Positions 1-64,000 of a stretch of 64,000 nucleotides of DNA are shown in pieces (within the stretch, counting starts at the first letter, position 1; each line of letters begins with the position of its first letter). Under the pieces are notes generated by a model, which was given only the letters and a program-made list of their open reading frames with translations, ran no database searches and had not been told where the DNA came from. The position numbers were made by a program, and so were the translations under genes. Source of the stretch: Alphaproteobacteria bacterium (GTDB taxonomy: Bacteria; Pseudomonadota; Alphaproteobacteria; Rhizobiales; Amorphaceae); NCBI GenBank assembly GCA_030431335.1, contig JAUIJH010000003.1, positions 5,496 through 69,495 of the forward strand, given 5' to 3'.

Positions 1-1127
1 ATGTGGCTGGCGGCATAGGCGAGGTAGTAGATCGAGCCGACACCGCGCACGCCGTAGGCCGCCACCACCGCTCGGTCGCGGCCGACGATGTCGGTGCCGA
101 GCATCGATACCCAGCCCGCGAGGGGGCGGACGAGCACGATCAGCGCCGCTGCGATGATCACGTGGCTGAGCGTGAGGTCGGGCAGGAGCAGCGGCAGCGT
201 GCCGCCGAGCGTCACCAGGATCAGCGCGGTGAGCCCATGCTCGATGGCCTCGGAGAAGTCGTGCAGCCGGCGGTGATAGGCGTGTGCCGGCCGGATGCCG
301 CGCAGCGTGAGGCCCATCACGAAGACGGCGATGAAGCCGTAGCCCTCGAAGAGCTCCGTGGCACCATAGCAGAACAGGATGCCGGCCAGCGCGATGACGC
401 CCGACGCCGTGTTCGCCAGCGGCGCCTGGCGCGGCACCACGAACAGGATGTGGCCCAGCAGCCAGCCGAATCCCCACCCCAGCACGGCGCCGACGCCGAT
501 GCGGTAGACGAGGTCCCGCAAGATCCACTCGGTGCCCCATTGGAGGGGGTCGAACCCGTTGGCCGCGACCAGGAGGCCGAGATAGACGAACGGAAAGGCG
601 AGGCCGTCGTTGAGGCCGGCCTCGGTGGTGAGCGTCAGGCGGACGGGGTGCTCCTTGCCCTCCAGCGGCGGGCCCACCTGGACATCGCCGGCCAGCACCG
701 GGTCGGTGGGCGACAGCACCGCGCCCAGCATGATCGCGCCGGCAATCGTCATCGCGCCGACGAAGTAGCCGAGCAGGGCGACGGCGAAGATGGTGAGCGG
801 CATCGCGATCAGGAGGAGCTGGAGCGTCGGGCGCCAGCGGGTGAAACTGTAGATCTTGTCGATCTTCAGCCCGGTGCCGAACAGCGCCGCGATCACCGCG
901 ATCTCGCTGGCGTACTCCCAAAGCTTGGGATTCTCGCGCGGGTCGATCGCAGCGGGCATCCCCGGCACCAGCGAAAAGCCGATCGCGCCGAAGATGATGA
1001 GGAGACCCGACGCGGCCGGTTCCCGGTTGGAGACGAAGCGCGGCACCCAGTAGGCCAGGATGACGAGGCCCCCCACCATGGCGATCAGCACGTGGTAGGG
1101 GTCGAACGCGAAGAATGCGTCTTCCAT
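1..1127 (-). CDS. Cation:proton antiporter (CPA1/NhaP-like), 3' end runs off the window
   Basis: Not in the ORF track (no stop inside the window). Hand translation from ATG 1127 (SD GGAGGTGA): MEDAFFAFDPYHVLIAM..., hydrophobic helices, LSPTDPVLAGDVQVGPP, LTTEAGLNDGLAFPF, YGVRGVGSIYYLAYA. Confidence 0.9.
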   Translation of the reverse strand, partial: MEDAFFAFDPYHVLIAMVGGLVILAYWVPRFVSNREPAASGLLIIFGAIGFSLVPGMPAAIDPRENPKLWEYASEIAVIAALFGTGLKIDKIYSFTRWRPTLQLLLIAMPLTIFAVALLGYFVGAMTIAGAIMLGAVLSPTDPVLAGDVQVGPPLEGKEHPVRLTLTTEAGLNDGLAFPFVYLGLLVAANGFDPLQWGTEWILRDLVYRIGVGAVLGWGFGWLLGHILFVVPRQAPLANTASGVIALAGILFCYGATELFEGYGFIAVFVMGLTLRGIRPAHAYHRRLHDFSEAIEHGLTALILVTLGGTLPLLLPDLTLSHVIIAAALIVLVRPLAGWVSMLGTDIVGRDRAVVAAYGVRGVGSIYYLAYAASH

Positions 1128-1427
1128 GGCCTCACCTCCCTCGCGTCGTGGGAGGGGACGCAAGGGGGGGAAGGCCATGGCGAACTGCCGGCAACGCGCG
1201 GGCGGCGCGGCGGCGGTTGTCCGCGCGCAGCGGGGGAAATTGCGGGTTCGTGGGGATGGGGTGGCTCCTTGCCCTCGGTTTGCCGTGCCTAGGTGAACGC
1301 GGCGGGCACGGTTCGGTTGCGCCGGCGGCCCATGGCCGCGACGTCGCGGGGGCGCCGTGGTGCGCGCGGCGGCGACCGATGCGGGCGAAATCGGCGCGCC
1401 AAGGCCGCAGGCGCGTGTGGGCGGAGC

Positions 1428-2567
1428 CTAAGGCTGCGTCGTCGCGGCGAGGAGCGTTTCGGCCGCGAACGTGCACTGCGCGTCGGTGAGGTGGGGGCCG
1501 ACGGGCACGCCGAGCAGATGCTCCGCGAGCCGTTCGGTGACCGGGAAGGCGCCGCGCCCATGGCCGAGATCGCGATAGACCGGCTGCAGATGGAGGGGCG
1601 GCGCGTAGGGCAGGGCCGTGGCGATCTGCGCGGCGGCGAGCGACTCGCGCACCGCGTCGCGCCGGTCGAGATGGACGACGTAGTTGCGATAGGTGTGGCG
1701 CACGCCGGGCCGCTCGGGTGGCGCCGTCACCGCGCTGCCGGCGAACGCTCGCCCGTAGATCGCGGCGAGCTCGCGCCGGCGCGCGATGGAAGCGGCGAGG
1801 CGCGGCAGCTTGGCGCGCAAGACGGCCGCCTGCATCTCGTCGAGCCGTTCGTTCATGCCCTCTTCGACGTGATGCAGCGTGGCGCCGGTGCCGAAGGTCT
1901 TGTAGTGGCGCGCGCGGTCCTGCCCGTAGGCGACGAGGCGCTCCATGCGGTCGGCCAGCGCCGGATCGTCGGTGACGGCCATGCCCGCCGTGCCGAAGGC
2001 GCCGAGGTGCTTGGTGGGGGCGAAGGAGAAGCAGGTAATGGTGGCGAGCGTGCCGACCGGGCGCCCCTCGATGCAGGCGCCGAGCGAGAGGCACGCGTCG
2101 GCGACCACCGGCAGGCTGTGCCGGGCGGCCAGCGCGTTGAGCCGGTCCATGTCGGCGGGGTGGCCGTAGAGGTCGACGGGCAGCAGCGCGCGCGTGCGCG
2201 CGGCGATGGCGGCGGCCGCTGCGCCGGGATCCATGTTGGCCGTGTCCGGCTCCACATCGACCCACACCGCCTTGGCGCCGACGCTGTGGATGGCGGCCGT
2301 GGTCATGATGTCGGAATTGGGCGTGGTGATCACCTCGTCGCCCGGGCCGATGCCGAGCGCCCGCAACGCCACCTTCAGCGCCGCCCCGCCCGAATTGGTG
2401 CCGACCGCGCGGCGCACGCCCAGCGTCGCGGCGAACTCGGCCTCGAAGGCGGGGGCTTCCTCGCCCCAATCGAGCCGCCCGCTGGCCAGCACGCGCTGGA
2501 TGGCGCTGTCGAAGAGGTCGCGCTCGCGCCGGTAGAGCGCGGCGTGGTCGTACATGGGAACGCGCAT
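1428..2567 (-). CDS. DegT/DnrJ/EryC1/StrS family PLP-dependent (sugar) aminotransferase
   Basis: FEAEFAA, NSGGAALKVALRALGIGPGDEVIT, PVDLYGHPADM, VADACLSLGA, SFAPTKHLGAFG (PLP Lys), NERLDEMQAAVL. Confidence 0.93.
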   Translation of the reverse strand: MRVPMYDHAALYRRERDLFDSAIQRVLASGRLDWGEEAPAFEAEFAATLGVRRAVGTNSGGAALKVALRALGIGPGDEVITTPNSDIMTTAAIHSVGAKAVWVDVEPDTANMDPGAAAAAIAARTRALLPVDLYGHPADMDRLNALAARHSLPVVADACLSLGACIEGRPVGTLATITCFSFAPTKHLGAFGTAGMAVTDDPALADRMERLVAYGQDRARHYKTFGTGATLHHVEEGMNERLDEMQAAVLRAKLPRLAASIARRRELAAIYGRAFAGSAVTAPPERPGVRHTYRNYVVHLDRRDAVRESLAAAQIATALPYAPPLHLQPVYRDLGHGRGAFPVTERLAEHLLGVPVGPHLTDAQCTFAAETLLAATTQP

Positions 2568-2570
2568 CGC

Positions 2571-2963
2571 TCAGCGCGCCGGAAGATAGGCGACGGCCTC
2601 GAATTCCACGCGGGCCTCCACGGTGCCGAGGCCCGCGATGATGAGCCCGGTGTGGGGCGGACGGTGGCTGCCGAACACCTCGCGGCGGATCGCCGAGACG
2701 GTGGGGCCGTCCGCCCGGTCGGTGAGGATGGTGGTGAGCTTGACCACATCGCTTAGCGAGCCGCCGGCCGCCGCGAGCACGGTTTTCAGGTTGTCGAGCG
2801 CGAGACGGGCTTGCGAGGCGGCGTCCGGTCCGGCGAGGTTGCCGTCCGCGTCCTTGCCGATCTGGCCGGCGATGAACAGAAAGTCGCCGGCGCGCATGGC
2901 CTGGACGTAGCTTTCGGTTCGGTACATGCCGGCCGGATCGATGATCTTGTCCCCGTCGCTCAT
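2571..2963 (-). CDS. Rid (YjgF/YER057c/UK114) family protein
   Basis: YVQAMRAGDFLFIAGQIG, AGGSLSDVVKLT, RVEFEAVAY; the catalytic Arg position reads PPHT. Confidence 0.88.
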   Translation of the reverse strand: MSDGDKIIDPAGMYRTESYVQAMRAGDFLFIAGQIGKDADGNLAGPDAASQARLALDNLKTVLAAAGGSLSDVVKLTTILTDRADGPTVSAIRREVFGSHRPPHTGLIIAGLGTVEARVEFEAVAYLPAR

Positions 2964-2996
2964 CGGACGCCTTCCATCGTTGCTGTTGTTGATATT

Positions 2997-3012
2997 GTAT
3001 ATGGTCGACTAA
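2997..3012. promoter_or_regulatory. Candidate GntR-type operator in divergent Rid/GMC promoter region
   Basis: GTATATGGTCGACTAA in an AT-rich patch; matches sites at 6741, 22404 and 31173. Confidence 0.45.
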
Positions 3013-3060
3013 AGCCTGTCACGCGCGCCGCCCGGCGCCGCCCCTGCCAAGAGGAAGCCC

Positions 3061-4626
3061 ATGTCTATCGATCGGTGCGAGGTGCTCGTCATCGGTGCGG
3101 GACCGACGGGCGCGATTGCCGCGCTCGCGCTCGCCCGACGGGGTCTCGACGTGGTCTGCCTGGAACAGGGCGGCCCCGTCGACGACGAGGCCTTGGGCCG
3201 CGACCGTCCCGACTGGCCGCAGCGCAAGGCGCGCGAGTGGCACGCCAACCCCAACGTGCGCGCCCGGCCGGTCGACGATCCGGTCGACGATGCCGACAGC
3301 GACATCAGGCCGATGTTCTTCCACGGCGTGGGCGGCTCCACCATTATGTGGACGGCGCACGTGCCGCGCTACAAACCCTCCGACTTCCACGTCCGCACCA
3401 CCGACGGCGTCGCCGACGACTGGCCGATCGGCTACGACGACCTGGCCCCGTTCTACGACCGGGTGGAGGCCGAGCTCGGCGTCGCGCTCAAGAAGGGCGA
3501 CCCCTTGGCGCCGCCGCGCACGGGCGACTATGCGGCGCCGCTGCCCATCGGCGCCTCGGGCCGCGCGGTGGCGGCCGCGCTCGACCGGCTCGGCTGGCAC
3601 TGGTGGCCGGTCGACCGGGTGGTGGGGGAGCGCGGCAGCGAGCCGTGCCGGCACGACGGACCGTGCGATTTCGGCTGTGCCACGGGGCGGGCGGCGGCGG
3701 TCGACCGCTCCTTGTGGCCGCGCGCTCTGGCGGCCGGGGCGCACCTTCTCACCCACACGCGGGTGGTGACGTTGGAGGAAAGTGGCGGGGCCGTCACCGG
3801 CGCCGTGGTGCAGGACGCGGGCGGCGCGCGCAGGCGCATCGCGGCCGACGTGGTGATCGTGGCGGCCAACGGCATCGGCACGCCGAAGCTGTTGCTGCAA
3901 TCGGCCAGCCGCTCCTTCCCGGATGGGCTCGGCAATCGCTCCGGCCTCGTCGGCCGCAATTTGATGCTGCACGCCTATGCCGGCACGTACGCGGTGTTTC
4001 CCGAGCCGTTCGGCCCGAGCGATCCGGAGCCGACGGGCGGCATCATCAGCCACCAATTCTACGACAGCGATTCCTCGCGCGGGTTCGTGCGGGGGTCGAA
4101 ATTGCAGCTGATCGCCAGCGCGCGCTCGCTGCCGGTGGCGGCGGGCGAGGTGCCGGGCGCGGACCTTTCGGGCCGCGACCTGACCGACCGCGTCGCCGGC
4201 TTCACCGTGTGCGGGGAGGATCTGCCCGAACTGCACAACCGCATCACGCTGTCCGACAGCCTCACCGACCGGACAGGCCAGCCCGCCGCCAAGATGAGCT
4301 ACCGCCTGTCGGACAATTCGCGCCGGCTCCTGGATTTCGGCCTCGCCCGGGCCGAGGATGCGCTGCGCGAGGCGGGGGCCGACGAAATCTATCATGTGCC
4401 GCTGCGCACCCACACCGGCTTTCACCTGATGGGAACGGCGCGGATGGGAACGGACCCGGAGCGCTCGGTCGTCAACCCGTTCGGCAGGGTGCACGATCTC
4501 GCCAATCTCTACATCGCCGATTCCAGCGTGTTCGTGACCTCGGCGGCGGTCAATCCCACCAACACCGCGATGGCACTGGCGCTGCGCGCGGCCGAGCACA
4601 TCGCGGCATCGCGCCGGGTGGGCTGA
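3061..4626 (+). CDS. GMC family FAD oxidoreductase
   Basis: GAGPTG dinucleotide motif, GVGGSTIMW, C-terminal HLMGTARMG and DSSVFVTSAAVNPTNT; SD GAGG; no signal peptide. Confidence 0.93.
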   Translation: MSIDRCEVLVIGAGPTGAIAALALARRGLDVVCLEQGGPVDDEALGRDRPDWPQRKAREWHANPNVRARPVDDPVDDADSDIRPMFFHGVGGSTIMWTAHVPRYKPSDFHVRTTDGVADDWPIGYDDLAPFYDRVEAELGVALKKGDPLAPPRTGDYAAPLPIGASGRAVAAALDRLGWHWWPVDRVVGERGSEPCRHDGPCDFGCATGRAAAVDRSLWPRALAAGAHLLTHTRVVTLEESGGAVTGAVVQDAGGARRRIAADVVIVAANGIGTPKLLLQSASRSFPDGLGNRSGLVGRNLMLHAYAGTYAVFPEPFGPSDPEPTGGIISHQFYDSDSSRGFVRGSKLQLIASARSLPVAAGEVPGADLSGRDLTDRVAGFTVCGEDLPELHNRITLSDSLTDRTGQPAAKMSYRLSDNSRRLLDFGLARAEDALREAGADEIYHVPLRTHTGFHLMGTARMGTDPERSVVNPFGRVHDLANLYIADSSVFVTSAAVNPTNTAMALALRAAEHIAASRRVG

Positions 4627-4654
4627 CGGGGCGCTCAGAGACGGGGTGCTCAGA
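4625..4654. repeat. 15-bp tandem duplication between convergent genes
   Basis: GACGGGGCGCTCAGA followed directly by GACGGGGTGCTCAGA (14/15 identical). Confidence 0.7.
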
Positions 4655-5630
4655 GAATGTCGTCGCGGATGCAGGCCTTGAGGTGACCGGGTGCGACGGC
4701 CATCGGCTGCGGCACCGTCTCGGCGCATTCGGGTAGCGCGTAGGGGCAGCGGGTGCGAAAGACGCAGCCGGACGGCGGGTTCGCCGGGCTCGGCACGTCG
4801 CCCTCCAGGATGATGCGGCGGCGGTCGGCGTCGGGATCGGGCATCGGCGCGGCCGACAGCAGCGCCTCCGTGTAAGGGTGCTTGGGCACGGTGTAGATGC
4901 GGCTCGCCGGGCCGATCTCCATCAGCCGGCCGAGATACATCACGGCCACCCGGTCCGACACGTACTCCACCACGCTGAGATCGTGCGCGATGAACAGGAG
5001 CGACAGGTTCAATTCCTGCTGCAAGTCCTTCAACAGGTTGATGACTTGCGCCTGTACCGACACATCGAGCGCCGACACCGGCTCGTCCGCCACCAGGAAA
5101 TCCGGGCCCGGGGCGAGAGCGCGGGCGATGCCGATCCGCTGGCGCTGACCGCCGGAGAATTCGTGCGGATAGCGCCCCATGTGGTCGGCGGAGAGGCCGA
5201 CGCGGGTCAACAGCTCGGCCACCCGCTCGCGGCGGTCGCGGGAAGTGCCGATGCCGTGGATCGCAAGGCCCTCGCCGACCAGCGCGTCCACCCGCATGCG
5301 CGGATTGAGGCTCGCGAACGGGTCCTGGAAGATGATGCCGGCGCGCTGGCGGTAGCGCACGCGCGCCTCGGGCGAGAGGTTGCCGATTTCGGCGCCGTCG
5401 AAGCGCACCCGGCCATCGGTGAGCGCGGTGAGGCCGAGCACGGCGCGGCCCACGGTGGTCTTGCCGGAGCCCGATTCGCCGACCAGGCCGAGCACCTCGC
5501 CGCGCCGGATCTCGAAGCTCACATTGTCCACCGCGCGCACCTCGCCGATGCGGCGCTGCAGGATCCCGCCGCGGATCGGGAAGTGCTTGGTGAGGCCGTC
5601 GGCCGCGAGCAGGGCGGGGCCGGCGCTCAT
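4650..5630 (-). CDS. Oligopeptide/dipeptide ABC transporter ATP-binding subunit (DppF/OppF-like)
   Basis: Start at MSAGPALLA within the long track ORF; [24 protein letters not shown]-terminal CVFRTRCP. Confidence 0.95.
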
Positions 5631-6682
5631 GGGGTGTCCTGCCAGCGGATGCAGCGGGCCGTGTGATCGGGGCCGACGTCGAAAAGCGGCGGCTCCTCGG
5701 CACGGCAGGCGTCCACCGCGTGTTCGCAGCGCGGAGCGAAGGGGCAGCCGGGCGGCAGGTCCAGGGGGTTGGGAATGGTGCCGGGAATCGCCACGAGGCG
5801 CGCGCTGCGTCCGGCGGCGCGCTCGGCCCGGTCGACGCGCGGGATGCTGCCCAGCAGGGCGCGCGTATAGGGATGGCGCGGGGTGCGGAAAATCGCCCGC
5901 ACCGGCCCCGCCTCCACCACGCGGCCGCAATACATGATGACGACGCGGTCGGCGATCTCGGCGACCACGCCCATGTCGTGGGTGATGAACAGGACGCTCA
6001 TGCCGCCGGCCTGCTGTTGCAGGCGGCGCAAGAGGTCGAGGATCTGCGCCTGGATCGTCACGTCGAGCGCGGTGGTCGGCTCGTCGGCGATGAGGACGGC
6101 CGGGCGGCAGGCCAGCGCCATCGCGATCATCACGCGCTGACGCATTCCGCCGGAGAGCTCGTACGGATACTGGGCGAGCCGGCGGTCCGGATCGTTGATG
6201 CCCACCTCCTCCAGGAGCGCGGCGGAGCGGCGACGGGCGGCGGCACGGCCGATCCGCTCGTGCTGGCGCACCGTTTCGGCCACTTGGTTGCCGATGGTGT
6301 AGACCGGGTTGAGCGAGGTCATCGGCTCCTGGAACACCATGGCGATCTCGTTGCCGCGGATCGCGCGCATGGTGCGCTCGTCCGCCGTCACGAGGTCGAC
6401 CACCGAGCCGTCGCGCCGGCGAAAGGCGATGGAGCCGCCGGCGATGCGGCCGGGCGGGTCCACCAGGCGCAGCGCCGAAAGGCTCGTCACCGACTTGCCG
6501 GAGCCCGATTCTCCGACGACGGCCACCGTCTCGCCCGCGGCGAGCGAAAAGGACACGCCGTCGACCGCGCGCACCAGCCCGTCCTCCGTCGCGAACTGGG
6601 TGCGCAGATCGGCAAAGCGCAGCACGGGGCCACCGACCCCACCGTCCCTTTCCACGGGTGTCGCCTCGATCTGGACGGCCAT
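5627..6682 (-). CDS. Oligopeptide/dipeptide ABC transporter ATP-binding subunit (DppD/OppD-like)
   Basis: [47 protein letters not shown]; start taken at MAVQIEA (6712 also possible). Confidence 0.95.
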
Positions 6683-6712
6683 GCGGCCCTGCCCCTCCGT
6701 GCGCGTCGGCAT

Positions 6713-6756
6713 TTGACAAACCGTGTGCCGAGTATATCAAATATACCGTCGACAAT
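6713..6756. promoter_or_regulatory. Divergent promoter region with TTGACA and candidate GntR-type operator
   Basis: TTGACA at 6713-6718; ATATACCGTCGACAAT at 6741-6756. Confidence 0.5.
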
Positions 6757-6816
6757 GGCAAGCGGCACCGGAGCGCGCCCTCTTTTATCGTCGGCTTAAA
6801 GAGCAAGAGGCACGCC

Positions 6817-6836
6817 ATGCGAGCAGACCTTTGCGC

Positions 6837-6840
<4 letters not shown>
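6817..6840 (+). CDS. Mini-ORF MRADLCA* overlapping the SDR start (leader peptide or 1-nt frameshift)
   Basis: SD AAGAGG then ATG 6817; its TGA (6838-6840) overlaps the in-frame TTG (6837) of the SDR. Confidence 0.3.
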
Positions 6841-7591
<751 letters not shown>

Positions 7592-7595
<4 letters not shown>

Positions 7596-8320
7596 CGGGC
7601 AGGCTGGGCGGCCGTGTCGCGGTGGTGACGGGCGCCGCCCGTGGCATCGGCCGCGCCGTCGCCGAGCGCTATGCGGTCGAGGGCGCGCGCGTCTTCGCGC
7701 TCGACCGCCTGGCGGAGGAGCTCGACGCCGTGGCCGCGCCCATCGGCGCCCGCGCCATCGCGCTCGACGTCGCGTCGCCGGCGGATGTGGCGCGCGCGTT
7801 CGAGGCTATCATCGCCGAGGCGGGACGCATCGACGTGCTCGCCAACGTCGCCGGCATCATCGTGGAGCGCCCCATCGAGGCGACCAGCGACGCGGACTGG
7901 TTCTCGATCATCGGGGTCAACCTCACCGGCACGTTCCTGTGCTGCCGGGCGGCGCTGCCGGCGATGCGCCCGCTGGGGCGCGGCGCGATCATCAACACCT
8001 CGTCCAACGCGGGCACGCGCGGCAGCGCCAACGAGGTTGCCTATTGCGCCTCCAAGTTCGGCGTCGAGGGGCTGAGCCGGGCGCTCGCCGTCGAGCTGGC
8101 GGCGGACGGCATCGTCGTCAACACCGTGACGCCCGGCACCCCCGTCCACACCGCCATGAGCGAAACCACCTACGGCGCCGAGCAGCGCGCGATCTGGCGC
8201 GATCCGGCTGATATCGCGCCCGCCTACGTGCACCTTGCGCTGACGGGCGGCTCGGCCCCGACGACGGTGCGCGCCTGGGATCTGTGCCAGCGACTTGCCA
8301 ACGGAGAAGCGGCAGCATGA
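7592..8320 (+). CDS. SDR oxidoreductase
   Basis: GTG start overlapping the upstream stop (GTGA); [21 protein letters not shown]. Confidence 0.92.
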
Positions 8321-9552
8321 AGGTCTTTCGCGTCCCGCGCCTGATCGACGGCACGGGCGCCGCGCCGCTCGAGGGGGCGGCGATCCTCGTCGAGGGCGAT
8401 CGCATCGTGGCGGTGGGCCGGCAGGCCGATATCGGCGTGCCGGAAGGCGCCGAGTTGATCGAGCGCGAGGGCGTCACCGCGATCCCCGGGCTGATCGACG
8501 CGCACGTGCACCTCGCTTACAGCGGCATCCCGCATTCGCGCGCCTTCCGCGCGGAGCTCGGCGAACTCTCCTATCCGGCGATCGCGCTGCGCGCGGCGGG
8601 CTATGCGCGCGACACGCTCCGCGCCGGCTTCACCTCGGTGCGCGACATGCACGCCCCCGGCGGCACCATCATCGATCTGCGCGACGCCATCGAGGCGGGC
8701 GCCGTCGAGGGGCCGCGGATCAAGGCGTGCGGGCTGGGGCTGTCGGTGACGGGCGGGCACATGGACCAGCCCGGCTGGGCCGACCATTCGGCCTTCACCG
8801 ACCTCACGCTGCCCTGCGACGGGCCGGAGGGCTTTCGCCTCGGGCTGCGCAAGCAGCTCAAGCGCGGCGCGGATTTCATCAAGATCAACGCCTGCGTCGG
8901 GGCTCGCAAGGATCCCGCCGTCCCCTACCGCCAGGAGATGACGGACGCGGAGATCGAGGCCGTGTGCACCGAGGCGCACGCGCTCGGCCTCAAGGTCGCC
9001 TCGCACACCTCCGGCGGGTCGGGGCTGCTCGCGGCGGTGCGGCTCGGTGTCGACACCATCGAGCACGGCCACTTCGCCGACGACGAGATCCTCGACCTGA
9101 TGGCCGAGCGCGGCACGGTCCTGATCCCGACGTTCCTCGTCAACGAGCGAAATTTCGAGTTCACGCCGGAAGAGCAGGGGATTTCGCCGGCCGGCTGGCG
9201 CTGGCTGAAGGCGGCGCGGGCGGCGAAGTGGGATCTGATGCCGCGGGCGAAGGCGCGCGGCATCGCCATCGTGGCGGGCTCCGACACCGGCTTCATGCTG
9301 GAGCACGGCAAGCGCAATGCCGAGGAGATCACGCTGCTCGTCAAGGGCGGGCTCAGCCCGATGGAGGCGCTCGTCGCGGCCACCTCGGCCGCGGCCGACG
9401 CCATCGAGGTGGAAGCCGGCCGCCTCGCCCCCGGCCTCTATGCCGACATCGTCCTCGTCGCGGGCGATCCCGTCGACGACATCGCCATTCTGGAAGAGCC
9501 CAGCAAGCTCGAAGTGTTCAAGGGCGGCCGCGCCGTCGCGGCCGCCGCCTGA
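8317..9552 (+). CDS. Metal-dependent amidohydrolase (Xaa-Pro dipeptidase-like subgroup)
   Basis: ATGA overlap; PGLIDAHVHL, FIKINA, ASHTSG, IEHG, AGSDTG (all metal ligands present). Confidence 0.93.
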   Translation: MKVFRVPRLIDGTGAAPLEGAAILVEGDRIVAVGRQADIGVPEGAELIEREGVTAIPGLIDAHVHLAYSGIPHSRAFRAELGELSYPAIALRAAGYARDTLRAGFTSVRDMHAPGGTIIDLRDAIEAGAVEGPRIKACGLGLSVTGGHMDQPGWADHSAFTDLTLPCDGPEGFRLGLRKQLKRGADFIKINACVGARKDPAVPYRQEMTDAEIEAVCTEAHALGLKVASHTSGGSGLLAAVRLGVDTIEHGHFADDEILDLMAERGTVLIPTFLVNERNFEFTPEEQGISPAGWRWLKAARAAKWDLMPRAKARGIAIVAGSDTGFMLEHGKRNAEEITLLVKGGLSPMEALVAATSAAADAIEVEAGRLAPGLYADIVLVAGDPVDDIAILEEPSKLEVFKGGRAVAAAA

Positions 9553-9592
9553 CCGGCGGACCCGTCCGCCCCGAGACCGATAGGAGAAGAGC

Positions 9593-11179
9593 ATGAGACC
9601 GATCCATTGGACCATCGCGTTCGCGCTCGTCGCGGGCACGCCGGCCTTCGCCCAGGATGCGGAGGGTCTGACGGTGGTGTTCGCGGAGGATTCCAACTCC
9701 GACACCACCTTCGATCCGCGCGTGACCCAGTCGCGCCACGAGGAGCAGGTCATCACCCAGATGTTCGACCAGCTCGTGGTGGCCGACTCGACAGCGAAGA
9801 TCTATCCCGGCCTCGCCAAGTCGTGGGAGGTATCGGACGACCAGACCTCGATCACCTTTGCCCTGCGTGACGACGTCACCTTCCACGACGGCACCCCCTT
9901 CAACGCCGAAGCGGTGAAGTTCACGCTCGACAGCATCAAGGACCCGGCGCTCGGCTCCCAGGGCGCGGTGGACATCATGGGCCCCTACGCCTCCTCCGAG
10001 GTGCTCGACGAATTCACGATCAAGGTGACCTACGAGCGTCCGTTCCCGGCCGGGCTCGGCACCTTCACCGAGAACGAGCTGTCGCCCGTCAGCCCGACGG
10101 CGGTGAAGGAAAAGGGCGACAACGGTTTCGCCCAGGCGCCGGTGGGCACCGGGCCGTTCAAGTTCGTGTCCTGGGAAAAGGGCCGCGAAGTCGTCCTTGA
10201 GCGCAACGAGGACTACAACTGGGCGCCCGAGTTCATGGACAACAAGGGTCCGAGCAAGGTCGCGCGGATCATCCACCGCTACGTGCCCGACGCCTCGACC
10301 CGCGTTGCGGCGCTGGAAGCGGGCGAGGTGCAGATCACCGACCTGACGCCGCCGCTCGACATGCAGCGACTGTCCAACTCGGGCGACTTCAAGACCGTGG
10401 TCGCCGTTGCCTCGGGCGTGCCGTTCAGCGCCCCGCTCAACACCTCCAAGGGGCCGTTCGCCGACACCAAGGTGCGCCAGGCATTCATGCACTCGATCAA
10501 CCGGCCGGCGCTGGCGGACAGCCTGTTCTTCGGCTTCGCCGATGCCGCCTACGGGCCGATCTCGAGCGCGACGCCGGAATATTTCGAGGGCGTGGAGGCG
10601 TACTACCCCTACGATCCAGACAAGGCGGCCGCGCTGCTCGACGAGGCCGGCTGGACGATGGGCTCCGGCGGCATCCGCGAGAAGGACGGCGCGCCGCTGT
10701 CGATCTACTTCCCCGCGCTGATGGAGCCGGAGTCGGCGGTGGCGCTGCAGGCCGAGGCGCGCAAGGCGGGCTTCGACGTGACGGTCGAGAACGTCCTGAA
10801 GCAGAAGCAGGACGAGCTCATCCTCAACAACGAGTATGACATGCTGGTGCTGCGCTGGGTGCTCAACGACCCGGCCGTGATGGTCATCCCCTACCACAGC
10901 CGCAACATCCCCGAGCCCGGCACCTTCAAGTTCAACTGGTCGCGCTATTCCAACCCCGAGCTCGACAAGCTGCTCACCGACGCGGCGGCGGCGACCACGC
11001 CGCAGGCGCGCGAACAGCTCTACGCCGATGCCCAGAAGCTGATCATGGAAGAGGCGCTGGTGCTGCCGATCCACGACCAGATCCAGAGCATCGCCTACTC
11101 GGCCGACCTCGACGGCATCCGCTTCGCGCCCGGCAACTGGCAGGTCCGTCTCTACGACGTGCGGCCGGCGGCCGACTGA
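9593..11179 (+). CDS. ABC transporter substrate-binding protein, family 5
   Basis: Sec signal ending PAFA; LRDDVTFHDGTPFNAEAVKF, PVGTGPF, YDPDKAAALLDEAGW; SD AGGAG. Confidence 0.95.
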   Translation: MRPIHWTIAFALVAGTPAFAQDAEGLTVVFAEDSNSDTTFDPRVTQSRHEEQVITQMFDQLVVADSTAKIYPGLAKSWEVSDDQTSITFALRDDVTFHDGTPFNAEAVKFTLDSIKDPALGSQGAVDIMGPYASSEVLDEFTIKVTYERPFPAGLGTFTENELSPVSPTAVKEKGDNGFAQAPVGTGPFKFVSWEKGREVVLERNEDYNWAPEFMDNKGPSKVARIIHRYVPDASTRVAALEAGEVQITDLTPPLDMQRLSNSGDFKTVVAVASGVPFSAPLNTSKGPFADTKVRQAFMHSINRPALADSLFFGFADAAYGPISSATPEYFEGVEAYYPYDPDKAAALLDEAGWTMGSGGIREKDGAPLSIYFPALMEPESAVALQAEARKAGFDVTVENVLKQKQDELILNNEYDMLVLRWVLNDPAVMVIPYHSRNIPEPGTFKFNWSRYSNPELDKLLTDAAAATTPQAREQLYADAQKLIMEEALVLPIHDQIQSIAYSADLDGIRFAPGNWQVRLYDVRPAAD

Positions 11180-11184
11180 GAGGC

Positions 11185-11216
11185 CGGCGGCGCGGGCCCC
11201 ATGACCCGCGCCGCCG
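11185..11216 (+). other. 12-bp GC stem-loop after SBP gene (mRNA stabiliser/attenuator-like)
   Basis: CGGCGGCGCGGG-8 nt-CCCGCGCCGCCG, perfect inverted repeat, no U-tract. Confidence 0.6.
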
Positions 11217-11235
11217 CAAGCCGGACGCATCCCCG

Positions 11236-12162
11236 ATGACCTATTTCCTGCGCAGGCTGATCACCATCGTCCCGGTGCTGTTCATCGCCTGGACGCTGGT
11301 GTTCCTGGTGCTTCAGGTGATCCCGGGCGACCCGGTGAACCTGATGCTGGCCGGCCGCCCGGCTTCCGAGGAGGTGCGGGCGAACGAGCGCAAGCGGCTC
11401 GGCCTCGACCGGCCGGTGCTGGAACGCTACGTGCTGTTCCTCGCCAACGCCGCGCAGGGCGATCTGGGCGAGAGCTACCGCACGCGCCAGCCGGTCGGCA
11501 CCATGATCCTGGAGCAGGCGGGGCCCACCCTGCGGCTCGCGCTGGGCGGGCTGATCGTCGGCGTGGTGGTGGGCATCGTCCTCGGCATTCTCGCCGGAAT
11601 GCGCCCCAACACCTGGATCGATACCACCTGCATGATGCTGGCGCTGGCGGGCGTGTCTCTGCCGAGTTTCTGGATCGGCATGCTGCTCATCTACGTGTTC
11701 GGGATGACGCTCGGCTGGGCGCCCATCGTCGGCGGCGGCTTCGCGGCGCTGATCCTGCCTTCCATCACGGTGGGCCTCTACATCGCCGGCGGCTTCGCGC
11801 GGCTGGTGCGCTCCTCCATCATCGAGGCGCTCAACCAGGACTATATCCGGACCGCGCGGGCCAAGGGACTCGGGCCGGCCAAGGTGGTGCTGAAGCACGC
11901 GCTGCGCAACGCGATGATACCGCCGGTGACGCTGCTCGGCGTGCAGATCGCCGTGCTGATCGGCGGCGCGGTGGTGACGGAGAATGTCTTCGCCCGGCCG
12001 GGGCTCGGCACGATGCTGGTGCAGGCGGTGCTGTCCAAGGATCTGCCGCTGGTGCAGGCGCTGGTGGTCTACACCACAGCGGCCTATGTCATCATCAACG
12101 TGGCGATCGACATGCTGTACGGGCTGATCGATCCGCGCATCGCGGCTGGGCGGGGCGCATGA
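11236..12162 (+). CDS. ABC permease DppB/OppB-like
   Basis: IPGDP, GDLGESY, EAA loop QDYIRTARAKGL, HALRNAMIP, LIDPRI. Confidence 0.95.
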   Translation: MTYFLRRLITIVPVLFIAWTLVFLVLQVIPGDPVNLMLAGRPASEEVRANERKRLGLDRPVLERYVLFLANAAQGDLGESYRTRQPVGTMILEQAGPTLRLALGGLIVGVVVGIVLGILAGMRPNTWIDTTCMMLALAGVSLPSFWIGMLLIYVFGMTLGWAPIVGGGFAALILPSITVGLYIAGGFARLVRSSIIEALNQDYIRTARAKGLGPAKVVLKHALRNAMIPPVTLLGVQIAVLIGGAVVTENVFARPGLGTMLVQAVLSKDLPLVQALVVYTTAAYVIINVAIDMLYGLIDPRIAAGRGA

Positions 12163-13043
12163 GCGTAACCGCCGCCCCAGCGGGCGAGCCGCGCCGCCGC
12201 TCGCGGCGCCTGCGCACCGTGCGGCGCTTCTTCCGCCATCCCGGCGCGACGGGGGCGGTCGTCGTCCTTGTGCTGCTGGTGGTGGGCGCGATCTTCGCGC
12301 CGCTCATCGCCCCGTACGATTTCGTCGCCACCGACATGCTGGCGCGCCTCAAGCCGCCGAGTGCGGAACATCTGTTCGGCACCGATCTGCATGGGCGGGA
12401 CATCTTCTCGCGGATGCTGTTCGGGGCGCGCTACTCGCTGGCGGTGGGGTTCGCCACCGTGGCGCTGGCGCTGGTGGTGGGGGCGAGCGTCGGCATCCTG
12501 ATCGGCTATACGGGCGGGCGGGTCGACGAGTGGGGCTCGCGCTTCCTCGACGTGCTGCTCGGCTTTCCCGCCATCGTGATGGCCATCCTGGTGGTGGCGG
12601 TGCTCGGCGTCGGGCTCGTCAACGTGGTGATCGCGGTGGCGATCAGCCACATGCCGCGCTTCGCGCGCGTGGTGCGCGGGGCGGTGCTCGTCACCAAGGA
12701 GCAGCTTTACGTGGAATCGGCGCAGGCGCTGGGGGCGAGCCGGCTGCGCATCATGGCGCGCCACGTTTTCCCCAACATCGTGCCGACCTTGATCGTGCTC
12801 GGCACGCTCGACCTCGGCAATGCCATTTTGGGCACGGCTACGTTGTCCTTTCTCGGCCTCGGCGCGCAGCCGCCGACTCCCGAGTGGGGCGCCATGCTCA
12901 ACTCCGGCCGCGAATATATGCGCTACGCGCCCTGGTTGATGTTGTTTCCCGGCCTCGCCCTGTTCATTACCGTGATGGCGGTGAACCTCCTGGGCGACCG
13001 GCTCGCCCAGGTGCTCGACCCCCGCGCCAAGGACCGTGCATGA
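12159..13043 (+). CDS. ABC permease DppC/OppC-like
   Basis: HLFGTDLHGRDIFSR, YVESAQALGAS, GLGAQPPTPEWG, LDPR. Confidence 0.95.
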   Translation: MSVTAAPAGEPRRRSRRLRTVRRFFRHPGATGAVVVLVLLVVGAIFAPLIAPYDFVATDMLARLKPPSAEHLFGTDLHGRDIFSRMLFGARYSLAVGFATVALALVVGASVGILIGYTGGRVDEWGSRFLDVLLGFPAIVMAILVVAVLGVGLVNVVIAVAISHMPRFARVVRGAVLVTKEQLYVESAQALGASRLRIMARHVFPNIVPTLIVLGTLDLGNAILGTATLSFLGLGAQPPTPEWGAMLNSGREYMRYAPWLMLFPGLALFITVMAVNLLGDRLAQVLDPRAKDRA

Positions 13044-13942
13044 ACGATATGCCTCGCGACCTCGTCGGCTACGGCGCCAACCCGCCGGACATCACCTGGC
13101 CGAACGGCGCGCGGGTCGCGGTCAACTTCGTGATGAATTTCGAGGAAGGCTCGGAGTACGCCATCGGCAACGGCGACGGGCGCTCCGAAGCCTCGCTGAC
13201 CGAGGTGGCCGCCTCGCGCGTGCCGCGCGGCGAGCGCGACCTCGCGGCCGAATCGATGTTCGAATACGGCAGCCGCATCGGCTTCTGGCGCCTGCGCCGC
13301 GTGTTCCAGGAGCGCGGCGTGCCGCTCACCGTGTTCGCCTGCGCGCAGGCGCTGGAGCGCCACCCGCCGGCCGCCGAGGCGATCCGCGAGGCGGGGTGGG
13401 ACATCTGCTGCCACGGCTGGCGCTGGGTGGAGCACTACCTCCTGTCGGAGGCCGAGGAGCGCGAGCACATCGCCCGCGCCGTCGCCTCGCTGGAGGAAAC
13501 GCTGGGTGCCCCGCCGGCCGGCTGGTATTGCCGCTACGGGCCGAGCGTCAACACGCGCCGCCTGGTGGTGGCGCACGGCGGCTTCCTCTACGACAGCGAC
13601 GCCTACAACGACGACCTGCCCTACTGGACGACGGTGGACGGCGCGCCGCACCTGGTGGTGCCCTACTCGCTCGTCAACAACGACGCCAAGCTCACCGGCC
13701 TGGTGACGGGCGAGGATTTCGAGCGCTTCCTGCGCGATGCGCTCGATCTGCTGCGCCACGAGGCGGACGAACGGGCGAGCATGATGTCGGTGGGAATGCA
13801 CATGCGTCTGCTCGGCCACCCGGCGCGCGCATCCGGCCTCGCCCGGTTCCTCGACTATGTCGGCGGCCTGTCCGATGTGTGGATCGCCGGGCGCGCCGAC
13901 ATCGCCCGGCACTTCTCGGCCTGCGTCCCGGCCCCGGCATGA
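13040..13942 (+). CDS. puuE: PuuE-type allantoinase / polysaccharide deacetylase-fold hydrolase
   Basis: ATGA overlap; RDLVGYG, WPNGARVAVNFVMNFEEGSE, SMFEYGSRIGFWRL, CHGWRW, YDSDAYNDDLPYW, MMSVGMHMRLLGHPAR. Confidence 0.85.
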   Translation: MNDMPRDLVGYGANPPDITWPNGARVAVNFVMNFEEGSEYAIGNGDGRSEASLTEVAASRVPRGERDLAAESMFEYGSRIGFWRLRRVFQERGVPLTVFACAQALERHPPAAEAIREAGWDICCHGWRWVEHYLLSEAEEREHIARAVASLEETLGAPPAGWYCRYGPSVNTRRLVVAHGGFLYDSDAYNDDLPYWTTVDGAPHLVVPYSLVNNDAKLTGLVTGEDFERFLRDALDLLRHEADERASMMSVGMHMRLLGHPARASGLARFLDYVGGLSDVWIAGRADIARHFSACVPAPA

Positions 13943-14424
13943 CGATGCGCACCCTCACCATCGAGCCGGTCACCGCGGAGGCCTTCGCCCCCTTCGGCGC
14001 ACTGATCCTGCCGCCGGAACAGCCAGGCGAGCGCGCCTTCTATTCCGACTGGCTGGCCGAGCCGGCCCCCGTCCCCCTCCAGATGCACCTCAACACGGTG
14101 GAGCCGAGCGCACTGCCGGTGACGCTCATCGAGGCCGAGCGCCATCCCGCCGCGGCACAGGCGTTCGTGCCGGTGGATGTCGCCATCTATCTCGTCGTGG
14201 TGTTCGGGGCGGCGGACGAGCCCAATCTCGCCGGGGCTCGCGCCTTCCTGGTGCCGGGCACGGTGGGCGTGGTGTTCGCGCCGGGGGTCTGGCACGCCAG
14301 CGCCACCGTTCTGGTGGAGAAAGCGCATTTCTGCGTCCTGATGCGGCGTCGCAACGACGGCAGCGACGACGTGTTCGCGCCGCTCGACGAACCGTTAAGG
14401 ATCGAGAGTGCAATATTGGGCTGA
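13939..14424 (+). CDS. Ureidoglycolate lyase (AllA)-like cupin
   Basis: ATGA overlap; TAEAFAPFG, ERHPAAAQAFVP, ARAF, PGVWH. Confidence 0.8.
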   Translation: MTMRTLTIEPVTAEAFAPFGALILPPEQPGERAFYSDWLAEPAPVPLQMHLNTVEPSALPVTLIEAERHPAAAQAFVPVDVAIYLVVVFGAADEPNLAGARAFLVPGTVGVVFAPGVWHASATVLVEKAHFCVLMRRRNDGSDDVFAPLDEPLRIESAILG

Positions 14425-14568
14425 ATTGCGGCTGGTGGCGCGGACGTGAGCAGTTGTTGCCTAACGTTTGGTCGGGCGGATATAACAGCGCGATAGGTCG
14501 ACCGGTTAGCTCCATCCCACAAGGCAGCCGCCCGCGGACGACGAGTTTCACGCGCTTGGAATGGAGCC

Positions 14569-14685
14569 ATGACAAACCAGCACCGGCGGCCTCGACATGT
14601 GTTTGCCCTGTCGCGCGCCATCGGCGGCGGGGGTGAGGCTCGACGCTCCCTCGCGCCGGACGGCAGCAACGGAGCCCCAGCATGA
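14569..14685 (+). CDS. Putative 38-aa leader ORF coupled to GntR (MTNQHRRPRHVFALSRAIGGGGEARRSLAPDGSNGAPA)
   Basis: GGAG 4-5 nt upstream of ATG 14569; stop TGA overlaps the GntR ATG (ATGA). No homology recognised. Confidence 0.3.
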   Translation: MTNQHRRPRHVFALSRAIGGGGEARRSLAPDGSNGAPA

Positions 14686-15380
14686 ACGCGCCATTGACCG
14701 TTTCCACCGACACGGCGACGGAGCGTGTGCGCGACCGGATGCGCAGCGAAATTCTCGACGGTGCGTTCCAGCCGGGCGCGCGGCTGAAGATCGTGGAGAT
14801 CGCGGCGCGGTACGGCATCAGCCCGATCCCCGTGCGGGAGGCGATGCGCCTCCTCGCCGGCGAGGGGCTGATCGAGATGATCGCCCATCGCGGTGCCGTG
14901 GTGCGCCAGGTCGACCGCAACTTCGTCATCGACATGTACGACATCCGTGCCGCGCTGGAGGGGATGCTGGCGGAGCGGGCGATTGCCGTCATGCGCCCGG
15001 CCACGATGAAGCTCATTCGCGCCGCCGCGGCCGACTATGCGAAGGCCGCGTCGAAGCTGAAAATGCGGGCGCTGTCCGACGCCAACGCGGCCTTCCACGG
15101 CGAGATCAACGAGTCGGGCAACAACCCGGAAGCTGCGCGCATGGTGGTGGGCAGCACCGCCATGATCCGCGCGATGCGGCAGCGCATCGGCATGAGCCCG
15201 GAGCGGGCGGCGATCAACATCGCCCAGCACGCGGCCATCGTCGCCGCGCTGGAGGCCAAGGATGCCGGCGCCGCCGCGGCGGCCGTGCGCATTCACTGCA
15301 TCACCGGGCGCGACGACCTCCTCGCCCATTGGGATGCCGAGGCGGACGTTCCGCGGCGCAAGGCGTCGGCGGGAAGCTGA
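14682..15380 (+). CDS. GntR family regulator (FCD domain)
   Basis: EILDGAFQPGARL, YGISPIPVREAMRLLAGEGLI wHTH; NAAFHGEI and QHAAIVAAL FCD motifs. Confidence 0.95.
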   Translation: MNAPLTVSTDTATERVRDRMRSEILDGAFQPGARLKIVEIAARYGISPIPVREAMRLLAGEGLIEMIAHRGAVVRQVDRNFVIDMYDIRAALEGMLAERAIAVMRPATMKLIRAAAADYAKAASKLKMRALSDANAAFHGEINESGNNPEAARMVVGSTAMIRAMRQRIGMSPERAAINIAQHAAIVAALEAKDAGAAAAAVRIHCITGRDDLLAHWDAEADVPRRKASAGS

Positions 15381-15384
15381 CGCT

Positions 15385-16110
15385 TCAGCGCGCAGCCGGC
15401 GCCCGGCTGAGCTGCCAGGCATCGAGGCGCTCGCCGGAGCGCGCCACGCGGCGCGCGGCGAGGGCGACGAAGGCCGGGGCGAGCTCCGCCGGATCCACCC
15501 ACTTCGCCTTGAGCGCGGCGTCGTAATTGCGCTCCGACATCGGCGTCTTCATGTACATGCCCGGTGTGATGGTGTTGACGGCGATGCCCAGCGGCGCCCC
15601 CTCAATCGCGAGCGACTTCATCAGCCCCTCCAGCCCGTGCTTGGCCGCGCAATAGGCGCTTTCGTCCGCAAATCCCTCGATGCCCGAGCGCGAGGAGACG
15701 TAGACGACGGCGCCGCCGCCATTCGCCGCCATGCCCGGCCACACCGCGCGGGTCAGCAGGAACGCGGCGAGGAGGCCGACGTCGACGGTGCGGCGCCAGT
15801 CCTCGAGGTCCATCGCGGCGAAGGGCTTGGGTGTCAGCACCGCCGCGTTGTGGATGAGGGTTGCCGCGGGGTCGGTATCGAGCCGCGCTTCTTCGAGCGC
15901 GGCCGCGGTCGCGTCGCCGTCCGACAGGTCGACGGCGATGGATTGGTGCCCGCCCGCCAGGGTCGCAGCCAGGGAGGCGAGGCCGTCGGCGTCGCGGTCG
16001 AGGAGGAGGAGGCGGGCGCCGGCGGCGGCGAGCGCCACGGCCACGGCGCGGCCGAGCCCCTGCGCCGCGCCGGTGAGCACGATCCGCTGGCCCGCCAGCA
16101 CCTGGCTCAC
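15385..16110 (-). CDS. SDR oxidoreductase
   Basis: GTG start overlapping the Gfo stop; TGAAQGLG, HNAA, YVSS, YCAAK. Confidence 0.92.
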   Translation of the reverse strand: MSQVLAGQRIVLTGAAQGLGRAVAVALAAAGARLLLLDRDADGLASLAATLAGGHQSIAVDLSDGDATAAALEEARLDTDPAATLIHNAAVLTPKPFAAMDLEDWRRTVDVGLLAAFLLTRAVWPGMAANGGGAVVYVSSRSGIEGFADESAYCAAKHGLEGLMKSLAIEGAPLGIAVNTITPGMYMKTPMSERNYDAALKAKWVDPAELAPAFVALAARRVARSGERLDAWQLSRAPAAR

Positions 16111-17180
16111 GCCATCTCGCTCATGGCGATCCAGCGCCGCTCGCGCCCGGAGCGCTTGACCGCGTCGAGCACCATCTGGTTGCGCCAGCCGTCGAGGAAT
16201 GTGGCACCCTCGGCCGGCGGGCGGCCCTCGGCGATGGCGGCCGCCAGCTCTCGCATCAGGGCCACCACCGACACGTTCCAGATGCCTTTGTTGACGCCCT
16301 CCAGCGCCGCGTTGGGATCGTCGACGCCGATATCCTCGAACGGCTCGCCGGCCCGCGCGAACTTCACGGACTCGCTGCTGTTCTCGATGATGATGGTGCC
16401 CTCGCTGCCGAAGATCTCCACCGTGTTGTCGAGCCCGTGCCGCGCCACGCCCGACAGGAACACGCTGACGAGCGGGCCTTGCTCCATTTCCAGCATGAAG
16501 TGGACGGTGTCGTCGGCCGTCGCGGTCCAGGCTTCGCCCGTGGTCTTGTCCTTGCGCTCCGGCACCAGGGTGAGGGCCTGGCCCGAGACGGCGGCCACCT
16601 CGCCGAGCCACCAGCGGATGAGGTCCACCTGGTGCGAGCCATTGGCGCCGAGCCGGCCGCCGCCCTCCGCCTCGCTCGACCACCAGTCGCCCTTCGGCCG
16701 CGAGGCCGGGTCGCCCCATGCCGCCGTGATGTTGGCGACATTCACGTGCCGCACCGTGCCGAGTGCGCCGGAGCGGATCAACTCGCGCACGCGGCGGCGG
16801 TTGGGGTTGAAGCGCAGCTCGTGGTCGATCATGTGGACGCGGCCCTTGGCCTCGGCGGCGTCGAGCATCGCCTTGGCCTCGCCGGCGTCCATGGCGGTGG
16901 GTTTTTCGCACAGGACGTGGGCGCCCTTGTCGAGCGCGGCCAGCGTCATCGCCGCATGCGTCACGGTGGGGGTGGCGATGGCGACGAGGTCGAACGCGTG
17001 CGCGTCCAGCATCGCCTGCCAGTCGTCGTAGGCATGGGGCACGCCGTAGGCGTCGGCGGCGGCGCGGGCGCTCTCGAGCCGCGCGCTGGCGATGGCGACC
17101 ACTTTAGCGCCCTCCACATGGGCGAGCGCCGGCAGGTAGGCGGCCTTGGCGAAGCTCGCGCCGATGATCCCGACCTTCAT
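16107..17180 (-). CDS. Gfo/Idh/MocA family oxidoreductase
   Basis: MKVGIIG, IATPT..H, HVLCEKP, GGGRLGANGSHQVD, EIFGSEGTI. Confidence 0.92.
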   Translation of the reverse strand: MKVGIIGASFAKAAYLPALAHVEGAKVVAIASARLESARAAADAYGVPHAYDDWQAMLDAHAFDLVAIATPTVTHAAMTLAALDKGAHVLCEKPTAMDAGEAKAMLDAAEAKGRVHMIDHELRFNPNRRRVRELIRSGALGTVRHVNVANITAAWGDPASRPKGDWWSSEAEGGGRLGANGSHQVDLIRWWLGEVAAVSGQALTLVPERKDKTTGEAWTATADDTVHFMLEMEQGPLVSVFLSGVARHGLDNTVEIFGSEGTIIIENSSESVKFARAGEPFEDIGVDDPNAALEGVNKGIWNVSVVALMRELAAAIAEGRPPAEGATFLDGWRNQMVLDAVKRSGRERRWIAMSEMA

Positions 17181-17201
17181 GGTGTCTCCTTTTTGGTCTC
17201 G

Positions 17202-18134
17202 TTATCCGTTCTCGCCGAGGCGAGGATCGAGGAAGTCGCGCAGCCAGTCGCCCAGGATGTTGAACGACAGCACCGTCAGCATGATGGCGACACCCGGGAA
17301 GGTGGCGAGCCACCAGCGGCCGGCGAGCAGCTGGTCGCGGCTTTCCGCCAGCATTCCGCCCCAGGTCGGCACCGTGGGCGGCACCCCCAGCCCGAGGAAG
17401 GACAGCGCCGCCTCCGCCAGGATGACGCTCGCCACGTTGAACGAGGCGATCACCGTGAGCGGAGCGAGGATGTTGGGCAAGATGGTGCGGAACAGAATGC
17501 TTGAGGTGCTGGCGCCGAGCGCGCGGGCGGCCTCCACATAGTCCTTCTCGCGCTGCGAGATGGTCTGACCCCGCGCGATACGCGCATACGTCACCCACTG
17601 GCCGATACCCAGGATGAGCACGAGGTTGACGACGCCCGGACCGAGCACGACCAGGAACATGATGGCCAGCAGGATGAACGGAAACGCGAGCTGAATGTCC
17701 GCAAGCCGCATGATGACATCGTCGATCCAGCCGCCGAAATAGCCCGCCACCATGCCGAGCACGATGCCGATGGCCCCGCCGATGAACACGGCGGTCAGCC
17801 CCACCACCAGCGAGATGCGCGCGCCGTAGATCAGCCGCGAGAGCACGTCGCGCCCGAGCGCATCGGTGCCCAGCACATACTCCACCTTGCCGGCGCGGTT
17901 CTCCGTCAGCGGCTCCTTGAGCCGCGCGATGATATTCTGCCGGTTCGGATCCTTCGGCGCCAGCTCCGGCCCGAACGCCGCCGCGAAGGTGACGCCGACG
18001 AGGATCAGCAGCGCGAAGATCGGCCAGCCGCCGCGCACCATCGAGCGCCACGCCCGGCGCCACTCGCGCCGGGGCGGGCCGGCGTCCTCGGCGAACCCGT
18101 CTACCTCGTCCTCTTCGATATCCTGCGAACTCAT
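17202..18134 (-). CDS. ABC permease DppC/OppC-like
   Basis: Start MSSQDIE; LGTDALGRDVLSRLIYGARISL, YVEAARALGAS, GLGVPPTVPTWG. Confidence 0.95.
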   Translation of the reverse strand: MSSQDIEEDEVDGFAEDAGPPRREWRRAWRSMVRGGWPIFALLILVGVTFAAAFGPELAPKDPNRQNIIARLKEPLTENRAGKVEYVLGTDALGRDVLSRLIYGARISLVVGLTAVFIGGAIGIVLGMVAGYFGGWIDDVIMRLADIQLAFPFILLAIMFLVVLGPGVVNLVLILGIGQWVTYARIARGQTISQREKDYVEAARALGASTSSILFRTILPNILAPLTVIASFNVASVILAEAALSFLGLGVPPTVPTWGGMLAESRDQLLAGRWWLATFPGVAIMLTVLSFNILGDWLRDFLDPRLGENG

Positions 18135-19108
18135 CGGAGGCGGATCCGGGGGTCGAGCCACGCATAGACGAGGTCGACGGCAAGGTTGAGCAGCACGAAG
18201 ACGAACGAGAAGATCACCACCGCGGTCTGCACCAACGGAATGTCGCGCTGGTTGATGGCATTGAACACCAGCCGCCCGACGCCGGGCCAGGAGAAGATCG
18301 TCTCCACCACCACGACCCCCGACAGGAGGAAGCCGAACTCGAGGCCGATCATGGTGACGACGGGAAGCCACGCATTGCGCAGCGCATGGTCGGAGATGAC
18401 GCGCCGCTCGGCGAGGCCCTTGGCGCGGGCCGTGCGCACGAAATCCTGCGACAGGACCTCCAGCATCGAGGAGCGCACCAGCCGCGCGTTGCGCGACAGC
18501 GAGAACAGCGCGATCGTGAAGGCCGGCATGATGAGATAGGGCACGGCGGCGGGAATGTTGCGCAGGCCCTCCAGCACGTGGCCCTCCAGGATCGGCTTCA
18601 ACACCGGCACGTGCCCGGAGATCGGCAGCCAGCCGAGGCCGAGCCCGACGAACAGGATCAGCATGATGCCGAGCCAGAAGCTGGGGATCGACTGGCCGAT
18701 GATGGCGAGCGTCATGATGGTGCCGTCGGTGGGGCGCCCGCGCCGCCGCGCCGCCATCACGCCGAGCGGAATGGCGCCAAAGATGGCGATCACCATGGCG
18801 ACCGCGGTGAGCTCGATGGTGGCGGGGAAGCGCTCCAGCACCACGTCGAGGGCCGGGGTGCGGTAGCTGAGGCTTTCGCCGAAGTCGCCCTGCGCCAGGT
18901 TCGCGACGAAGGTCAGATACTGCACGTAGTACGGCCGGTCGAAGCCGAGCTTCTGGCGGGCGAGGGCGATCTCCTCGTCGCTCGCCCGCTCGCTGACGTA
19001 AAGATACGTCGGGTCGCCGGACATTTGCAGCGCGGTGAAGCTGATGAGCGTCACGCCGATGATGACGATGACGCTCTGGATCAGCCGTCGGACGATATAG
19101 GTCCACAT
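18131..19108 (-). CDS. ABC permease DppB/OppB-like
   Basis: SGDP, GDFGESL, SQDFVRTARAKGL, HALRNAWLP, LDPRI. Confidence 0.95.
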   Translation of the reverse strand: MWTYIVRRLIQSVIVIIGVTLISFTALQMSGDPTYLYVSERASDEEIALARQKLGFDRPYYVQYLTFVANLAQGDFGESLSYRTPALDVVLERFPATIELTAVAMVIAIFGAIPLGVMAARRRGRPTDGTIMTLAIIGQSIPSFWLGIMLILFVGLGLGWLPISGHVPVLKPILEGHVLEGLRNIPAAVPYLIMPAFTIALFSLSRNARLVRSSMLEVLSQDFVRTARAKGLAERRVISDHALRNAWLPVVTMIGLEFGFLLSGVVVVETIFSWPGVGRLVFNAINQRDIPLVQTAVVIFSFVFVLLNLAVDLVYAWLDPRIRLR

Positions 19109-19164
19109 GGCGACGTGCCGGGCCGTCCTGCCGGGCCGCGCGAGGCGGCCGGGCCGGGGGCTGG

Positions 19165-20721
19165 CTATTTCAGCTTGGCGTCGGTGACGTTGATGTGCTC
19201 GTCACGCCGTGGCTCCCAATCGAGCCGCTCGCTGATGCCGTAGAAATCGGGCTGGAAGTACATCAGCAGCCAGGGGCCGCGCTCGTAGAAGATCTTGAGC
19301 ATCTCGTTGATGACTTCGCGCTCCTCTTCGGGCGTCTGCGCCGCTTCGATCTTCTTCCAGCCGGCGAAGAACTCCTCGTCCTTCCACTCGGTGTAGTTCG
19401 TGCCCGCGTCGACAGCCGACAGGTCGGCCATGTCGTAGAGCGCGCTCCAGGTGGCCCCGCCGGAGCCGAGCAGGAACAGCGGCCCCGCATCGTGCGCGCG
19501 GATGAGCGGGATGTAGACGGAGGCGAACTCCAACAGCTCGACGTCGGTCTTGACGCCGATGTCGGACAGGAACTGGCCCACGGCGAGCGCCACGTTAGCG
19601 TCGTTGAGGTAGCGGCCGTTGGGCGATTGCAGCGTCAGGGTGAAGCGCACGCCGTCGTCGCCGCGCGGATAGCCGGCCGCGTCGAGCAGCTCCTCGGCCT
19701 TGTCCGGGTCGTAGGGATAGGGCTCGAGGTCGGGATTGCCGCGGGGCGGATTGACGAGGCCGGTGGCGCGGGTGCAGGGCGTGCCGAGCAGCCCTTCGCA
19801 GATGGTCGGCACGTCCACCGCATATTGGAGGGCGCGCCGCACGTCCGCGTTCTGGATCGCCTTGCCGCCTTCGGTCTCGGCGAACTTGTCCTTCTGGTTG
19901 AAGCCGATGTAGATGCGCCGTGTGCCCTGCACCGGCACCACTTCGGCCTTGTCGCTGCGGTTGATCGTCTCGATCTGATCCGGCGCGACGTTGGTGATGA
20001 CGTCGACATTGCCGGCCATCAGCTCGGCGGCACGGGTCGACGCTTCGGGGATCACGCGCCAGACCAGGCGGTCGAAGGAGCCGGGCTCCAGCGTGTAGTC
20101 GTCCCACTTCTCCAGCACGACGCGGTCGTCGCGCACCCATTCGACGAACTTGTACGGACCCGAGCCGATCGGGGTCTGCGCGGCTTCTTCCGGCGACATC
20201 GCCTCGTAGGAGCCTTTGCAGTGGATGAAGACCTCGCCGATCATGCCGAGCAGGATCGGGCTCTTGTTCTTCAGCTTCAAAGTCACGTGGAGGTCGTCGT
20301 CCGCCACGGCCTCCTCGAAACCGATGGAGCTATAGATGAAGCCGGGCGTGTTGCCGGTGAACTTGAGGTCCGGGTCGGCGGCGCGGTTGAAGCTGTAGGC
20401 GGCGTCCTCGGCCGTCAGCGGCTCGCCGTCATGGCAGGTGAGGCCTTCCTTCAGCTTGAAGGTGACCGACTTGCCGTCTTCCGAAACCTCATGCGACTCG
20501 GCGAGGAAGGGGACGATCTCGCCGTCGCCGGTCACGTCGTAGAGCGTTCCGAAGATGTGCTCGGCGATGTTGGACGTGGTGCGGGAGGAAATGTTCGCCG
20601 GATCGAAGGTGTTGGCGTCGGTGCTCTGGGCGATCACCAGCGTCGATCCGTCCGGCGCCTGGGCGAGGGCCGTACCGGCGAGGAGGCTCGCCGCAAGCAC
20701 GAGGGTGCTCAGTCTCTTCAT
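19165..20721 (-). CDS. ABC transporter substrate-binding protein, family 5
   Basis: Signal MKRLSTLVLAASLLAGTALA; CHDGEPLTAEDAAYS, PIGSGPYKF, YDPDKAEELLDAAGY. Confidence 0.95.
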   Translation of the reverse strand: MKRLSTLVLAASLLAGTALAQAPDGSTLVIAQSTDANTFDPANISSRTTSNIAEHIFGTLYDVTGDGEIVPFLAESHEVSEDGKSVTFKLKEGLTCHDGEPLTAEDAAYSFNRAADPDLKFTGNTPGFIYSSIGFEEAVADDDLHVTLKLKNKSPILLGMIGEVFIHCKGSYEAMSPEEAAQTPIGSGPYKFVEWVRDDRVVLEKWDDYTLEPGSFDRLVWRVIPEASTRAAELMAGNVDVITNVAPDQIETINRSDKAEVVPVQGTRRIYIGFNQKDKFAETEGGKAIQNADVRRALQYAVDVPTICEGLLGTPCTRATGLVNPPRGNPDLEPYPYDPDKAEELLDAAGYPRGDDGVRFTLTLQSPNGRYLNDANVALAVGQFLSDIGVKTDVELLEFASVYIPLIRAHDAGPLFLLGSGGATWSALYDMADLSAVDAGTNYTEWKDEEFFAGWKKIEAAQTPEEEREVINEMLKIFYERGPWLLMYFQPDFYGISERLDWEPRRDEHINVTDAKLK

Positions 20722-21680
20722 GCGCTCAACTCCGCTGTGGTCCGGCCGGGCCGGACGGTGTGGTCGGGCGACGAGGCGCCGTTGGAGCGCATCGTCAGGG
20801 CGATGCCCGTCTCGAGCGGCGTCCATGCGGAGGCCGCGCGGTGTTCGGGGAACCGTGATGCAAGGGGCGGCCGGATCGCGGCCGCGGCGGTGCCGAAAGC
20901 GAGGGCTATTCCGGGCCGCAGGCTGGCGATGGTCTCGGCCAGCGTGCGATCGGTGGCCGGCTGCGGTGCCACGAGGTGGACGACGCGGCCCGGCAGGCGC
21001 GGCGCGGCGACAAGCTGCGCGATGCGGCGGCCGATGTCGGGCGCGAACGTCCAGTCGCGCAGCGCGTCGGGCGTATCGACGCCGATGCGCCCGTCGGTTT
21101 CGGCCGAGGCGATCATCTGCTGCAGCAGGCTGAGGCGGGGCCGGCTCGGTCGCGCGATCTCGCCCGGGCCGTAGACGTTGCCGAGCCGCACATTGATCGC
21201 CTCGATGCCGGTCTCGCCGAGGGCGTCCGTCGCGATCTCGCCCATGCGCTTGGCGGCGGCGTAGGGCTGCGCCGCGTCGGGCAGGGCATCTTCGTCGAGT
21301 TGGCGGGCGCCGGGCGAGAAAACGCCGGCGGAGCTGATGAACACGAAGCGCTTCACCTCGAGCGCCGCGGCGAGGGCGAGGGCGGCCAGGTGCGCGTCGA
21401 CATTGGCCGCGAGGTGGGCGGGCAGGTCGAGCCCCGCCTCGTCGGGCCGCGCGGTGAGGGCGGCGGCGTGGATCAACGCGTCGGCCGGGCCGCCGATGGC
21501 GTCGGCGGTGATGGCGGCGAGCGGCGCCTCGATGGTGCGGATGCCGGCGAGGGCGCGGGCGGCGGCCGCATCGACGCTCCGGTCGATGGCGATGACACTG
21601 CAGCCGGTATCGGTAAGGGCGGCCACCAGATGTTGGCCGACGAAGCCGGCCGCTCCAGTGAGGACCACCCGGGGCCTCAC
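20718..21680 (-). CDS. NAD-dependent epimerase/dehydratase (extended SDR)
   Basis: GTG start overlapping the GntR stop; TGAAGFVG, ISSAGVF, YAAAK, RLGNVYGPG. Confidence 0.88.
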   Translation of the reverse strand: MRPRVVLTGAAGFVGQHLVAALTDTGCSVIAIDRSVDAAAARALAGIRTIEAPLAAITADAIGGPADALIHAAALTARPDEAGLDLPAHLAANVDAHLAALALAAALEVKRFVFISSAGVFSPGARQLDEDALPDAAQPYAAAKRMGEIATDALGETGIEAINVRLGNVYGPGEIARPSRPRLSLLQQMIASAETDGRIGVDTPDALRDWTFAPDIGRRIAQLVAAPRLPGRVVHLVAPQPATDRTLAETIASLRPGIALAFGTAAAAIRPPLASRFPEHRAASAWTPLETGIALTMRSNGASSPDHTVRPGRTTAELSA

Positions 21681-22366
21681 GCGGTGCCGTCCTCCACCCA
21701 GCCGATGAGGTCGGCGGCCGATTGGACATGCGTCGCGATGACGGCGCGCGCCGCTTCCAGGTCGCGGTTGCGGATCGCTTCCACGATCGGAATGTGGTTG
21801 AGCGCCACCTGCATGGGGTCGGTGTTGCGGCGGTTGCGCATGGCGATGATGAACCGCATGCGGATGGCGAGCGAATCCCAAACCGAGGCCAGCAATTCGT
21901 GCCCGGTGAGCGCGATCATGGTGCGGTGGAACGCTTCGTCCTCCGCGCTGAGCTTGGCGAAATTGCCGTCGGCGGCCAGCGCCTTCATGCGGGCGCAGCG
22001 CTCGTCCAGCGGAGCAAGGTCGACGGGCTCGGGGGCGTTGATGAGCCGCTCGAGGGCGAACGCCTCCAGTTCGCGGCGCAAGCTGTAGACCTCCTCGATG
22101 TCCTTGCGGCTGATCTTGCGCACCGTGGTGCCCTTGTAGGGGATCGTCTCGACGAGGCCCTCGCCGGCGAGGATGCGCAACGCCTCGCGGATCGGCGCCC
22201 GGGACACGCCCAGCTCGGAGGCAAGGTGCGCCTCGGTCAATGCCTCGCCCGGCTTGAAGCCGCCATTGAGGATGGATTCGCGCAGCGCATCGGCGACGCG
22301 CTCGGGCAGCGGCACGCCGAGCGGGGCGTCGGCACCCTCGTTTCTAGTGGCGCTCGTGGGGCTCAT
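21677..22366 (-). CDS. GntR family regulator (FCD domain)
   Basis: ILNGGFKPGEAL, LGVSRAPIREALRILAGEGLV; DEAFHR and NHIPIVEAI. Confidence 0.95.
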   Translation of the reverse strand: MSPTSATRNEGADAPLGVPLPERVADALRESILNGGFKPGEALTEAHLASELGVSRAPIREALRILAGEGLVETIPYKGTTVRKISRKDIEEVYSLRRELEAFALERLINAPEPVDLAPLDERCARMKALAADGNFAKLSAEDEAFHRTMIALTGHELLASVWDSLAIRMRFIIAMRNRRNTDPMQVALNHIPIVEAIRNRDLEAARAVIATHVQSAADLIGWVEDGTA

Positions 22367-22398
22367 CGGGGCGGCGTCTCATCCATCTGGGTGGCCAG

Positions 22399-22419
22399 TT
22401 GACATTGTCGACAATATCG
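22399..22419. promoter_or_regulatory. TTGACA plus perfect palindromic operator ATTGTCGACAAT in divergent GntR/DUF4438 promoter
   Basis: TTGACA at 22399-22404; 12-bp palindrome at 22404-22415. Confidence 0.6.
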
Positions 22420-22483
22420 GAGTTGCTAACATGCGAACGGGCGATGCACCTTGTCAAGCACGCCCCAGACCAAAGGCGATCCC

Positions 22484-23359
22484 ATGTTGCGAACCAACGC
22501 CGACGCGCTTGTGGAGATGGCCGTCGCCGGCAACGTCAGCCAGCCGACACTACGCCATCCGGGCTACATTCCCGACAATGATGGCCGCGCCGTGGTCCTG
22601 CCCGGCATGTCGGGCGTCACCTACAACGTGCGCTGCGGCGATCCGGCGTTCGGCTGGGCCGCCGACCACGTGGAGCCTGGCGTTTCCATCGCCGCGGCCG
22701 ACGAGCGGGCCGACTTCGCGCTGCACTACCTCACCTGCATCGGCAACGAGGCGGTGGTGACGAGCGGGCTCGCCGCCGGCGCGCGCGGCATCGTCACGGG
22801 CGAGCACGCGCGCCTTCTGGTGGATGTGGGCGACGAGGCCGCGGATCTCCTGTGCGCCGGCGACACCATCCTTATCAAGGCGCTCGGCCGGGGTCTCGTC
22901 CTGACCGACTATCCCGAGATCGAATTGAAAAAGATGAGCCCCCGTCTGCTGGGGGCAATGCGGATCGAGCCGCTGGCGGACGGCAAGTTGCGCGTGCCGG
23001 TGGCGATGGAACTGCCGATCCGCATCATGGGCTCGGGCGCGGAGCTCAACGCCGAGTTCGTCGACCAGGACCTCATGTCCGGCGACCGCGCGCTGATGGC
23101 CGAGCTCGGCATCGACCGGATGCGCCTGGGCGATCTCGTGGCGATCAACCACGCCGACCACCGCTATGGCCGCTCCTACCGGGAGGGGGCGGTGTCGATC
23201 GCGCTGTGCATCCACGGCGACTCGGTGATGACCGGCCATGGCCCCGGCATGCTGACGCTGATGACCGCGCCGGCCGCCCAGATCGAGTGGGTCGTCGACG
23301 ACAAGGCCAACATCGCCGAGGCGCTCGGCGTGACGAGGACCGGCCATGGCAACGCGTAA
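22484..23359 (+). CDS. DUF4438-like protein of unknown function, copy A
   Basis: MLRTNADALVEMAVAG, GVTYNVRCGDPAFGWAADHVEPGVSI, CIGNEAVV, RLGDLVAI, GHGPG; pattern recalled from DUF4438 (Thermotoga TM1086-like); paralogous to the next gene. Confidence 0.75.
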   Translation: MLRTNADALVEMAVAGNVSQPTLRHPGYIPDNDGRAVVLPGMSGVTYNVRCGDPAFGWAADHVEPGVSIAAADERADFALHYLTCIGNEAVVTSGLAAGARGIVTGEHARLLVDVGDEAADLLCAGDTILIKALGRGLVLTDYPEIELKKMSPRLLGAMRIEPLADGKLRVPVAMELPIRIMGSGAELNAEFVDQDLMSGDRALMAELGIDRMRLGDLVAINHADHRYGRSYREGAVSIALCIHGDSVMTGHGPGMLTLMTAPAAQIEWVVDDKANIAEALGVTRTGHGNA

Positions 23360-23401
23360 TCGGCTGGCGCGCGGCGCCGGTCCGGTTTGGGGGAGGGAAG
23401 C

Positions 23402-24316
23402 ATGGATCTCGCGGTGAAGGAGCCCGGCGCCAACGCCGACCGGATCGCGACCAACGAGGAGAGCCTCGTCAGCGTCTCGCTGATGGGGGCGATCGCGCAA
23501 CCCGGCTTTCCCGGCCTGCCGGCCGAACCCTACCGCCTTGCCGCGGATGGCCGGCCGTTCCTGCTGCCGACCTATGGCGGCATCGTCTACAACGTCTCGG
23601 TCGGCGATCCGGCGTTCGGCTGGCAGGCGGACTGCGTGCATCCGGGCATCTCGATCGCCCATGCCTCGGACCTCGGCAATCGCGGCCTCAACACCTTCGC
23701 CTGCGTCGGCAACGACGCGACGGTGATCACGGGGCGGGGCGAGCGCATCAAGGGCGTCGTCACCGGCAAGTCGGGCCGCTTCTCCGAGCAGGTGATCGTG
23801 CACGTGGCCAAGCCCGAGCGCGACAAGCTCGCGGTGGGCGACCGTGTGGTGGTGAAGGGCCTCGGCGTCGGCATGAGCCTGCCGGGGCTCGACAAGGTGC
23901 GCCTCAAGAGCCTGTCGCCGCGCCTGTTTCATGCCCTCTCGCCGCGGCTTGCGGACGGCAAGCTCGAGGTGCCGGTGGTGGCGACGGTGCCGCCGCATCT
24001 GGTGGGCGCGGGGGCTGGCCTCACCAGCGAGGGCGGCAGCCTGCACATCCAGACCACGGACCGCGAGGCGGTGGCCGCCGCCGGGCTCGACACGCTGCGC
24101 CTCGGCGACATCGTGGCCATCGCCGACACCGACAGCCGCTATCAGCACGGCTATCTGCGCGGCGCCATGGGCATCGGCGTGATCGGCCAGACCGACGGGC
24201 CGCGCGCCGGCTACGGTCCGGGCATGACCTTGCTGATGACCGGCATCGACGGGTCGATCGCGCCGGTGACGCGCGAGGGCGTCAATCTCGTCTCGCTGCT
24301 CGACCTCGCGGACTGA
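23402..24316 (+). CDS. DUF4438-like protein of unknown function, copy B
   Basis: TNEESLVSVSLMG, GIVYNVSVGDPAFGWQADCVHPGISI, CVGNDATV, RLGDIVAI, GYGPG; SD GGAGG. Confidence 0.75.
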   Translation: MDLAVKEPGANADRIATNEESLVSVSLMGAIAQPGFPGLPAEPYRLAADGRPFLLPTYGGIVYNVSVGDPAFGWQADCVHPGISIAHASDLGNRGLNTFACVGNDATVITGRGERIKGVVTGKSGRFSEQVIVHVAKPERDKLAVGDRVVVKGLGVGMSLPGLDKVRLKSLSPRLFHALSPRLADGKLEVPVVATVPPHLVGAGAGLTSEGGSLHIQTTDREAVAAAGLDTLRLGDIVAIADTDSRYQHGYLRGAMGIGVIGQTDGPRAGYGPGMTLLMTGIDGSIAPVTREGVNLVSLLDLAD

Positions 24317-24326
24317 GCGGGCCCCG

Positions 24327-25400
24327 ATGACCATCGAGATGGTGCGCGTGTCGCTCCCGGCGCTGGCCGATTTCGCCGAAGCCGGCCTGGGTGCGATGGG
24401 CTGCTCGGCCGGGCAGGCGCGCCTCGTCGGCGGGGCGCTGATGTTCAGCGAACTGCGCTTCCATCCGGGGCAGGGCCAGGGCGTGCGGCGCCTGCGGGCC
24501 TATGCCGAGCGCATCGCCGGTGGGGTCATCGACGTCGGTACGCGCCACGAGGTGGTGAAGGAGAGCCCGGCGCTCGCACTGATCGACGGCCACAACGCGC
24601 TGGGCAGCGTCACGGGCATCGAAGCGATGCGGCTCGCGGTGGCAAAGGCCAAGGTGTGCGGCATCGGCATGGCTTTCGTGCGCGGCGGCTCGCACTATGG
24701 CTCGTCCGCGGTGCATGCGGCGGAGGCGGTGGCAGCCGGCTGCATCGGCGTTGCGATGACCAACGCCGGGGCCGAAATGGCTGCCTGGGGCGGCGCCTCG
24801 CCTGCGGTCGGCACCAACCCCTGGGCCATCGCCGCGCCGTCGGGCAAGGGCTTCGACGTGTCACTCGACATCGCGCTGACCACCGCCGGCAAAGGCATGA
24901 TGCGCTGGCTTTCGCGCGAGGGCGAGAAGATGCCGACCGATTGGGCGCTGACGCCGGAGGGGGAGGAGACCGACGACCCCGAGGCCGCCATGACGGGCGC
25001 GCTGCTCGGGATCGGCCGCTACAAGGGCTACGGCCTCGCGCTGATGACGGACGTGATGACGGGCGTCCTCACCGGCGGCGCCTTCGGCCTCGGCCCCTAT
25101 AGCGACCCGGCGCGGCAGGACGTGTCGCACGCCTTCCTCGCCCTCGACATCGACTGGTTCATGCCGCTCGCCGAATTCACCGCGCGCATGGACCGCTTCA
25201 TCGACGAGGTGAAGGGCGGCCGGCTGCGCCCCGGGTTCGACGAGATCCTGGTGCCGGGCGAGCTGGAGCACCGGCGCGCCGAGGACAAGCGCCGCAACGG
25301 CGTGCCGCTCGACCGGGCCGTGTTCGACGACCTCAACGCGCTCGCCGAAACGCTCGGCCTCGATGCGCGGCTCCAGGATCTCGCCCATGCCGCAGCTTGA
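24327..25400 (+). CDS. Ldh_2 family (AllD/ComC/DpkA-like) oxidoreductase
   Basis: IDGHNALG, SHYG, GTNPWAIAAP, LDIALT, YKGYGLALM, ILVPGELE. Confidence 0.9.
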   Translation: MTIEMVRVSLPALADFAEAGLGAMGCSAGQARLVGGALMFSELRFHPGQGQGVRRLRAYAERIAGGVIDVGTRHEVVKESPALALIDGHNALGSVTGIEAMRLAVAKAKVCGIGMAFVRGGSHYGSSAVHAAEAVAAGCIGVAMTNAGAEMAAWGGASPAVGTNPWAIAAPSGKGFDVSLDIALTTAGKGMMRWLSREGEKMPTDWALTPEGEETDDPEAAMTGALLGIGRYKGYGLALMTDVMTGVLTGGAFGLGPYSDPARQDVSHAFLALDIDWFMPLAEFTARMDRFIDEVKGGRLRPGFDEILVPGELEHRRAEDKRRNGVPLDRAVFDDLNALAETLGLDARLQDLAHAAA

Positions 25401-26550
25401 GCCGCTGGGCGAGGATTTCTATCGCGGCGCCTGCAAGCGCCTCGCGGCCGCTGCGGCCGAGGAGGGGGCCGAAGCGATCCTGCTGCTCGAGACCGAGAGC
25501 GTCGTCTGGGCGTCCGGCTTCTTCCACAGCGCCAACGAGCGGCCCATCGGCCTGCTGGTGCCGGTGACGGGCGACCCCGTCCTGTTCGTGCCGCTCTTGG
25601 AACGGGAGAACGCCGCCGGCGTGGTCGCGGACGTGCGCGTCTACGAAGAGTTTCCCGGCACCGAGCATCCCGTGTTGTGGATGGCGCGCGAGGCGGGCGT
25701 CGCGCGCCTTGCCGTCGACACCTTGGAGGCGCGCCTTGCCGACGCCCTTCGCACGCGGCTCGACCGGCTCATCCTGTCGGACGCCGCCCTGCGGCTGCGC
25801 GCGGTGAAGTCCGAGGACGAACTCGTCTTCGTGAGGGCCGCTGCGCGCTATGCCGACCTCGTGTTGGAGGCGGTGCACGCCGAGGCGGGCCGCATCATCG
25901 CGAGCGGCGGCACCGAGCGCGACATCCTCGCCTGCGGCCTCGCCGCCGCGCAGCAGGCGATGCAGGCCGAGCTGGGCGATCTCCTCGACCGCACGCGCTG
26001 CGGCCTCACCGGCACCGTCCATTCCGGCCCGCGCGCCGCCCTGCCGCATGGCAAGACCATGGCCCGCACGCCGCGTCCCGGCGAGACGCTGATCGCCGGC
26101 ATCGGGGCGTCCGTGGCCGGCTACCACGCCGAGAGCGGGGCCACCTTCGTGGTGGGCGAGCCGGCCGGCGACACGCTCGACTGCCTTCAAGCGGCGCACG
26201 AGGCGGACGCGGCGGCGCAAAGGGCGCTCCGGCCCGGCGCGACGTGCGCCTCGGTCAACGACGCGGCGCTCGACGTCCTGCGTGCGGCCGGCTTCGGCGC
26301 CACGATCCGCCACCGCATCGGCCACGGCATGGGCATCGCCGGCCACGAGGCGCCCTGGCTCGCCCCGGGCGACACCACGACCGTCGCGACGGGCATGGTG
26401 TTTTCCAGCGAGCCCGGCATCTACCGCCCCGGCCGCGACGGCACGCGCACCATCAACACCCTGATCGTCGGCCCCGACGGACCCGAAGTGCCGAGCCGCT
26501 TCCAGGCCGACCACCCCATCGACGCGCGCATTCTGGCGCACAATGGCTGA
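25387..26550 (+). CDS. M24 pita-bread-fold hydrolase with altered metal site
   Basis: N-terminal creatinase-like domain, SGPRAALPHG, HRIGHGMG, HEAPW, SEPGIY. Confidence 0.88.
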   Translation: MPQLEPLGEDFYRGACKRLAAAAAEEGAEAILLLETESVVWASGFFHSANERPIGLLVPVTGDPVLFVPLLERENAAGVVADVRVYEEFPGTEHPVLWMAREAGVARLAVDTLEARLADALRTRLDRLILSDAALRLRAVKSEDELVFVRAAARYADLVLEAVHAEAGRIIASGGTERDILACGLAAAQQAMQAELGDLLDRTRCGLTGTVHSGPRAALPHGKTMARTPRPGETLIAGIGASVAGYHAESGATFVVGEPAGDTLDCLQAAHEADAAAQRALRPGATCASVNDAALDVLRAAGFGATIRHRIGHGMGIAGHEAPWLAPGDTTTVATGMVFSSEPGIYRPGRDGTRTINTLIVGPDGPEVPSRFQADHPIDARILAHNG

Positions 26551-26559
26551 AGGACCCCC

Positions 26560-27738
26560 ATGTCGACCCTGAGCCCGCTCGCCGGCCGCCTCGCGGCGCG
26601 GATCGTGCCCGAAGACGAATCCTACCGTACCAAGATGCTGGCCATCGCGGCCGGGCTCGACGATGTCATCGCCCTCGGGCGCGGCGACCCGGATTTCCAC
26701 ACGCCGGCCCATATCTGCGCGGCGGCCAAGCGCGCGATCGACAGCAACGCACACCACTACACCCCGCCCACCGGGCTGCCGGCGCTGCGCGAGGCGATCG
26801 CCGAACATCTCGGCGCCCGCTACGGGCTCGCCTACGAGGCCGACGAGGTGGTGGTGACGGCGGGCGTGCAGGAAAGCATCATGCTCACGATGCTGGGGCT
26901 GATCGATCCCGGCGACGAGGTACTCATCACATCGCCGCGCTTCACCACCTACGACACGGCGGTGCGCATGTGCGGCGGCGTGCCGGTGCCGGTGCCCACG
27001 CGCGAGGCGGACGATTTCGCGCTGATGCCGGCCGAGATCGAGGCGCGCATCACACCGCGCACCAAGGCGCTGATCCTCGTCTCGCCCAACAACCCGACCG
27101 GGGCCGTCACCCCGCCGGCGGCCATCCGCGCGATCGCCGCCCTGTGCGAGAAACACGATCTCCTCGTCGTCTCCGACGAGATCTATGCCGCGATCATCTA
27201 TGACGGCGCCGAGCATCTTTCCATCGCGACGCTGCCGGGGATGCGCGAGCGCACCATCACGCTCAACGGCTTTTCCAAGAGCCACGCGATGACCGGCTGG
27301 CGCGTCGGCTACCTCGCAGCTCCGCGCGATTTCGTCCGCTCGCTGACCGAGCCGCGCCACACGCTGTCCATCAACGCCTGCACGGTGAGCCAGCACGCCG
27401 CCCTCGCGGCGTTGACCGGGCCGCAGGAGCCGGTCGCCGAGATGCTCGCCGCCTACGCCGAGCGGCGCGCCTTCCTGATGCGCGCCTTCGATGCGCTCGG
27501 CTTCCGCTACGGCTATCCCGGCGGCGCGTTCTACCTCTACGCCAACGTGGCGAGCGAGGCCGAGCCCGCCAGCGTGTTCTGCGAGCGCCTCCTGCGCTCC
27601 GCCCGCGTCCTGATCTTCCCCGGCACGCTGTTCGGCGACGAGGAGGACCGGCACGTGCGCATCTCGTTCCTGCAGCCGCTGCGGCGCATCGAGGAGGCGG
27701 TGGAGCGCATGGCGGCCGCGCTCGAGACAGGGCGATGA
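26560..27738 (+). CDS. Class I/II PLP aminotransferase
   Basis: GDPDFHTP, SPNNPTG, SDEIY, NGFSKSHAMTGWRVGY, GGAFYLY, HVRISF. Confidence 0.95.
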   Translation: MSTLSPLAGRLAARIVPEDESYRTKMLAIAAGLDDVIALGRGDPDFHTPAHICAAAKRAIDSNAHHYTPPTGLPALREAIAEHLGARYGLAYEADEVVVTAGVQESIMLTMLGLIDPGDEVLITSPRFTTYDTAVRMCGGVPVPVPTREADDFALMPAEIEARITPRTKALILVSPNNPTGAVTPPAAIRAIAALCEKHDLLVVSDEIYAAIIYDGAEHLSIATLPGMRERTITLNGFSKSHAMTGWRVGYLAAPRDFVRSLTEPRHTLSINACTVSQHAALAALTGPQEPVAEMLAAYAERRAFLMRAFDALGFRYGYPGGAFYLYANVASEAEPASVFCERLLRSARVLIFPGTLFGDEEDRHVRISFLQPLRRIEEAVERMAAALETGR

Positions 27739-29145
27739 AGGGGCCGTTCGACCTTCTCGTGCGCGGTGGCGACGTGGTGGTCGGAGATGCCCTCCAAGCG
27801 CTCGACATCGGGGTGGAAGGCGGCCGGATCGTCGCGCTGCTGCCGCGTGGATCGGCTGTGGCGGCAGCGCGCGTTCTCGAGGCCGCCGGCAAGGCGGTGC
27901 TGCCCGGCGTGATCGACACCCACGTCCACGTGCGCGCGCCCTCCTACCCCGAGCGCGGCACGGTGCTGTCGGAAACGCGCGCGGCGGCGGCCGGCGGCGT
28001 GACGACCATCCTCGAAATGCCGATCGCCAAGCCCTGCTGCGCGACGGCCGAGATCTTGCGCACCCGGCGGGCGCATTTCGCTGCCGACGCGGTGGTCAAT
28101 TTCGGCCTCTACGGCGCGCCCGCCGCGGCCAGTGCGGGCGAGTTGGCGACGATGGTCGACGAGGGCGCGGTGGCCTTCAAGATATTCACCACTGCGGCTC
28201 CGCCGGGGCGCGACGACGAGTTCGTCGGCCTCTCGGTGCCGGACGAGGGCGAGCAGCGCGCGGCCATCGCGCGGGTCGCGGCCACGGGGCTTCTGCTGAT
28301 GGTGCACGCGGAAAGCGAACCGCTGTTGCAGGCGGCCGGCCGCGCGGTGGAGGCGAGCGGCGCGCGCGATGCGCAGGCGCACGGCCTGGCGCGCCCGCCG
28401 GTGGCCGAGGCGGTGGCCATCGCCAAATTCCTCACCTTGGCGCGCGATGTCGGCGCGCGGGTGCACATCGCCCACGTGACGAACAAGCTCGCCCTCGACG
28501 TGGTGCGCGCCTTCCAGGCGATCGGCACCGATGTCACCGCCGAGACCTGCCCGCACTACCTCCTGTTCACTGAAGACGACGTGGCAAGGGCCGGCGTCGA
28601 CGCCAAGATCAACCCGCCGATCCGCGGCGAGGCTGACCGCGAGGCGCTGTGGCAGGGCATCGCCGACGGCACGATCACCATCGTCACCACCGACCATGCG
28701 CCGTTCTCGCGCCAGGAAAAGGACGCTGTGCAGGGCGACATGCTGGCGGCGCCGCCGGGCTCGCCGGGGCTGGAATTCCTGGTCCCAACGCTATTGGACG
28801 CCGTTGCCGCCGGCCGCATCACGCTGCCCGCCGCGGCGCGCCTCCTCAGCACCAACGGCGCCAGGCGCTACGGCCTCCATCCGGAGCGGGGCGAGATCCG
28901 CCTGTGCGCGGCGGCCGATCTCACCCTCGTCGATCTCGCGGCCGAGACGGTGGTGGACCCGGCGCGGCTGCTGACGGCCGCCCGCGCGTGCGCCGGCCTT
29001 TACGCGGGCCGGCGCTTCAGGGGCCGCGTCGCGGCGACGGTGGTCGGCGGGCAGCTCGTCTATGATGGCAGCGCGGTCACCGGCGCGCCGGGCGGCGGGG
29101 CATTCGTCCGGCCCACCGAGGTCACACGGGAGCCGGAGGTGCAGT

Positions 29146-29153
<8 letters not shown>
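27735..29153 (+). CDS. Cyclic amidohydrolase (allantoinase AllB/dihydroorotase/hydantoinase family)
   Basis: PGVIDTHVH, AAAAGGVTT, AFKIF, VHAE, HIAHVT, ETCPHYL, KINPPIR, TTDHAP. Confidence 0.92.
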
Positions 29154-30158
<1,005 letters not shown>

Positions 30159-30162
<4 letters not shown>

Positions 30163-31127
30163 ACGCCCCGCTGCTCGACGTCCGCGCCCTCAAGATGCAC
30201 TTCCCCGTCAAGGGCGGCCTCCTGGGGCGCTCCGATGCCGCGGTGAAGGCGGTGGACGATGTGAGCTTCACCGTCGGGCGCGGCGAGGTGGTGGGCCTCG
30301 TCGGCGAATCGGGGTCCGGCAAGACCACCGTGGGCCGCACCGTGCTGCGCCTGCAGGGCCCGACCTCCGGCGAGATCGTGTTCGACGGCACCGACATCGC
30401 CGGCCTCTCCGAGGCGCAGATGCGCCCCTACCGCAAGCGCATGCAGATCATCTTTCAAGACCCGTTTGCGAGCCTCAATCCGCGCATGCGGGTGGGCGAT
30501 ATCGTCGGCCAGGCGTTCGCGATCCACGGCCTCGCTTCGGGCAGCGAGCGGGAGGACCGCGTCGCCGCGCTGATCCAGCGCGTCGGGCTGCCGCGCGGGG
30601 CGATGCGGCGCTACCCGCACGAATTCTCCGGCGGGCAGCGCCAGCGCATCGGGATTGCCCGCGCGCTTGCCGTCGACCCCGACTTCATCGTCGCCGACGA
30701 GCCGGTTTCGGCGCTCGACGTGTCGATCCAGGCGCAGGTGGTCAATCTCCTGCGGGACCTGCAGGACGAACTCGGCCTCGCGCTCCTGTTCATCGCGCAC
30801 GATCTGGGCGTGGTCGAATATCTCTCGCACCGGGTGATCGTGCTCTACCTGGGGCGGATCATGGAGATGGCGCCGGCGCGCGAACTCTACGCCAACCCGG
30901 CGCACCCCTACACCGAGGCGTTGATGTCGGCGGTGCCGATCCCCGATCCCACGGTCAAGCGCCAGCGCATCATCCTGGAAGGCGACATTCCGAGCCCGAT
31001 CGCCCCGCCGTCGGGATGCGTCTTCCGAACCCGTTGCCCCATCGCCACCGCCGCCTGCGCCGAGGCGGTGCCGCCGCTGGAGGAGATCTCGCCCGGCCAT
31101 TGGAAAGCCTGCATCAAGAGACCCTGA
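30159..31127 (+). CDS. ABC ATP-binding subunit DppF/OppF-like
   Basis: GTGA overlap; [25 protein letters not shown]. Confidence 0.95.
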
Positions 31128-31146
31128 ACCTTTAGGGAAACTGCCG

Positions 31147-31188
31147 TTGACAAGCGAACCAGCCTGGATTTTATATATTGTCGCCAAA
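31147..31188 (+). promoter_or_regulatory. Sigma70-like promoter with overlapping candidate GntR operator
   Basis: TTGACA at 31147-31152; TTTATA/TTATAT 17-18 nt later; ATATATTGTCGCCAAA at 31173-31188. Confidence 0.55.
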
Positions 31189-31208
31189 CAAAGGGGGCGT
31201 GTTTAGGC

Positions 31209-32747
31209 ATGAGCGTGATCGAGGTCCGTGACCGTGTCGCGGCCATCAACGACGTCCTCAACGCGATGTCCGTGCTGCAATGGGATTCGCGCACCATGAT
31301 GCCCTCGGGCGGCACGTCGAGCCGTGGCGAGCAGCTGGCGACGCTCGCGGTCATCGCCCGCGACATGATCGTGTCGGACGATCTCGCCCGCGCCGCCGAG
31401 GCGGCCGAAGCGGAGGTGGCGAACCGCGACGAAGACAATGCCGAGCGCCGTGTGGTGGCGCAGGTGCGCGCCGCCATCGACCATCACCGCAAGATTCCCG
31501 CCGCCCTGGTGCGCGCCCGCACGGCGCTCAAGGCGCAGGCGAGCGCGGTTTGGGTGGAGGCGCGCCGCACCAGCGATTTCGCGCTGTTCGCCCCCTACCT
31601 CGCCGAGCATGTCACGTTGGCGCGCGAGCTGGCCGAGGCCATCGGCTACGACGCGCACCCCTACGACCCGCTGATCGCGATCTACGAGCCCGGCGAGACC
31701 GCGGCGAGCCTCGAAGCGCTGTTCGCGACCCTGCGCGCGGGCATCTCGCCGGTGGTGCAGGCGATCAGCCAGCTCGGCGAGCCCGAGACCGACATCATGT
31801 CTCGTGGGTATCCGCAGGCGTTGCAGCGGGAGTTCGGCCTCAAGGTCGCCGAACGCTTCGGCTACGACTTCTCGCGAGGTCGGCTCGATTCGACCACGCA
31901 CCCGTTCGAGGTTTCCTTCACCCGCAACGACGTGCGCATCACCACGCGCTACCACGAGGACAACCTCGTCTCGGCGCTCCAGGGCGTGATGCACGAGACC
32001 GGGCATGGCCTCTACGAGCAGAATATCGACCCCGCCTATACGCGCACCGTGTTCGCGACCGATCTCATCGGTCTCTACGCGGTCGGCGGCGTCAGCTTCG
32101 GGGCGCACGAATCCCAGAGCCGCCTGTGGGAGAACCACATCGGCCGCAGCCCCCGCTTCTGGGAGCTGACCTATGGCGACCTCGTCGCCACCTTCCCCGA
32201 GCAGCTTTCGGGTGTGCCGCTGGAGACCTTCTACCGCGCCTTCAACCGCGTGAAGCCGGACTTCATCCGCGTCGAGGCGGACGAGCTCACCTACGACTTC
32301 CACATCATGCTGCGGGTCGGGCTGGAAAAGCGGTTGATCGAGGGCAGCCTCGCCGTCGCCGATCTGCCGGCCGCCTGGAACGAGGGGATGCGTTCGCTTC
32401 TCGGTGTCGAGGTGCCCGAGGACCGGCTCGGCGTGCTGCAGGATATCCACTGGTCGGGCGGCCAGTTCGGCTCGTTCTGCAACTACACCATCGGCAACGT
32501 GATGGCGGCGCAGCTGTTCGAGCTGGCGCTGACCGAACCCGCCGTGACCGAGGGCCTCGAACGGGGCGACTACGCGCCGCTGCGGGCCTTCCTCGGCGAA
32601 AACGTGTGGCGGCACGGCCGGCGCTACAGCCGCAACGAGCTTTTGACGCGTGCCACCGGCCGCCCTCTCGATCCGGCCCCTTACGTCAAATACCTCACCC
32701 AAAAATACAGCGGCCTCTACGGCATCGACGCCCCGGCGGCCGCATGA
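31209..32747 (+). CDS. M32 family metallocarboxypeptidase
   Basis: [16 protein letters not shown] (HExxH), HESQS, IRVEADE, QDIHW. Confidence 0.95.
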
Positions 32748-32757
32748 GGAGAACACG

Positions 32758-33939
32758 ATGACCGTCGCAGCGCTGGGTCCGCAACGGATCGCCTCGCGGA
32801 TCAAGCTCAAGGAGCAGTCGATCCGCACCAAGATGCTGGACATCGCTGCGGGCCTCGAGGACGTCATCGCGCTCGGCCGAGGCGACCCGGATTTCGACAC
32901 GCCCGCCCACATCGTGGAGGCCGGGCAGAAGGCGCTCGGCAACGGCGCCACCCACTACACCCACCCCGCCGGGTTGCCGGCGCTGCGCGAGGCGATCTCC
33001 GCCTACCTCAAGGCCGATTGCGGCGCCGACTACGGCGCCGACGAGATCGTGGTGACGGCCGGCGCGCAGGAGGCCATGTTCTGCGCCATGCTGGCGTTGA
33101 TCGAGCCCGGCGACGAGGTGATCGTCCCTTCGCCCGGCTACAACACCTACCATCAGCACATCGAGCTGGCCGGCGGGAAGGTCGTGATCCTGCCGCTCGC
33201 CTTCGAGAACGATTTCGCCCTCACGGCCGAGGCGCTGGAGAAGGTGCTGACGCCGCGCTCGCGCATGATCTGCCTCATCAATCCGTCCAATCCTTCCGGC
33301 ACCGTCACGCCGCCGGAGGAGGTGGAGAAGGTGGCGCGGCTCGCCGTGGAGCGCGACCTCATCCTGGTGTCGGACGAGATCTATTCCAAGCTCGTCTTCG
33401 ACGGGCACCGGGTGCTGTCGCCCGCGAGCCTGCCGGGGCTCAAGGAGCGCACCATCACCATCAACGGCTTCTCCAAGGCGTACGCGATGACGGGCTGGCG
33501 CATCGGCTACTTCGCGGCGCCCAAGCCGCTGGCGGCGGCGATGACGGAGATCCACCACGGCCTGGCGATCTGCGCCGCGGCCGTCAGCCAGCACGCCGCG
33601 CTCGCCGCGCTCACCGGCCCGCAGGATTGCGTCGCGATGATGCGCGACACCTACGACGAGCGCCGCCGCGTCACCTGCGCCGCGCTCGACGCGATGGGCG
33701 TGCCCTACGCCACGCCCGGCGGCGCCTTCTACATCTACGCGAAGGTGGGGGCGACGGGCCTGCCGGCGTCGGAGTTCTGCCTGCGCCTCCTCGAGGAGGA
33801 GCGGGTGATGCTCTTCCCCGGCACCCTCTACGGCGACCACACCGACGATTTCGTGCGCCTGTCGCTGCTCCAGCCCAAAGACCGCCTCATCGAGGCGACC
33901 GAGCGGATGGGCCGCTTCGTGCAACAGCTTGCCGCCTGA
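32758..33939 (+). CDS. Class I/II PLP aminotransferase (paralogue of 26560-27738)
   Basis: SD GAGGAG; GDPDFDTP, NPSNPSG, SDEIY, NGFSKAYAMTGWRIGY. Confidence 0.95.
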   Translation: MTVAALGPQRIASRIKLKEQSIRTKMLDIAAGLEDVIALGRGDPDFDTPAHIVEAGQKALGNGATHYTHPAGLPALREAISAYLKADCGADYGADEIVVTAGAQEAMFCAMLALIEPGDEVIVPSPGYNTYHQHIELAGGKVVILPLAFENDFALTAEALEKVLTPRSRMICLINPSNPSGTVTPPEEVEKVARLAVERDLILVSDEIYSKLVFDGHRVLSPASLPGLKERTITINGFSKAYAMTGWRIGYFAAPKPLAAAMTEIHHGLAICAAAVSQHAALAALTGPQDCVAMMRDTYDERRRVTCAALDAMGVPYATPGGAFYIYAKVGATGLPASEFCLRLLEEERVMLFPGTLYGDHTDDFVRLSLLQPKDRLIEATERMGRFVQQLAA

Positions 33940-33949
33940 AGGAAACGAC

Positions 33950-34426
33950 ATGGTCTCCACCAACCCCAACGTCATCGGCATCAAGCACATGGCCTTCGCC
34001 GTCAGCGATGCCGACGCGGCGCTCGCGAGCTACGCGCGCTATCTCGGCGTGCCGGCCAACACGGCCATCCTGGAATATCCCAAGTCCCGCAACCGGGTGG
34101 CGCTCTTCGAGCTGGGCGGCATCGAGTACCAGCTGTGCCAATCGATGGACGATGACGGGCGCTTCGCGAGCTGGATCGGCGCGCACGGCGAGGGGCTGCA
34201 CCACATCTGCTACGCCGTCTCCGACATCGACCACGCACTGGCCCATGCGCAGGAGCACGGCGCTTCCTTGCGCGAGTGCAAGGCCTGCGGCGTCACCGGC
34301 AGCCATCCGCACCCGGAGGGCTTCGTCGCCTTTCTCGACGACGAGACCGGCGGCATCGAGGTGGAATTCATGCAGGTCTACACCCCCGAGGAGCTGAAGG
34401 AATACCAGGCCGTGAAGGGGATCTGA
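33950..34426 (+). CDS. VOC/glyoxalase family protein (methylmalonyl-CoA epimerase-like)
   Basis: IKHMAFAVSD, HGEGLHHICYAVSDID, FVAFL, EVEFMQ. Confidence 0.85.
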   Translation: MVSTNPNVIGIKHMAFAVSDADAALASYARYLGVPANTAILEYPKSRNRVALFELGGIEYQLCQSMDDDGRFASWIGAHGEGLHHICYAVSDIDHALAHAQEHGASLRECKACGVTGSHPHPEGFVAFLDDETGGIEVEFMQVYTPEELKEYQAVKGI

Positions 34427-34428
34427 CG

Positions 34429-35427
34429 ATGGCGGATCAGGCTTCTGCCTTCGTCGAGGTCGGCACCGCGAAAGCGGCGCCGGGCACCGTCGCGAAAGGC
34501 GCGATCGCGGTCACCACTTTGGCCGGCGGCGGTGCGCTCGAAATTCCGGTCATGGTGATCAACGGCGCCAAGCCCGGCCCGTGCCTGTGGATCGACGGCG
34601 CCATCCACGGCGACGAGCCGGAAGGCCCGCTCGCCTGCCAGATCCTGATGCGCGAGGTGGCGCCCGAGGCGCTGTCGGGCACGCTCGTGCTGGTGCCGGT
34701 GATGAACGTGCCGGCGTTCGAGGCGGCATGCCGCGGCAACCCGCTCGACACCTTCAGCTTCGACATGAACCGCATCTATCCGGGCCGCCCCAACGGGTAT
34801 CTGACGGAGCGGATCGCGAGCGCCCACTGCGGGTGGATGACCAAGGTCGCCGACTACGAGCTGTCGATCCACTCGGGCGGGGCGCACTCCTACCTGTCCG
34901 AGACGATCTTCTGCGCCGAGGACGACGCCTCGCTGGAACTTGCCAGGGCCATGGGGCCGGGCTGGGGCCTCGCCCTCACCGCGCCAAACCCCAAGGGCAA
35001 CCCCATGGCGGCGATGCTCGATGCTGGCAAGACCGGCCTCACCGTCGAGCTCGGCGGTCGCTCGGCCACCTCGCCGGCCGCCTTCCGCAAGGTCGGCCGC
35101 GTGCTGGCCGACGCGTTCCTCAACGTGATGCGGCACTACGAGATGCTGGAAGGCGAGGCGCGCTATCCCGAGGTGCGCTGGAAGGGGATGCAGGAGGCGC
35201 TGCTGGCGCCGGCCAGCGGCATCTACCTGCCCGAGGAAGGCGTCGACTTCCACAAGTGGATGAACAAGGGCGATCCGATCGCCAAGATCGTCGACATCTT
35301 CGGCGAAACCTTGGCGACGCTCGAGGCGCCGGCCGACGGCATGATCTTTGGCCTCAGAGCGCTCCCCAACGTCACCACCGGCGACTGGTGCTGCTTCTTC
35401 GGCAAGATCGAAGGCAAGCGCGATTGA
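34429..35427 (+). CDS. Succinylglutamate desuccinylase/aspartoacylase family (M14-like) hydrolase
   Basis: GAIHGDEPEG, DMNRIYPG, SIHSGG, TVELGG, C-terminal biotinyl-like APADG segment. Confidence 0.9.
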   Translation: MADQASAFVEVGTAKAAPGTVAKGAIAVTTLAGGGALEIPVMVINGAKPGPCLWIDGAIHGDEPEGPLACQILMREVAPEALSGTLVLVPVMNVPAFEAACRGNPLDTFSFDMNRIYPGRPNGYLTERIASAHCGWMTKVADYELSIHSGGAHSYLSETIFCAEDDASLELARAMGPGWGLALTAPNPKGNPMAAMLDAGKTGLTVELGGRSATSPAAFRKVGRVLADAFLNVMRHYEMLEGEARYPEVRWKGMQEALLAPASGIYLPEEGVDFHKWMNKGDPIAKIVDIFGETLATLEAPADGMIFGLRALPNVTTGDWCCFFGKIEGKRD

Positions 35428-35526
35428 GTGTCTGGCCGCGGCCGCCGAGCCGCGGCGCGAACGAATGCGACCCCGATGCGGCGGACAATCCGCAGAAACG
35501 GAGCCGACCCCAATGAGGAGCACCCG

Positions 35527-37122
35527 ATGAAACACGTTCGTAGAGCTTCCCTTGTCAGCGCCATTGCGCTCGTCGCAGCGGGGCTCGCCGTCCCAGCGTT
35601 TGCGGCCGACCTCACTATCGCGATGCCGGCCAACCAGGAGCCGGCCTCGCTCGACGGTCACATCGACCCGTATCAGTCGACGTGGCTGCTCGACAGCTTC
35701 GTGGCCGATCCGCTCGTCGTCCTCCACCCGGACGGCAAGTACGGGCCGGCGCTCGCCACCGAATGGTCCTCCAACGAGGACGGCACCGAGTGGACCTTCA
35801 AGCTGCGCGACGACGTCACCTTCCAGGACGGCACGCCCTTCAACGCGGCGGCGGTGAAGGCCAACCTGGAGCGCATCGCGGCACCCGAGACGGCCTCCAA
35901 GCAGCTCAAGAGCGACATCGGCCCCTTCACATCCGTGGAAGCGGTCGACGACACCACGGTCAAGATCACCTACGACACGCCGTGGGTGACGCTGCTCGAC
36001 GCGGTGCGCCGCACGCCGCTGTGGTCGCCGGCCGCCATCGCCGAATACGGCGCCGATTTCGACAAGAAACTCGTCGGCACCGGCCCGTTTACTCTCCAAG
36101 AGTGGGTGCCCAACGACCACATCACCTTCGCCAAGTGGGCCGACTACGGCGGCTGGAACTCCATCATGGAGAATCCCGGCCCGGTCGCGCTCGACACCGT
36201 CACGGTGAACTTCATCGGCGAGCCGGCGGTTCTGGGCAGCCTGGTCGAGTATGGCGATGCGGACATCGGCTTCGCCATCCCGGCCCAGTACGTCGAGGAC
36301 TACAAGGACAAGGACGACTTCCAGTTCTACTCCAAGGGCCAGTCCGGCACCGGCCTGCAGATGGTGATGAACACGCGCAAGCCGCCGCTCAGCGACATCC
36401 GCGTACGCAAGGCGCTCAACTTCGCGGCCGACCAGGAGGCCGTCAACGAACTCCTTTATGACGGCGCCTATACGCCCTCCGACGGCCCGCTCAACAACAG
36501 CCACGTCTGTTTCTGGGACGGTGCGACGGCGATGTACGCGACCGATACCGAGAAGGCCAAGGCGCTGCTCGACGAGGCCGGCTGGCGCGACGAGGACGGC
36601 GACGGCATGCGCGAGGCGCATGGCGTGGAAGGCGTCGAGGACGGCACGCCGCTGTCGATCAAGTACAACATCCTGCACCACCAGGAGATCGGCGAGGCGC
36701 TGCAGGCGCAGTTCCGCCCGATCGGCATCAACCTCGAAGTCGAGCAGGTTCCGGGCCCCGTGCAGCTCGACCGCGTGCAGAACCGCACCTTCGACCTGAT
36801 GTACGAGCGCCAGCGCTCGCCCGATCCGCTGATCCTCGACCAGGTGTGGAACTCCAAGTGGGACGAGCCCGGCGGCTGGGCCTGGACCGGCTTCAAGGAC
36901 GCGACGCTCGACGGCTACCTCGACAAGCTGCGCTCGCTTCCCTCGGTGGAGGCACGCTGCGAGGCGGCCATCGAGGCGCAGAAGATCATCATGGAAAATG
37001 CGCTGATGCTGCCGACGCTGAGCCAGCCGATCTTCGTCGCCATGCGGCCAGAGGTGAAGGGCTTCCTGCCCGGCGCGGAAGGCAACTGGTTCTTCCTGCA
37101 GAACACCACGGTCGAGGACTGA
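35527..37122 (+). CDS. ABC transporter substrate-binding protein, family 5
   Basis: Signal ending VPAFA; SD GAGGAG; LRDDVTFQDGTPFNA, VGTGPF, EKAKALLDEAGW. Confidence 0.95.
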   Translation: MKHVRRASLVSAIALVAAGLAVPAFAADLTIAMPANQEPASLDGHIDPYQSTWLLDSFVADPLVVLHPDGKYGPALATEWSSNEDGTEWTFKLRDDVTFQDGTPFNAAAVKANLERIAAPETASKQLKSDIGPFTSVEAVDDTTVKITYDTPWVTLLDAVRRTPLWSPAAIAEYGADFDKKLVGTGPFTLQEWVPNDHITFAKWADYGGWNSIMENPGPVALDTVTVNFIGEPAVLGSLVEYGDADIGFAIPAQYVEDYKDKDDFQFYSKGQSGTGLQMVMNTRKPPLSDIRVRKALNFAADQEAVNELLYDGAYTPSDGPLNNSHVCFWDGATAMYATDTEKAKALLDEAGWRDEDGDGMREAHGVEGVEDGTPLSIKYNILHHQEIGEALQAQFRPIGINLEVEQVPGPVQLDRVQNRTFDLMYERQRSPDPLILDQVWNSKWDEPGGWAWTGFKDATLDGYLDKLRSLPSVEARCEAAIEAQKIIMENALMLPTLSQPIFVAMRPEVKGFLPGAEGNWFFLQNTTVED

Positions 37123-37127
37123 CCGGT

Positions 37128-37159
37128 GGGCGGCGCCCGTCACCCGTCGGGCGCCGTCC
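37128..37159 (+). other. 12-bp GC stem-loop after SBP gene
   Basis: GGGCGGCGCCCG-8 nt-CGGGCGCCGTCC (one G-U pair). Confidence 0.55.
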
Positions 37160-37211
37160 CCCCGGCGCGGCGTGAGCCTCACGCCCGCCAGCGCGCGCGC
37201 CGGGATCGACC

Positions 37212-38147
37212 ATGACCCGCTATCTCGTCCACCGGCTCCTTCAGCTCGTGCCGGTGCTGCTGCTCATCTCCGTCATCATCTTCGTGATGATGCACGTGTT
37301 GCCGGGCGACCCGGCGCAGCTCATCCTGAGCGGCGCCGAGGGCGGCGCGGCGGGGCCGGAGCGCCTCGCCGAGCTGCGCGCCGAGATGGGCCTCGACGAC
37401 CCCCTGCCGGTGCAATATTTCCGCTTTCTCAGCGGCGCGCTGGTCGGCGATTTCGGCGAATCGATCCGCTTCCGCGTGCCTGTCTCCGACCTTCTGATGG
37501 ACCGCTTCGCCTCCACCATGACGCTCGCGGTGGCGGGGCTCTGCTGGTCGATGCTCATCGGCGTGCCGCTCGGCATGGCGGCCGCAGTGCGCCAGAACGG
37601 CTGGATCGACGCCGTCGCGATGACGATGTCCTATCTCGGTGCCGCGATGCCGGTCTATTGGCTCGGGCTCCTGTTCATCTTGTTCTTCTCGTTCGATCTC
37701 GGCTGGTTTCCGCCGGCGGGCGGCGGCTCGATCCGCCACCTCGTGCTGCCCAGCCTCACGCTGGGGCTGATCTCGGCCGGCATCGTCGCCCGCCTCGTCC
37801 GCTCCTCGATGATCGAAACCTTGCAGGAGGACTATATCCGCACCGGCCGGGCCAAGGGGCTCGGCGAGGCGGCGCTCCTGTGGCGCCACGGCCTCAAGAA
37901 CGCGCTGATCCCCGTCGTCACCATGCTGGGGCTTCAGTTCGGCGGCATGCTCGCCGGCGCGGTGGTGACGGAGACGGTGTTCAGCCGGCCCGGCATCGGC
38001 CGCCTCGTGGTCGATGCGATCCTGTCCAAGGACTATCCGCTGGTGCAAGGCTGCGTCCTGTTTCTCGCCTTCATCTATTTGTGCGTGAACCTCTTCGTCG
38101 ACGTCCTCTACGCCTGGCTCGATCCGAGGATCCGCTATGAAAAGTGA
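37212..38147 (+). CDS. ABC permease DppB/OppB-like
   Basis: LPGDP, GDFGES, EDYIRTGRAKGL, LDPRIRY. Confidence 0.95.
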   Translation: MTRYLVHRLLQLVPVLLLISVIIFVMMHVLPGDPAQLILSGAEGGAAGPERLAELRAEMGLDDPLPVQYFRFLSGALVGDFGESIRFRVPVSDLLMDRFASTMTLAVAGLCWSMLIGVPLGMAAAVRQNGWIDAVAMTMSYLGAAMPVYWLGLLFILFFSFDLGWFPPAGGGSIRHLVLPSLTLGLISAGIVARLVRSSMIETLQEDYIRTGRAKGLGEAALLWRHGLKNALIPVVTMLGLQFGGMLAGAVVTETVFSRPGIGRLVVDAILSKDYPLVQGCVLFLAFIYLCVNLFVDVLYAWLDPRIRYEK

Positions 38148-39018
38148 GGTCGCCGTCGCCCCGGCCGACACCGCCGCCATCCCCCGCCAGCCCGGCTGGA
38201 TCCGCCGCCTGTTGCGCAACAAGGGCGCCTTGGTCGGCCTCGCGATCCTGTTCGGATGGATCTTCGTCGCCATCTTCGCGCCGATGATTGCGCCCTACGA
38301 TCCGACGCTGACGGTGGCCCGCGCCCGCCAGGCTCCGAGCGCCGAATTCTGGTTCGGCACCGACCAGCTCGGCCGCGACCTGGTGAGCCGCGTCCTCTAC
38401 GGCAGCCGCATCTCGCTGTCGCTCGGCCTCATCAGCGTGACGCTCGGCGCCATTCCCGGCATCACGCTGGGCCTCCTGGCGGGCTTTTACGGCGGCTGGG
38501 TCGACACGGTGATCTCGCGCTTCGTCGACGCGCTGCTCGCGTTCCCGAGCATCCTGCTCGCTCTCCTCGTCATCGCCACGCTGGGCCCGAGCCTGCAGAA
38601 CGTGATGGTGGCCGTCGGCGTCGCGACGGTGCCGGAGTTCGCGCGGCTCACGCGCGGCAGCGTGCTCGCCATCAAGGCGCTGCCCTATGTGGACGCCGCG
38701 CGCGTCGTCGGCGCCAAGGGCTTGCGCATCATGGTGCTGCACATCCTGCGCAACGCCAACGCGCCCATCGTGGTGCTCGCCACCTTACAGGTGGGCGCGG
38801 CCATCCTGATCGGCGCCGGCCTCTCCTTCCTCGGCCTCGGCGCGCAACCGCCCACTCCAGAATGGGGGCTGATCTCCGCCGAGGGCCGGCAGGTGCTGCG
38901 CAAGGCCTGGTGGATCTCCACCTTTCCCGGCCTCGCGATCCTGTCGGTCGTCATCGCCTGCAATCTCGTCGGCGACGGCCTGCGCTCCGCCCTCGATCCT
39001 AAAATGCGCAATTCCTGA
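38137..39018 (+). CDS. ABC permease DppC/OppC-like
   Basis: WFGTDQLGRDLVSR, YVDAARVVGA, GLGAQPPTPEWG. Confidence 0.95.
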   Translation: MKSEVAVAPADTAAIPRQPGWIRRLLRNKGALVGLAILFGWIFVAIFAPMIAPYDPTLTVARARQAPSAEFWFGTDQLGRDLVSRVLYGSRISLSLGLISVTLGAIPGITLGLLAGFYGGWVDTVISRFVDALLAFPSILLALLVIATLGPSLQNVMVAVGVATVPEFARLTRGSVLAIKALPYVDAARVVGAKGLRIMVLHILRNANAPIVVLATLQVGAAILIGAGLSFLGLGAQPPTPEWGLISAEGRQVLRKAWWISTFPGLAILSVVIACNLVGDGLRSALDPKMRNS

Positions 39019-39029
39019 GGAGACGATCC

Positions 39030-40478
39030 ATGTCAGCGCCCTCCGATGCCCCCTTCGTCGGCATCCAGATCAGCCCGATCAGCTTCATCGACGAGGGCGT
39101 CGACGAGCTTCTCGACATGCTCAAGCAACGGGTCGGCATCGACACGCTGCTGATCGGCACCATCTCATGGCTCGGCCTCAAGGTGGGCCGGCGCATCAGC
39201 CACAAGCTGGAAGGCTGGCCCGACCATGGCGTCGCCGAGCCCTACACCATGGAAGGCGGCGCCTATACCAAGGTGCGCCCCGAGTACTATTCCAACACGT
39301 TCATCAAGGACTTCGCCTCCACCGACCCGGAGATGGCGGGCCGGGACATCCTCGATCTCGTGATCCCCGCGGCCCGCGCGCGCGGCATGCGCGTGATCCC
39401 CGAGTTCATGGAGCCGGTGTTCAAATATGCCGGCCACGGGTCGGCCGGCGCGGTGAAGATCCCCAACATGCCGCAGTGCCTGGAGGTGGACGTGCTCGGC
39501 CGCGTCGCCGGCGAGCCGTGCACCACCAACCCGGATTATCGCCTGTGGTGGCACGGCATCATCGAGGAGCACTGCCGCTCCTACGACATCGACGGCATCA
39601 TGTGGTGCAACGAGCGCAATTCGCCGCTCGACCGCATGATGCAGGGCCAGGCGCCGGGCTGCTTCTGCAAGCACTGCCGCCACGAGGCGATCGAGCGCGG
39701 CATCGATGTCGAGCGCGGGCGCTCCGCGATGCTCAGGATGTGGCAGTATTTCGAGGACGCGCGCGCAGGCAAGACCTTCGTCGACGGTGCGTTCGTGGAG
39801 TTCCTGCGCGTCCTTCTCGCCAACCCGGAGATCCTGATCTGGGAGCGCTACTGGCTGGAGCGCAGCAAAGACCTCGACCGCGAGCTCTACGGCATCGTGA
39901 AGTGGATCAACCCGAAGCTTTCGTTCGGCCTCAACGTGTGGAACCGCAACCACTTCAACCCGATCCGCCGCGCCCAATGGCCCTGGGAAGAACAGACCGC
40001 CTATGCCGACTGGGTGAAGCCGATCACCTACCAGCACCAGGCCGGCGAGATCTACGCCAAGGAGATGGGCTTCTTCGCCAAGACCGTGCTGCGTGACGTG
40101 CCGCCGGAAGCCGCGGCCTTCGGCATCAGCCAGCTCCTCGGCCTCCAGACGCCGCCTTGGGACGAGGTGATCCAGGCCGGCCTCGACCCCGACACCTACG
40201 TCTATGGCGAGTGCGCCAACGCGGTGCGCGGCGTCGGCGGCAAGGCGGACGTCTATATGGGCATCGGCGTCGACGCGCCCCGCGTGCGGGCCGACCAGGC
40301 CGTCTGCACGCCGGATATCGTCTACCGCAGCGTGCTCGCCACCTATCGCGCCGGCGGCAAGGGGGTGGTGTTCTCGCCCAACTACGCCGGCATGAACCTG
40401 TCCAATCTCGATGGTGCGGCCCGCGCGCTGGAAGAACTCGGCATCAAGCCGCGCGCCGGCGCCCACACGGCCCAATAG
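39030..40478 (+). CDS. Conserved hypothetical protein, probable (beta/alpha)8 glycoside-hydrolase-like fold
   Basis: Clean ORF with SD GAGGAG; alternating strand/helix pattern, DGIMWCNER, CFCKHC, C-terminal GGKGVVFS; no signal peptide. Confidence 0.6.
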   Translation: MSAPSDAPFVGIQISPISFIDEGVDELLDMLKQRVGIDTLLIGTISWLGLKVGRRISHKLEGWPDHGVAEPYTMEGGAYTKVRPEYYSNTFIKDFASTDPEMAGRDILDLVIPAARARGMRVIPEFMEPVFKYAGHGSAGAVKIPNMPQCLEVDVLGRVAGEPCTTNPDYRLWWHGIIEEHCRSYDIDGIMWCNERNSPLDRMMQGQAPGCFCKHCRHEAIERGIDVERGRSAMLRMWQYFEDARAGKTFVDGAFVEFLRVLLANPEILIWERYWLERSKDLDRELYGIVKWINPKLSFGLNVWNRNHFNPIRRAQWPWEEQTAYADWVKPITYQHQAGEIYAKEMGFFAKTVLRDVPPEAAAFGISQLLGLQTPPWDEVIQAGLDPDTYVYGECANAVRGVGGKADVYMGIGVDAPRVRADQAVCTPDIVYRSVLATYRAGGKGVVFSPNYAGMNLSNLDGAARALEELGIKPRAGAHTAQ

Positions 40479-40487
40479 GAGACTCCG

Positions 40488-41714
40488 ATGCCCGAAGCCG
40501 CACCCTGGCGTTTCCAAAATCTCATCAAGCCGATGGTCGACCCCAAGCGCGGTCACACCATCCTCACCGGCCGCGTGGTGACGGGCTGCGGCGAGGAGGT
40601 GATCGAAAACGGCTTCGTCGAGATCGACGGCAAGACCATCAAGGCGGTCGGCCAGGCGAACGATCTCGGCGAGCGGGGCGCGGAGGTGATCGAGACCGGC
40701 GGCACCATCCTGCCCGGCCTCATCAACAGCCACGCCCACCTCGCGTGGGACGGGGTGCACGACCTCGCCCGCCAGTCGCTCGACGACGGGCCCGAGATCA
40801 GCGCCTACAAGTCCGCCGGCAACATGCTGGTATCACTGCGCGCGGGCGTCACCACCGTGCGCGATCTCGGCATGAACCGCACCAACCTCGCGGCCAAGCA
40901 GGCGGTGGCGCAGGGCATCTTCCCCGGCCCGCGACTGCTCGTGTGCGGCGCCGCCATCGTGCAGACGGGCGGCCACACCTACTGGTGCTGCCGCGAGGCG
41001 TCCGGCCCCGACGAGATGCGCCGCGCCGTGCGCGAGCAGGTGAGGGGCGGCGCCGACCTCATCAAGATCATGGCCTGCCACGACACGCTCGAATTCACCG
41101 ACGCCGAACTGGAGGCCGTCATCGACGAGAGCCACCGCAACGGCCTGCCCATCACCGCCCACGCCACCTTCGATGCGGCGATCGCGCGGGTGGTCGAGTT
41201 CGGCATCGATTGCGTCGAGCACGGCGGCAAGATGGTCGAGAGCACCATCGCCGCCCTGGTCGACCGCGCCGTGCCCATCGTCACCACGTTCGCGCCCATC
41301 GTCATGCAGAGCCAGCCGGAGATCGCCCGCACCTACCAGATCCCGGACTGGAAGCTCGCCGAGCGCCAGCGCGCCGTCGCGGACAAGGGGCGCTATCAGG
41401 GCCTCGTCGACGCGGCCAAGGCGGGCGTCACCATCGCGTTCGGCACCGACGCGGGCAGCCCCGCCGTGCCGCACAGCGTGGTCGCGCCGGAGATGAAATT
41501 CATGGTCGAGCTCGGCGTCGTCGACGGCAACTACGGTGCCCTGCGGAGTGCCACCAGCGTTGCCGCGAAGCTCAACAAGCTGGACGACAAGATCGGTACG
41601 CTGGAGGCGGGTAAACTCGCCGATGTCATCGTGGTGGACGGCGACCCGCTCGCCGATCTCACCGCGCTGGAGGCCGTCACCATGACCTACGTCGAAGGCG
41701 GGCGGCTCGTCTGA
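40488..41714 (+). CDS. Metal-dependent amidohydrolase
   Basis: PGLINSHAHL, GVTTVRDLG, LIKIMA, TAHA, VEHG, FGTDAG. Confidence 0.92.
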   Translation: MPEAAPWRFQNLIKPMVDPKRGHTILTGRVVTGCGEEVIENGFVEIDGKTIKAVGQANDLGERGAEVIETGGTILPGLINSHAHLAWDGVHDLARQSLDDGPEISAYKSAGNMLVSLRAGVTTVRDLGMNRTNLAAKQAVAQGIFPGPRLLVCGAAIVQTGGHTYWCCREASGPDEMRRAVREQVRGGADLIKIMACHDTLEFTDAELEAVIDESHRNGLPITAHATFDAAIARVVEFGIDCVEHGGKMVESTIAALVDRAVPIVTTFAPIVMQSQPEIARTYQIPDWKLAERQRAVADKGRYQGLVDAAKAGVTIAFGTDAGSPAVPHSVVAPEMKFMVELGVVDGNYGALRSATSVAAKLNKLDDKIGTLEAGKLADVIVVDGDPLADLTALEAVTMTYVEGGRLV

Positions 41715-42750
41715 TGGTGGACCCCCTGCGCGTCCTCATCGTCGGGCTCGGCAATCGCGGCGGCATGTGGGGCGAGGTGGTGCGCGACCACCCCGGCGCG
41801 GTGATCTCCGGTGCCATGGATCTCGACCCGGACCGTTGCACCCGCTTCGCCGCCACCCACCCGGACGTGCCGACTTTTGCCACCCTGGAAGCCGCGCTCG
41901 CCGCCGGCGGGCATGACGCGGTGCTTCTCGTCACGCCGCCGGACGGGCATCTCGTCCAGGCGGGCCTGATCTTCGACGCGGGCCTGCCGCTGCTCGCCGA
42001 AAAGCCGCTGACGCTCGACCTTGCCGAGGCGGCCGAGATCGTCCGCCTCGGCGACAAGGCCGGCCTGCCGCTCACCGTCGGGCTCAATTTCCGCTTCCTG
42101 CCGGTGACGCTGAAAAAGCGCGAACTCCTCGCCTCGGGCCGCTACGGCACGCCGGGCTTCGGCCGCTTCGTCTACGTGCGCAACCGTGACGGCTACCGCC
42201 CCGGCCTCAACCGCTATCCGCTGACGATGCAGCATCCGATGATGCTGGAGCAGTCCATCCACCACCTCGACCTGATCCGCTTCGTCTACGGGCGCGAGGT
42301 GGAGACCATCGCCTGCCGCACCTCCAATCCGCCCTGGAGCATGTACGCCCACGACAGCAACGTCGACGCGCTGCTCGTGCTGGAAGGGGGGCTGGAGGTC
42401 AACTATCACGGCACCTGGACCAGCGGCTGGGACGTGCCGCACTTCGAGTGGCGCACCGATTGCGACAAGGGCGTGGTGATCCAGCGCGAGCTGTTTTCCG
42501 ACCTCACCGCCGCGCATACCAAGGACACGACGCTCACCCCCGTGCCCATCACCGGCGCGCGCGCCTTCTACGACGATTCCGCCGCGCTGCTCGCCGCGTT
42601 CGTCGCCGCGCTGCGTGCGGGTGCCCCGGCCCCTTGCGACGGGCGCGACCACCTCACCACCCTCGCGCTCTGTTTCGCCGGGCTGGAAGCCGCGCAGACG
42701 GGCAAGACCGTCGCGATGGCCGAGTTCATGGCCCGCCACGGGCTCGCGCC

Positions 42751-42754
<4 letters not shown>
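41714..42754 (+). CDS. Gfo/Idh/MocA family oxidoreductase
   Basis: [27 protein letters not shown]. Confidence 0.92.
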
Positions 42755-43757
<1,003 letters not shown>

Positions 43758-43761
<4 letters not shown>

Positions 43762-44783
43762 GCGAGCCGCTGCTGCAGACCATCGACCTCAAGGTCCATT
43801 TTCCGGTGCGGCGCGGCTTCGTGCTGGAGCGCACCGTCGGCAGCGTCAAGGCGGTCGACGGGGTGAGCCTTGCCATCGATCGTGGCGAGACGCTGGGCCT
43901 CGTCGGCGAATCGGGTTCCGGCAAGTCGACGCTCGGCCGCGCCATCCTCCAGCTCGTGGGTGCCACGTCAGGCACCATCTTGTTCGACCGGCGCGAGGTG
44001 ACGGGCCTCTCCGGCCCCGAGCTCGCCGCCTTCCGGCGCCGGGTGCAGCTCGTCTTCCAGGACCCCTACGCCTCGCTCAACCCGCGCATGACGGCGGGCA
44101 ACATCGTCGCCGAGCCGATCCGCATCTACGGCCTGCGCGAGAACCGCGCCGCGATCCGCGACCGGGTGCGCGAGCTGTTCGGCCTCGTCGGGCTCGACGC
44201 ACGCTATGTCGACCGCTACCCGCACGAATTCTCCGGCGGACAGCAGCAGCGCATCGGCATCGCGCGGGCGCTGGCGTGCGAGCCGGACCTCATCGTGTGC
44301 GACGAGGCGGTGTCGGCGCTCGACGTGTCGGTGCAGGCGCAGGTGATCAATCTCCTCGCCGACCTGCAGCAGCGCCTCGGCCTCACTTACCTCTTCATCG
44401 CGCACGGCCTCAACGTGGTGCGCCACGTCTCGACCAAGGTGGCGGTGATGTATCTCGGCAAGATCGTCGAGGTGGGGGACCGCCGCGCGCTGTTCCGCGA
44501 CCCGCAGCACCCCTACACCAAGGCGCTGCTCAGCGCCTCGCCGCTGCCCGATCCGGTGGCCGAGCGCCAGCGCCGGCCGATCATCCTGCGCGGCGACGTG
44601 CCGAGCCCCATCGACCCGCCCGCCGGCTGCCGCTTTCACACCCGCTGCCCCATCGCGGTGCCGGCCTGCTCGGCGGCCGAGCCCCCGCTCAGCCCTTCCG
44701 GCGGCACCTTGGCCGCCTGCATCCGAGCCGGCGAGCCCGTCCCGGCGCCCGACCCCACCCCAACGCGAGAGACTGTTCTATGA
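43758..44783 (+). CDS. ABC ATP-binding subunit DppF/OppF-like
   Basis: ATGA overlap; [25 protein letters not shown]. Confidence 0.95.
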
Positions 44784-46822
44784 TACGCATCGGCGTCGAT
44801 GTCGGCGGCACGTTCACCGACTTCGTGCTTGCGGGGGCGGACGAGGCCACGCTCCACTTCCACAAGACGCCGTCGACCCCGCACGACCCTTCCGAGGCCA
44901 TCGAGACGGGCCTGCGCCATCTCCTGGAAGCGCACGGCGTGGACGCCGCCGAGGTCGCCTATGTCGGCCACGGCACCACGGTGGCCACCAACATCGTCAT
45001 CGAGCGGCGTGGCGCGCGCACCGGCCTCATCACCACCAGGGGCTTTCGCGACGTGCTGGAGCTCGGCCGCCAGGCGCGCCCGTCGATCTACGACTATCGC
45101 GTGGAGCGCGCGCCGCCCCTGGTGCCGCGCGACCGCCGCGTGGAGGTGGACGAGCGCGTCGGCCCCGACGGCACCGTGCTCGTGCCGCTGGACGAAGCCT
45201 CGCTGGCGACCGCCGTCGCGGCGCTGAAGGCGGCCGGCGTGGAGGCCGTCGCCATCTTGTTCCTGCACAGCTACCGCATGGGCGCGCACGAGGAGGCGGC
45301 GCGGCGCGCCGTCGAGGCGGCGATGCCGGGTGTCTTCGTCAGCGCGTCGGCGGAAATCCTGCCGGAGTTCCGCGAGTACGAGCGCGTGTCGACCACCGTC
45401 GTCAACGCCTTCGTCGGTCCCCGGATGCAGCGCTATCTCGACCGCCTCAAGGGGCGCATCGCCGCGATCGGCATCCCGGTCGAACCCTACACCATCCACT
45501 CCAACGGCGGGCTGATGACGGCCGAGGCGGTGGCGATCGCGCCGGTGCGCACCTGCGTCTCCGGCCCCGCCGCCGGCGTGGTGGGTGCGGCGGAGGTGTG
45601 CCGCCTCGCGGGCTTCCCGAACCTCGTCACGTTCGACGTGGGGGGCACCTCCACCGACGTCTCGCTGGTCAAGGACGGCGTGCCCGCCTACACGGGCGAC
45701 CGCATGGTTGCCGGCTATCCGGTCAAGACGCCGATGATCGATATCGCCGTCATCGGCGCGGGCGGCGGTTCCATCGCGATGGTGGACGACGCGGGCGCCC
45801 TCAAGGTCGGCCCGCAATCGGCCGGCGCCACGCCCGGCCCCGCCGCCTACGGCAACGGCGGCACCGAGGCGACCATCACCGACGCCAACCTCGTCCTCGG
45901 CCGGCTCGCCCCGGCGACCCTGCTCGGCGGGCGCATGACGCTCGACGCCGAGGCCGCCCGCCGCGCGGTGATGGACAATGTCGCCACCCCGCTCGGGCTT
46001 TCCCTGGAGGAGGCGGCGCACGGCATCATCCGCATCGCCAACGCCAACATGAGCCGCGCCATCCGCTCCGTCTCCGTCGAGCGCGGCTACGATCTCGCCG
46101 AGTTCTCGCTGTGCGCCTACGGCGGCGCGGGGCCGGTGCATGCGGCCGAAGTCGCCATGCAATGCCACCTGCCGCAGGTGGTGATCCCGCGCGAGCCCGG
46201 CACGTTGTGCGCGCGCGGGATGCTCCTCACCGACCTGTCCACCGACACCGTGCGCAGCCACTTCGCCGACGCCGACGAGGCCTCCTGGCAGACGATCCTC
46301 GCCCTGTTCGCGGAAATGACGGCGGAGGGCGGCGCCTGGCTCGACCGCGACAACGTGGCGAGCGCGGACCGCAGCTTCCGGCGCGTCGCCGATGCCCGCC
46401 ACCGGGGCCAGAATTTTGAGCTGAAGGTGGATTGCGACGGGCTCGGCCCGGCCGATTTCGCCGCCTTCGTCGAGCGTTTCCACGAGGCGCACAGGCGCGA
46501 ATACGGCTACGCTATCGCGGGGCGGGGCATCGAGTTCGTCTCCTGCCGCGTGCAGGCGATCGGCGCCGTGGCGCGCGCGCCGCAGGCCGAGATCGCCGGA
46601 GGCCCCTCGCTCGAAGCCGCCATCACCGGGCGCCGGCCGATCTATGTCGACGCCGCCGCGGGCTGGCAGGAGGCCACCGTCTACCGCCGCGAGGCGCTGC
46701 CCATCGGCGTCCCCGTCGCGGGCGTCGCGGTGATCGACGAGATGAGCTCCACCACCCTCGTTCTGCCCGGCCAGACGGCCACCCTCGACCGCTACGGCAA
46801 TCTCATCGTGAGGATCAAATGA
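44780..46822 (+). CDS. Hydantoinase/oxoprolinase subunit A (HyuA-like, ATP-dependent)
   Basis: [55 protein letters not shown]. Confidence 0.95.
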
Positions 46823-48525
46823 CGCGCCTCGCCGACCCCATCGAGATGGAGGTCCTGAGCAATCAGCTCCTCGCCATCGCGGAGGACATGGGCTCGATCC
46901 TGATCCGCTCGTCCTTCTCCTCCAACATCAAGGAGCGGCGCGACTGCTCCACGGCGCTGTTCGACGCCGCCGGCCGGCTCATCGCCCAGGCCGACCACAT
47001 CCCGATTCATCTCGGCGCGATGATCGGCGCGGTGGAGACGATCCTCGCCCGCTACGATCTCGCCGACATGGCGCCGGGCGACGCCTTCGTCTGCAACGAT
47101 CCCTACCTCGCCGGCGGCAGCCACCTGCCGGACATTTCCATCATCACCCCCGTCCACCACGAGGGGCGCGTGCGCTATTTCTGCGGCAACATCGCCCACC
47201 ACGCGGACGTGGGCGGGCGCACGCCCGGCTCCACCTCCGGCACCTCGCGCTCGATCTTCGAGGAGGGGATCCGCCTGCCGGTGATCCGCATCGCCCGCGG
47301 CGGCGAGATCGATGAGGATCTGATCGACCTCATCACCGCCAACTGCCGCGATCCGGAAGAGCGGGCGCTCGACCTCAGGACCCAGATCGGCGCCAACCGG
47401 CGCGGCGCCCGGATGCTGCTCGACCTCACCGAGCGCGCCGGTTCCGAGACGCTCGGCCGAGCCATCAACGATCTCCTCACCTACACCCGCCGCCGCCTCG
47501 CGAGCCGCATCGCCGCACTGCCGGACGGCGCCTACACATTCCGCCGCGATCTCGACGACGACGGCTATGGCGGCGACACCGTCCCCATCGTGTGCACCGC
47601 CCGCGTCGACGGCGAGACGCTGGTGCTCGACTTCACCGGCTCCGGCCCCGAGGCGCGCGGCGCGGTGAACCTGCCCGACAGCGCGTTGAAGGCGTCGGTC
47701 TACTACTCGGTGAAGGCGGTGCTCGATCCGGCGCTGCTGCCGAACCAGGGGATGATCGACCCGATCCGCATCGTGTCGGAGCCCGGCACCATCGTCGACC
47801 CGCGCCCGCCGGCCGCCGTCGCCGCCCGCGCCGTCACCAGCAATCGGCTGTGCGGCGCGGTGTTCGGCGCCCTCTACCAGGCGCTGCCGCCGCAGGAGGG
47901 GATGGCCTCGTGCAACGATTCCACCTCCGCCACGTCGGTCTCCGGCTGGCACCCGCGCCGCCGGACGACCTACGTCTATCCCGAGAGCATGGGCGGCGGC
48001 GCCGGCGCCTTCGCCGACCGCGACGGCCAGGATGCGGTGCACGTCCACACCGTCAACTCCACCAACTTGCCCATCGAGGCGCTGGAGCTGGAGTATCCGC
48101 TGTTGATGGACGAGTACGCGCTGGTGCCGGATTCGGCAGGGGCGGGCACCCATCGCGGCGGCCTCGGCATGGCACGCCAGATCCGCTTCCTGGAGGACGG
48201 CACCGTGTTCTCGGCCCGCTCCGACGCCCACATCGTGCCGGCGCCCGGCGTCGCGGGCGGGCTGCCCTCGGGCGTCACGCGGATCGTGCGGAACCCGGGA
48301 CCGGACGGCGAGGAGCTGCATTCCAAGGCGTCCGGTCTCGTGATGAAGGCCGGCGAGACGGTGCGCGTCGAAACGCTGGGCGGCGGCGGCTATGGCCCGC
48401 CGGCCGGGCGCCCGCTGCCGCTGCTCGCGCGCGATCTGCGCGAGGGCAAGGTGACGCGCGCGGCCGCCGAGCGGGACTACGGCGCGGCGATGGTCGCAAG
48501 CGCCTTGGCGTTGGACCTTGGCTAG
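46819..48525 (+). CDS. Hydantoinase B/oxoprolinase subunit (HyuB-like)
   Basis: NIKERRDCS, HIPIHLG, NDPYLAGGSHLPD, HHADVGG, GGGGYG. Confidence 0.95.
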   Translation: MTRLADPIEMEVLSNQLLAIAEDMGSILIRSSFSSNIKERRDCSTALFDAAGRLIAQADHIPIHLGAMIGAVETILARYDLADMAPGDAFVCNDPYLAGGSHLPDISIITPVHHEGRVRYFCGNIAHHADVGGRTPGSTSGTSRSIFEEGIRLPVIRIARGGEIDEDLIDLITANCRDPEERALDLRTQIGANRRGARMLLDLTERAGSETLGRAINDLLTYTRRRLASRIAALPDGAYTFRRDLDDDGYGGDTVPIVCTARVDGETLVLDFTGSGPEARGAVNLPDSALKASVYYSVKAVLDPALLPNQGMIDPIRIVSEPGTIVDPRPPAAVAARAVTSNRLCGAVFGALYQALPPQEGMASCNDSTSATSVSGWHPRRRTTYVYPESMGGGAGAFADRDGQDAVHVHTVNSTNLPIEALELEYPLLMDEYALVPDSAGAGTHRGGLGMARQIRFLEDGTVFSARSDAHIVPAPGVAGGLPSGVTRIVRNPGPDGEELHSKASGLVMKAGETVRVETLGGGGYGPPAGRPLPLLARDLREGKVTRAAAERDYGAAMVASALALDLG

Positions 48526-48602
48526 GTCCGGCATTCGGCCGCCCCCGACCGGCCCCTTGGCGGCACAGCAGCTCTCGTCTTGCGCGAAAAGGAGGATCCG
48601 GC

Positions 48603-50291
48603 ATGGTTAAGGTCGATATCGCCTTCGACGCCTACCACGACTACGACGCGATGACGGCGCACCTCGAAGCGCTGGCCGCCGCCTACCCCGAGCTCGCGAC
48701 GCTCACCTCGCTGGGCAAGACCTTTCGCGGGCGGGACATCTGGCTGATCGAGATCACCAATCCCGAGACCGGGCCCGGCGCGCAAAAGCCCGGCTACTAT
48801 ATCGACGCCCAGATCCACGCCGAGGAGCACGCCACCAGCGCCGTCGCGCTCTACGCCGCCTGGCATCTCCTCACCCGCTACGGCAGCGACGCGGAGGTGA
48901 CACGGCTCGTCGATGCGCAGGTGTTCTACATCCTGCCCCGCCTCAATCCGGACGGGGCCGAGTACGCGCTCAAGGCGCCGTACCATCCCTGGTGCGGCAA
49001 CGGCCGCTTCCTGCCGGGCGAGGATCGCCTGACGGGTCTGATCCCGCAGGACATCGACGGCGACGGCTTCATCACCTCCATGCGCGTGCCCGACCCCAAG
49101 GGCGAATGGAAGAAATCGGCCAGCGATCCGCGCCTCATGGTCCAGCGCGCGCCGGGCGAGGAGGGCGGCGAATATTTCCGCGTCTACCCCGAGGGGTTGA
49201 TCCGCGACTATGACGGCGTGCACGTGGCAATCGAGCGTCCGTTCGACGGCAACCTCAACCGCAATTTCCCGGTCAACTGGTCGCCGCGCGAGTATGGGGC
49301 CGGCGAGTTCGCCCTGTCGGAACCCGAATCGCGCGCGATGGCCCGCTTCATCGCCGACCATCCCAACATCTGCGGGCTGACCGCCTATCACACCCATGGC
49401 GGCATCATCCTGCGTCCCTCGATGACGCAGCCCGACGCGGCCATGAGTGCGCCCGACCTCGCCCTCTACCAGGACCTCGGCGCGGTCGGGGAAGAGCTCA
49501 CCGGCTACAAGACCATCAGCGTCTACGAGGATTTTACGCCCGACAAGACCAAGCCGCGCTACGGCAGCCTCAAGGATTGGACCTACGAGGAGCTCGGCAT
49601 CGTCAGCTTCTCCACCGAGCTGTGGGACATCGAGACGGAGGCCGGCGTCGAGAAGGTTGCGTACTACAATCTGCGGCCGCGCACGCCGGAAATCCAGGAG
49701 AAGGTGTTCCATTTCGCGCTGGAGCACGTCGGCGACATGGCCTACCGCGAGTGGACGCCGTTCGACCACCCGCAGCTCGGCCCGGTCGAGGTGGGCGGCA
49801 TGGTCTACATCTGGACCTACCGCAATCCGCCGCCGGCGATGCTGCCCGAGATCTGCCGCAACAACACGCTGTTCAACTTGCGCCACGCCGGGGCGGCGCC
49901 CTCCATCAAGGTGGATGAGCTGACCGCCGAGCCGCTTGGCGCGGGGCTCTACAAGGTGCGCGCCGTCGTCGCCAACCACGGCTACCTGCCGACCAACCTC
50001 ACCGACGTGGCGATCCGGAACGGCGTCGCCAAGCCTGTGAGTGTGCGGCTCGAAGGTCGCGGCGCGAGCCTGGTGATGAACCCGGCCCGCGTCGAGCTCG
50101 GCCACCTCGCCGGGCGCAACCAGCGACAATACACTTGGTCGCCCTGGGGGCAGAGCTGGTCGCCCGTGGCCAAGCCGGTGGAGTGGCTGGTGCGGGCCGA
50201 TTGCGACGATGCCGCCGTCGAAATCATCGCGGTGTCTGAGAAGGGCGGCACCGCTGTCCAAACACTGAAGCTGGTAAAATCTTGCGAATAG
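48603..50291 (+). CDS. M14 zinc carboxypeptidase-like protein
   Basis: SD AGGAGG; IHAEEHA (HxxE), LNPDG, NLNRNF, YHTHGG, TELW. Confidence 0.9.
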   Translation: MVKVDIAFDAYHDYDAMTAHLEALAAAYPELATLTSLGKTFRGRDIWLIEITNPETGPGAQKPGYYIDAQIHAEEHATSAVALYAAWHLLTRYGSDAEVTRLVDAQVFYILPRLNPDGAEYALKAPYHPWCGNGRFLPGEDRLTGLIPQDIDGDGFITSMRVPDPKGEWKKSASDPRLMVQRAPGEEGGEYFRVYPEGLIRDYDGVHVAIERPFDGNLNRNFPVNWSPREYGAGEFALSEPESRAMARFIADHPNICGLTAYHTHGGIILRPSMTQPDAAMSAPDLALYQDLGAVGEELTGYKTISVYEDFTPDKTKPRYGSLKDWTYEELGIVSFSTELWDIETEAGVEKVAYYNLRPRTPEIQEKVFHFALEHVGDMAYREWTPFDHPQLGPVEVGGMVYIWTYRNPPPAMLPEICRNNTLFNLRHAGAAPSIKVDELTAEPLGAGLYKVRAVVANHGYLPTNLTDVAIRNGVAKPVSVRLEGRGASLVMNPARVELGHLAGRNQRQYTWSPWGQSWSPVAKPVEWLVRADCDDAAVEIIAVSEKGGTAVQTLKLVKSCE

Positions 50292-50583
50292 ACCGCGCAA
50301 CAGTGGGTTGTTATGCTGCAATTCGCGACAATGCGGGCACGAATTTGCCTAAAACTTGATCGCGCTTGCGTGAAATTTGCGTGAAAGACTGTCTTGCGCG
50401 TTTAGCAAGATTGTGTTCAATTTTTGTAGGTTGAATCCATGAAAACTTGACCCGTCGAGGCATTTATTTGCTTTGACGGTCGCGTAGTTGACTATTGAGT
50501 CTCGCGTTTTGGTTGAGGCGATGATGTCAATTGTTCGCCTCCCTGCGTTGCGTATCAAAATTTCACTTCAATAGGAGGGCCGC
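50292..50583 (+). promoter_or_regulatory. AT-rich 292-bp regulatory region with direct and inverted repeats
   Basis: TTGCGTGAAA x2 (50366, 50377; 11-bp period); TCTTGC-N7-GCAAGA (50392-50410); composition visibly unlike the flanking coding DNA. Confidence 0.6.
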
Positions 50584-52182
50584 ATGCAGGCTTTGTTACG
50601 AGGGATACTTGCGGGTGCGAGTATCGCTGTCGCGCTGACGGCTGCGCTGCCCGGCCCTGCCGCGGCGCAATCGTCGCTTGGGGACGGAACGCTGACGTGG
50701 GGCTATTACACGCGGCCCCGCAGCCTGGATCCCAACATCTGGTCCGGCGGCAGCGACCTCGGCGTCATGCGCCAGATCTACGATACGCTGATCTGGTCGC
50801 CGGAATCGGGCGCATTCGAGCCTGGGCTCGCCACCGCGTGGGAGATGTCGGACGACGGCCTCACCTACACCTTCACCCTGCGCGACGACGTGACCTTCCA
50901 CGACGGCACGCCCTTCAATGCCGAAGCGGTCAAGTTCATGTTCGACCGCATCAAGGATCCGGCGTCCAAGTCGCTCAATATCGGGGCCATCGGTCCCTTC
51001 GAATCGGCCGAAGTGCTCGACGAGTACAAGGTGGCCATCCACCTGTCCCGCCCCTGGGGCGCCTTCCTCACCAACGTGAGCGAGCCGCACCTGTCGCCCG
51101 TGTCGCCCAAGGCCGTCGCCGAGATGGGCGAGGGCGTCGCCAACCACCCGGTCGGCACTGGCCCGTTCATGTTCGACAAGTGGGAGGGCAACGACGTCCA
51201 CCTGGTGAAGAACCCCGACTACAACTGGGGCCCGGCATTCGTGGGCCACGAGGGGCCGTCCGCGGTGGAGCGCCTGGTGGTCAAGGAGGTGCCGGAGGCG
51301 TCCACGCGCATCAACGCGCTGCGCAGCGGCGAGGTCGATCTCACCCACTTCCCCGTGCTGTCGCAGGTGGCGGCGCTGGAGGGCGAGGGCTACAAGATCA
51401 CCCGCGTGCCGCAGCCGGGTTTCTCCTGGAGCCTGCCGATCAACGTTGAGAAAGCGCCGACGGACGATCTCAAGGTCCGCCAGGCGATGCTCTACGCGAT
51501 CAACAACGAGGCGATCGTGCGCGCGGTGCTGTTCAACCAGCATCCGCCGGCCTACGGCCCGCTGACGGCGACCACCTTCGGCTACGATCCCGCCGTCAAG
51601 GACATGTGGGGCTACGACCCGGAAAAGGCGGCCGCGCTGCTCGACGAGGCCGGCTGGACGATGGGCGCCAACGGCATCCGCGAGAAGGACGGCGAGCCGC
51701 TCACCATCGAGATGGCGATGTTCGATTCCTCGGTGAACAAGCAGGTCACCGAACTCGCCCAGGCGATGCTGAAGAAGATCGGCATCGACGCGAACCTCAC
51801 GGTGCAGAACTATCCCGCCTTCGCCGCCCAGGTCGCCGACCAGAACTACCACACGGCGCAGATGCGCTGGTCGGCGGTCGACCCCGACCAGGTGATCCCG
51901 ACCATGTTCTCCTCGGAGCAGGTCGACGGTGGCGGCCAGTTCAACCGCACCCGCATCAAGGATCCCGCCCTCGACGCGCTGATCACCGAGGCCGGCGCCG
52001 CCACCGACCCGGCGAAGCGGGCCGAATTCTACGCCGAGATCCAGAAGCAGGCGATGGAGAACGTCTGGCTCCTGCCGATCTTCGACGACGTCTGGTTCTG
52101 GATCGGCCAGGGCGACATCGACCACCTCGTCTACGACCGCCAGGGCCGGCCGATCCTCTACGCGGCCGAAGCGGCCAAATGA
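50584..52182 (+). CDS. ABC transporter substrate-binding protein, family 5
   Basis: Signal ending PAAA; SD AGGAGG; LRDDVTFHDGTPFNAEAVKF, PVGTGPF, YDPEKAAALLDEAGW. Confidence 0.95.
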   Translation: MQALLRGILAGASIAVALTAALPGPAAAQSSLGDGTLTWGYYTRPRSLDPNIWSGGSDLGVMRQIYDTLIWSPESGAFEPGLATAWEMSDDGLTYTFTLRDDVTFHDGTPFNAEAVKFMFDRIKDPASKSLNIGAIGPFESAEVLDEYKVAIHLSRPWGAFLTNVSEPHLSPVSPKAVAEMGEGVANHPVGTGPFMFDKWEGNDVHLVKNPDYNWGPAFVGHEGPSAVERLVVKEVPEASTRINALRSGEVDLTHFPVLSQVAALEGEGYKITRVPQPGFSWSLPINVEKAPTDDLKVRQAMLYAINNEAIVRAVLFNQHPPAYGPLTATTFGYDPAVKDMWGYDPEKAAALLDEAGWTMGANGIREKDGEPLTIEMAMFDSSVNKQVTELAQAMLKKIGIDANLTVQNYPAFAAQVADQNYHTAQMRWSAVDPDQVIPTMFSSEQVDGGGQFNRTRIKDPALDALITEAGAATDPAKRAEFYAEIQKQAMENVWLLPIFDDVWFWIGQGDIDHLVYDRQGRPILYAAEAAK

Positions 52183-52217
52183 TCGCGGCCGGCAGGCGAA
52201 GAGGCTGAGGCGACCCG

Positions 52218-53162
52218 ATGCGGCGTTATGTGCTGGCACGAACCCTCGCGGCCATCCCGGTGATGTTCGCGATGGTGCTGGTCGTCTTCCTCCTCCTCAA
52301 CGTGCTGCCGGTCGACCCGATCCAGGTGATGATCACCCAGTCCGGTGGGGGCCAGGTCCCCTCCGGCACCGCGACGCAGGAGATGATCGACTCGATCCGC
52401 CGCGAGCTGGGGCTCGACCAGCCGCTGCCGCTGCAATTCGTCTCCTACCTCGGCAACGTGCTCACCGGCGATCTGGGCACCTCCTACCGCAACAACCAGC
52501 CGGTGGCGCAGCTCCTTCTGGAGCAGTACCCCTACACGCTGCGCCTCGCGTTTTCGGGCATGTTCGTCACCATCGCGCTGGGGCTGTCGTTCGGCATCCT
52601 CGCCGGGCTGTGGCCCGGTTCGATCGTCGACCGCGCGCTCGTCTTCGTCGCCACCCTCGGCATCGCCGCGCCCACCTTCTGGCTGGGGCTGATGTTCATC
52701 TGGGTGTTCGCGATCGTCTTCCCCGTCTTCCCGGTGCTCGGCGTCGGCTCGGCCAAGGCGATGGTGCTGCCCGCCATCACGCTCGGGTTGCCCGGCGCGG
52801 CCATCGTGGCCCGCCTCACGCGCTCGAACCTCGTCGAGGTGATGCAGCGCGACTACATGCTCACGGCCCGCGCCAAGGGGTTGTCCAGCCGCCTCGTGGT
52901 GGTTCGCCACGCGATGCCCAACGTGCTCGCCCCCGTGCTCACCGTGATGGGTCTCCAGTTCGGCAACCTGATGACCGGCACCGTCATCGTGGAGACCGTG
53001 TTCAGCCGGCCCGGCATCGGCCGCCTCGGCGTCGACGCCATCCTCAACGCCGACTATCCCATCGTGCAGGGCTTCACTCTGGCGCTCGCCGCCTCCTACG
53101 TCGTGCTCAACCTCCTCGTCGACGTGCTGCAGATGGCGCTCGACCCCCGGGTGACGCGCTGA
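52218..53162 (+). CDS. ABC permease DppB/OppB-like
   Basis: GDLGTSY, RDYMLTARAKGL, LDPR. Confidence 0.95.
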   Translation: MRRYVLARTLAAIPVMFAMVLVVFLLLNVLPVDPIQVMITQSGGGQVPSGTATQEMIDSIRRELGLDQPLPLQFVSYLGNVLTGDLGTSYRNNQPVAQLLLEQYPYTLRLAFSGMFVTIALGLSFGILAGLWPGSIVDRALVFVATLGIAAPTFWLGLMFIWVFAIVFPVFPVLGVGSAKAMVLPAITLGLPGAAIVARLTRSNLVEVMQRDYMLTARAKGLSSRLVVVRHAMPNVLAPVLTVMGLQFGNLMTGTVIVETVFSRPGIGRLGVDAILNADYPIVQGFTLALAASYVVLNLLVDVLQMALDPRVTR

Positions 53163-54040
53163 TGGTCGACCGCCCGTCCATCCCCTCGCGCTTCGCCTTC
53201 GCGCTGCCACGGCCGGGGCGGGCGTGGGCGAATGCGCCGGCATGGCTGCGCCTCGCCCTGTCGCCGTCCACAATCGGGCTTGCGGCGATCGTGTTCCTGG
53301 CGGCGTTCGCCGGCTTCATCGCGCCCTACGGGCCGGCCGAGGTCGACCCGATCAACGCCCTCATGCCGCCATCGGCGGACTATCTCATGGGCACCGACCT
53401 GTTCGGCCGCGATGTCTTCTCGCGCGTCGTCTATGGCGGTCAGCTCTCGCTCACCATCGGCCTCACGGCAACGGCGATCGGCGCCACCATCGGCGTGCTC
53501 GCGGGCGTCGCGTCCGGCTATTTCGGCAGCTGGACGGACGGCGTCGCGATGCGCGTGATGGATGTGCTCCTCGCCTTCCCCGGCACCTTGATGGCCATCG
53601 TCATCGTGGCGGTGCTGGGGCCGAGCACCATCAATCTCATCCTCGCCGTGGGCATCGCGTCCTCGCCCGGCTACGCGCGCCTCGTGCGCAGCCTCACCTT
53701 GCGCCTGCGCCATGCGGACTACGTCACCGCCGCCGAGATCACCGGGGTCGGGCCGTGGACCATCATCGCCCGCCACGTGCTGCCCAACCTGCGCAACTCG
53801 GTGATCGTCTACGCGACGCTCGACATCGCGACGGTGATCCTGATCGCGGCGGGGCTCGGTTTCCTCGGGCTCGGCACCAAGCCGCCCACGCCCGAATGGG
53901 GGCTGATGGTGGCTGACGGCCGCGAGACGCTGCAGATCGCGTGGTGGGTGACCTTCTTCCCTGGCCTCGCGATCCTCGTCACCACCTTGTGCATCTACGC
54001 CTTCGGCGAGCGTCTCGCCGACATATTGGACGCCAAATGA
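53162..54040 (+). CDS. ABC permease DppC/OppC-like
   Basis: TGATG overlap; MGTDLFGRDVFSR, YVTAAEITG, GLGTKPPTPEWG. Confidence 0.94.
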   Translation: MVDRPSIPSRFAFALPRPGRAWANAPAWLRLALSPSTIGLAAIVFLAAFAGFIAPYGPAEVDPINALMPPSADYLMGTDLFGRDVFSRVVYGGQLSLTIGLTATAIGATIGVLAGVASGYFGSWTDGVAMRVMDVLLAFPGTLMAIVIVAVLGPSTINLILAVGIASSPGYARLVRSLTLRLRHADYVTAAEITGVGPWTIIARHVLPNLRNSVIVYATLDIATVILIAAGLGFLGLGTKPPTPEWGLMVADGRETLQIAWWVTFFPGLAILVTTLCIYAFGERLADILDAK

Positions 54041-54053
54041 GCCCGCTCCGCTG

Positions 54054-54722
54054 ATGCCCGCCCGCACGCCCTATCACATGCTGATGCGCCCGATGCCGTT
54101 GGCGCCCGTCGGCCCCGGTGTCGCCGCGCTCGTCCTCATCGACGTGCAGGACTTCACCACCTGCCGCGGCCGGGGGCTCGACGCGGAGGCGGCACGACGC
54201 GGCGTCGCGCGCGAGCTCGACGAGTATTTCGCGCAGGTGGAGGCGGCCAAGCGCAACCTCGCCCGCCTGCTCGGCGAATGCCGCTCGCGCGGCGTTCTGG
54301 TGGTGCATCTGCGGGCCGCGCTCGAAGCGCCGCAGAGCCGGCATTTCGCCGCCTCGGGGCTGGAGCGGCCGCAAAGCGCGGCGGCGGACGGCGCCACGCT
54401 GGGCGCGCTCGACGCGCAGCCCGACGAGCCCGTCATCGCGCGCGGCGGCTACAGCGCCTTCCACCGCACGGGCCTCGAAGACATGCTGCGCCAGCGCGGC
54501 ATCGCCACCGTTTTGCTCGCGGGCATGATGGCCAACATCACCGTGGCGCTGGGCGCGCGCGAGGCGGCCGACCGCGACTTCCAGGTCCTCGTCGTGCAGG
54601 ACGCCTCGGCGAGCGAGACGCTGGCCGCGCACGGCACCACCATGCAGGGCCTCGCCGGCGGCGCCATCCGCATCGTCGGCACCGGCGAGGCGCTCGCCAT
54701 GCTGGAGGGCCGCCGCCTGTGA
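54054..54722 (+). CDS. Isochorismatase/cysteine hydrolase family protein with non-canonical triad
   Basis: LVLIDVQ, YSAFHRTGLEDMLR, GMMANITVALGAREA (Thr at the Cys position, Arg at the Lys position); start uncertain. Confidence 0.8.
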   Translation: MPARTPYHMLMRPMPLAPVGPGVAALVLIDVQDFTTCRGRGLDAEAARRGVARELDEYFAQVEAAKRNLARLLGECRSRGVLVVHLRAALEAPQSRHFAASGLERPQSAAADGATLGALDAQPDEPVIARGGYSAFHRTGLEDMLRQRGIATVLLAGMMANITVALGAREAADRDFQVLVVQDASASETLAAHGTTMQGLAGGAIRIVGTGEALAMLEGRRL

Positions 54723-55693
54723 GCGTGATCCGCACCGTCCTCGGCGACATCGCGCCCGAAGCGCTCGGCATCACCGCCGCGCACGAGCACCTGTGGTGCG
54801 ACTACACCATGGCCAAGAGTGCGGACTTCCCGCGCACCGGCGAGCCGATGTACCTGCGAGACCTCGACATGGTGGTCGACGAGGCGGCGCGCTTCCACGC
54901 CGCCGGCGGGCGCGCCATCGTCGAAGTCACCGTGCACGGCTGGGGGCGCGACCTTGCCGCCCTCGCCGAGATCTCCCGCCGCACCGGCCTCCACGTGATC
55001 GCGACGGCGGGCTTCTACGTGGAATCCTGCCATCCCGATTTCGTGCCTCAAGCCAGCATCGAGACGTTGACCGACTTCCTCGTCGGCGAGGTGCTGGAGG
55101 GGGCGGACGGCGGGCCGGCGCGCTGCGGCCTGTTGAAGGCCGCCGTCGGCCAGGCGCTGATCGAGGGCAATGAGGAAAAGTGCATCCGCGCGGTCGCCCG
55201 CGCCCATCACCGCACCGGCGCGGCGATCACCACGCACACCTCCGCCTCGGCCCGCTTCCACATCGACGGGGGCAATGCCGGCACGATGTTCCTCGACCTG
55301 TTCGAGGAGGAGGGCGTGCCGCTCCACCGCGTGATCGTCGGCCACACCGACGAGAACGTCGACATCCGCCATCTCCGCACCCTTTTGGCGCGCGGCGCCG
55401 CCGTGCAGTTCGACGTCATCGGCAAGGAGCACTGGCTGCTCGACGAGACCCGCGCCGACCTTCTGGCGATGCTGTGCGCCGAGGGCCACGCCGACCGGTT
55501 GCTCCTGTCGGGCGACCGCAATCGCATGTCCGAAATGCACCGCAACGGCGGCAAGGGCTACGACTACCTTCTCACCCACTTCGTGCCGCTCCTCACCGAA
55601 CGGCAGATCACAGAAGAGGCAATCAACAAGATGCTGGTGGCGAACCCGGCCGAAATCTTCACGCTCCCCGTCGAAGGCGAGGTCGCCCCATGA
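54719..55693 (+). CDS. Phosphotriesterase (PTE/Php)-related amidohydrolase
   Basis: GTGA overlap; IRTVLGDI, AHEHL, GLLKAA, TTHT, GHTD, LLSGD, NKMLVANPA. Confidence 0.92.
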   Translation: MSVIRTVLGDIAPEALGITAAHEHLWCDYTMAKSADFPRTGEPMYLRDLDMVVDEAARFHAAGGRAIVEVTVHGWGRDLAALAEISRRTGLHVIATAGFYVESCHPDFVPQASIETLTDFLVGEVLEGADGGPARCGLLKAAVGQALIEGNEEKCIRAVARAHHRTGAAITTHTSASARFHIDGGNAGTMFLDLFEEEGVPLHRVIVGHTDENVDIRHLRTLLARGAAVQFDVIGKEHWLLDETRADLLAMLCAEGHADRLLLSGDRNRMSEMHRNGGKGYDYLLTHFVPLLTERQITEEAINKMLVANPAEIFTLPVEGEVAP

Positions 55694-57129
55694 GCGCGCC
55701 CGTCCTTCCCGAACTCGCGGCGCGCCGCGGGGAGACCATCGCGGCGATCAGCGACTTCATCCGCCAGCCCAGCATCAGCCTGGAGCGTCAGGCGTTGCCG
55801 GAGGGCGCCGCCTTCACCGCCGACGCGCTGCGTGCCATCGGCTGCACGGATGCCGAGGTGGTGGATGTCGGGGACCCTTATCCGGGCGTGTGGGGCACGC
55901 TCGATTTCGGCCGCCCCAAGACGCTGCTGATCTACGGCCACTACGACCTTCGCCCCGTCGGCACCGAGCCCTGGACGCACGATCCCTTCTCCGGCGAGGT
56001 GACCGCCTTCGACGGTTTCGACAAGGTGGTGATGGGGCGCGGCGCGGCGGCCAAGGGGCCGCTGATGGCGTTCCTCCACACCGTCAAGGCGATGATCGCG
56101 GTTACGGGCACGCTGCCGGTCAACCTCGTCTTCGCCATCGAGGGCGCCGAGATCCTGGGCAGCCCCAACTTTCCCGCGCTGGTGGAGGCGAAGGGCGGGC
56201 TCGAGGGCGTCACGGGCATCTTCGGCCCCCGTTCGAGCCAGACGCCGTCCGGCCTCGTCGGCTTCTCGCTGGGCTACAAGGGGCTCGTCTATCTCGATCT
56301 CGTCGCCTCGGGCGCCAAGTGGGGGCGGGGGCCCGATGGCGGCTCGGTGCACAGCGCCACCAACGTCGTGGTCGACAATCCGGCCTGGCGGCTCGTCGCC
56401 GCGTTGTCGACGCTGGTCGACACCGACAGCCGCATCCTGCCGCCCGCGCTCACCGCCGCCCTCGCCACCGACAAGGATCTCGCGGACTGGGAGGCCCCGC
56501 TCGTCGCCGACCTCGCGCGCCGCATCGAGGCGAACGGCGCCAACGCGGTGCTGCCGGGCCTCAACCCGTCCTTCCCCGTGCGCGTCTTCCGCGAGGGGCT
56601 CGACGGGGAGGCGCTCGCCCGGCGCTATCTCTACGGGCCGGCCATGAACGTCTCCAGCCTGCGCGCCGGCTACACCGGCCCCGGCACCAAGTCGTTCCTG
56701 CTGCCCCACGATGCCATCGCGACGGTGGACCTGCGCGCCATCTCGGCGGTGCCCGCCCGCGAACTGATCGGGCTGATCCGCGCCCATCTCGACGCGCACG
56801 GCTTCAGCGACATCGAGATCGTCAAGCGCGGCGCCTACGACTGGAACCAGACGCCGCTCGACGCCGACCTGATCGCCGCCGCCGTCGAGACTCACACCGA
56901 GATGGGCCACGAGGTTCGCCCCTGGCCGATGCAGGCATTCGGCGGTCCCTGGGCGCACTACGGCAAGCTCCTCGGCGTGCCCTCGCTGCAGGGCGGGGCC
57001 CCCGGCCTCGGCGCGCGCGCGGCCACCAGCGACGAATATTTCGTGCTGGAGGGCAAGGACGGCGTCGCCGGCCTCGACGGGCTGGAGCGCTTCTATGTCG
57101 CGTTCCTGGAGCGCTACGGGGCGGCATGA
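55690..57129 (+). CDS. M20/M25/M40 peptidase homologue with degenerate metal site
   Basis: ATGA overlap; YGHYD, PWTHDPF, GRGAAAKGP, IEGAEILGSP, LGYKG, VHS, NPAWRL. Confidence 0.85.
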   Translation: MSAPVLPELAARRGETIAAISDFIRQPSISLERQALPEGAAFTADALRAIGCTDAEVVDVGDPYPGVWGTLDFGRPKTLLIYGHYDLRPVGTEPWTHDPFSGEVTAFDGFDKVVMGRGAAAKGPLMAFLHTVKAMIAVTGTLPVNLVFAIEGAEILGSPNFPALVEAKGGLEGVTGIFGPRSSQTPSGLVGFSLGYKGLVYLDLVASGAKWGRGPDGGSVHSATNVVVDNPAWRLVAALSTLVDTDSRILPPALTAALATDKDLADWEAPLVADLARRIEANGANAVLPGLNPSFPVRVFREGLDGEALARRYLYGPAMNVSSLRAGYTGPGTKSFLLPHDAIATVDLRAISAVPARELIGLIRAHLDAHGFSDIEIVKRGAYDWNQTPLDADLIAAAVETHTEMGHEVRPWPMQAFGGPWAHYGKLLGVPSLQGGAPGLGARAATSDEYFVLEGKDGVAGLDGLERFYVAFLERYGAA

Positions 57130-58126
57130 ACGAGGGCCCGCTCGCCAGCGTCCGCAATCTCAGCATCGCCTTTCGCGGGCGCGGCGGCTGGCTGACGGCC
57201 GTCGACGGGATCGACCTCGCGATCGGGCGGGGCAAGGTGGTGGGGCTGGTGGGCGAATCGGGCAGCGGCAAGTCCGTCACCATGCTGGCGCTCGCCCGCC
57301 TCACCACCGGCCCCACGGCGAGGATCACCGCCGATGCGCTCGAGTTCGACGGTCGCGACGTGCTCGCCATGGGGCGGCGGGCGCTGCGGCGCCTGCGCGG
57401 CGGCGACATCGGCTTCGTGTTCCAGAACCCGCATCACAGCCTCAACCCGCTGCTCACCGTGGGCCGCCAGCTCTCCGAGGCGATGGTGGCGCACATGGGG
57501 CTGTCGCAGCGCGCGGCACGCGGCCGGGCGGCCGAGCTCCTCGCCCGCGTCGGCATTCCCTCGCCGGCGCGCCGCCTCGACGACTACCCGCACCAGTTCT
57601 CCGGCGGCATGCTGCAGCGCGCGATGATCGCGATGGCCATCGCCTGCGAGCCGCGCCTCATCCTCGCCGACGAGCCGACAACGGCGCTCGACGTCACCAT
57701 CCAGGCGCAGATCCTGGAGCTTCTGGCCTCCATCGTCGCGGAGACGGGGGCCTCGATCCTCCTCGTCACGCACGACCTCGGCGTCGCGGCCCGCATGTGC
57801 GACGACGTGCACGTGATGTACGCCGGCGAGATCGTCGAGCAGGCGCCCGTCGACACGCTCTTCTACCGCGCGCGGATGCCCTACACGTGGGGCCTGCTCG
57901 ATTCCATCATCCCGTTCGACGCCGCCACGCCGGACATGCTGCCCTTCATCCCCGGTCGCCCGCCGGCCCTCGCCGAGATCCCCGCCCACTGCCGCTTCCA
58001 CCCCCGCTGCGGCCATGCGCGCGAGATCTGCACCGCCGGCGCACCTGCGCTCGGGCCGCGCGCGGGCGCCGGGCACCTCGCGCGCTGCTACGGCACCGAG
58101 CCCGACGGCTGGCTGGAACGCAGCCG

Positions 58127-58130
<4 letters not shown>
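57126..58130 (+). CDS. ABC ATP-binding subunit DppD/OppD-like
   Basis: [34 protein letters not shown]. Confidence 0.95.
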
Positions 58131-59163
<1,033 letters not shown>

Positions 59164-59173
<10 letters not shown>

Positions 59174-60549
59174 ACGCCCCCGCCGTTCCCACCCTCGACC
59201 CGCAGAAGACCGCGCTGATGGTCGTCGACATGCAATATTTCGACGCGAGCCGAGACTGGGGCGAGGGCCGCACGGCCCAGGACCTCGGCGTCATCCGCTA
59301 TTTCGACGAGTATTTCGCGCAGATCGACACCATCACGCCGGTGATCGCCGATCTCATCGCCACATTCCGCGCCAAGCACATGGAGGTGATCCACATTCGC
59401 GTGGCCGAGCGGACGAAGGATTCGCGCGATGTCGGCCTCAAGCAGCTGGTGCGCGGCCTGATCGTGCCCTCCGGCAGCAAGGAGGCCGATTTCCTCGAGG
59501 GCCTGGAGCCGGCGGCGGACGAGATCGTCATCTCCAAATCGGCCTCGGGCGTGTTCGCGGCGACGGACCTCCACCGCATCCTGCGCAATATCGGGATCGA
59601 CACGCTGGTGTTCGTCGGGACCTCCACGGGCGGCTGCGTGCAGAGCGCCGTCTACGACGCGACCGACCTCGGCTACCGCGTCATGGTGGTGGAGGACGCC
59701 TGCGCCGATTCGACGTTCGCGAGCCACGCGGCCTGTATCGCCAACACGAAGAAGCAGGCGACCTCCGTCGTCGCGGCGGCGGCGCTCGGCGAGGCGCTTG
59801 CGGCTGCGGCGGACGCGGACCCGGCCCAGCGCAGCGGCATCGAGCGCGTGCGGCCCTACCTGCCGACGCGCCCGTTCCTGCCCAACACGCCGGGGGGCGG
59901 CGCGGCGGAGCCCTACTCCACCATTTTCGGCCCGGCCATCCAGCAGGCGCTGACCCCTGCGACGACCGCGCTCGTGGTCATCGACGCGCAGCGCCTGACC
60001 TGCGACCCGGCCTTCCGCAACGCCGGCCTGCAACCGCCGAACGCCGATTTCGAGGGCTTTTATGACCGCGCCGCAGACGCGCTGCCGCGGATGGGCGAGC
60101 TGCTGGGGCTGTGCCGCACGGCGGGGATCGCCGTGTTCCACGTGCGCACCGCCGGCAATCTTTCCGAGGGGAGGGATCTGGCGCCCAAGCGCCGCGCGTT
60201 GGGCCTCGCGCTGGCTGCGGACGACGAGGCCGCCGCCTTCATGCCGGAGGTGACCCCCGCGCGGGGCGAAGCCGTGCTCAACAAGCCCGCCAGCAGCGCC
60301 TTCAACGGCACCGCGCTCGACCAACTCCTCGCCAACGCCGGCGTCGATACGGTGATCCTCGCGGGTGTCTCGGTGGATTCCGGCATCGAATCCTCGATGC
60401 GCAGCGCCGGCGATCGCGGGTACGGCTCGGTCATCGCCATCGACGCGTGCGTTGCCGCCGCGTCGGTCGAGGCGCAGCTTGCCGGGGCGGAGCGCGGCAT
60501 CGCCAACGTGCGCACCGTGGCCGAGATCGCCCAGGCGCTCGCGCGTTAG
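59164..60549 (+). CDS. Tandem two-domain isochorismatase/cysteine hydrolase
   Basis: Domain 1: VVDMQ, SKSASGVF, GTSTGGCVQSA. Domain 2: VIDAQ, NKPASSAF, GVSVDSGIESS. Confidence 0.88.
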
Positions 60550-62073
60550 TCAGGCGGCTGCGGCGGCGCCGGGCTTGCGCCCCAACGTCGGGCGGCGGCG
60601 CCCGAGCACGATGATCGAGATAACCGACAGCACCAGGAGCGCCATCGCGATCGGGTGATGCAGGATCTGCATGTAGTCCCCGCCCGTGATCAGCATCGTC
60701 TTCAGCAGCGCGCTCTCGAGTTGCCCGGCCAGCACGAAGGCGACGATGAAGGCGATGATCGACAGGCCCAACAGGCGCATCACGTACCCGAGGATCGCGG
60801 CCCCCACCATCACCACCAGCCCCATCACCCCGCCGGCGGAGATATAGACGCCGGTGACGCACAGGAGCAGCGCCGCCGGATAGATCACCGTGTTCGGCGC
60901 GCTGACCACGAAAGCCCAGAAGCGCATGCCGACCTGGCCCACGCCGAGGTTGGCGAGGTTGGCGATCAGCATCGCGCCGAACAGGCCGTAGATGAGCTGG
61001 CCCTGCTGCTCGAACAACAGCGGCCCGGGCTGCACGCCATGGATCATCAAGGCGCTGACGAGGAGCGCGGCGGCGATGTTGCCGGGGATGCCGAGCGTCA
61101 GCATCGGGATGAGGTTGGCGCCCACCACCGCCGAGTTGGCCGCCTCGGACGCGGCGATGCCGCGCGGATCGCCGGTGCCGAACGCTTCGGGATCCTTGGC
61201 CGACTGCTTGGTGATCGAATAGGAGAGGAAGCCGGCGGTCGCCGAGCCGAGCCCGGGGATAGCGCCGATCAAGGTCCCGATCAGCGCGGCGCGGAAGGCC
61301 ACCCACTTGTTGGCCAGCAGTTCCTTGAACGTGACGGTGCGGTCGGCGATATCGGCCGATCGCGTCGGCGCGGCGGCGGCGGCCGGCATGCCACGCACCT
61401 GCTGCGCAAGCCGCTGGAAGATCTCGCACACGGCGAGCATTCCGACGGCGAGCGCGGTCAAGGGCAGCCCGTCGTAGAGGGTGAGATAGCCGAAGGTGAA
61501 GCGCGGCGTGCCTTGGCCCGGATCGATGCCCACCGAGGCGACCAGGAAGCCGAGGGCGGCCGCGATCAGCCCCTTCACCATCGATTCGCCGACGAGGCCC
61601 GTGATCACCGAGAATGCCAGCACCATGAGGGCCAGGATCTCGATCGGGCCCATCTTGAGCGCGACGAGGGCCAGAGGAGCCGACACCGTGATCAGGACGA
61701 TGTCGCTCCATGTGTCGCCGAACACCGAATAGTAGAGCGAGTATTTCATCGCCTTCATCGGCTGGCCCTTCTGGGCCATGGGGTAGCCGTCGAAGGTGGT
61801 GGCGGCCGATTCGGGCGTACCGGGCGTGTTGATCAGGATCGCGGGCACCGCGCCGCCCACCGTGCCGCCCTTGTTGACGCTGATCAGGAAGGCGATGGCC
61901 GCCAGCGTGTCCAGTGAGTAGGTGAGCGGGATCGCGATGGCGAGCGCCATCAGGATGTTGAGCCCCGGAATGGCCCCGATGATCTGTCCCACGGTGACCC
62001 CGAGGACGATGAACATCAGGTTCCACAGCGTGAATGCGTCGGAGATCCCTGCGAGGATGGTAGCCGTGTCCAT
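60550..62073 (-). CDS. tctA: Tripartite tricarboxylate transporter large membrane subunit
   Basis: GAIPGL, INTPGTPES..TTFDG, GAIPGLG, SEAANSA, LTLGIPG, HGVQPGP. Confidence 0.95.
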   Translation of the reverse strand: MDTATILAGISDAFTLWNLMFIVLGVTVGQIIGAIPGLNILMALAIAIPLTYSLDTLAAIAFLISVNKGGTVGGAVPAILINTPGTPESAATTFDGYPMAQKGQPMKAMKYSLYYSVFGDTWSDIVLITVSAPLALVALKMGPIEILALMVLAFSVITGLVGESMVKGLIAAALGFLVASVGIDPGQGTPRFTFGYLTLYDGLPLTALAVGMLAVCEIFQRLAQQVRGMPAAAAAPTRSADIADRTVTFKELLANKWVAFRAALIGTLIGAIPGLGSATAGFLSYSITKQSAKDPEAFGTGDPRGIAASEAANSAVVGANLIPMLTLGIPGNIAAALLVSALMIHGVQPGPLLFEQQGQLIYGLFGAMLIANLANLGVGQVGMRFWAFVVSAPNTVIYPAALLLCVTGVYISAGGVMGLVVMVGAAILGYVMRLLGLSIIAFIVAFVLAGQLESALLKTMLITGGDYMQILHHPIAMALLVLSVISIIVLGRRRPTLGRKPGAAAAA

Positions 62074-62100
62074 GGCGTCAGACGTCTTCCTGTCCCGTGC

Positions 62101-62523
62101 TCAAGGCAGCGGCCGCTCGATGAGGTATTCGAAGAAAAGCCAGATGCCGACCGGGACGGCGAGCACCGTGGTCGCCACCCAGAGCGGGCGGCGCTCGTAG
62201 ATCATGGCGATCACCACCACCATGAGGCCGATGGCGACGACGAGGTAGCCGAGCGGTTCGAACAGCATCGCCGCGCCCACCGTGAGGCCGGCGACGATGG
62301 CGAAGCGGACCGGCTCGCTGAGCGGCGGCATGGCGAGCTCGGGCCCGCCCACGATGATCTGGATGGCGCCGAGGCCGATCATGAGCCACGCCGCCACCAT
62401 GGGAAACAGGGCCGGATTCATGATGATCGTCCCGTTGGAGGTGACGTTCATCGGAATGCCCACCAGCAAAAGGAACACGCCCAGCCCGACCGATCCGATA
62501 CCGACCACACGGCGACCCAACAT
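62101..62523 (-). CDS. tctB: Tripartite tricarboxylate transporter small membrane subunit
   Basis: Four hydrophobic helices, PALFP, LGYLV, C-terminal LP; lies between tctC and tctA; SD GGGAG. Confidence 0.85.
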   Translation of the reverse strand: MLGRRVVGIGSVGLGVFLLLVGIPMNVTSNGTIIMNPALFPMVAAWLMIGLGAIQIIVGGPELAMPPLSEPVRFAIVAGLTVGAAMLFEPLGYLVVAIGLMVVVIAMIYERRPLWVATTVLAVPVGIWLFFEYLIERPLP

Positions 62524-62546
62524 GACGTGCTCCCGTTTCCTGCTGT

Positions 62547-63512
62547 CTAGTTGGCGGCCAGGACTTTTTCGTAGTTTGTGGCGCTTTGCTGGACGATGTC
62601 GGTGACGCCATCCGGGCCGAGGTTGACAGCCTTATTGTCGAAATTGCGCATCAGCTCGCCGTACGTGTCGGAGCCGACGGCTTCATCGACGGCGCCTGCC
62701 AGGCACGTCATGATCGCCTCGTCGACGCCCTTGGGGACCATCAGGATAGTGAAAGCCTGCATGGCGACGCTCGGGTCGAGGCCGCTTTCGGCCAGCGTCT
62801 TGGAATCGGGCGCATAGTCGACGCGCTTGTCGATCAGCGAGGCGAGCTGCTTCATGTCGCCGGACTGGATCTGCTGCACGTGCTGGCTGCCTTGGGTGGT
62901 GGCGTCGACGTGCCCGCCGAGCGCCTCCTGCAACGCGGCCGCCGCGCCTTTGCCCGGCACGGCCACCAAGGTGACGCCGAAGTGCTCGCCAAGCTGCTTG
63001 ACCAGCACCTCCTGGTTCGTGCCGCCGACGGAGACGGTCGCACGCCCCTTTTCCTTGGCGTAGTCGATGAATTCTTCGAGCGTGCTGAAGGGACTGTCAG
63101 AGCGGGTGACGAGGCCGTAGTTGATCTGCATTCCCGAGCCGAGGTAGGCGAAATCGTCCCAGGTGAACTGCGCGTCCGGGCTGGTGTAGGGCACGATGGC
63201 GACGGTGTCCGTGCCGGCGATGCCAACGGTGTAGCCGTCCGCGTCCGCGTTCTTGAGCGAGGCGGCCATCACGCCGCCGCCGGCGCCGGGCCGGTTGTCG
63301 ACGACGATGGTCCACCCCTGTTGCGCCTCGATCGCGGCGGCGATGGAGCGGGCGATGGCGTCGGTCCCGCCCCCGGCACCGAAGCCGACCAGGAAGTCGA
63401 TGGGCTTATTCGGGAATCCCTCCGGGCAATCGGCGCCCCATGCCGTCCCCGCGGCGCAGGTCGTCCCAAGCAATGCCGCGGCTAGGGCCAGTCTCTTGAT
63501 GGGAACATACAT
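62547..63512 (-). CDS. tctC: Tripartite tricarboxylate transporter substrate-binding protein (Bug)
   Basis: Start MYVPIKRL (SD GGAGGAGG); FPNKPI..LVGFGAGGGTD, VDNRPGAGG, ADGYT, GKGAAA. Confidence 0.95.
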   Translation of the reverse strand: MYVPIKRLALAAALLGTTCAAGTAWGADCPEGFPNKPIDFLVGFGAGGGTDAIARSIAAAIEAQQGWTIVVDNRPGAGGGVMAASLKNADADGYTVGIAGTDTVAIVPYTSPDAQFTWDDFAYLGSGMQINYGLVTRSDSPFSTLEEFIDYAKEKGRATVSVGGTNQEVLVKQLGEHFGVTLVAVPGKGAAAALQEALGGHVDATTQGSQHVQQIQSGDMKQLASLIDKRVDYAPDSKTLAESGLDPSVAMQAFTILMVPKGVDEAIMTCLAGAVDEAVGSDTYGELMRNFDNKAVNLGPDGVTDIVQQSATNYEKVLAAN

Positions 63513-63626
63513 GGCGTCCTCCTCCCGTTTCGATTTTGTTGTCGAGCGGCCGGCAAATGGCGCAGGCCGTGATCGCATTGGGCCGAGCATAGACGCCAAG
63601 CCGGCCGCCCCAGTCCCGGCCGCGAC

Positions 63627-63647
63627 GAATTTCGCGCGGCGAAATTC
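63627..63647. promoter_or_regulatory. Perfect 9-bp dyad upstream of tctC
   Basis: GAATTTCGC-GCG-GCGAAATTC. Confidence 0.45.
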
Positions 63648-63977
63648 CCGATGCGGTGTCATTGCGGTGACTGAACCGCGACAGGTGCGCGAGGGCTCGG
63701 CAGCTTTTTCCATCTCTCTGGCAGATCGCGCGCCTGGACGGAACCTGAGGTGCCAACAATACGCGCTGTTCGACGATGGAAACATTGAGGAAAATGGAAA
63801 ACGAGATCGAGGGCATTCCGCTCTGCGGAACGCGCGCCGCGTTGCCGGGGGCGGCCGTTTTCCGCGTGAAGCGATTTGACGAAGGTGCGGGTGTTTCGGT
63901 ACGCGAAACAACGCCGTGCCGCTCGCGCACGGCGGGCAGCCGGCCCCTAGGCTGGGCGCGACAGCACAGGAGCAACC

Positions 63978-64000
63978 ATGCCGGAGATACTGAGGAAAGA
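63978..64000 (+). CDS. Probable start of next gene (MPEILRK...), truncated by the window edge
   Basis: SD AGGAG 5 nt before ATG 63978; too short to assign a product. Confidence 0.4.

Follow-up and report, generated by a model that had tools for sequence, protein, structure and literature searches.

An M20 peptidase homologue without a di-metal site is kept under selection beside PTE-family and isochorismatase-like hydrolases

We show here that the M20 peptidase homologue encoded in the window (the whole 64,000-nucleotide stretch of alphaproteobacterial DNA that was analysed) has not decayed but has been put to a new use, as an enzyme or as a binding protein. It belongs to an old, widespread and uncharacterised branch of M20A proteins in which the di-metal centre has been dismantled step by step. 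Ligand-less M20 proteins of this kind form a fixed part of a conserved and horizontally mobile module that is found in many phyla and combines an isochorismatase-like protein (IsoC), a PTE-family amidohydrolase (PTE) and the M20 protein. The Zn2 peptidase function has probably been lost, while the ancestral pocket seems to be still in use. The reading that we favour, tentatively, is that the protein has been re-tooled into a catalyst or ligand handler which needs no metal and whose target is a carboxylate-bearing intermediate of the module. The features are collected in Table 1.

Table 1. Features of the M20 homologue and its neighbourhood, in positions of the window.
Feature	Position	Strand	Basis
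Ligand-less M20A homologue, 479 aa, cytoplasmic, catalytic and lid domains	55690..57129	+	translation, Pfam, AF2, Foldseek
His84 of GHYD, sole canonical metal ligand	55939..55941	+	alignments, trees
GRGAAAKG, bridging Asp deleted/replaced, Arg117 and Lys122 kept	56035..56058	+	alignments
EGAEI (canonical EGxEE), general-base Glu154 invariant, metal Glu replaced by Ile155	56140..56154	+	alignments
GIFGPRSS, third acidic ligand replaced by Pro180, then Arg/Lys181	56215..56238	+	alignments
His221 (VHSAT), lid-domain His, invariant	56350..56352	+	alignments
Arg349 (DLRA), invariant, homologous to substrate-carboxylate Arg of CNDP-type dipeptidases	56734..56736	+	alignments
His423 in GGPWAH, clade-specific invariant, appears with His84	56956..56958	+	alignments
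ARAATSDE, C-terminal metal His replaced by Ala445; Arg443, Thr446 and Ser447 new clade invariants	57013..57036	+	alignments
PTE-family amidohydrolase, coupled to M20	54719..55693	+	Pfam PTE 229 bits; alignment to 3pnz, 1bf6
Isochorismatase-like protein (IsoC1), 222 aa, nucleophile Cys absent (ANITV)	54054..54722	+	
Tandem double isochorismatase-like protein, Cys in first domain (GGCVQ)	59164..60549	+	
Peptide/nickel-type ABC importer: SBP5 50584-52182, permeases 52218-53162 and 53162-54040	50584..54040	+	
Two ABC ATPases of the same importer: 57126-58130 and 58127-59173	57126..59173	+	
HyuA/HyuB pair, hydantoinase/oxoprolinase-type; recurs beside the module in other loci	44780..48525	+	

The open reading frame is intact and coupled on both sides, as the first-pass annotation of this DNA had described it. 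It runs from an ATG at 55690 to a TGA at 57129 with no internal stop; its start overlaps the PTE stop (ATGA, 55690-55693) and its stop overlaps the start of the first ATPase gene (ATGA, 57126-57129). The IsoC stop and the PTE start overlap as well (GTGA, 54719-54722). Both Pfam matches exceed the curated cut-offs and place the protein in the M20 family (MEROPS M20A fold): Peptidase_M20 (PF01546) with 38.2 bits against a cut-off of 24.6, and M20_dimer (PF07687) with a borderline 21.4 bits against 21. The AF2 model is confident (pLDDT 94.9, pTM 0.93), and its top Foldseek matches are 2pok, 4mmo, 4g1p, 2zof and 3dlj, the first four with a probability of 1.00. The protein thus has the two-domain M20 fold with catalytic and lid/dimerisation domains.

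The closest known proteins are the Sso-CP2 carboxypeptidase (4MMO), the Streptococcus pneumoniae M20 peptidase (2POK) and the PRK06446 subfamily; the first two are the best matches in sequence (E 4e-30 and 1e-25) and in structure (TM 0.76-0.83). They share the two-domain architecture with the window protein, and their HYD, RG..KG, EG.E, lid-His and DxR motifs lie in register with it. However, identity is just 22-25% and these enzymes carry all five metal ligands (HDEEEH), whereas the window protein carries one. It also falls outside the Sso-CP2-like NCBIfam subfamily PRK06446, scoring 142 bits against a cut-off of 369, where the canonical relative P0230 scores 406 bits. Neither the NCBIfam models nor the solved structures include one that covers the ligand-poor M20 clades.

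M20 enzymes such as DapE, ArgE, the carnosinases and CPG2 are textbook co-catalytic metallohydrolases. We placed the residues of the window protein by alignment to the solved enzymes 4MMO, 2POK and 4G1P and to 236 relatives, and three independent alignments, one by phmmer to PDB and two by MAFFT, gave an identical motif register. Only one of the five ligands that make up the co-catalytic site, His84, is left; the other positions hold a gap or Ala, Ile155, Pro180 and Ala445. The first-pass annotation had read four losses from the letters, and all are borne out by these alignments: the bridging Asp in GRGAAAKG, which is one residue shorter than the canonical RGAxDxKG, the ligand Glu in EGAEI, the third acidic ligand in GIFGPRSS and the C-terminal His in AATSDE. 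The general-base Glu that characterises the family is present as the invariant Glu154. We take His221 to be the lid His; in CNDP2 and DapE this residue is known to act in trans within the M20 dimer. With family-essential residues lost and the protein conserved, the homologue has the sequence hallmarks of a pseudoenzyme and is a candidate for one.

The CNDP-type dipeptidases (mouse CN2, 2ZOF; human CNDP1, 3DLJ; yeast Dug1p, 4G1P) have the same fold, and their general-base Glu, in-trans lid His and carboxylate Arg stand at positions homologous to those of the window protein. They are, however, Mn/Zn2 enzymes, while the window protein has lost four of the ligands: bridging Asp, metal Glu, third Asp and last His. 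A sister clade with 49% identity adjoins a gamma-glutamyltranspeptidase gene, where a Cys-Gly dipeptidase would be expected.

In the trees the site is dismantled stepwise, from the canonical HDEEEH through a large 'MNEEPH' grade to zero-ligand clades, and ligand-poor clades beyond that of the window protein extend across phyla. On rooted trees the clade of the window protein is nested among the zero-ligand clades, and because of this position His84 of the HYD motif looks re-acquired together with the new invariant His423. The two residues occur together in 70 of the 71 clade members and in almost no other relatives. The first-pass annotation had called the HYD motif retained; the His is indeed there, but judging from these trees it was probably regained.

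Is the gene still under selection? The first-pass annotation had left room for close homologues that keep the ligands and for neutral decay of this copy. Close and distant homologues instead show the same substitutions, and the pattern of ligand loss is fixed in about 70 relatives (counted as protein clusters) with 47-96% identity. The M20 gene is under purifying selection, with dN/dS values of 0.089, 0.20 and 0.185 against orthologues at 96%, 87% and 75%, the same range as for the PTE, IsoC and permease genes. Neutral decay is effectively ruled out by the homologue patterns together with these values.

Constraint within the protein is strongest around the former active site. Windows of two residues on either side of eight positions fixed a priori gave 0.66 bits against 1.34 elsewhere in the protein, that is, they are twice as conserved, and none of 20000 random position sets reached 0.66 bits or lower. 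Across the 201 proteins without the bridging Asp there is little or no variation at Glu154, His221, Arg349, Arg117 and Lys122 or in the lid loop. The clade of the window protein conserves Ile155, Pro180 and Ala445 where three of the ligands used to be, and its new clade-specific invariants adjoin former ligand positions.

The association of the M20 gene with PTE and isochorismatase-like genes, proposed from the window, is confirmed reciprocally across phyla. We defined the module as a ligand-less M20 gene no more than about 2 kb from a PTE orthologue (at least 50% identity) and an isochorismatase-like gene, and the window contains one. Seeding the reverse search from PTE orthologues, and counting those loci (n = 13) that had 3 kb or more of sequence on either side, we found a ligand-less M20 gene within 2.2 kb, plus IsoC, in 11 of 13; every M20 protein in these module loci was ligand-less. 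Gene order varies among the PTE-orthologue loci and three different ligand-less M20 sub-clades are used. The operon is arranged as in the window in loci L001, L004 and L007-L010, the module is present in L084, and Microvirga antarctica carries the window's operon, with its M20 orthologue at 10001-11491 of L001 (GCA_017921815). The usual companions are the double isochorismatase-like protein, a peptide-type ABC importer and HyuA/HyuB. In the window, an alignment of the PTE protein to 3pnz and 1bf6 shows HxH, Lys, His, His and Asp all in place. The M20 gene is absent from 60 related genomes and is therefore accessory.

How might such a protein work? In the reading that we favour, a pathway intermediate resembling an amino acid would be gripped at its carboxylate end by Arg349 and the lid loop. 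Glu154 would be the general base, or would bind the amine, and the protein would work as a homodimer in which His221 of one subunit stabilises the transition state in the other. The polarising role of the metals may have passed, in this clade, to Arg88, Arg/Lys181, His423, Arg443, Thr446 and Ser447, as the pattern of invariant residues suggests. The step would be an amidohydrolase reaction or ligand processing, with an activated amide, ureido or carbamoyl product as target that might be made by, or passed to, the neighbouring PTE and isochorismatase-like enzymes. There is precedent for such metal-free re-tooling: creatinase, whose ancestry lies in the metal-dependent M24 fold, and ectoine hydrolase both have the 'pita-bread' metallopeptidase fold, have lost the metal ligands and act as metal-independent small-molecule C-N hydrolases. 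Their fold and clan are different, however (M24/MG against M20/MH of the window protein). A catalyst is also consistent with the surroundings of 19 other ligand-poor members, in which peptide ABC importers and amide hydrolases predominate; working enzymes that break down small amides are found in just such settings. On the other side, the active-site strands of M20 proteins are always buried, so that the conservation could be in part structural, and an invariant Glu, His and Arg are equally expected of a pure ligand-binding protein. His84 and His423 are absent from the other two M20 sub-clades that serve the same module; the clade-specific residues hence cannot be a universal mechanism.

A less probable alternative is that the protein is a non-catalytic partner whose pocket binds substrate or product, or which dimerises, and which serves the PTE and/or IsoC as a specificity, delivery, regulatory or scaffolding subunit. 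The loss of four of the five ligands, with the hydrophobic Ile155 at the metal-2 position, would fit such a role, as would the tight co-inheritance with PTE and IsoC down to translational coupling; IsoC1 itself is without its nucleophile Cys, so the module tolerates non-canonical members. The precedent is the M20 domain of Dug2p, a peptidase-inactive domain inside a hydrolase system, the glutathione-degrading Dug2p-Dug3p complex; in 2012 Kaur et al. reportedly described it as lacking peptidase activity and mediating dimerisation. The analogy, which the first-pass annotation had drawn, is loose and the homology no closer than family level: Dug2p is eukaryotic, with an N-terminal WD40 domain and a GATase-II partner (Dug3p), whereas the window protein consists of M20 domains only and its neighbours are IsoC, PTE and ABC components. 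Against a non-catalytic partner speaks the general base Glu154, invariant across about 200 ligand-poor proteins, in the most constrained part of the molecule. Outside the module, moreover, members are often found on their own next to an importer, a setting in which one expects an enzyme, and no fusion of M20 to PTE or IsoC was found among the relatives; the longer relatives P0190, P0252 and P0134, considered as possible Rosetta-stone fusions, hold M20 domains only. The first-pass annotation had offered either a scaffold or substrate-binding subunit or a metal-independent catalyst. The substitution pattern, selection and the link to the module speak for this pair of readings, but a bare scaffold does not agree with the retained general-base Glu, lid His, clamp Arg and lid substrate loop or with the constraint on the former active site.

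It is rather unlikely that a mononuclear site has been rebuilt from His84, His423 and a carboxylate (Glu154, Asp448 or Glu449), which would make the protein an altered metallo-amidohydrolase. This candidate site is suggested by the paired occurrence and invariance of the two His residues in the clade, and in another module sub-clade Cys residues flank what used to be ligand positions (CMxDTR, FCPAC). DapE is known in mono-zinc forms, and a Cys is among the metal ligands of M20D enzymes. However, neither His is present in the two other module sub-clades, the Cys cluster is not universal, and three former ligand positions are held by conserved Ile155, Pro180 and Ala445. Finally, the low Pfam score (38 bits) and NCBIfam scores far under the cut-offs could raise the suspicion of pseudogene decay or of an ordinary dipeptidase masked by misalignment, but both are highly improbable given the intact and translationally coupled frame, dN/dS of 0.09-0.2, the same residues fixed in dozens of orthologues, motifs placed identically by three independent alignments and a confident fold.

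The preferred reading, a re-tooled catalyst or ligand handler, has a bolder extension to which we give a rather low probability: the ligand-less clades might be the first metal-independent catalysts of the M20 family and MH clan, and might perform the final C-N cleavage in an undescribed pathway of the ureide, hydantoin or lactam type. Arg/Lys and His would then replace the Zn2 here and other solutions would do so in the sister clades, while IsoC, PTE and M20 together with HyuAB and the peptide-type importer would be the pathway that deals with a natural product of one of these types. If this were true, the series from canonical through MNEEPH and zero-ligand to His-pair proteins would be a natural record of a dinuclear metalloenzyme becoming metal-free. 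In the literature searched we found no description of a metal-free catalyst with the M20 fold, and nothing relevant on M20 pseudoenzymes, metal-independent M20 proteins or a cluster of PTE, isochorismatase and M20; a 2024 review of pseudopeptidases does not treat M20.

A large, cross-phylum M20 branch, represented in public data by hundreds of clusters, is thus without a di-metal site and still under selection, and part of it is locked into a conserved, undescribed three-hydrolase module for nutrient breakdown. As a catalyst, the protein would bring new chemistry to the M20 fold and add a case of lost metal dependence; if instead it binds, it would be one of the few bacterial pseudo-peptidases that are well defined and whose set of partners can be identified. 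Either way, automatic 'metallo-hydrolase' names in databases are misleading for ligand-less M20 proteins. The module is a tractable study system, since Microvirga antarctica has the same operon; Microvirga and Bosea are cultivable carriers.

Two ideas about the substrate were dropped. The best PDB matches of the importer's SBP (an uncharacterised SBP, NikA, HbpA and DppA) have similar scores and do not discriminate between substrates, and the idea that the substrate brings its own metal was unsupported. Pairing with a canonical M20 subunit was also considered. The p-aminobenzoyl-glutamate hydrolase AbgA/AbgB is a bacterial M20 system of two subunits, both of them M20 proteins from adjacent genes, whereas the window's contig has no second M20 gene, and a heterodimer with an adjacent canonical M20 protein was rejected on this ground. 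Loci L004 and L005 do carry a 390-aa M20 gene nearby, an arrangement that is not general.

The M20 homologue is encoded by an intact reading frame (see table) that matches Pfam Peptidase_M20 with 38.2 bits (cut-off 24.6) and M20_dimer marginally (21.4 bits, cut-off 21). Among proteins of solved structure it comes closest to Sso-CP2 (4MMO, E 4e-30), the S. pneumoniae M20 peptidase 2POK, yeast Dug1p and carnosinases, and a very confident AlphaFold2 model (pLDDT 94.9, pTM 0.93, 67-sequence alignment) returned the same M20A dipeptidases as top structural matches. By fold and sequence the protein belongs to the M20A family, but it does not carry the full set of ligands that defines the family and stays below the cut-off of the PRK06446 model. 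We fixed the motif register by alignments to solved M20 relatives and by two independent MAFFT alignments of up to 236 relatives. His84 is present (GHYD). RGAxDxKG has become GRGAAAKG, with loss of the bridging Asp and deletion of one residue, and EGxEE reads EGAEI, retaining the general-base Glu154 and placing Ile155 at the metal Glu. Pro180 (GIFGPRSS) occupies the third acidic ligand position and Ala445 (ARAATSDE) that of the C-terminal His. Hence one of the five metal ligands remains, just as the first-pass annotation had described.

Genes of the M20 operon and upstream of it, in window positions
Feature	Position	Strand	Remark
HyuA, HyuB, M14 peptidase	44780 to 50291		upstream of importer-M20 run
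M14 carboxypeptidase homologue	48603-50291		the M14 gene of the row above; 562 aa, between HyuB and importer
SBP5	50584-52182
Permease 1	52218-53162
Permease 2	53162-54040
Isochorismatase-like (IsoC)	54054-54722		222 aa
PTE family	54719-55693
M20 homologue	55690-57129	+	uninterrupted ORF, 479 codons
ABC ATPase 1	57126-58130
ABC ATPase 2	58127-59173
Double isochorismatase-like	59164-60549

With a word-indexed search we obtained 717 relatives at E < 1e-10, and with an exhaustive representative search 1270 at E <= 1e-10. The same substitutions were found in all 71 full-length proteins of at least 47% identity (from Microvirga, Bosea, Roseomonas, Devosia and many MAGs), with little variation among them: GRGA[AV][AV]-KG, EGAE[IL], [GS]P[RKG] and A, P, Q or T at position 445. 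Nei-Gojobori dN/dS was 0.089, 0.20 and 0.185 against orthologues at 96%, 87% and 75% identity, indistinguishable from the adjoining PTE, isochorismatase-like and permease genes. The homologue comparison and dN/dS estimate proposed in the earlier annotation come out against the case it had named as refuting: the close homologues do not keep the ligands, and this copy is not decaying neutrally.

When 236 relatives were sorted by the state of the five ligand positions, we found 27 canonical (HDEEEH), 65 two-ligand, 77 one-ligand and 57 zero-ligand proteins. The two-ligand proteins are mostly M-N-E-E-P-H: the first His is replaced by Met, the bridging Asp by Asn and the third Glu by Pro, while the last His and both Glu of the EE pair remain. 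Quick tree searches with FastTree (186 sequences) and IQ-TREE (LG+C20 PMSF, 70 sequences, rooted on the canonical group) agree on a ladder from canonical proteins through an MNEEPH grade to zero-ligand clades, and the window's clade is nested within the latter via several branches at SH-aLRT 95-99. On these trees the metal centre has been dismantled stepwise along the ladder. Given the assumed canonical rooting and the quick trees, His84 of the HYD motif has probably been re-acquired, as the most parsimonious reading; in the sister lineage the residue is Tyr, which a single base change converts to His. In a pattern scan with one genome per species, ligand-poor proteins occurred in Dehalococcoidia, Sorangium, Woeseiaceae, Gemmatimonadota, Armatimonadota, Oscillospiraceae and an Odinarchaeote. 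All ligand-poor members score below the cut-off of every NCBIfam model, and no structure has been solved for any of them. The MNEEPH grade itself is very large (relatives P0124-P0266; loci L046-L089) and includes Woeseiaceae, Halieaceae, Gemmatimonadota, Sorangium and an Odinarchaeote. Its members, which have lost the three site-1 ligands (His to Met or Leu, Asp to Asn, Glu to Pro) but still have the last His and the EE pair, are possible mononuclear enzymes; a length of 500-530 aa in many of them suggests N-terminal extensions or signal peptides.

In the genome, the genes from SBP5 to the double isochorismatase-like protein form one tightly coupled run, in which ATGA overlaps (55690-55693 and 57126-57129) couple the M20 homologue translationally to both its neighbours and the isochorismatase-like and PTE genes overlap by GTGA (54719-54722). 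The PTE protein retains its metal-binding positions, and the first domain of the double isochorismatase-like protein has the nucleophile Cys. The shorter isochorismatase-like protein has ANITV in place of the cysteine-hydrolase Cys and resembles true isochorismatases (EntB, PhzD) in this absence; its gene is inherited along with those for PTE and the ligand-less M20 in several phyla. SBP5 scores slightly higher against NikA-type nickel/metallophore binders and an uncharacterised binding protein (5U4O) than against DppA/OppA, a difference too small for assigning a ligand class. The M14 homologue has a long C-terminal extension and is conserved in the 96% relative (L007). Microvirga antarctica has the same operon (58% identity), as do three contigs from MAGs or metagenomes (63-75%) and two near relatives, at 87% and 96%. 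The M20 homologue was absent from 60 related genomes, 16 of the same genus among them (E <= 1e-80), and its gene is hence accessory. The whole-operon copy at 75% identity (L009) is bracketed by several transposase genes (1-4790 and 15808-16544 of that locus) which, together with this absence, indicates a mobile accessory island.

Metagenome contigs were also queried reciprocally with an alignment of PTE orthologues, keeping hits of at least 50% identity with at least 3 kb on both flanks. At 11 of the 13 qualifying loci both an M20 homologue (2.2 kb away at most) and isochorismatase-like genes were present; PTE relatives at <= 35% identity had neither nearby. Gene order varied (M20-IsoC-PTE, IsoC-PTE-M20, or divergent in an Armatimonadota MAG), and the module repeatedly had HyuA/HyuB as neighbours (L107, L111, L117, L160 and the window). 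All M20 proteins at these loci are ligand-less and represent three sub-clades: the window's own (HYD, GRGAAAKG), a second (CMxDTR, GRGAMGAKG, E[GT]EEIMGS) and a third (GMLDVR, ARGARAVKG, E[SG]DEILGS). This comparative pattern, silent on physical association, argues strongly for a functional dependency among the ligand-less M20, PTE and isochorismatase-like proteins. The CMxDTR sub-clade carries flanking Cys residues at two of the former ligand sites (C-M-x-D and F-C-P-x-C at L093, L094, L098, L099 and L145; absent at L102 and L105); these could form a replacement metal site or thiol nucleophile. Neither metal-less bacterial M20 clades nor the IsoC-PTE-M20 module turned up in our searches of the literature, with most subscription journals outside their coverage; MEROPS has a generic listing of "non-peptidase homologues".

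What does the protein do? Across the ligand-poor proteins Asp86, Arg117, Lys122, Glu151, Glu154, Ser158, His221, Asn320, the lid loop G-Y-T-G-P-G, Arg349 and Glu449 are (nearly) invariant. From CN2, DapE and PepV we take Glu154 to be the general base, His221 the lid His entering the partner's active site in M20 dimers, and Arg349 the homologue of the CN2 substrate-carboxylate clamp. The window's clade has further fixed Arg88, Pro124, Ala153, Pro180, Gln184, Arg325, Gln387, Trp421, His423, Arg443, Thr446, Ser447 and a GxGP insertion at 212-215, all differing from canonical proteins and several adjoining former ligand positions. In windows of ±2 residues around eight a priori positions (five ligand positions, general base, lid His, clamp Arg) mean entropy was 0.66 bits versus 1.34 bits elsewhere in the protein, a value that no random position set out of 20000 reached; since those strand ends are buried, structural constraint may account for some of this signal. 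A bare scaffold needs no invariant general base, trans-acting His, carboxylate clamp or substrate loop, and continued use of the pocket is therefore favoured. Our leading, still tentative reading is a re-tooled, metal-independent hydrolase or ligand-processing step whose substrate would be a module intermediate bearing a carboxylate. The Lewis-acid role of the metals would pass to side chains, with new cationic residues as candidate occupants of the former metal sites. Creatinase, of M24-fold origin, is a precedent for such re-tooling. The main alternative, a non-catalytic partner binding substrate or product for PTE or IsoC, seems somewhat less likely. Yeast Dug2p combines a WD40 domain, a GATase partner and an M20 domain reportedly without the expected chemistry; our protein shares such an M20 domain inside a hydrolase system, but no other likeness, lacking both WD40 domain and GATase partner. 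His84 goes together with the new invariant His423 in a GGPWAH loop (both in 70 sequences, one without the other almost nowhere outside the canonical group). A mononuclear site rebuilt from the two is improbable for this clade and cannot be the general solution, since the other two module sub-clades lack both.

More distant ligand-poor members stand elsewhere, beside an importer only (Bosea) or an IclR regulator only (Roseomonas). Among 130 neighbour ORFs of 19 dereplicated loci, Pfam families were mostly SBP5 and permeases, amidohydrolases, D-glutamate-cyclase-like proteins, GGT and M24; the dominant ones are those of small-amide catabolism. A sister clade at 49% identity (SHYD, GRGALGLKG) directly adjoins gamma-glutamyltranspeptidase and a peptide importer (L005 11465-13036; L013), which would be the place of the Cys-Gly dipeptidase in glutathione use. 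D-glutamate-cyclase-like (GLUCM-like_C) genes adjoin zero-ligand M20 homologues in four of the 19 loci (including L006 8928-9899) and hydantoinase/oxoprolinase A/B pairs recur as well, together a hint of lactam or pyroglutamyl-type chemistry around the family.
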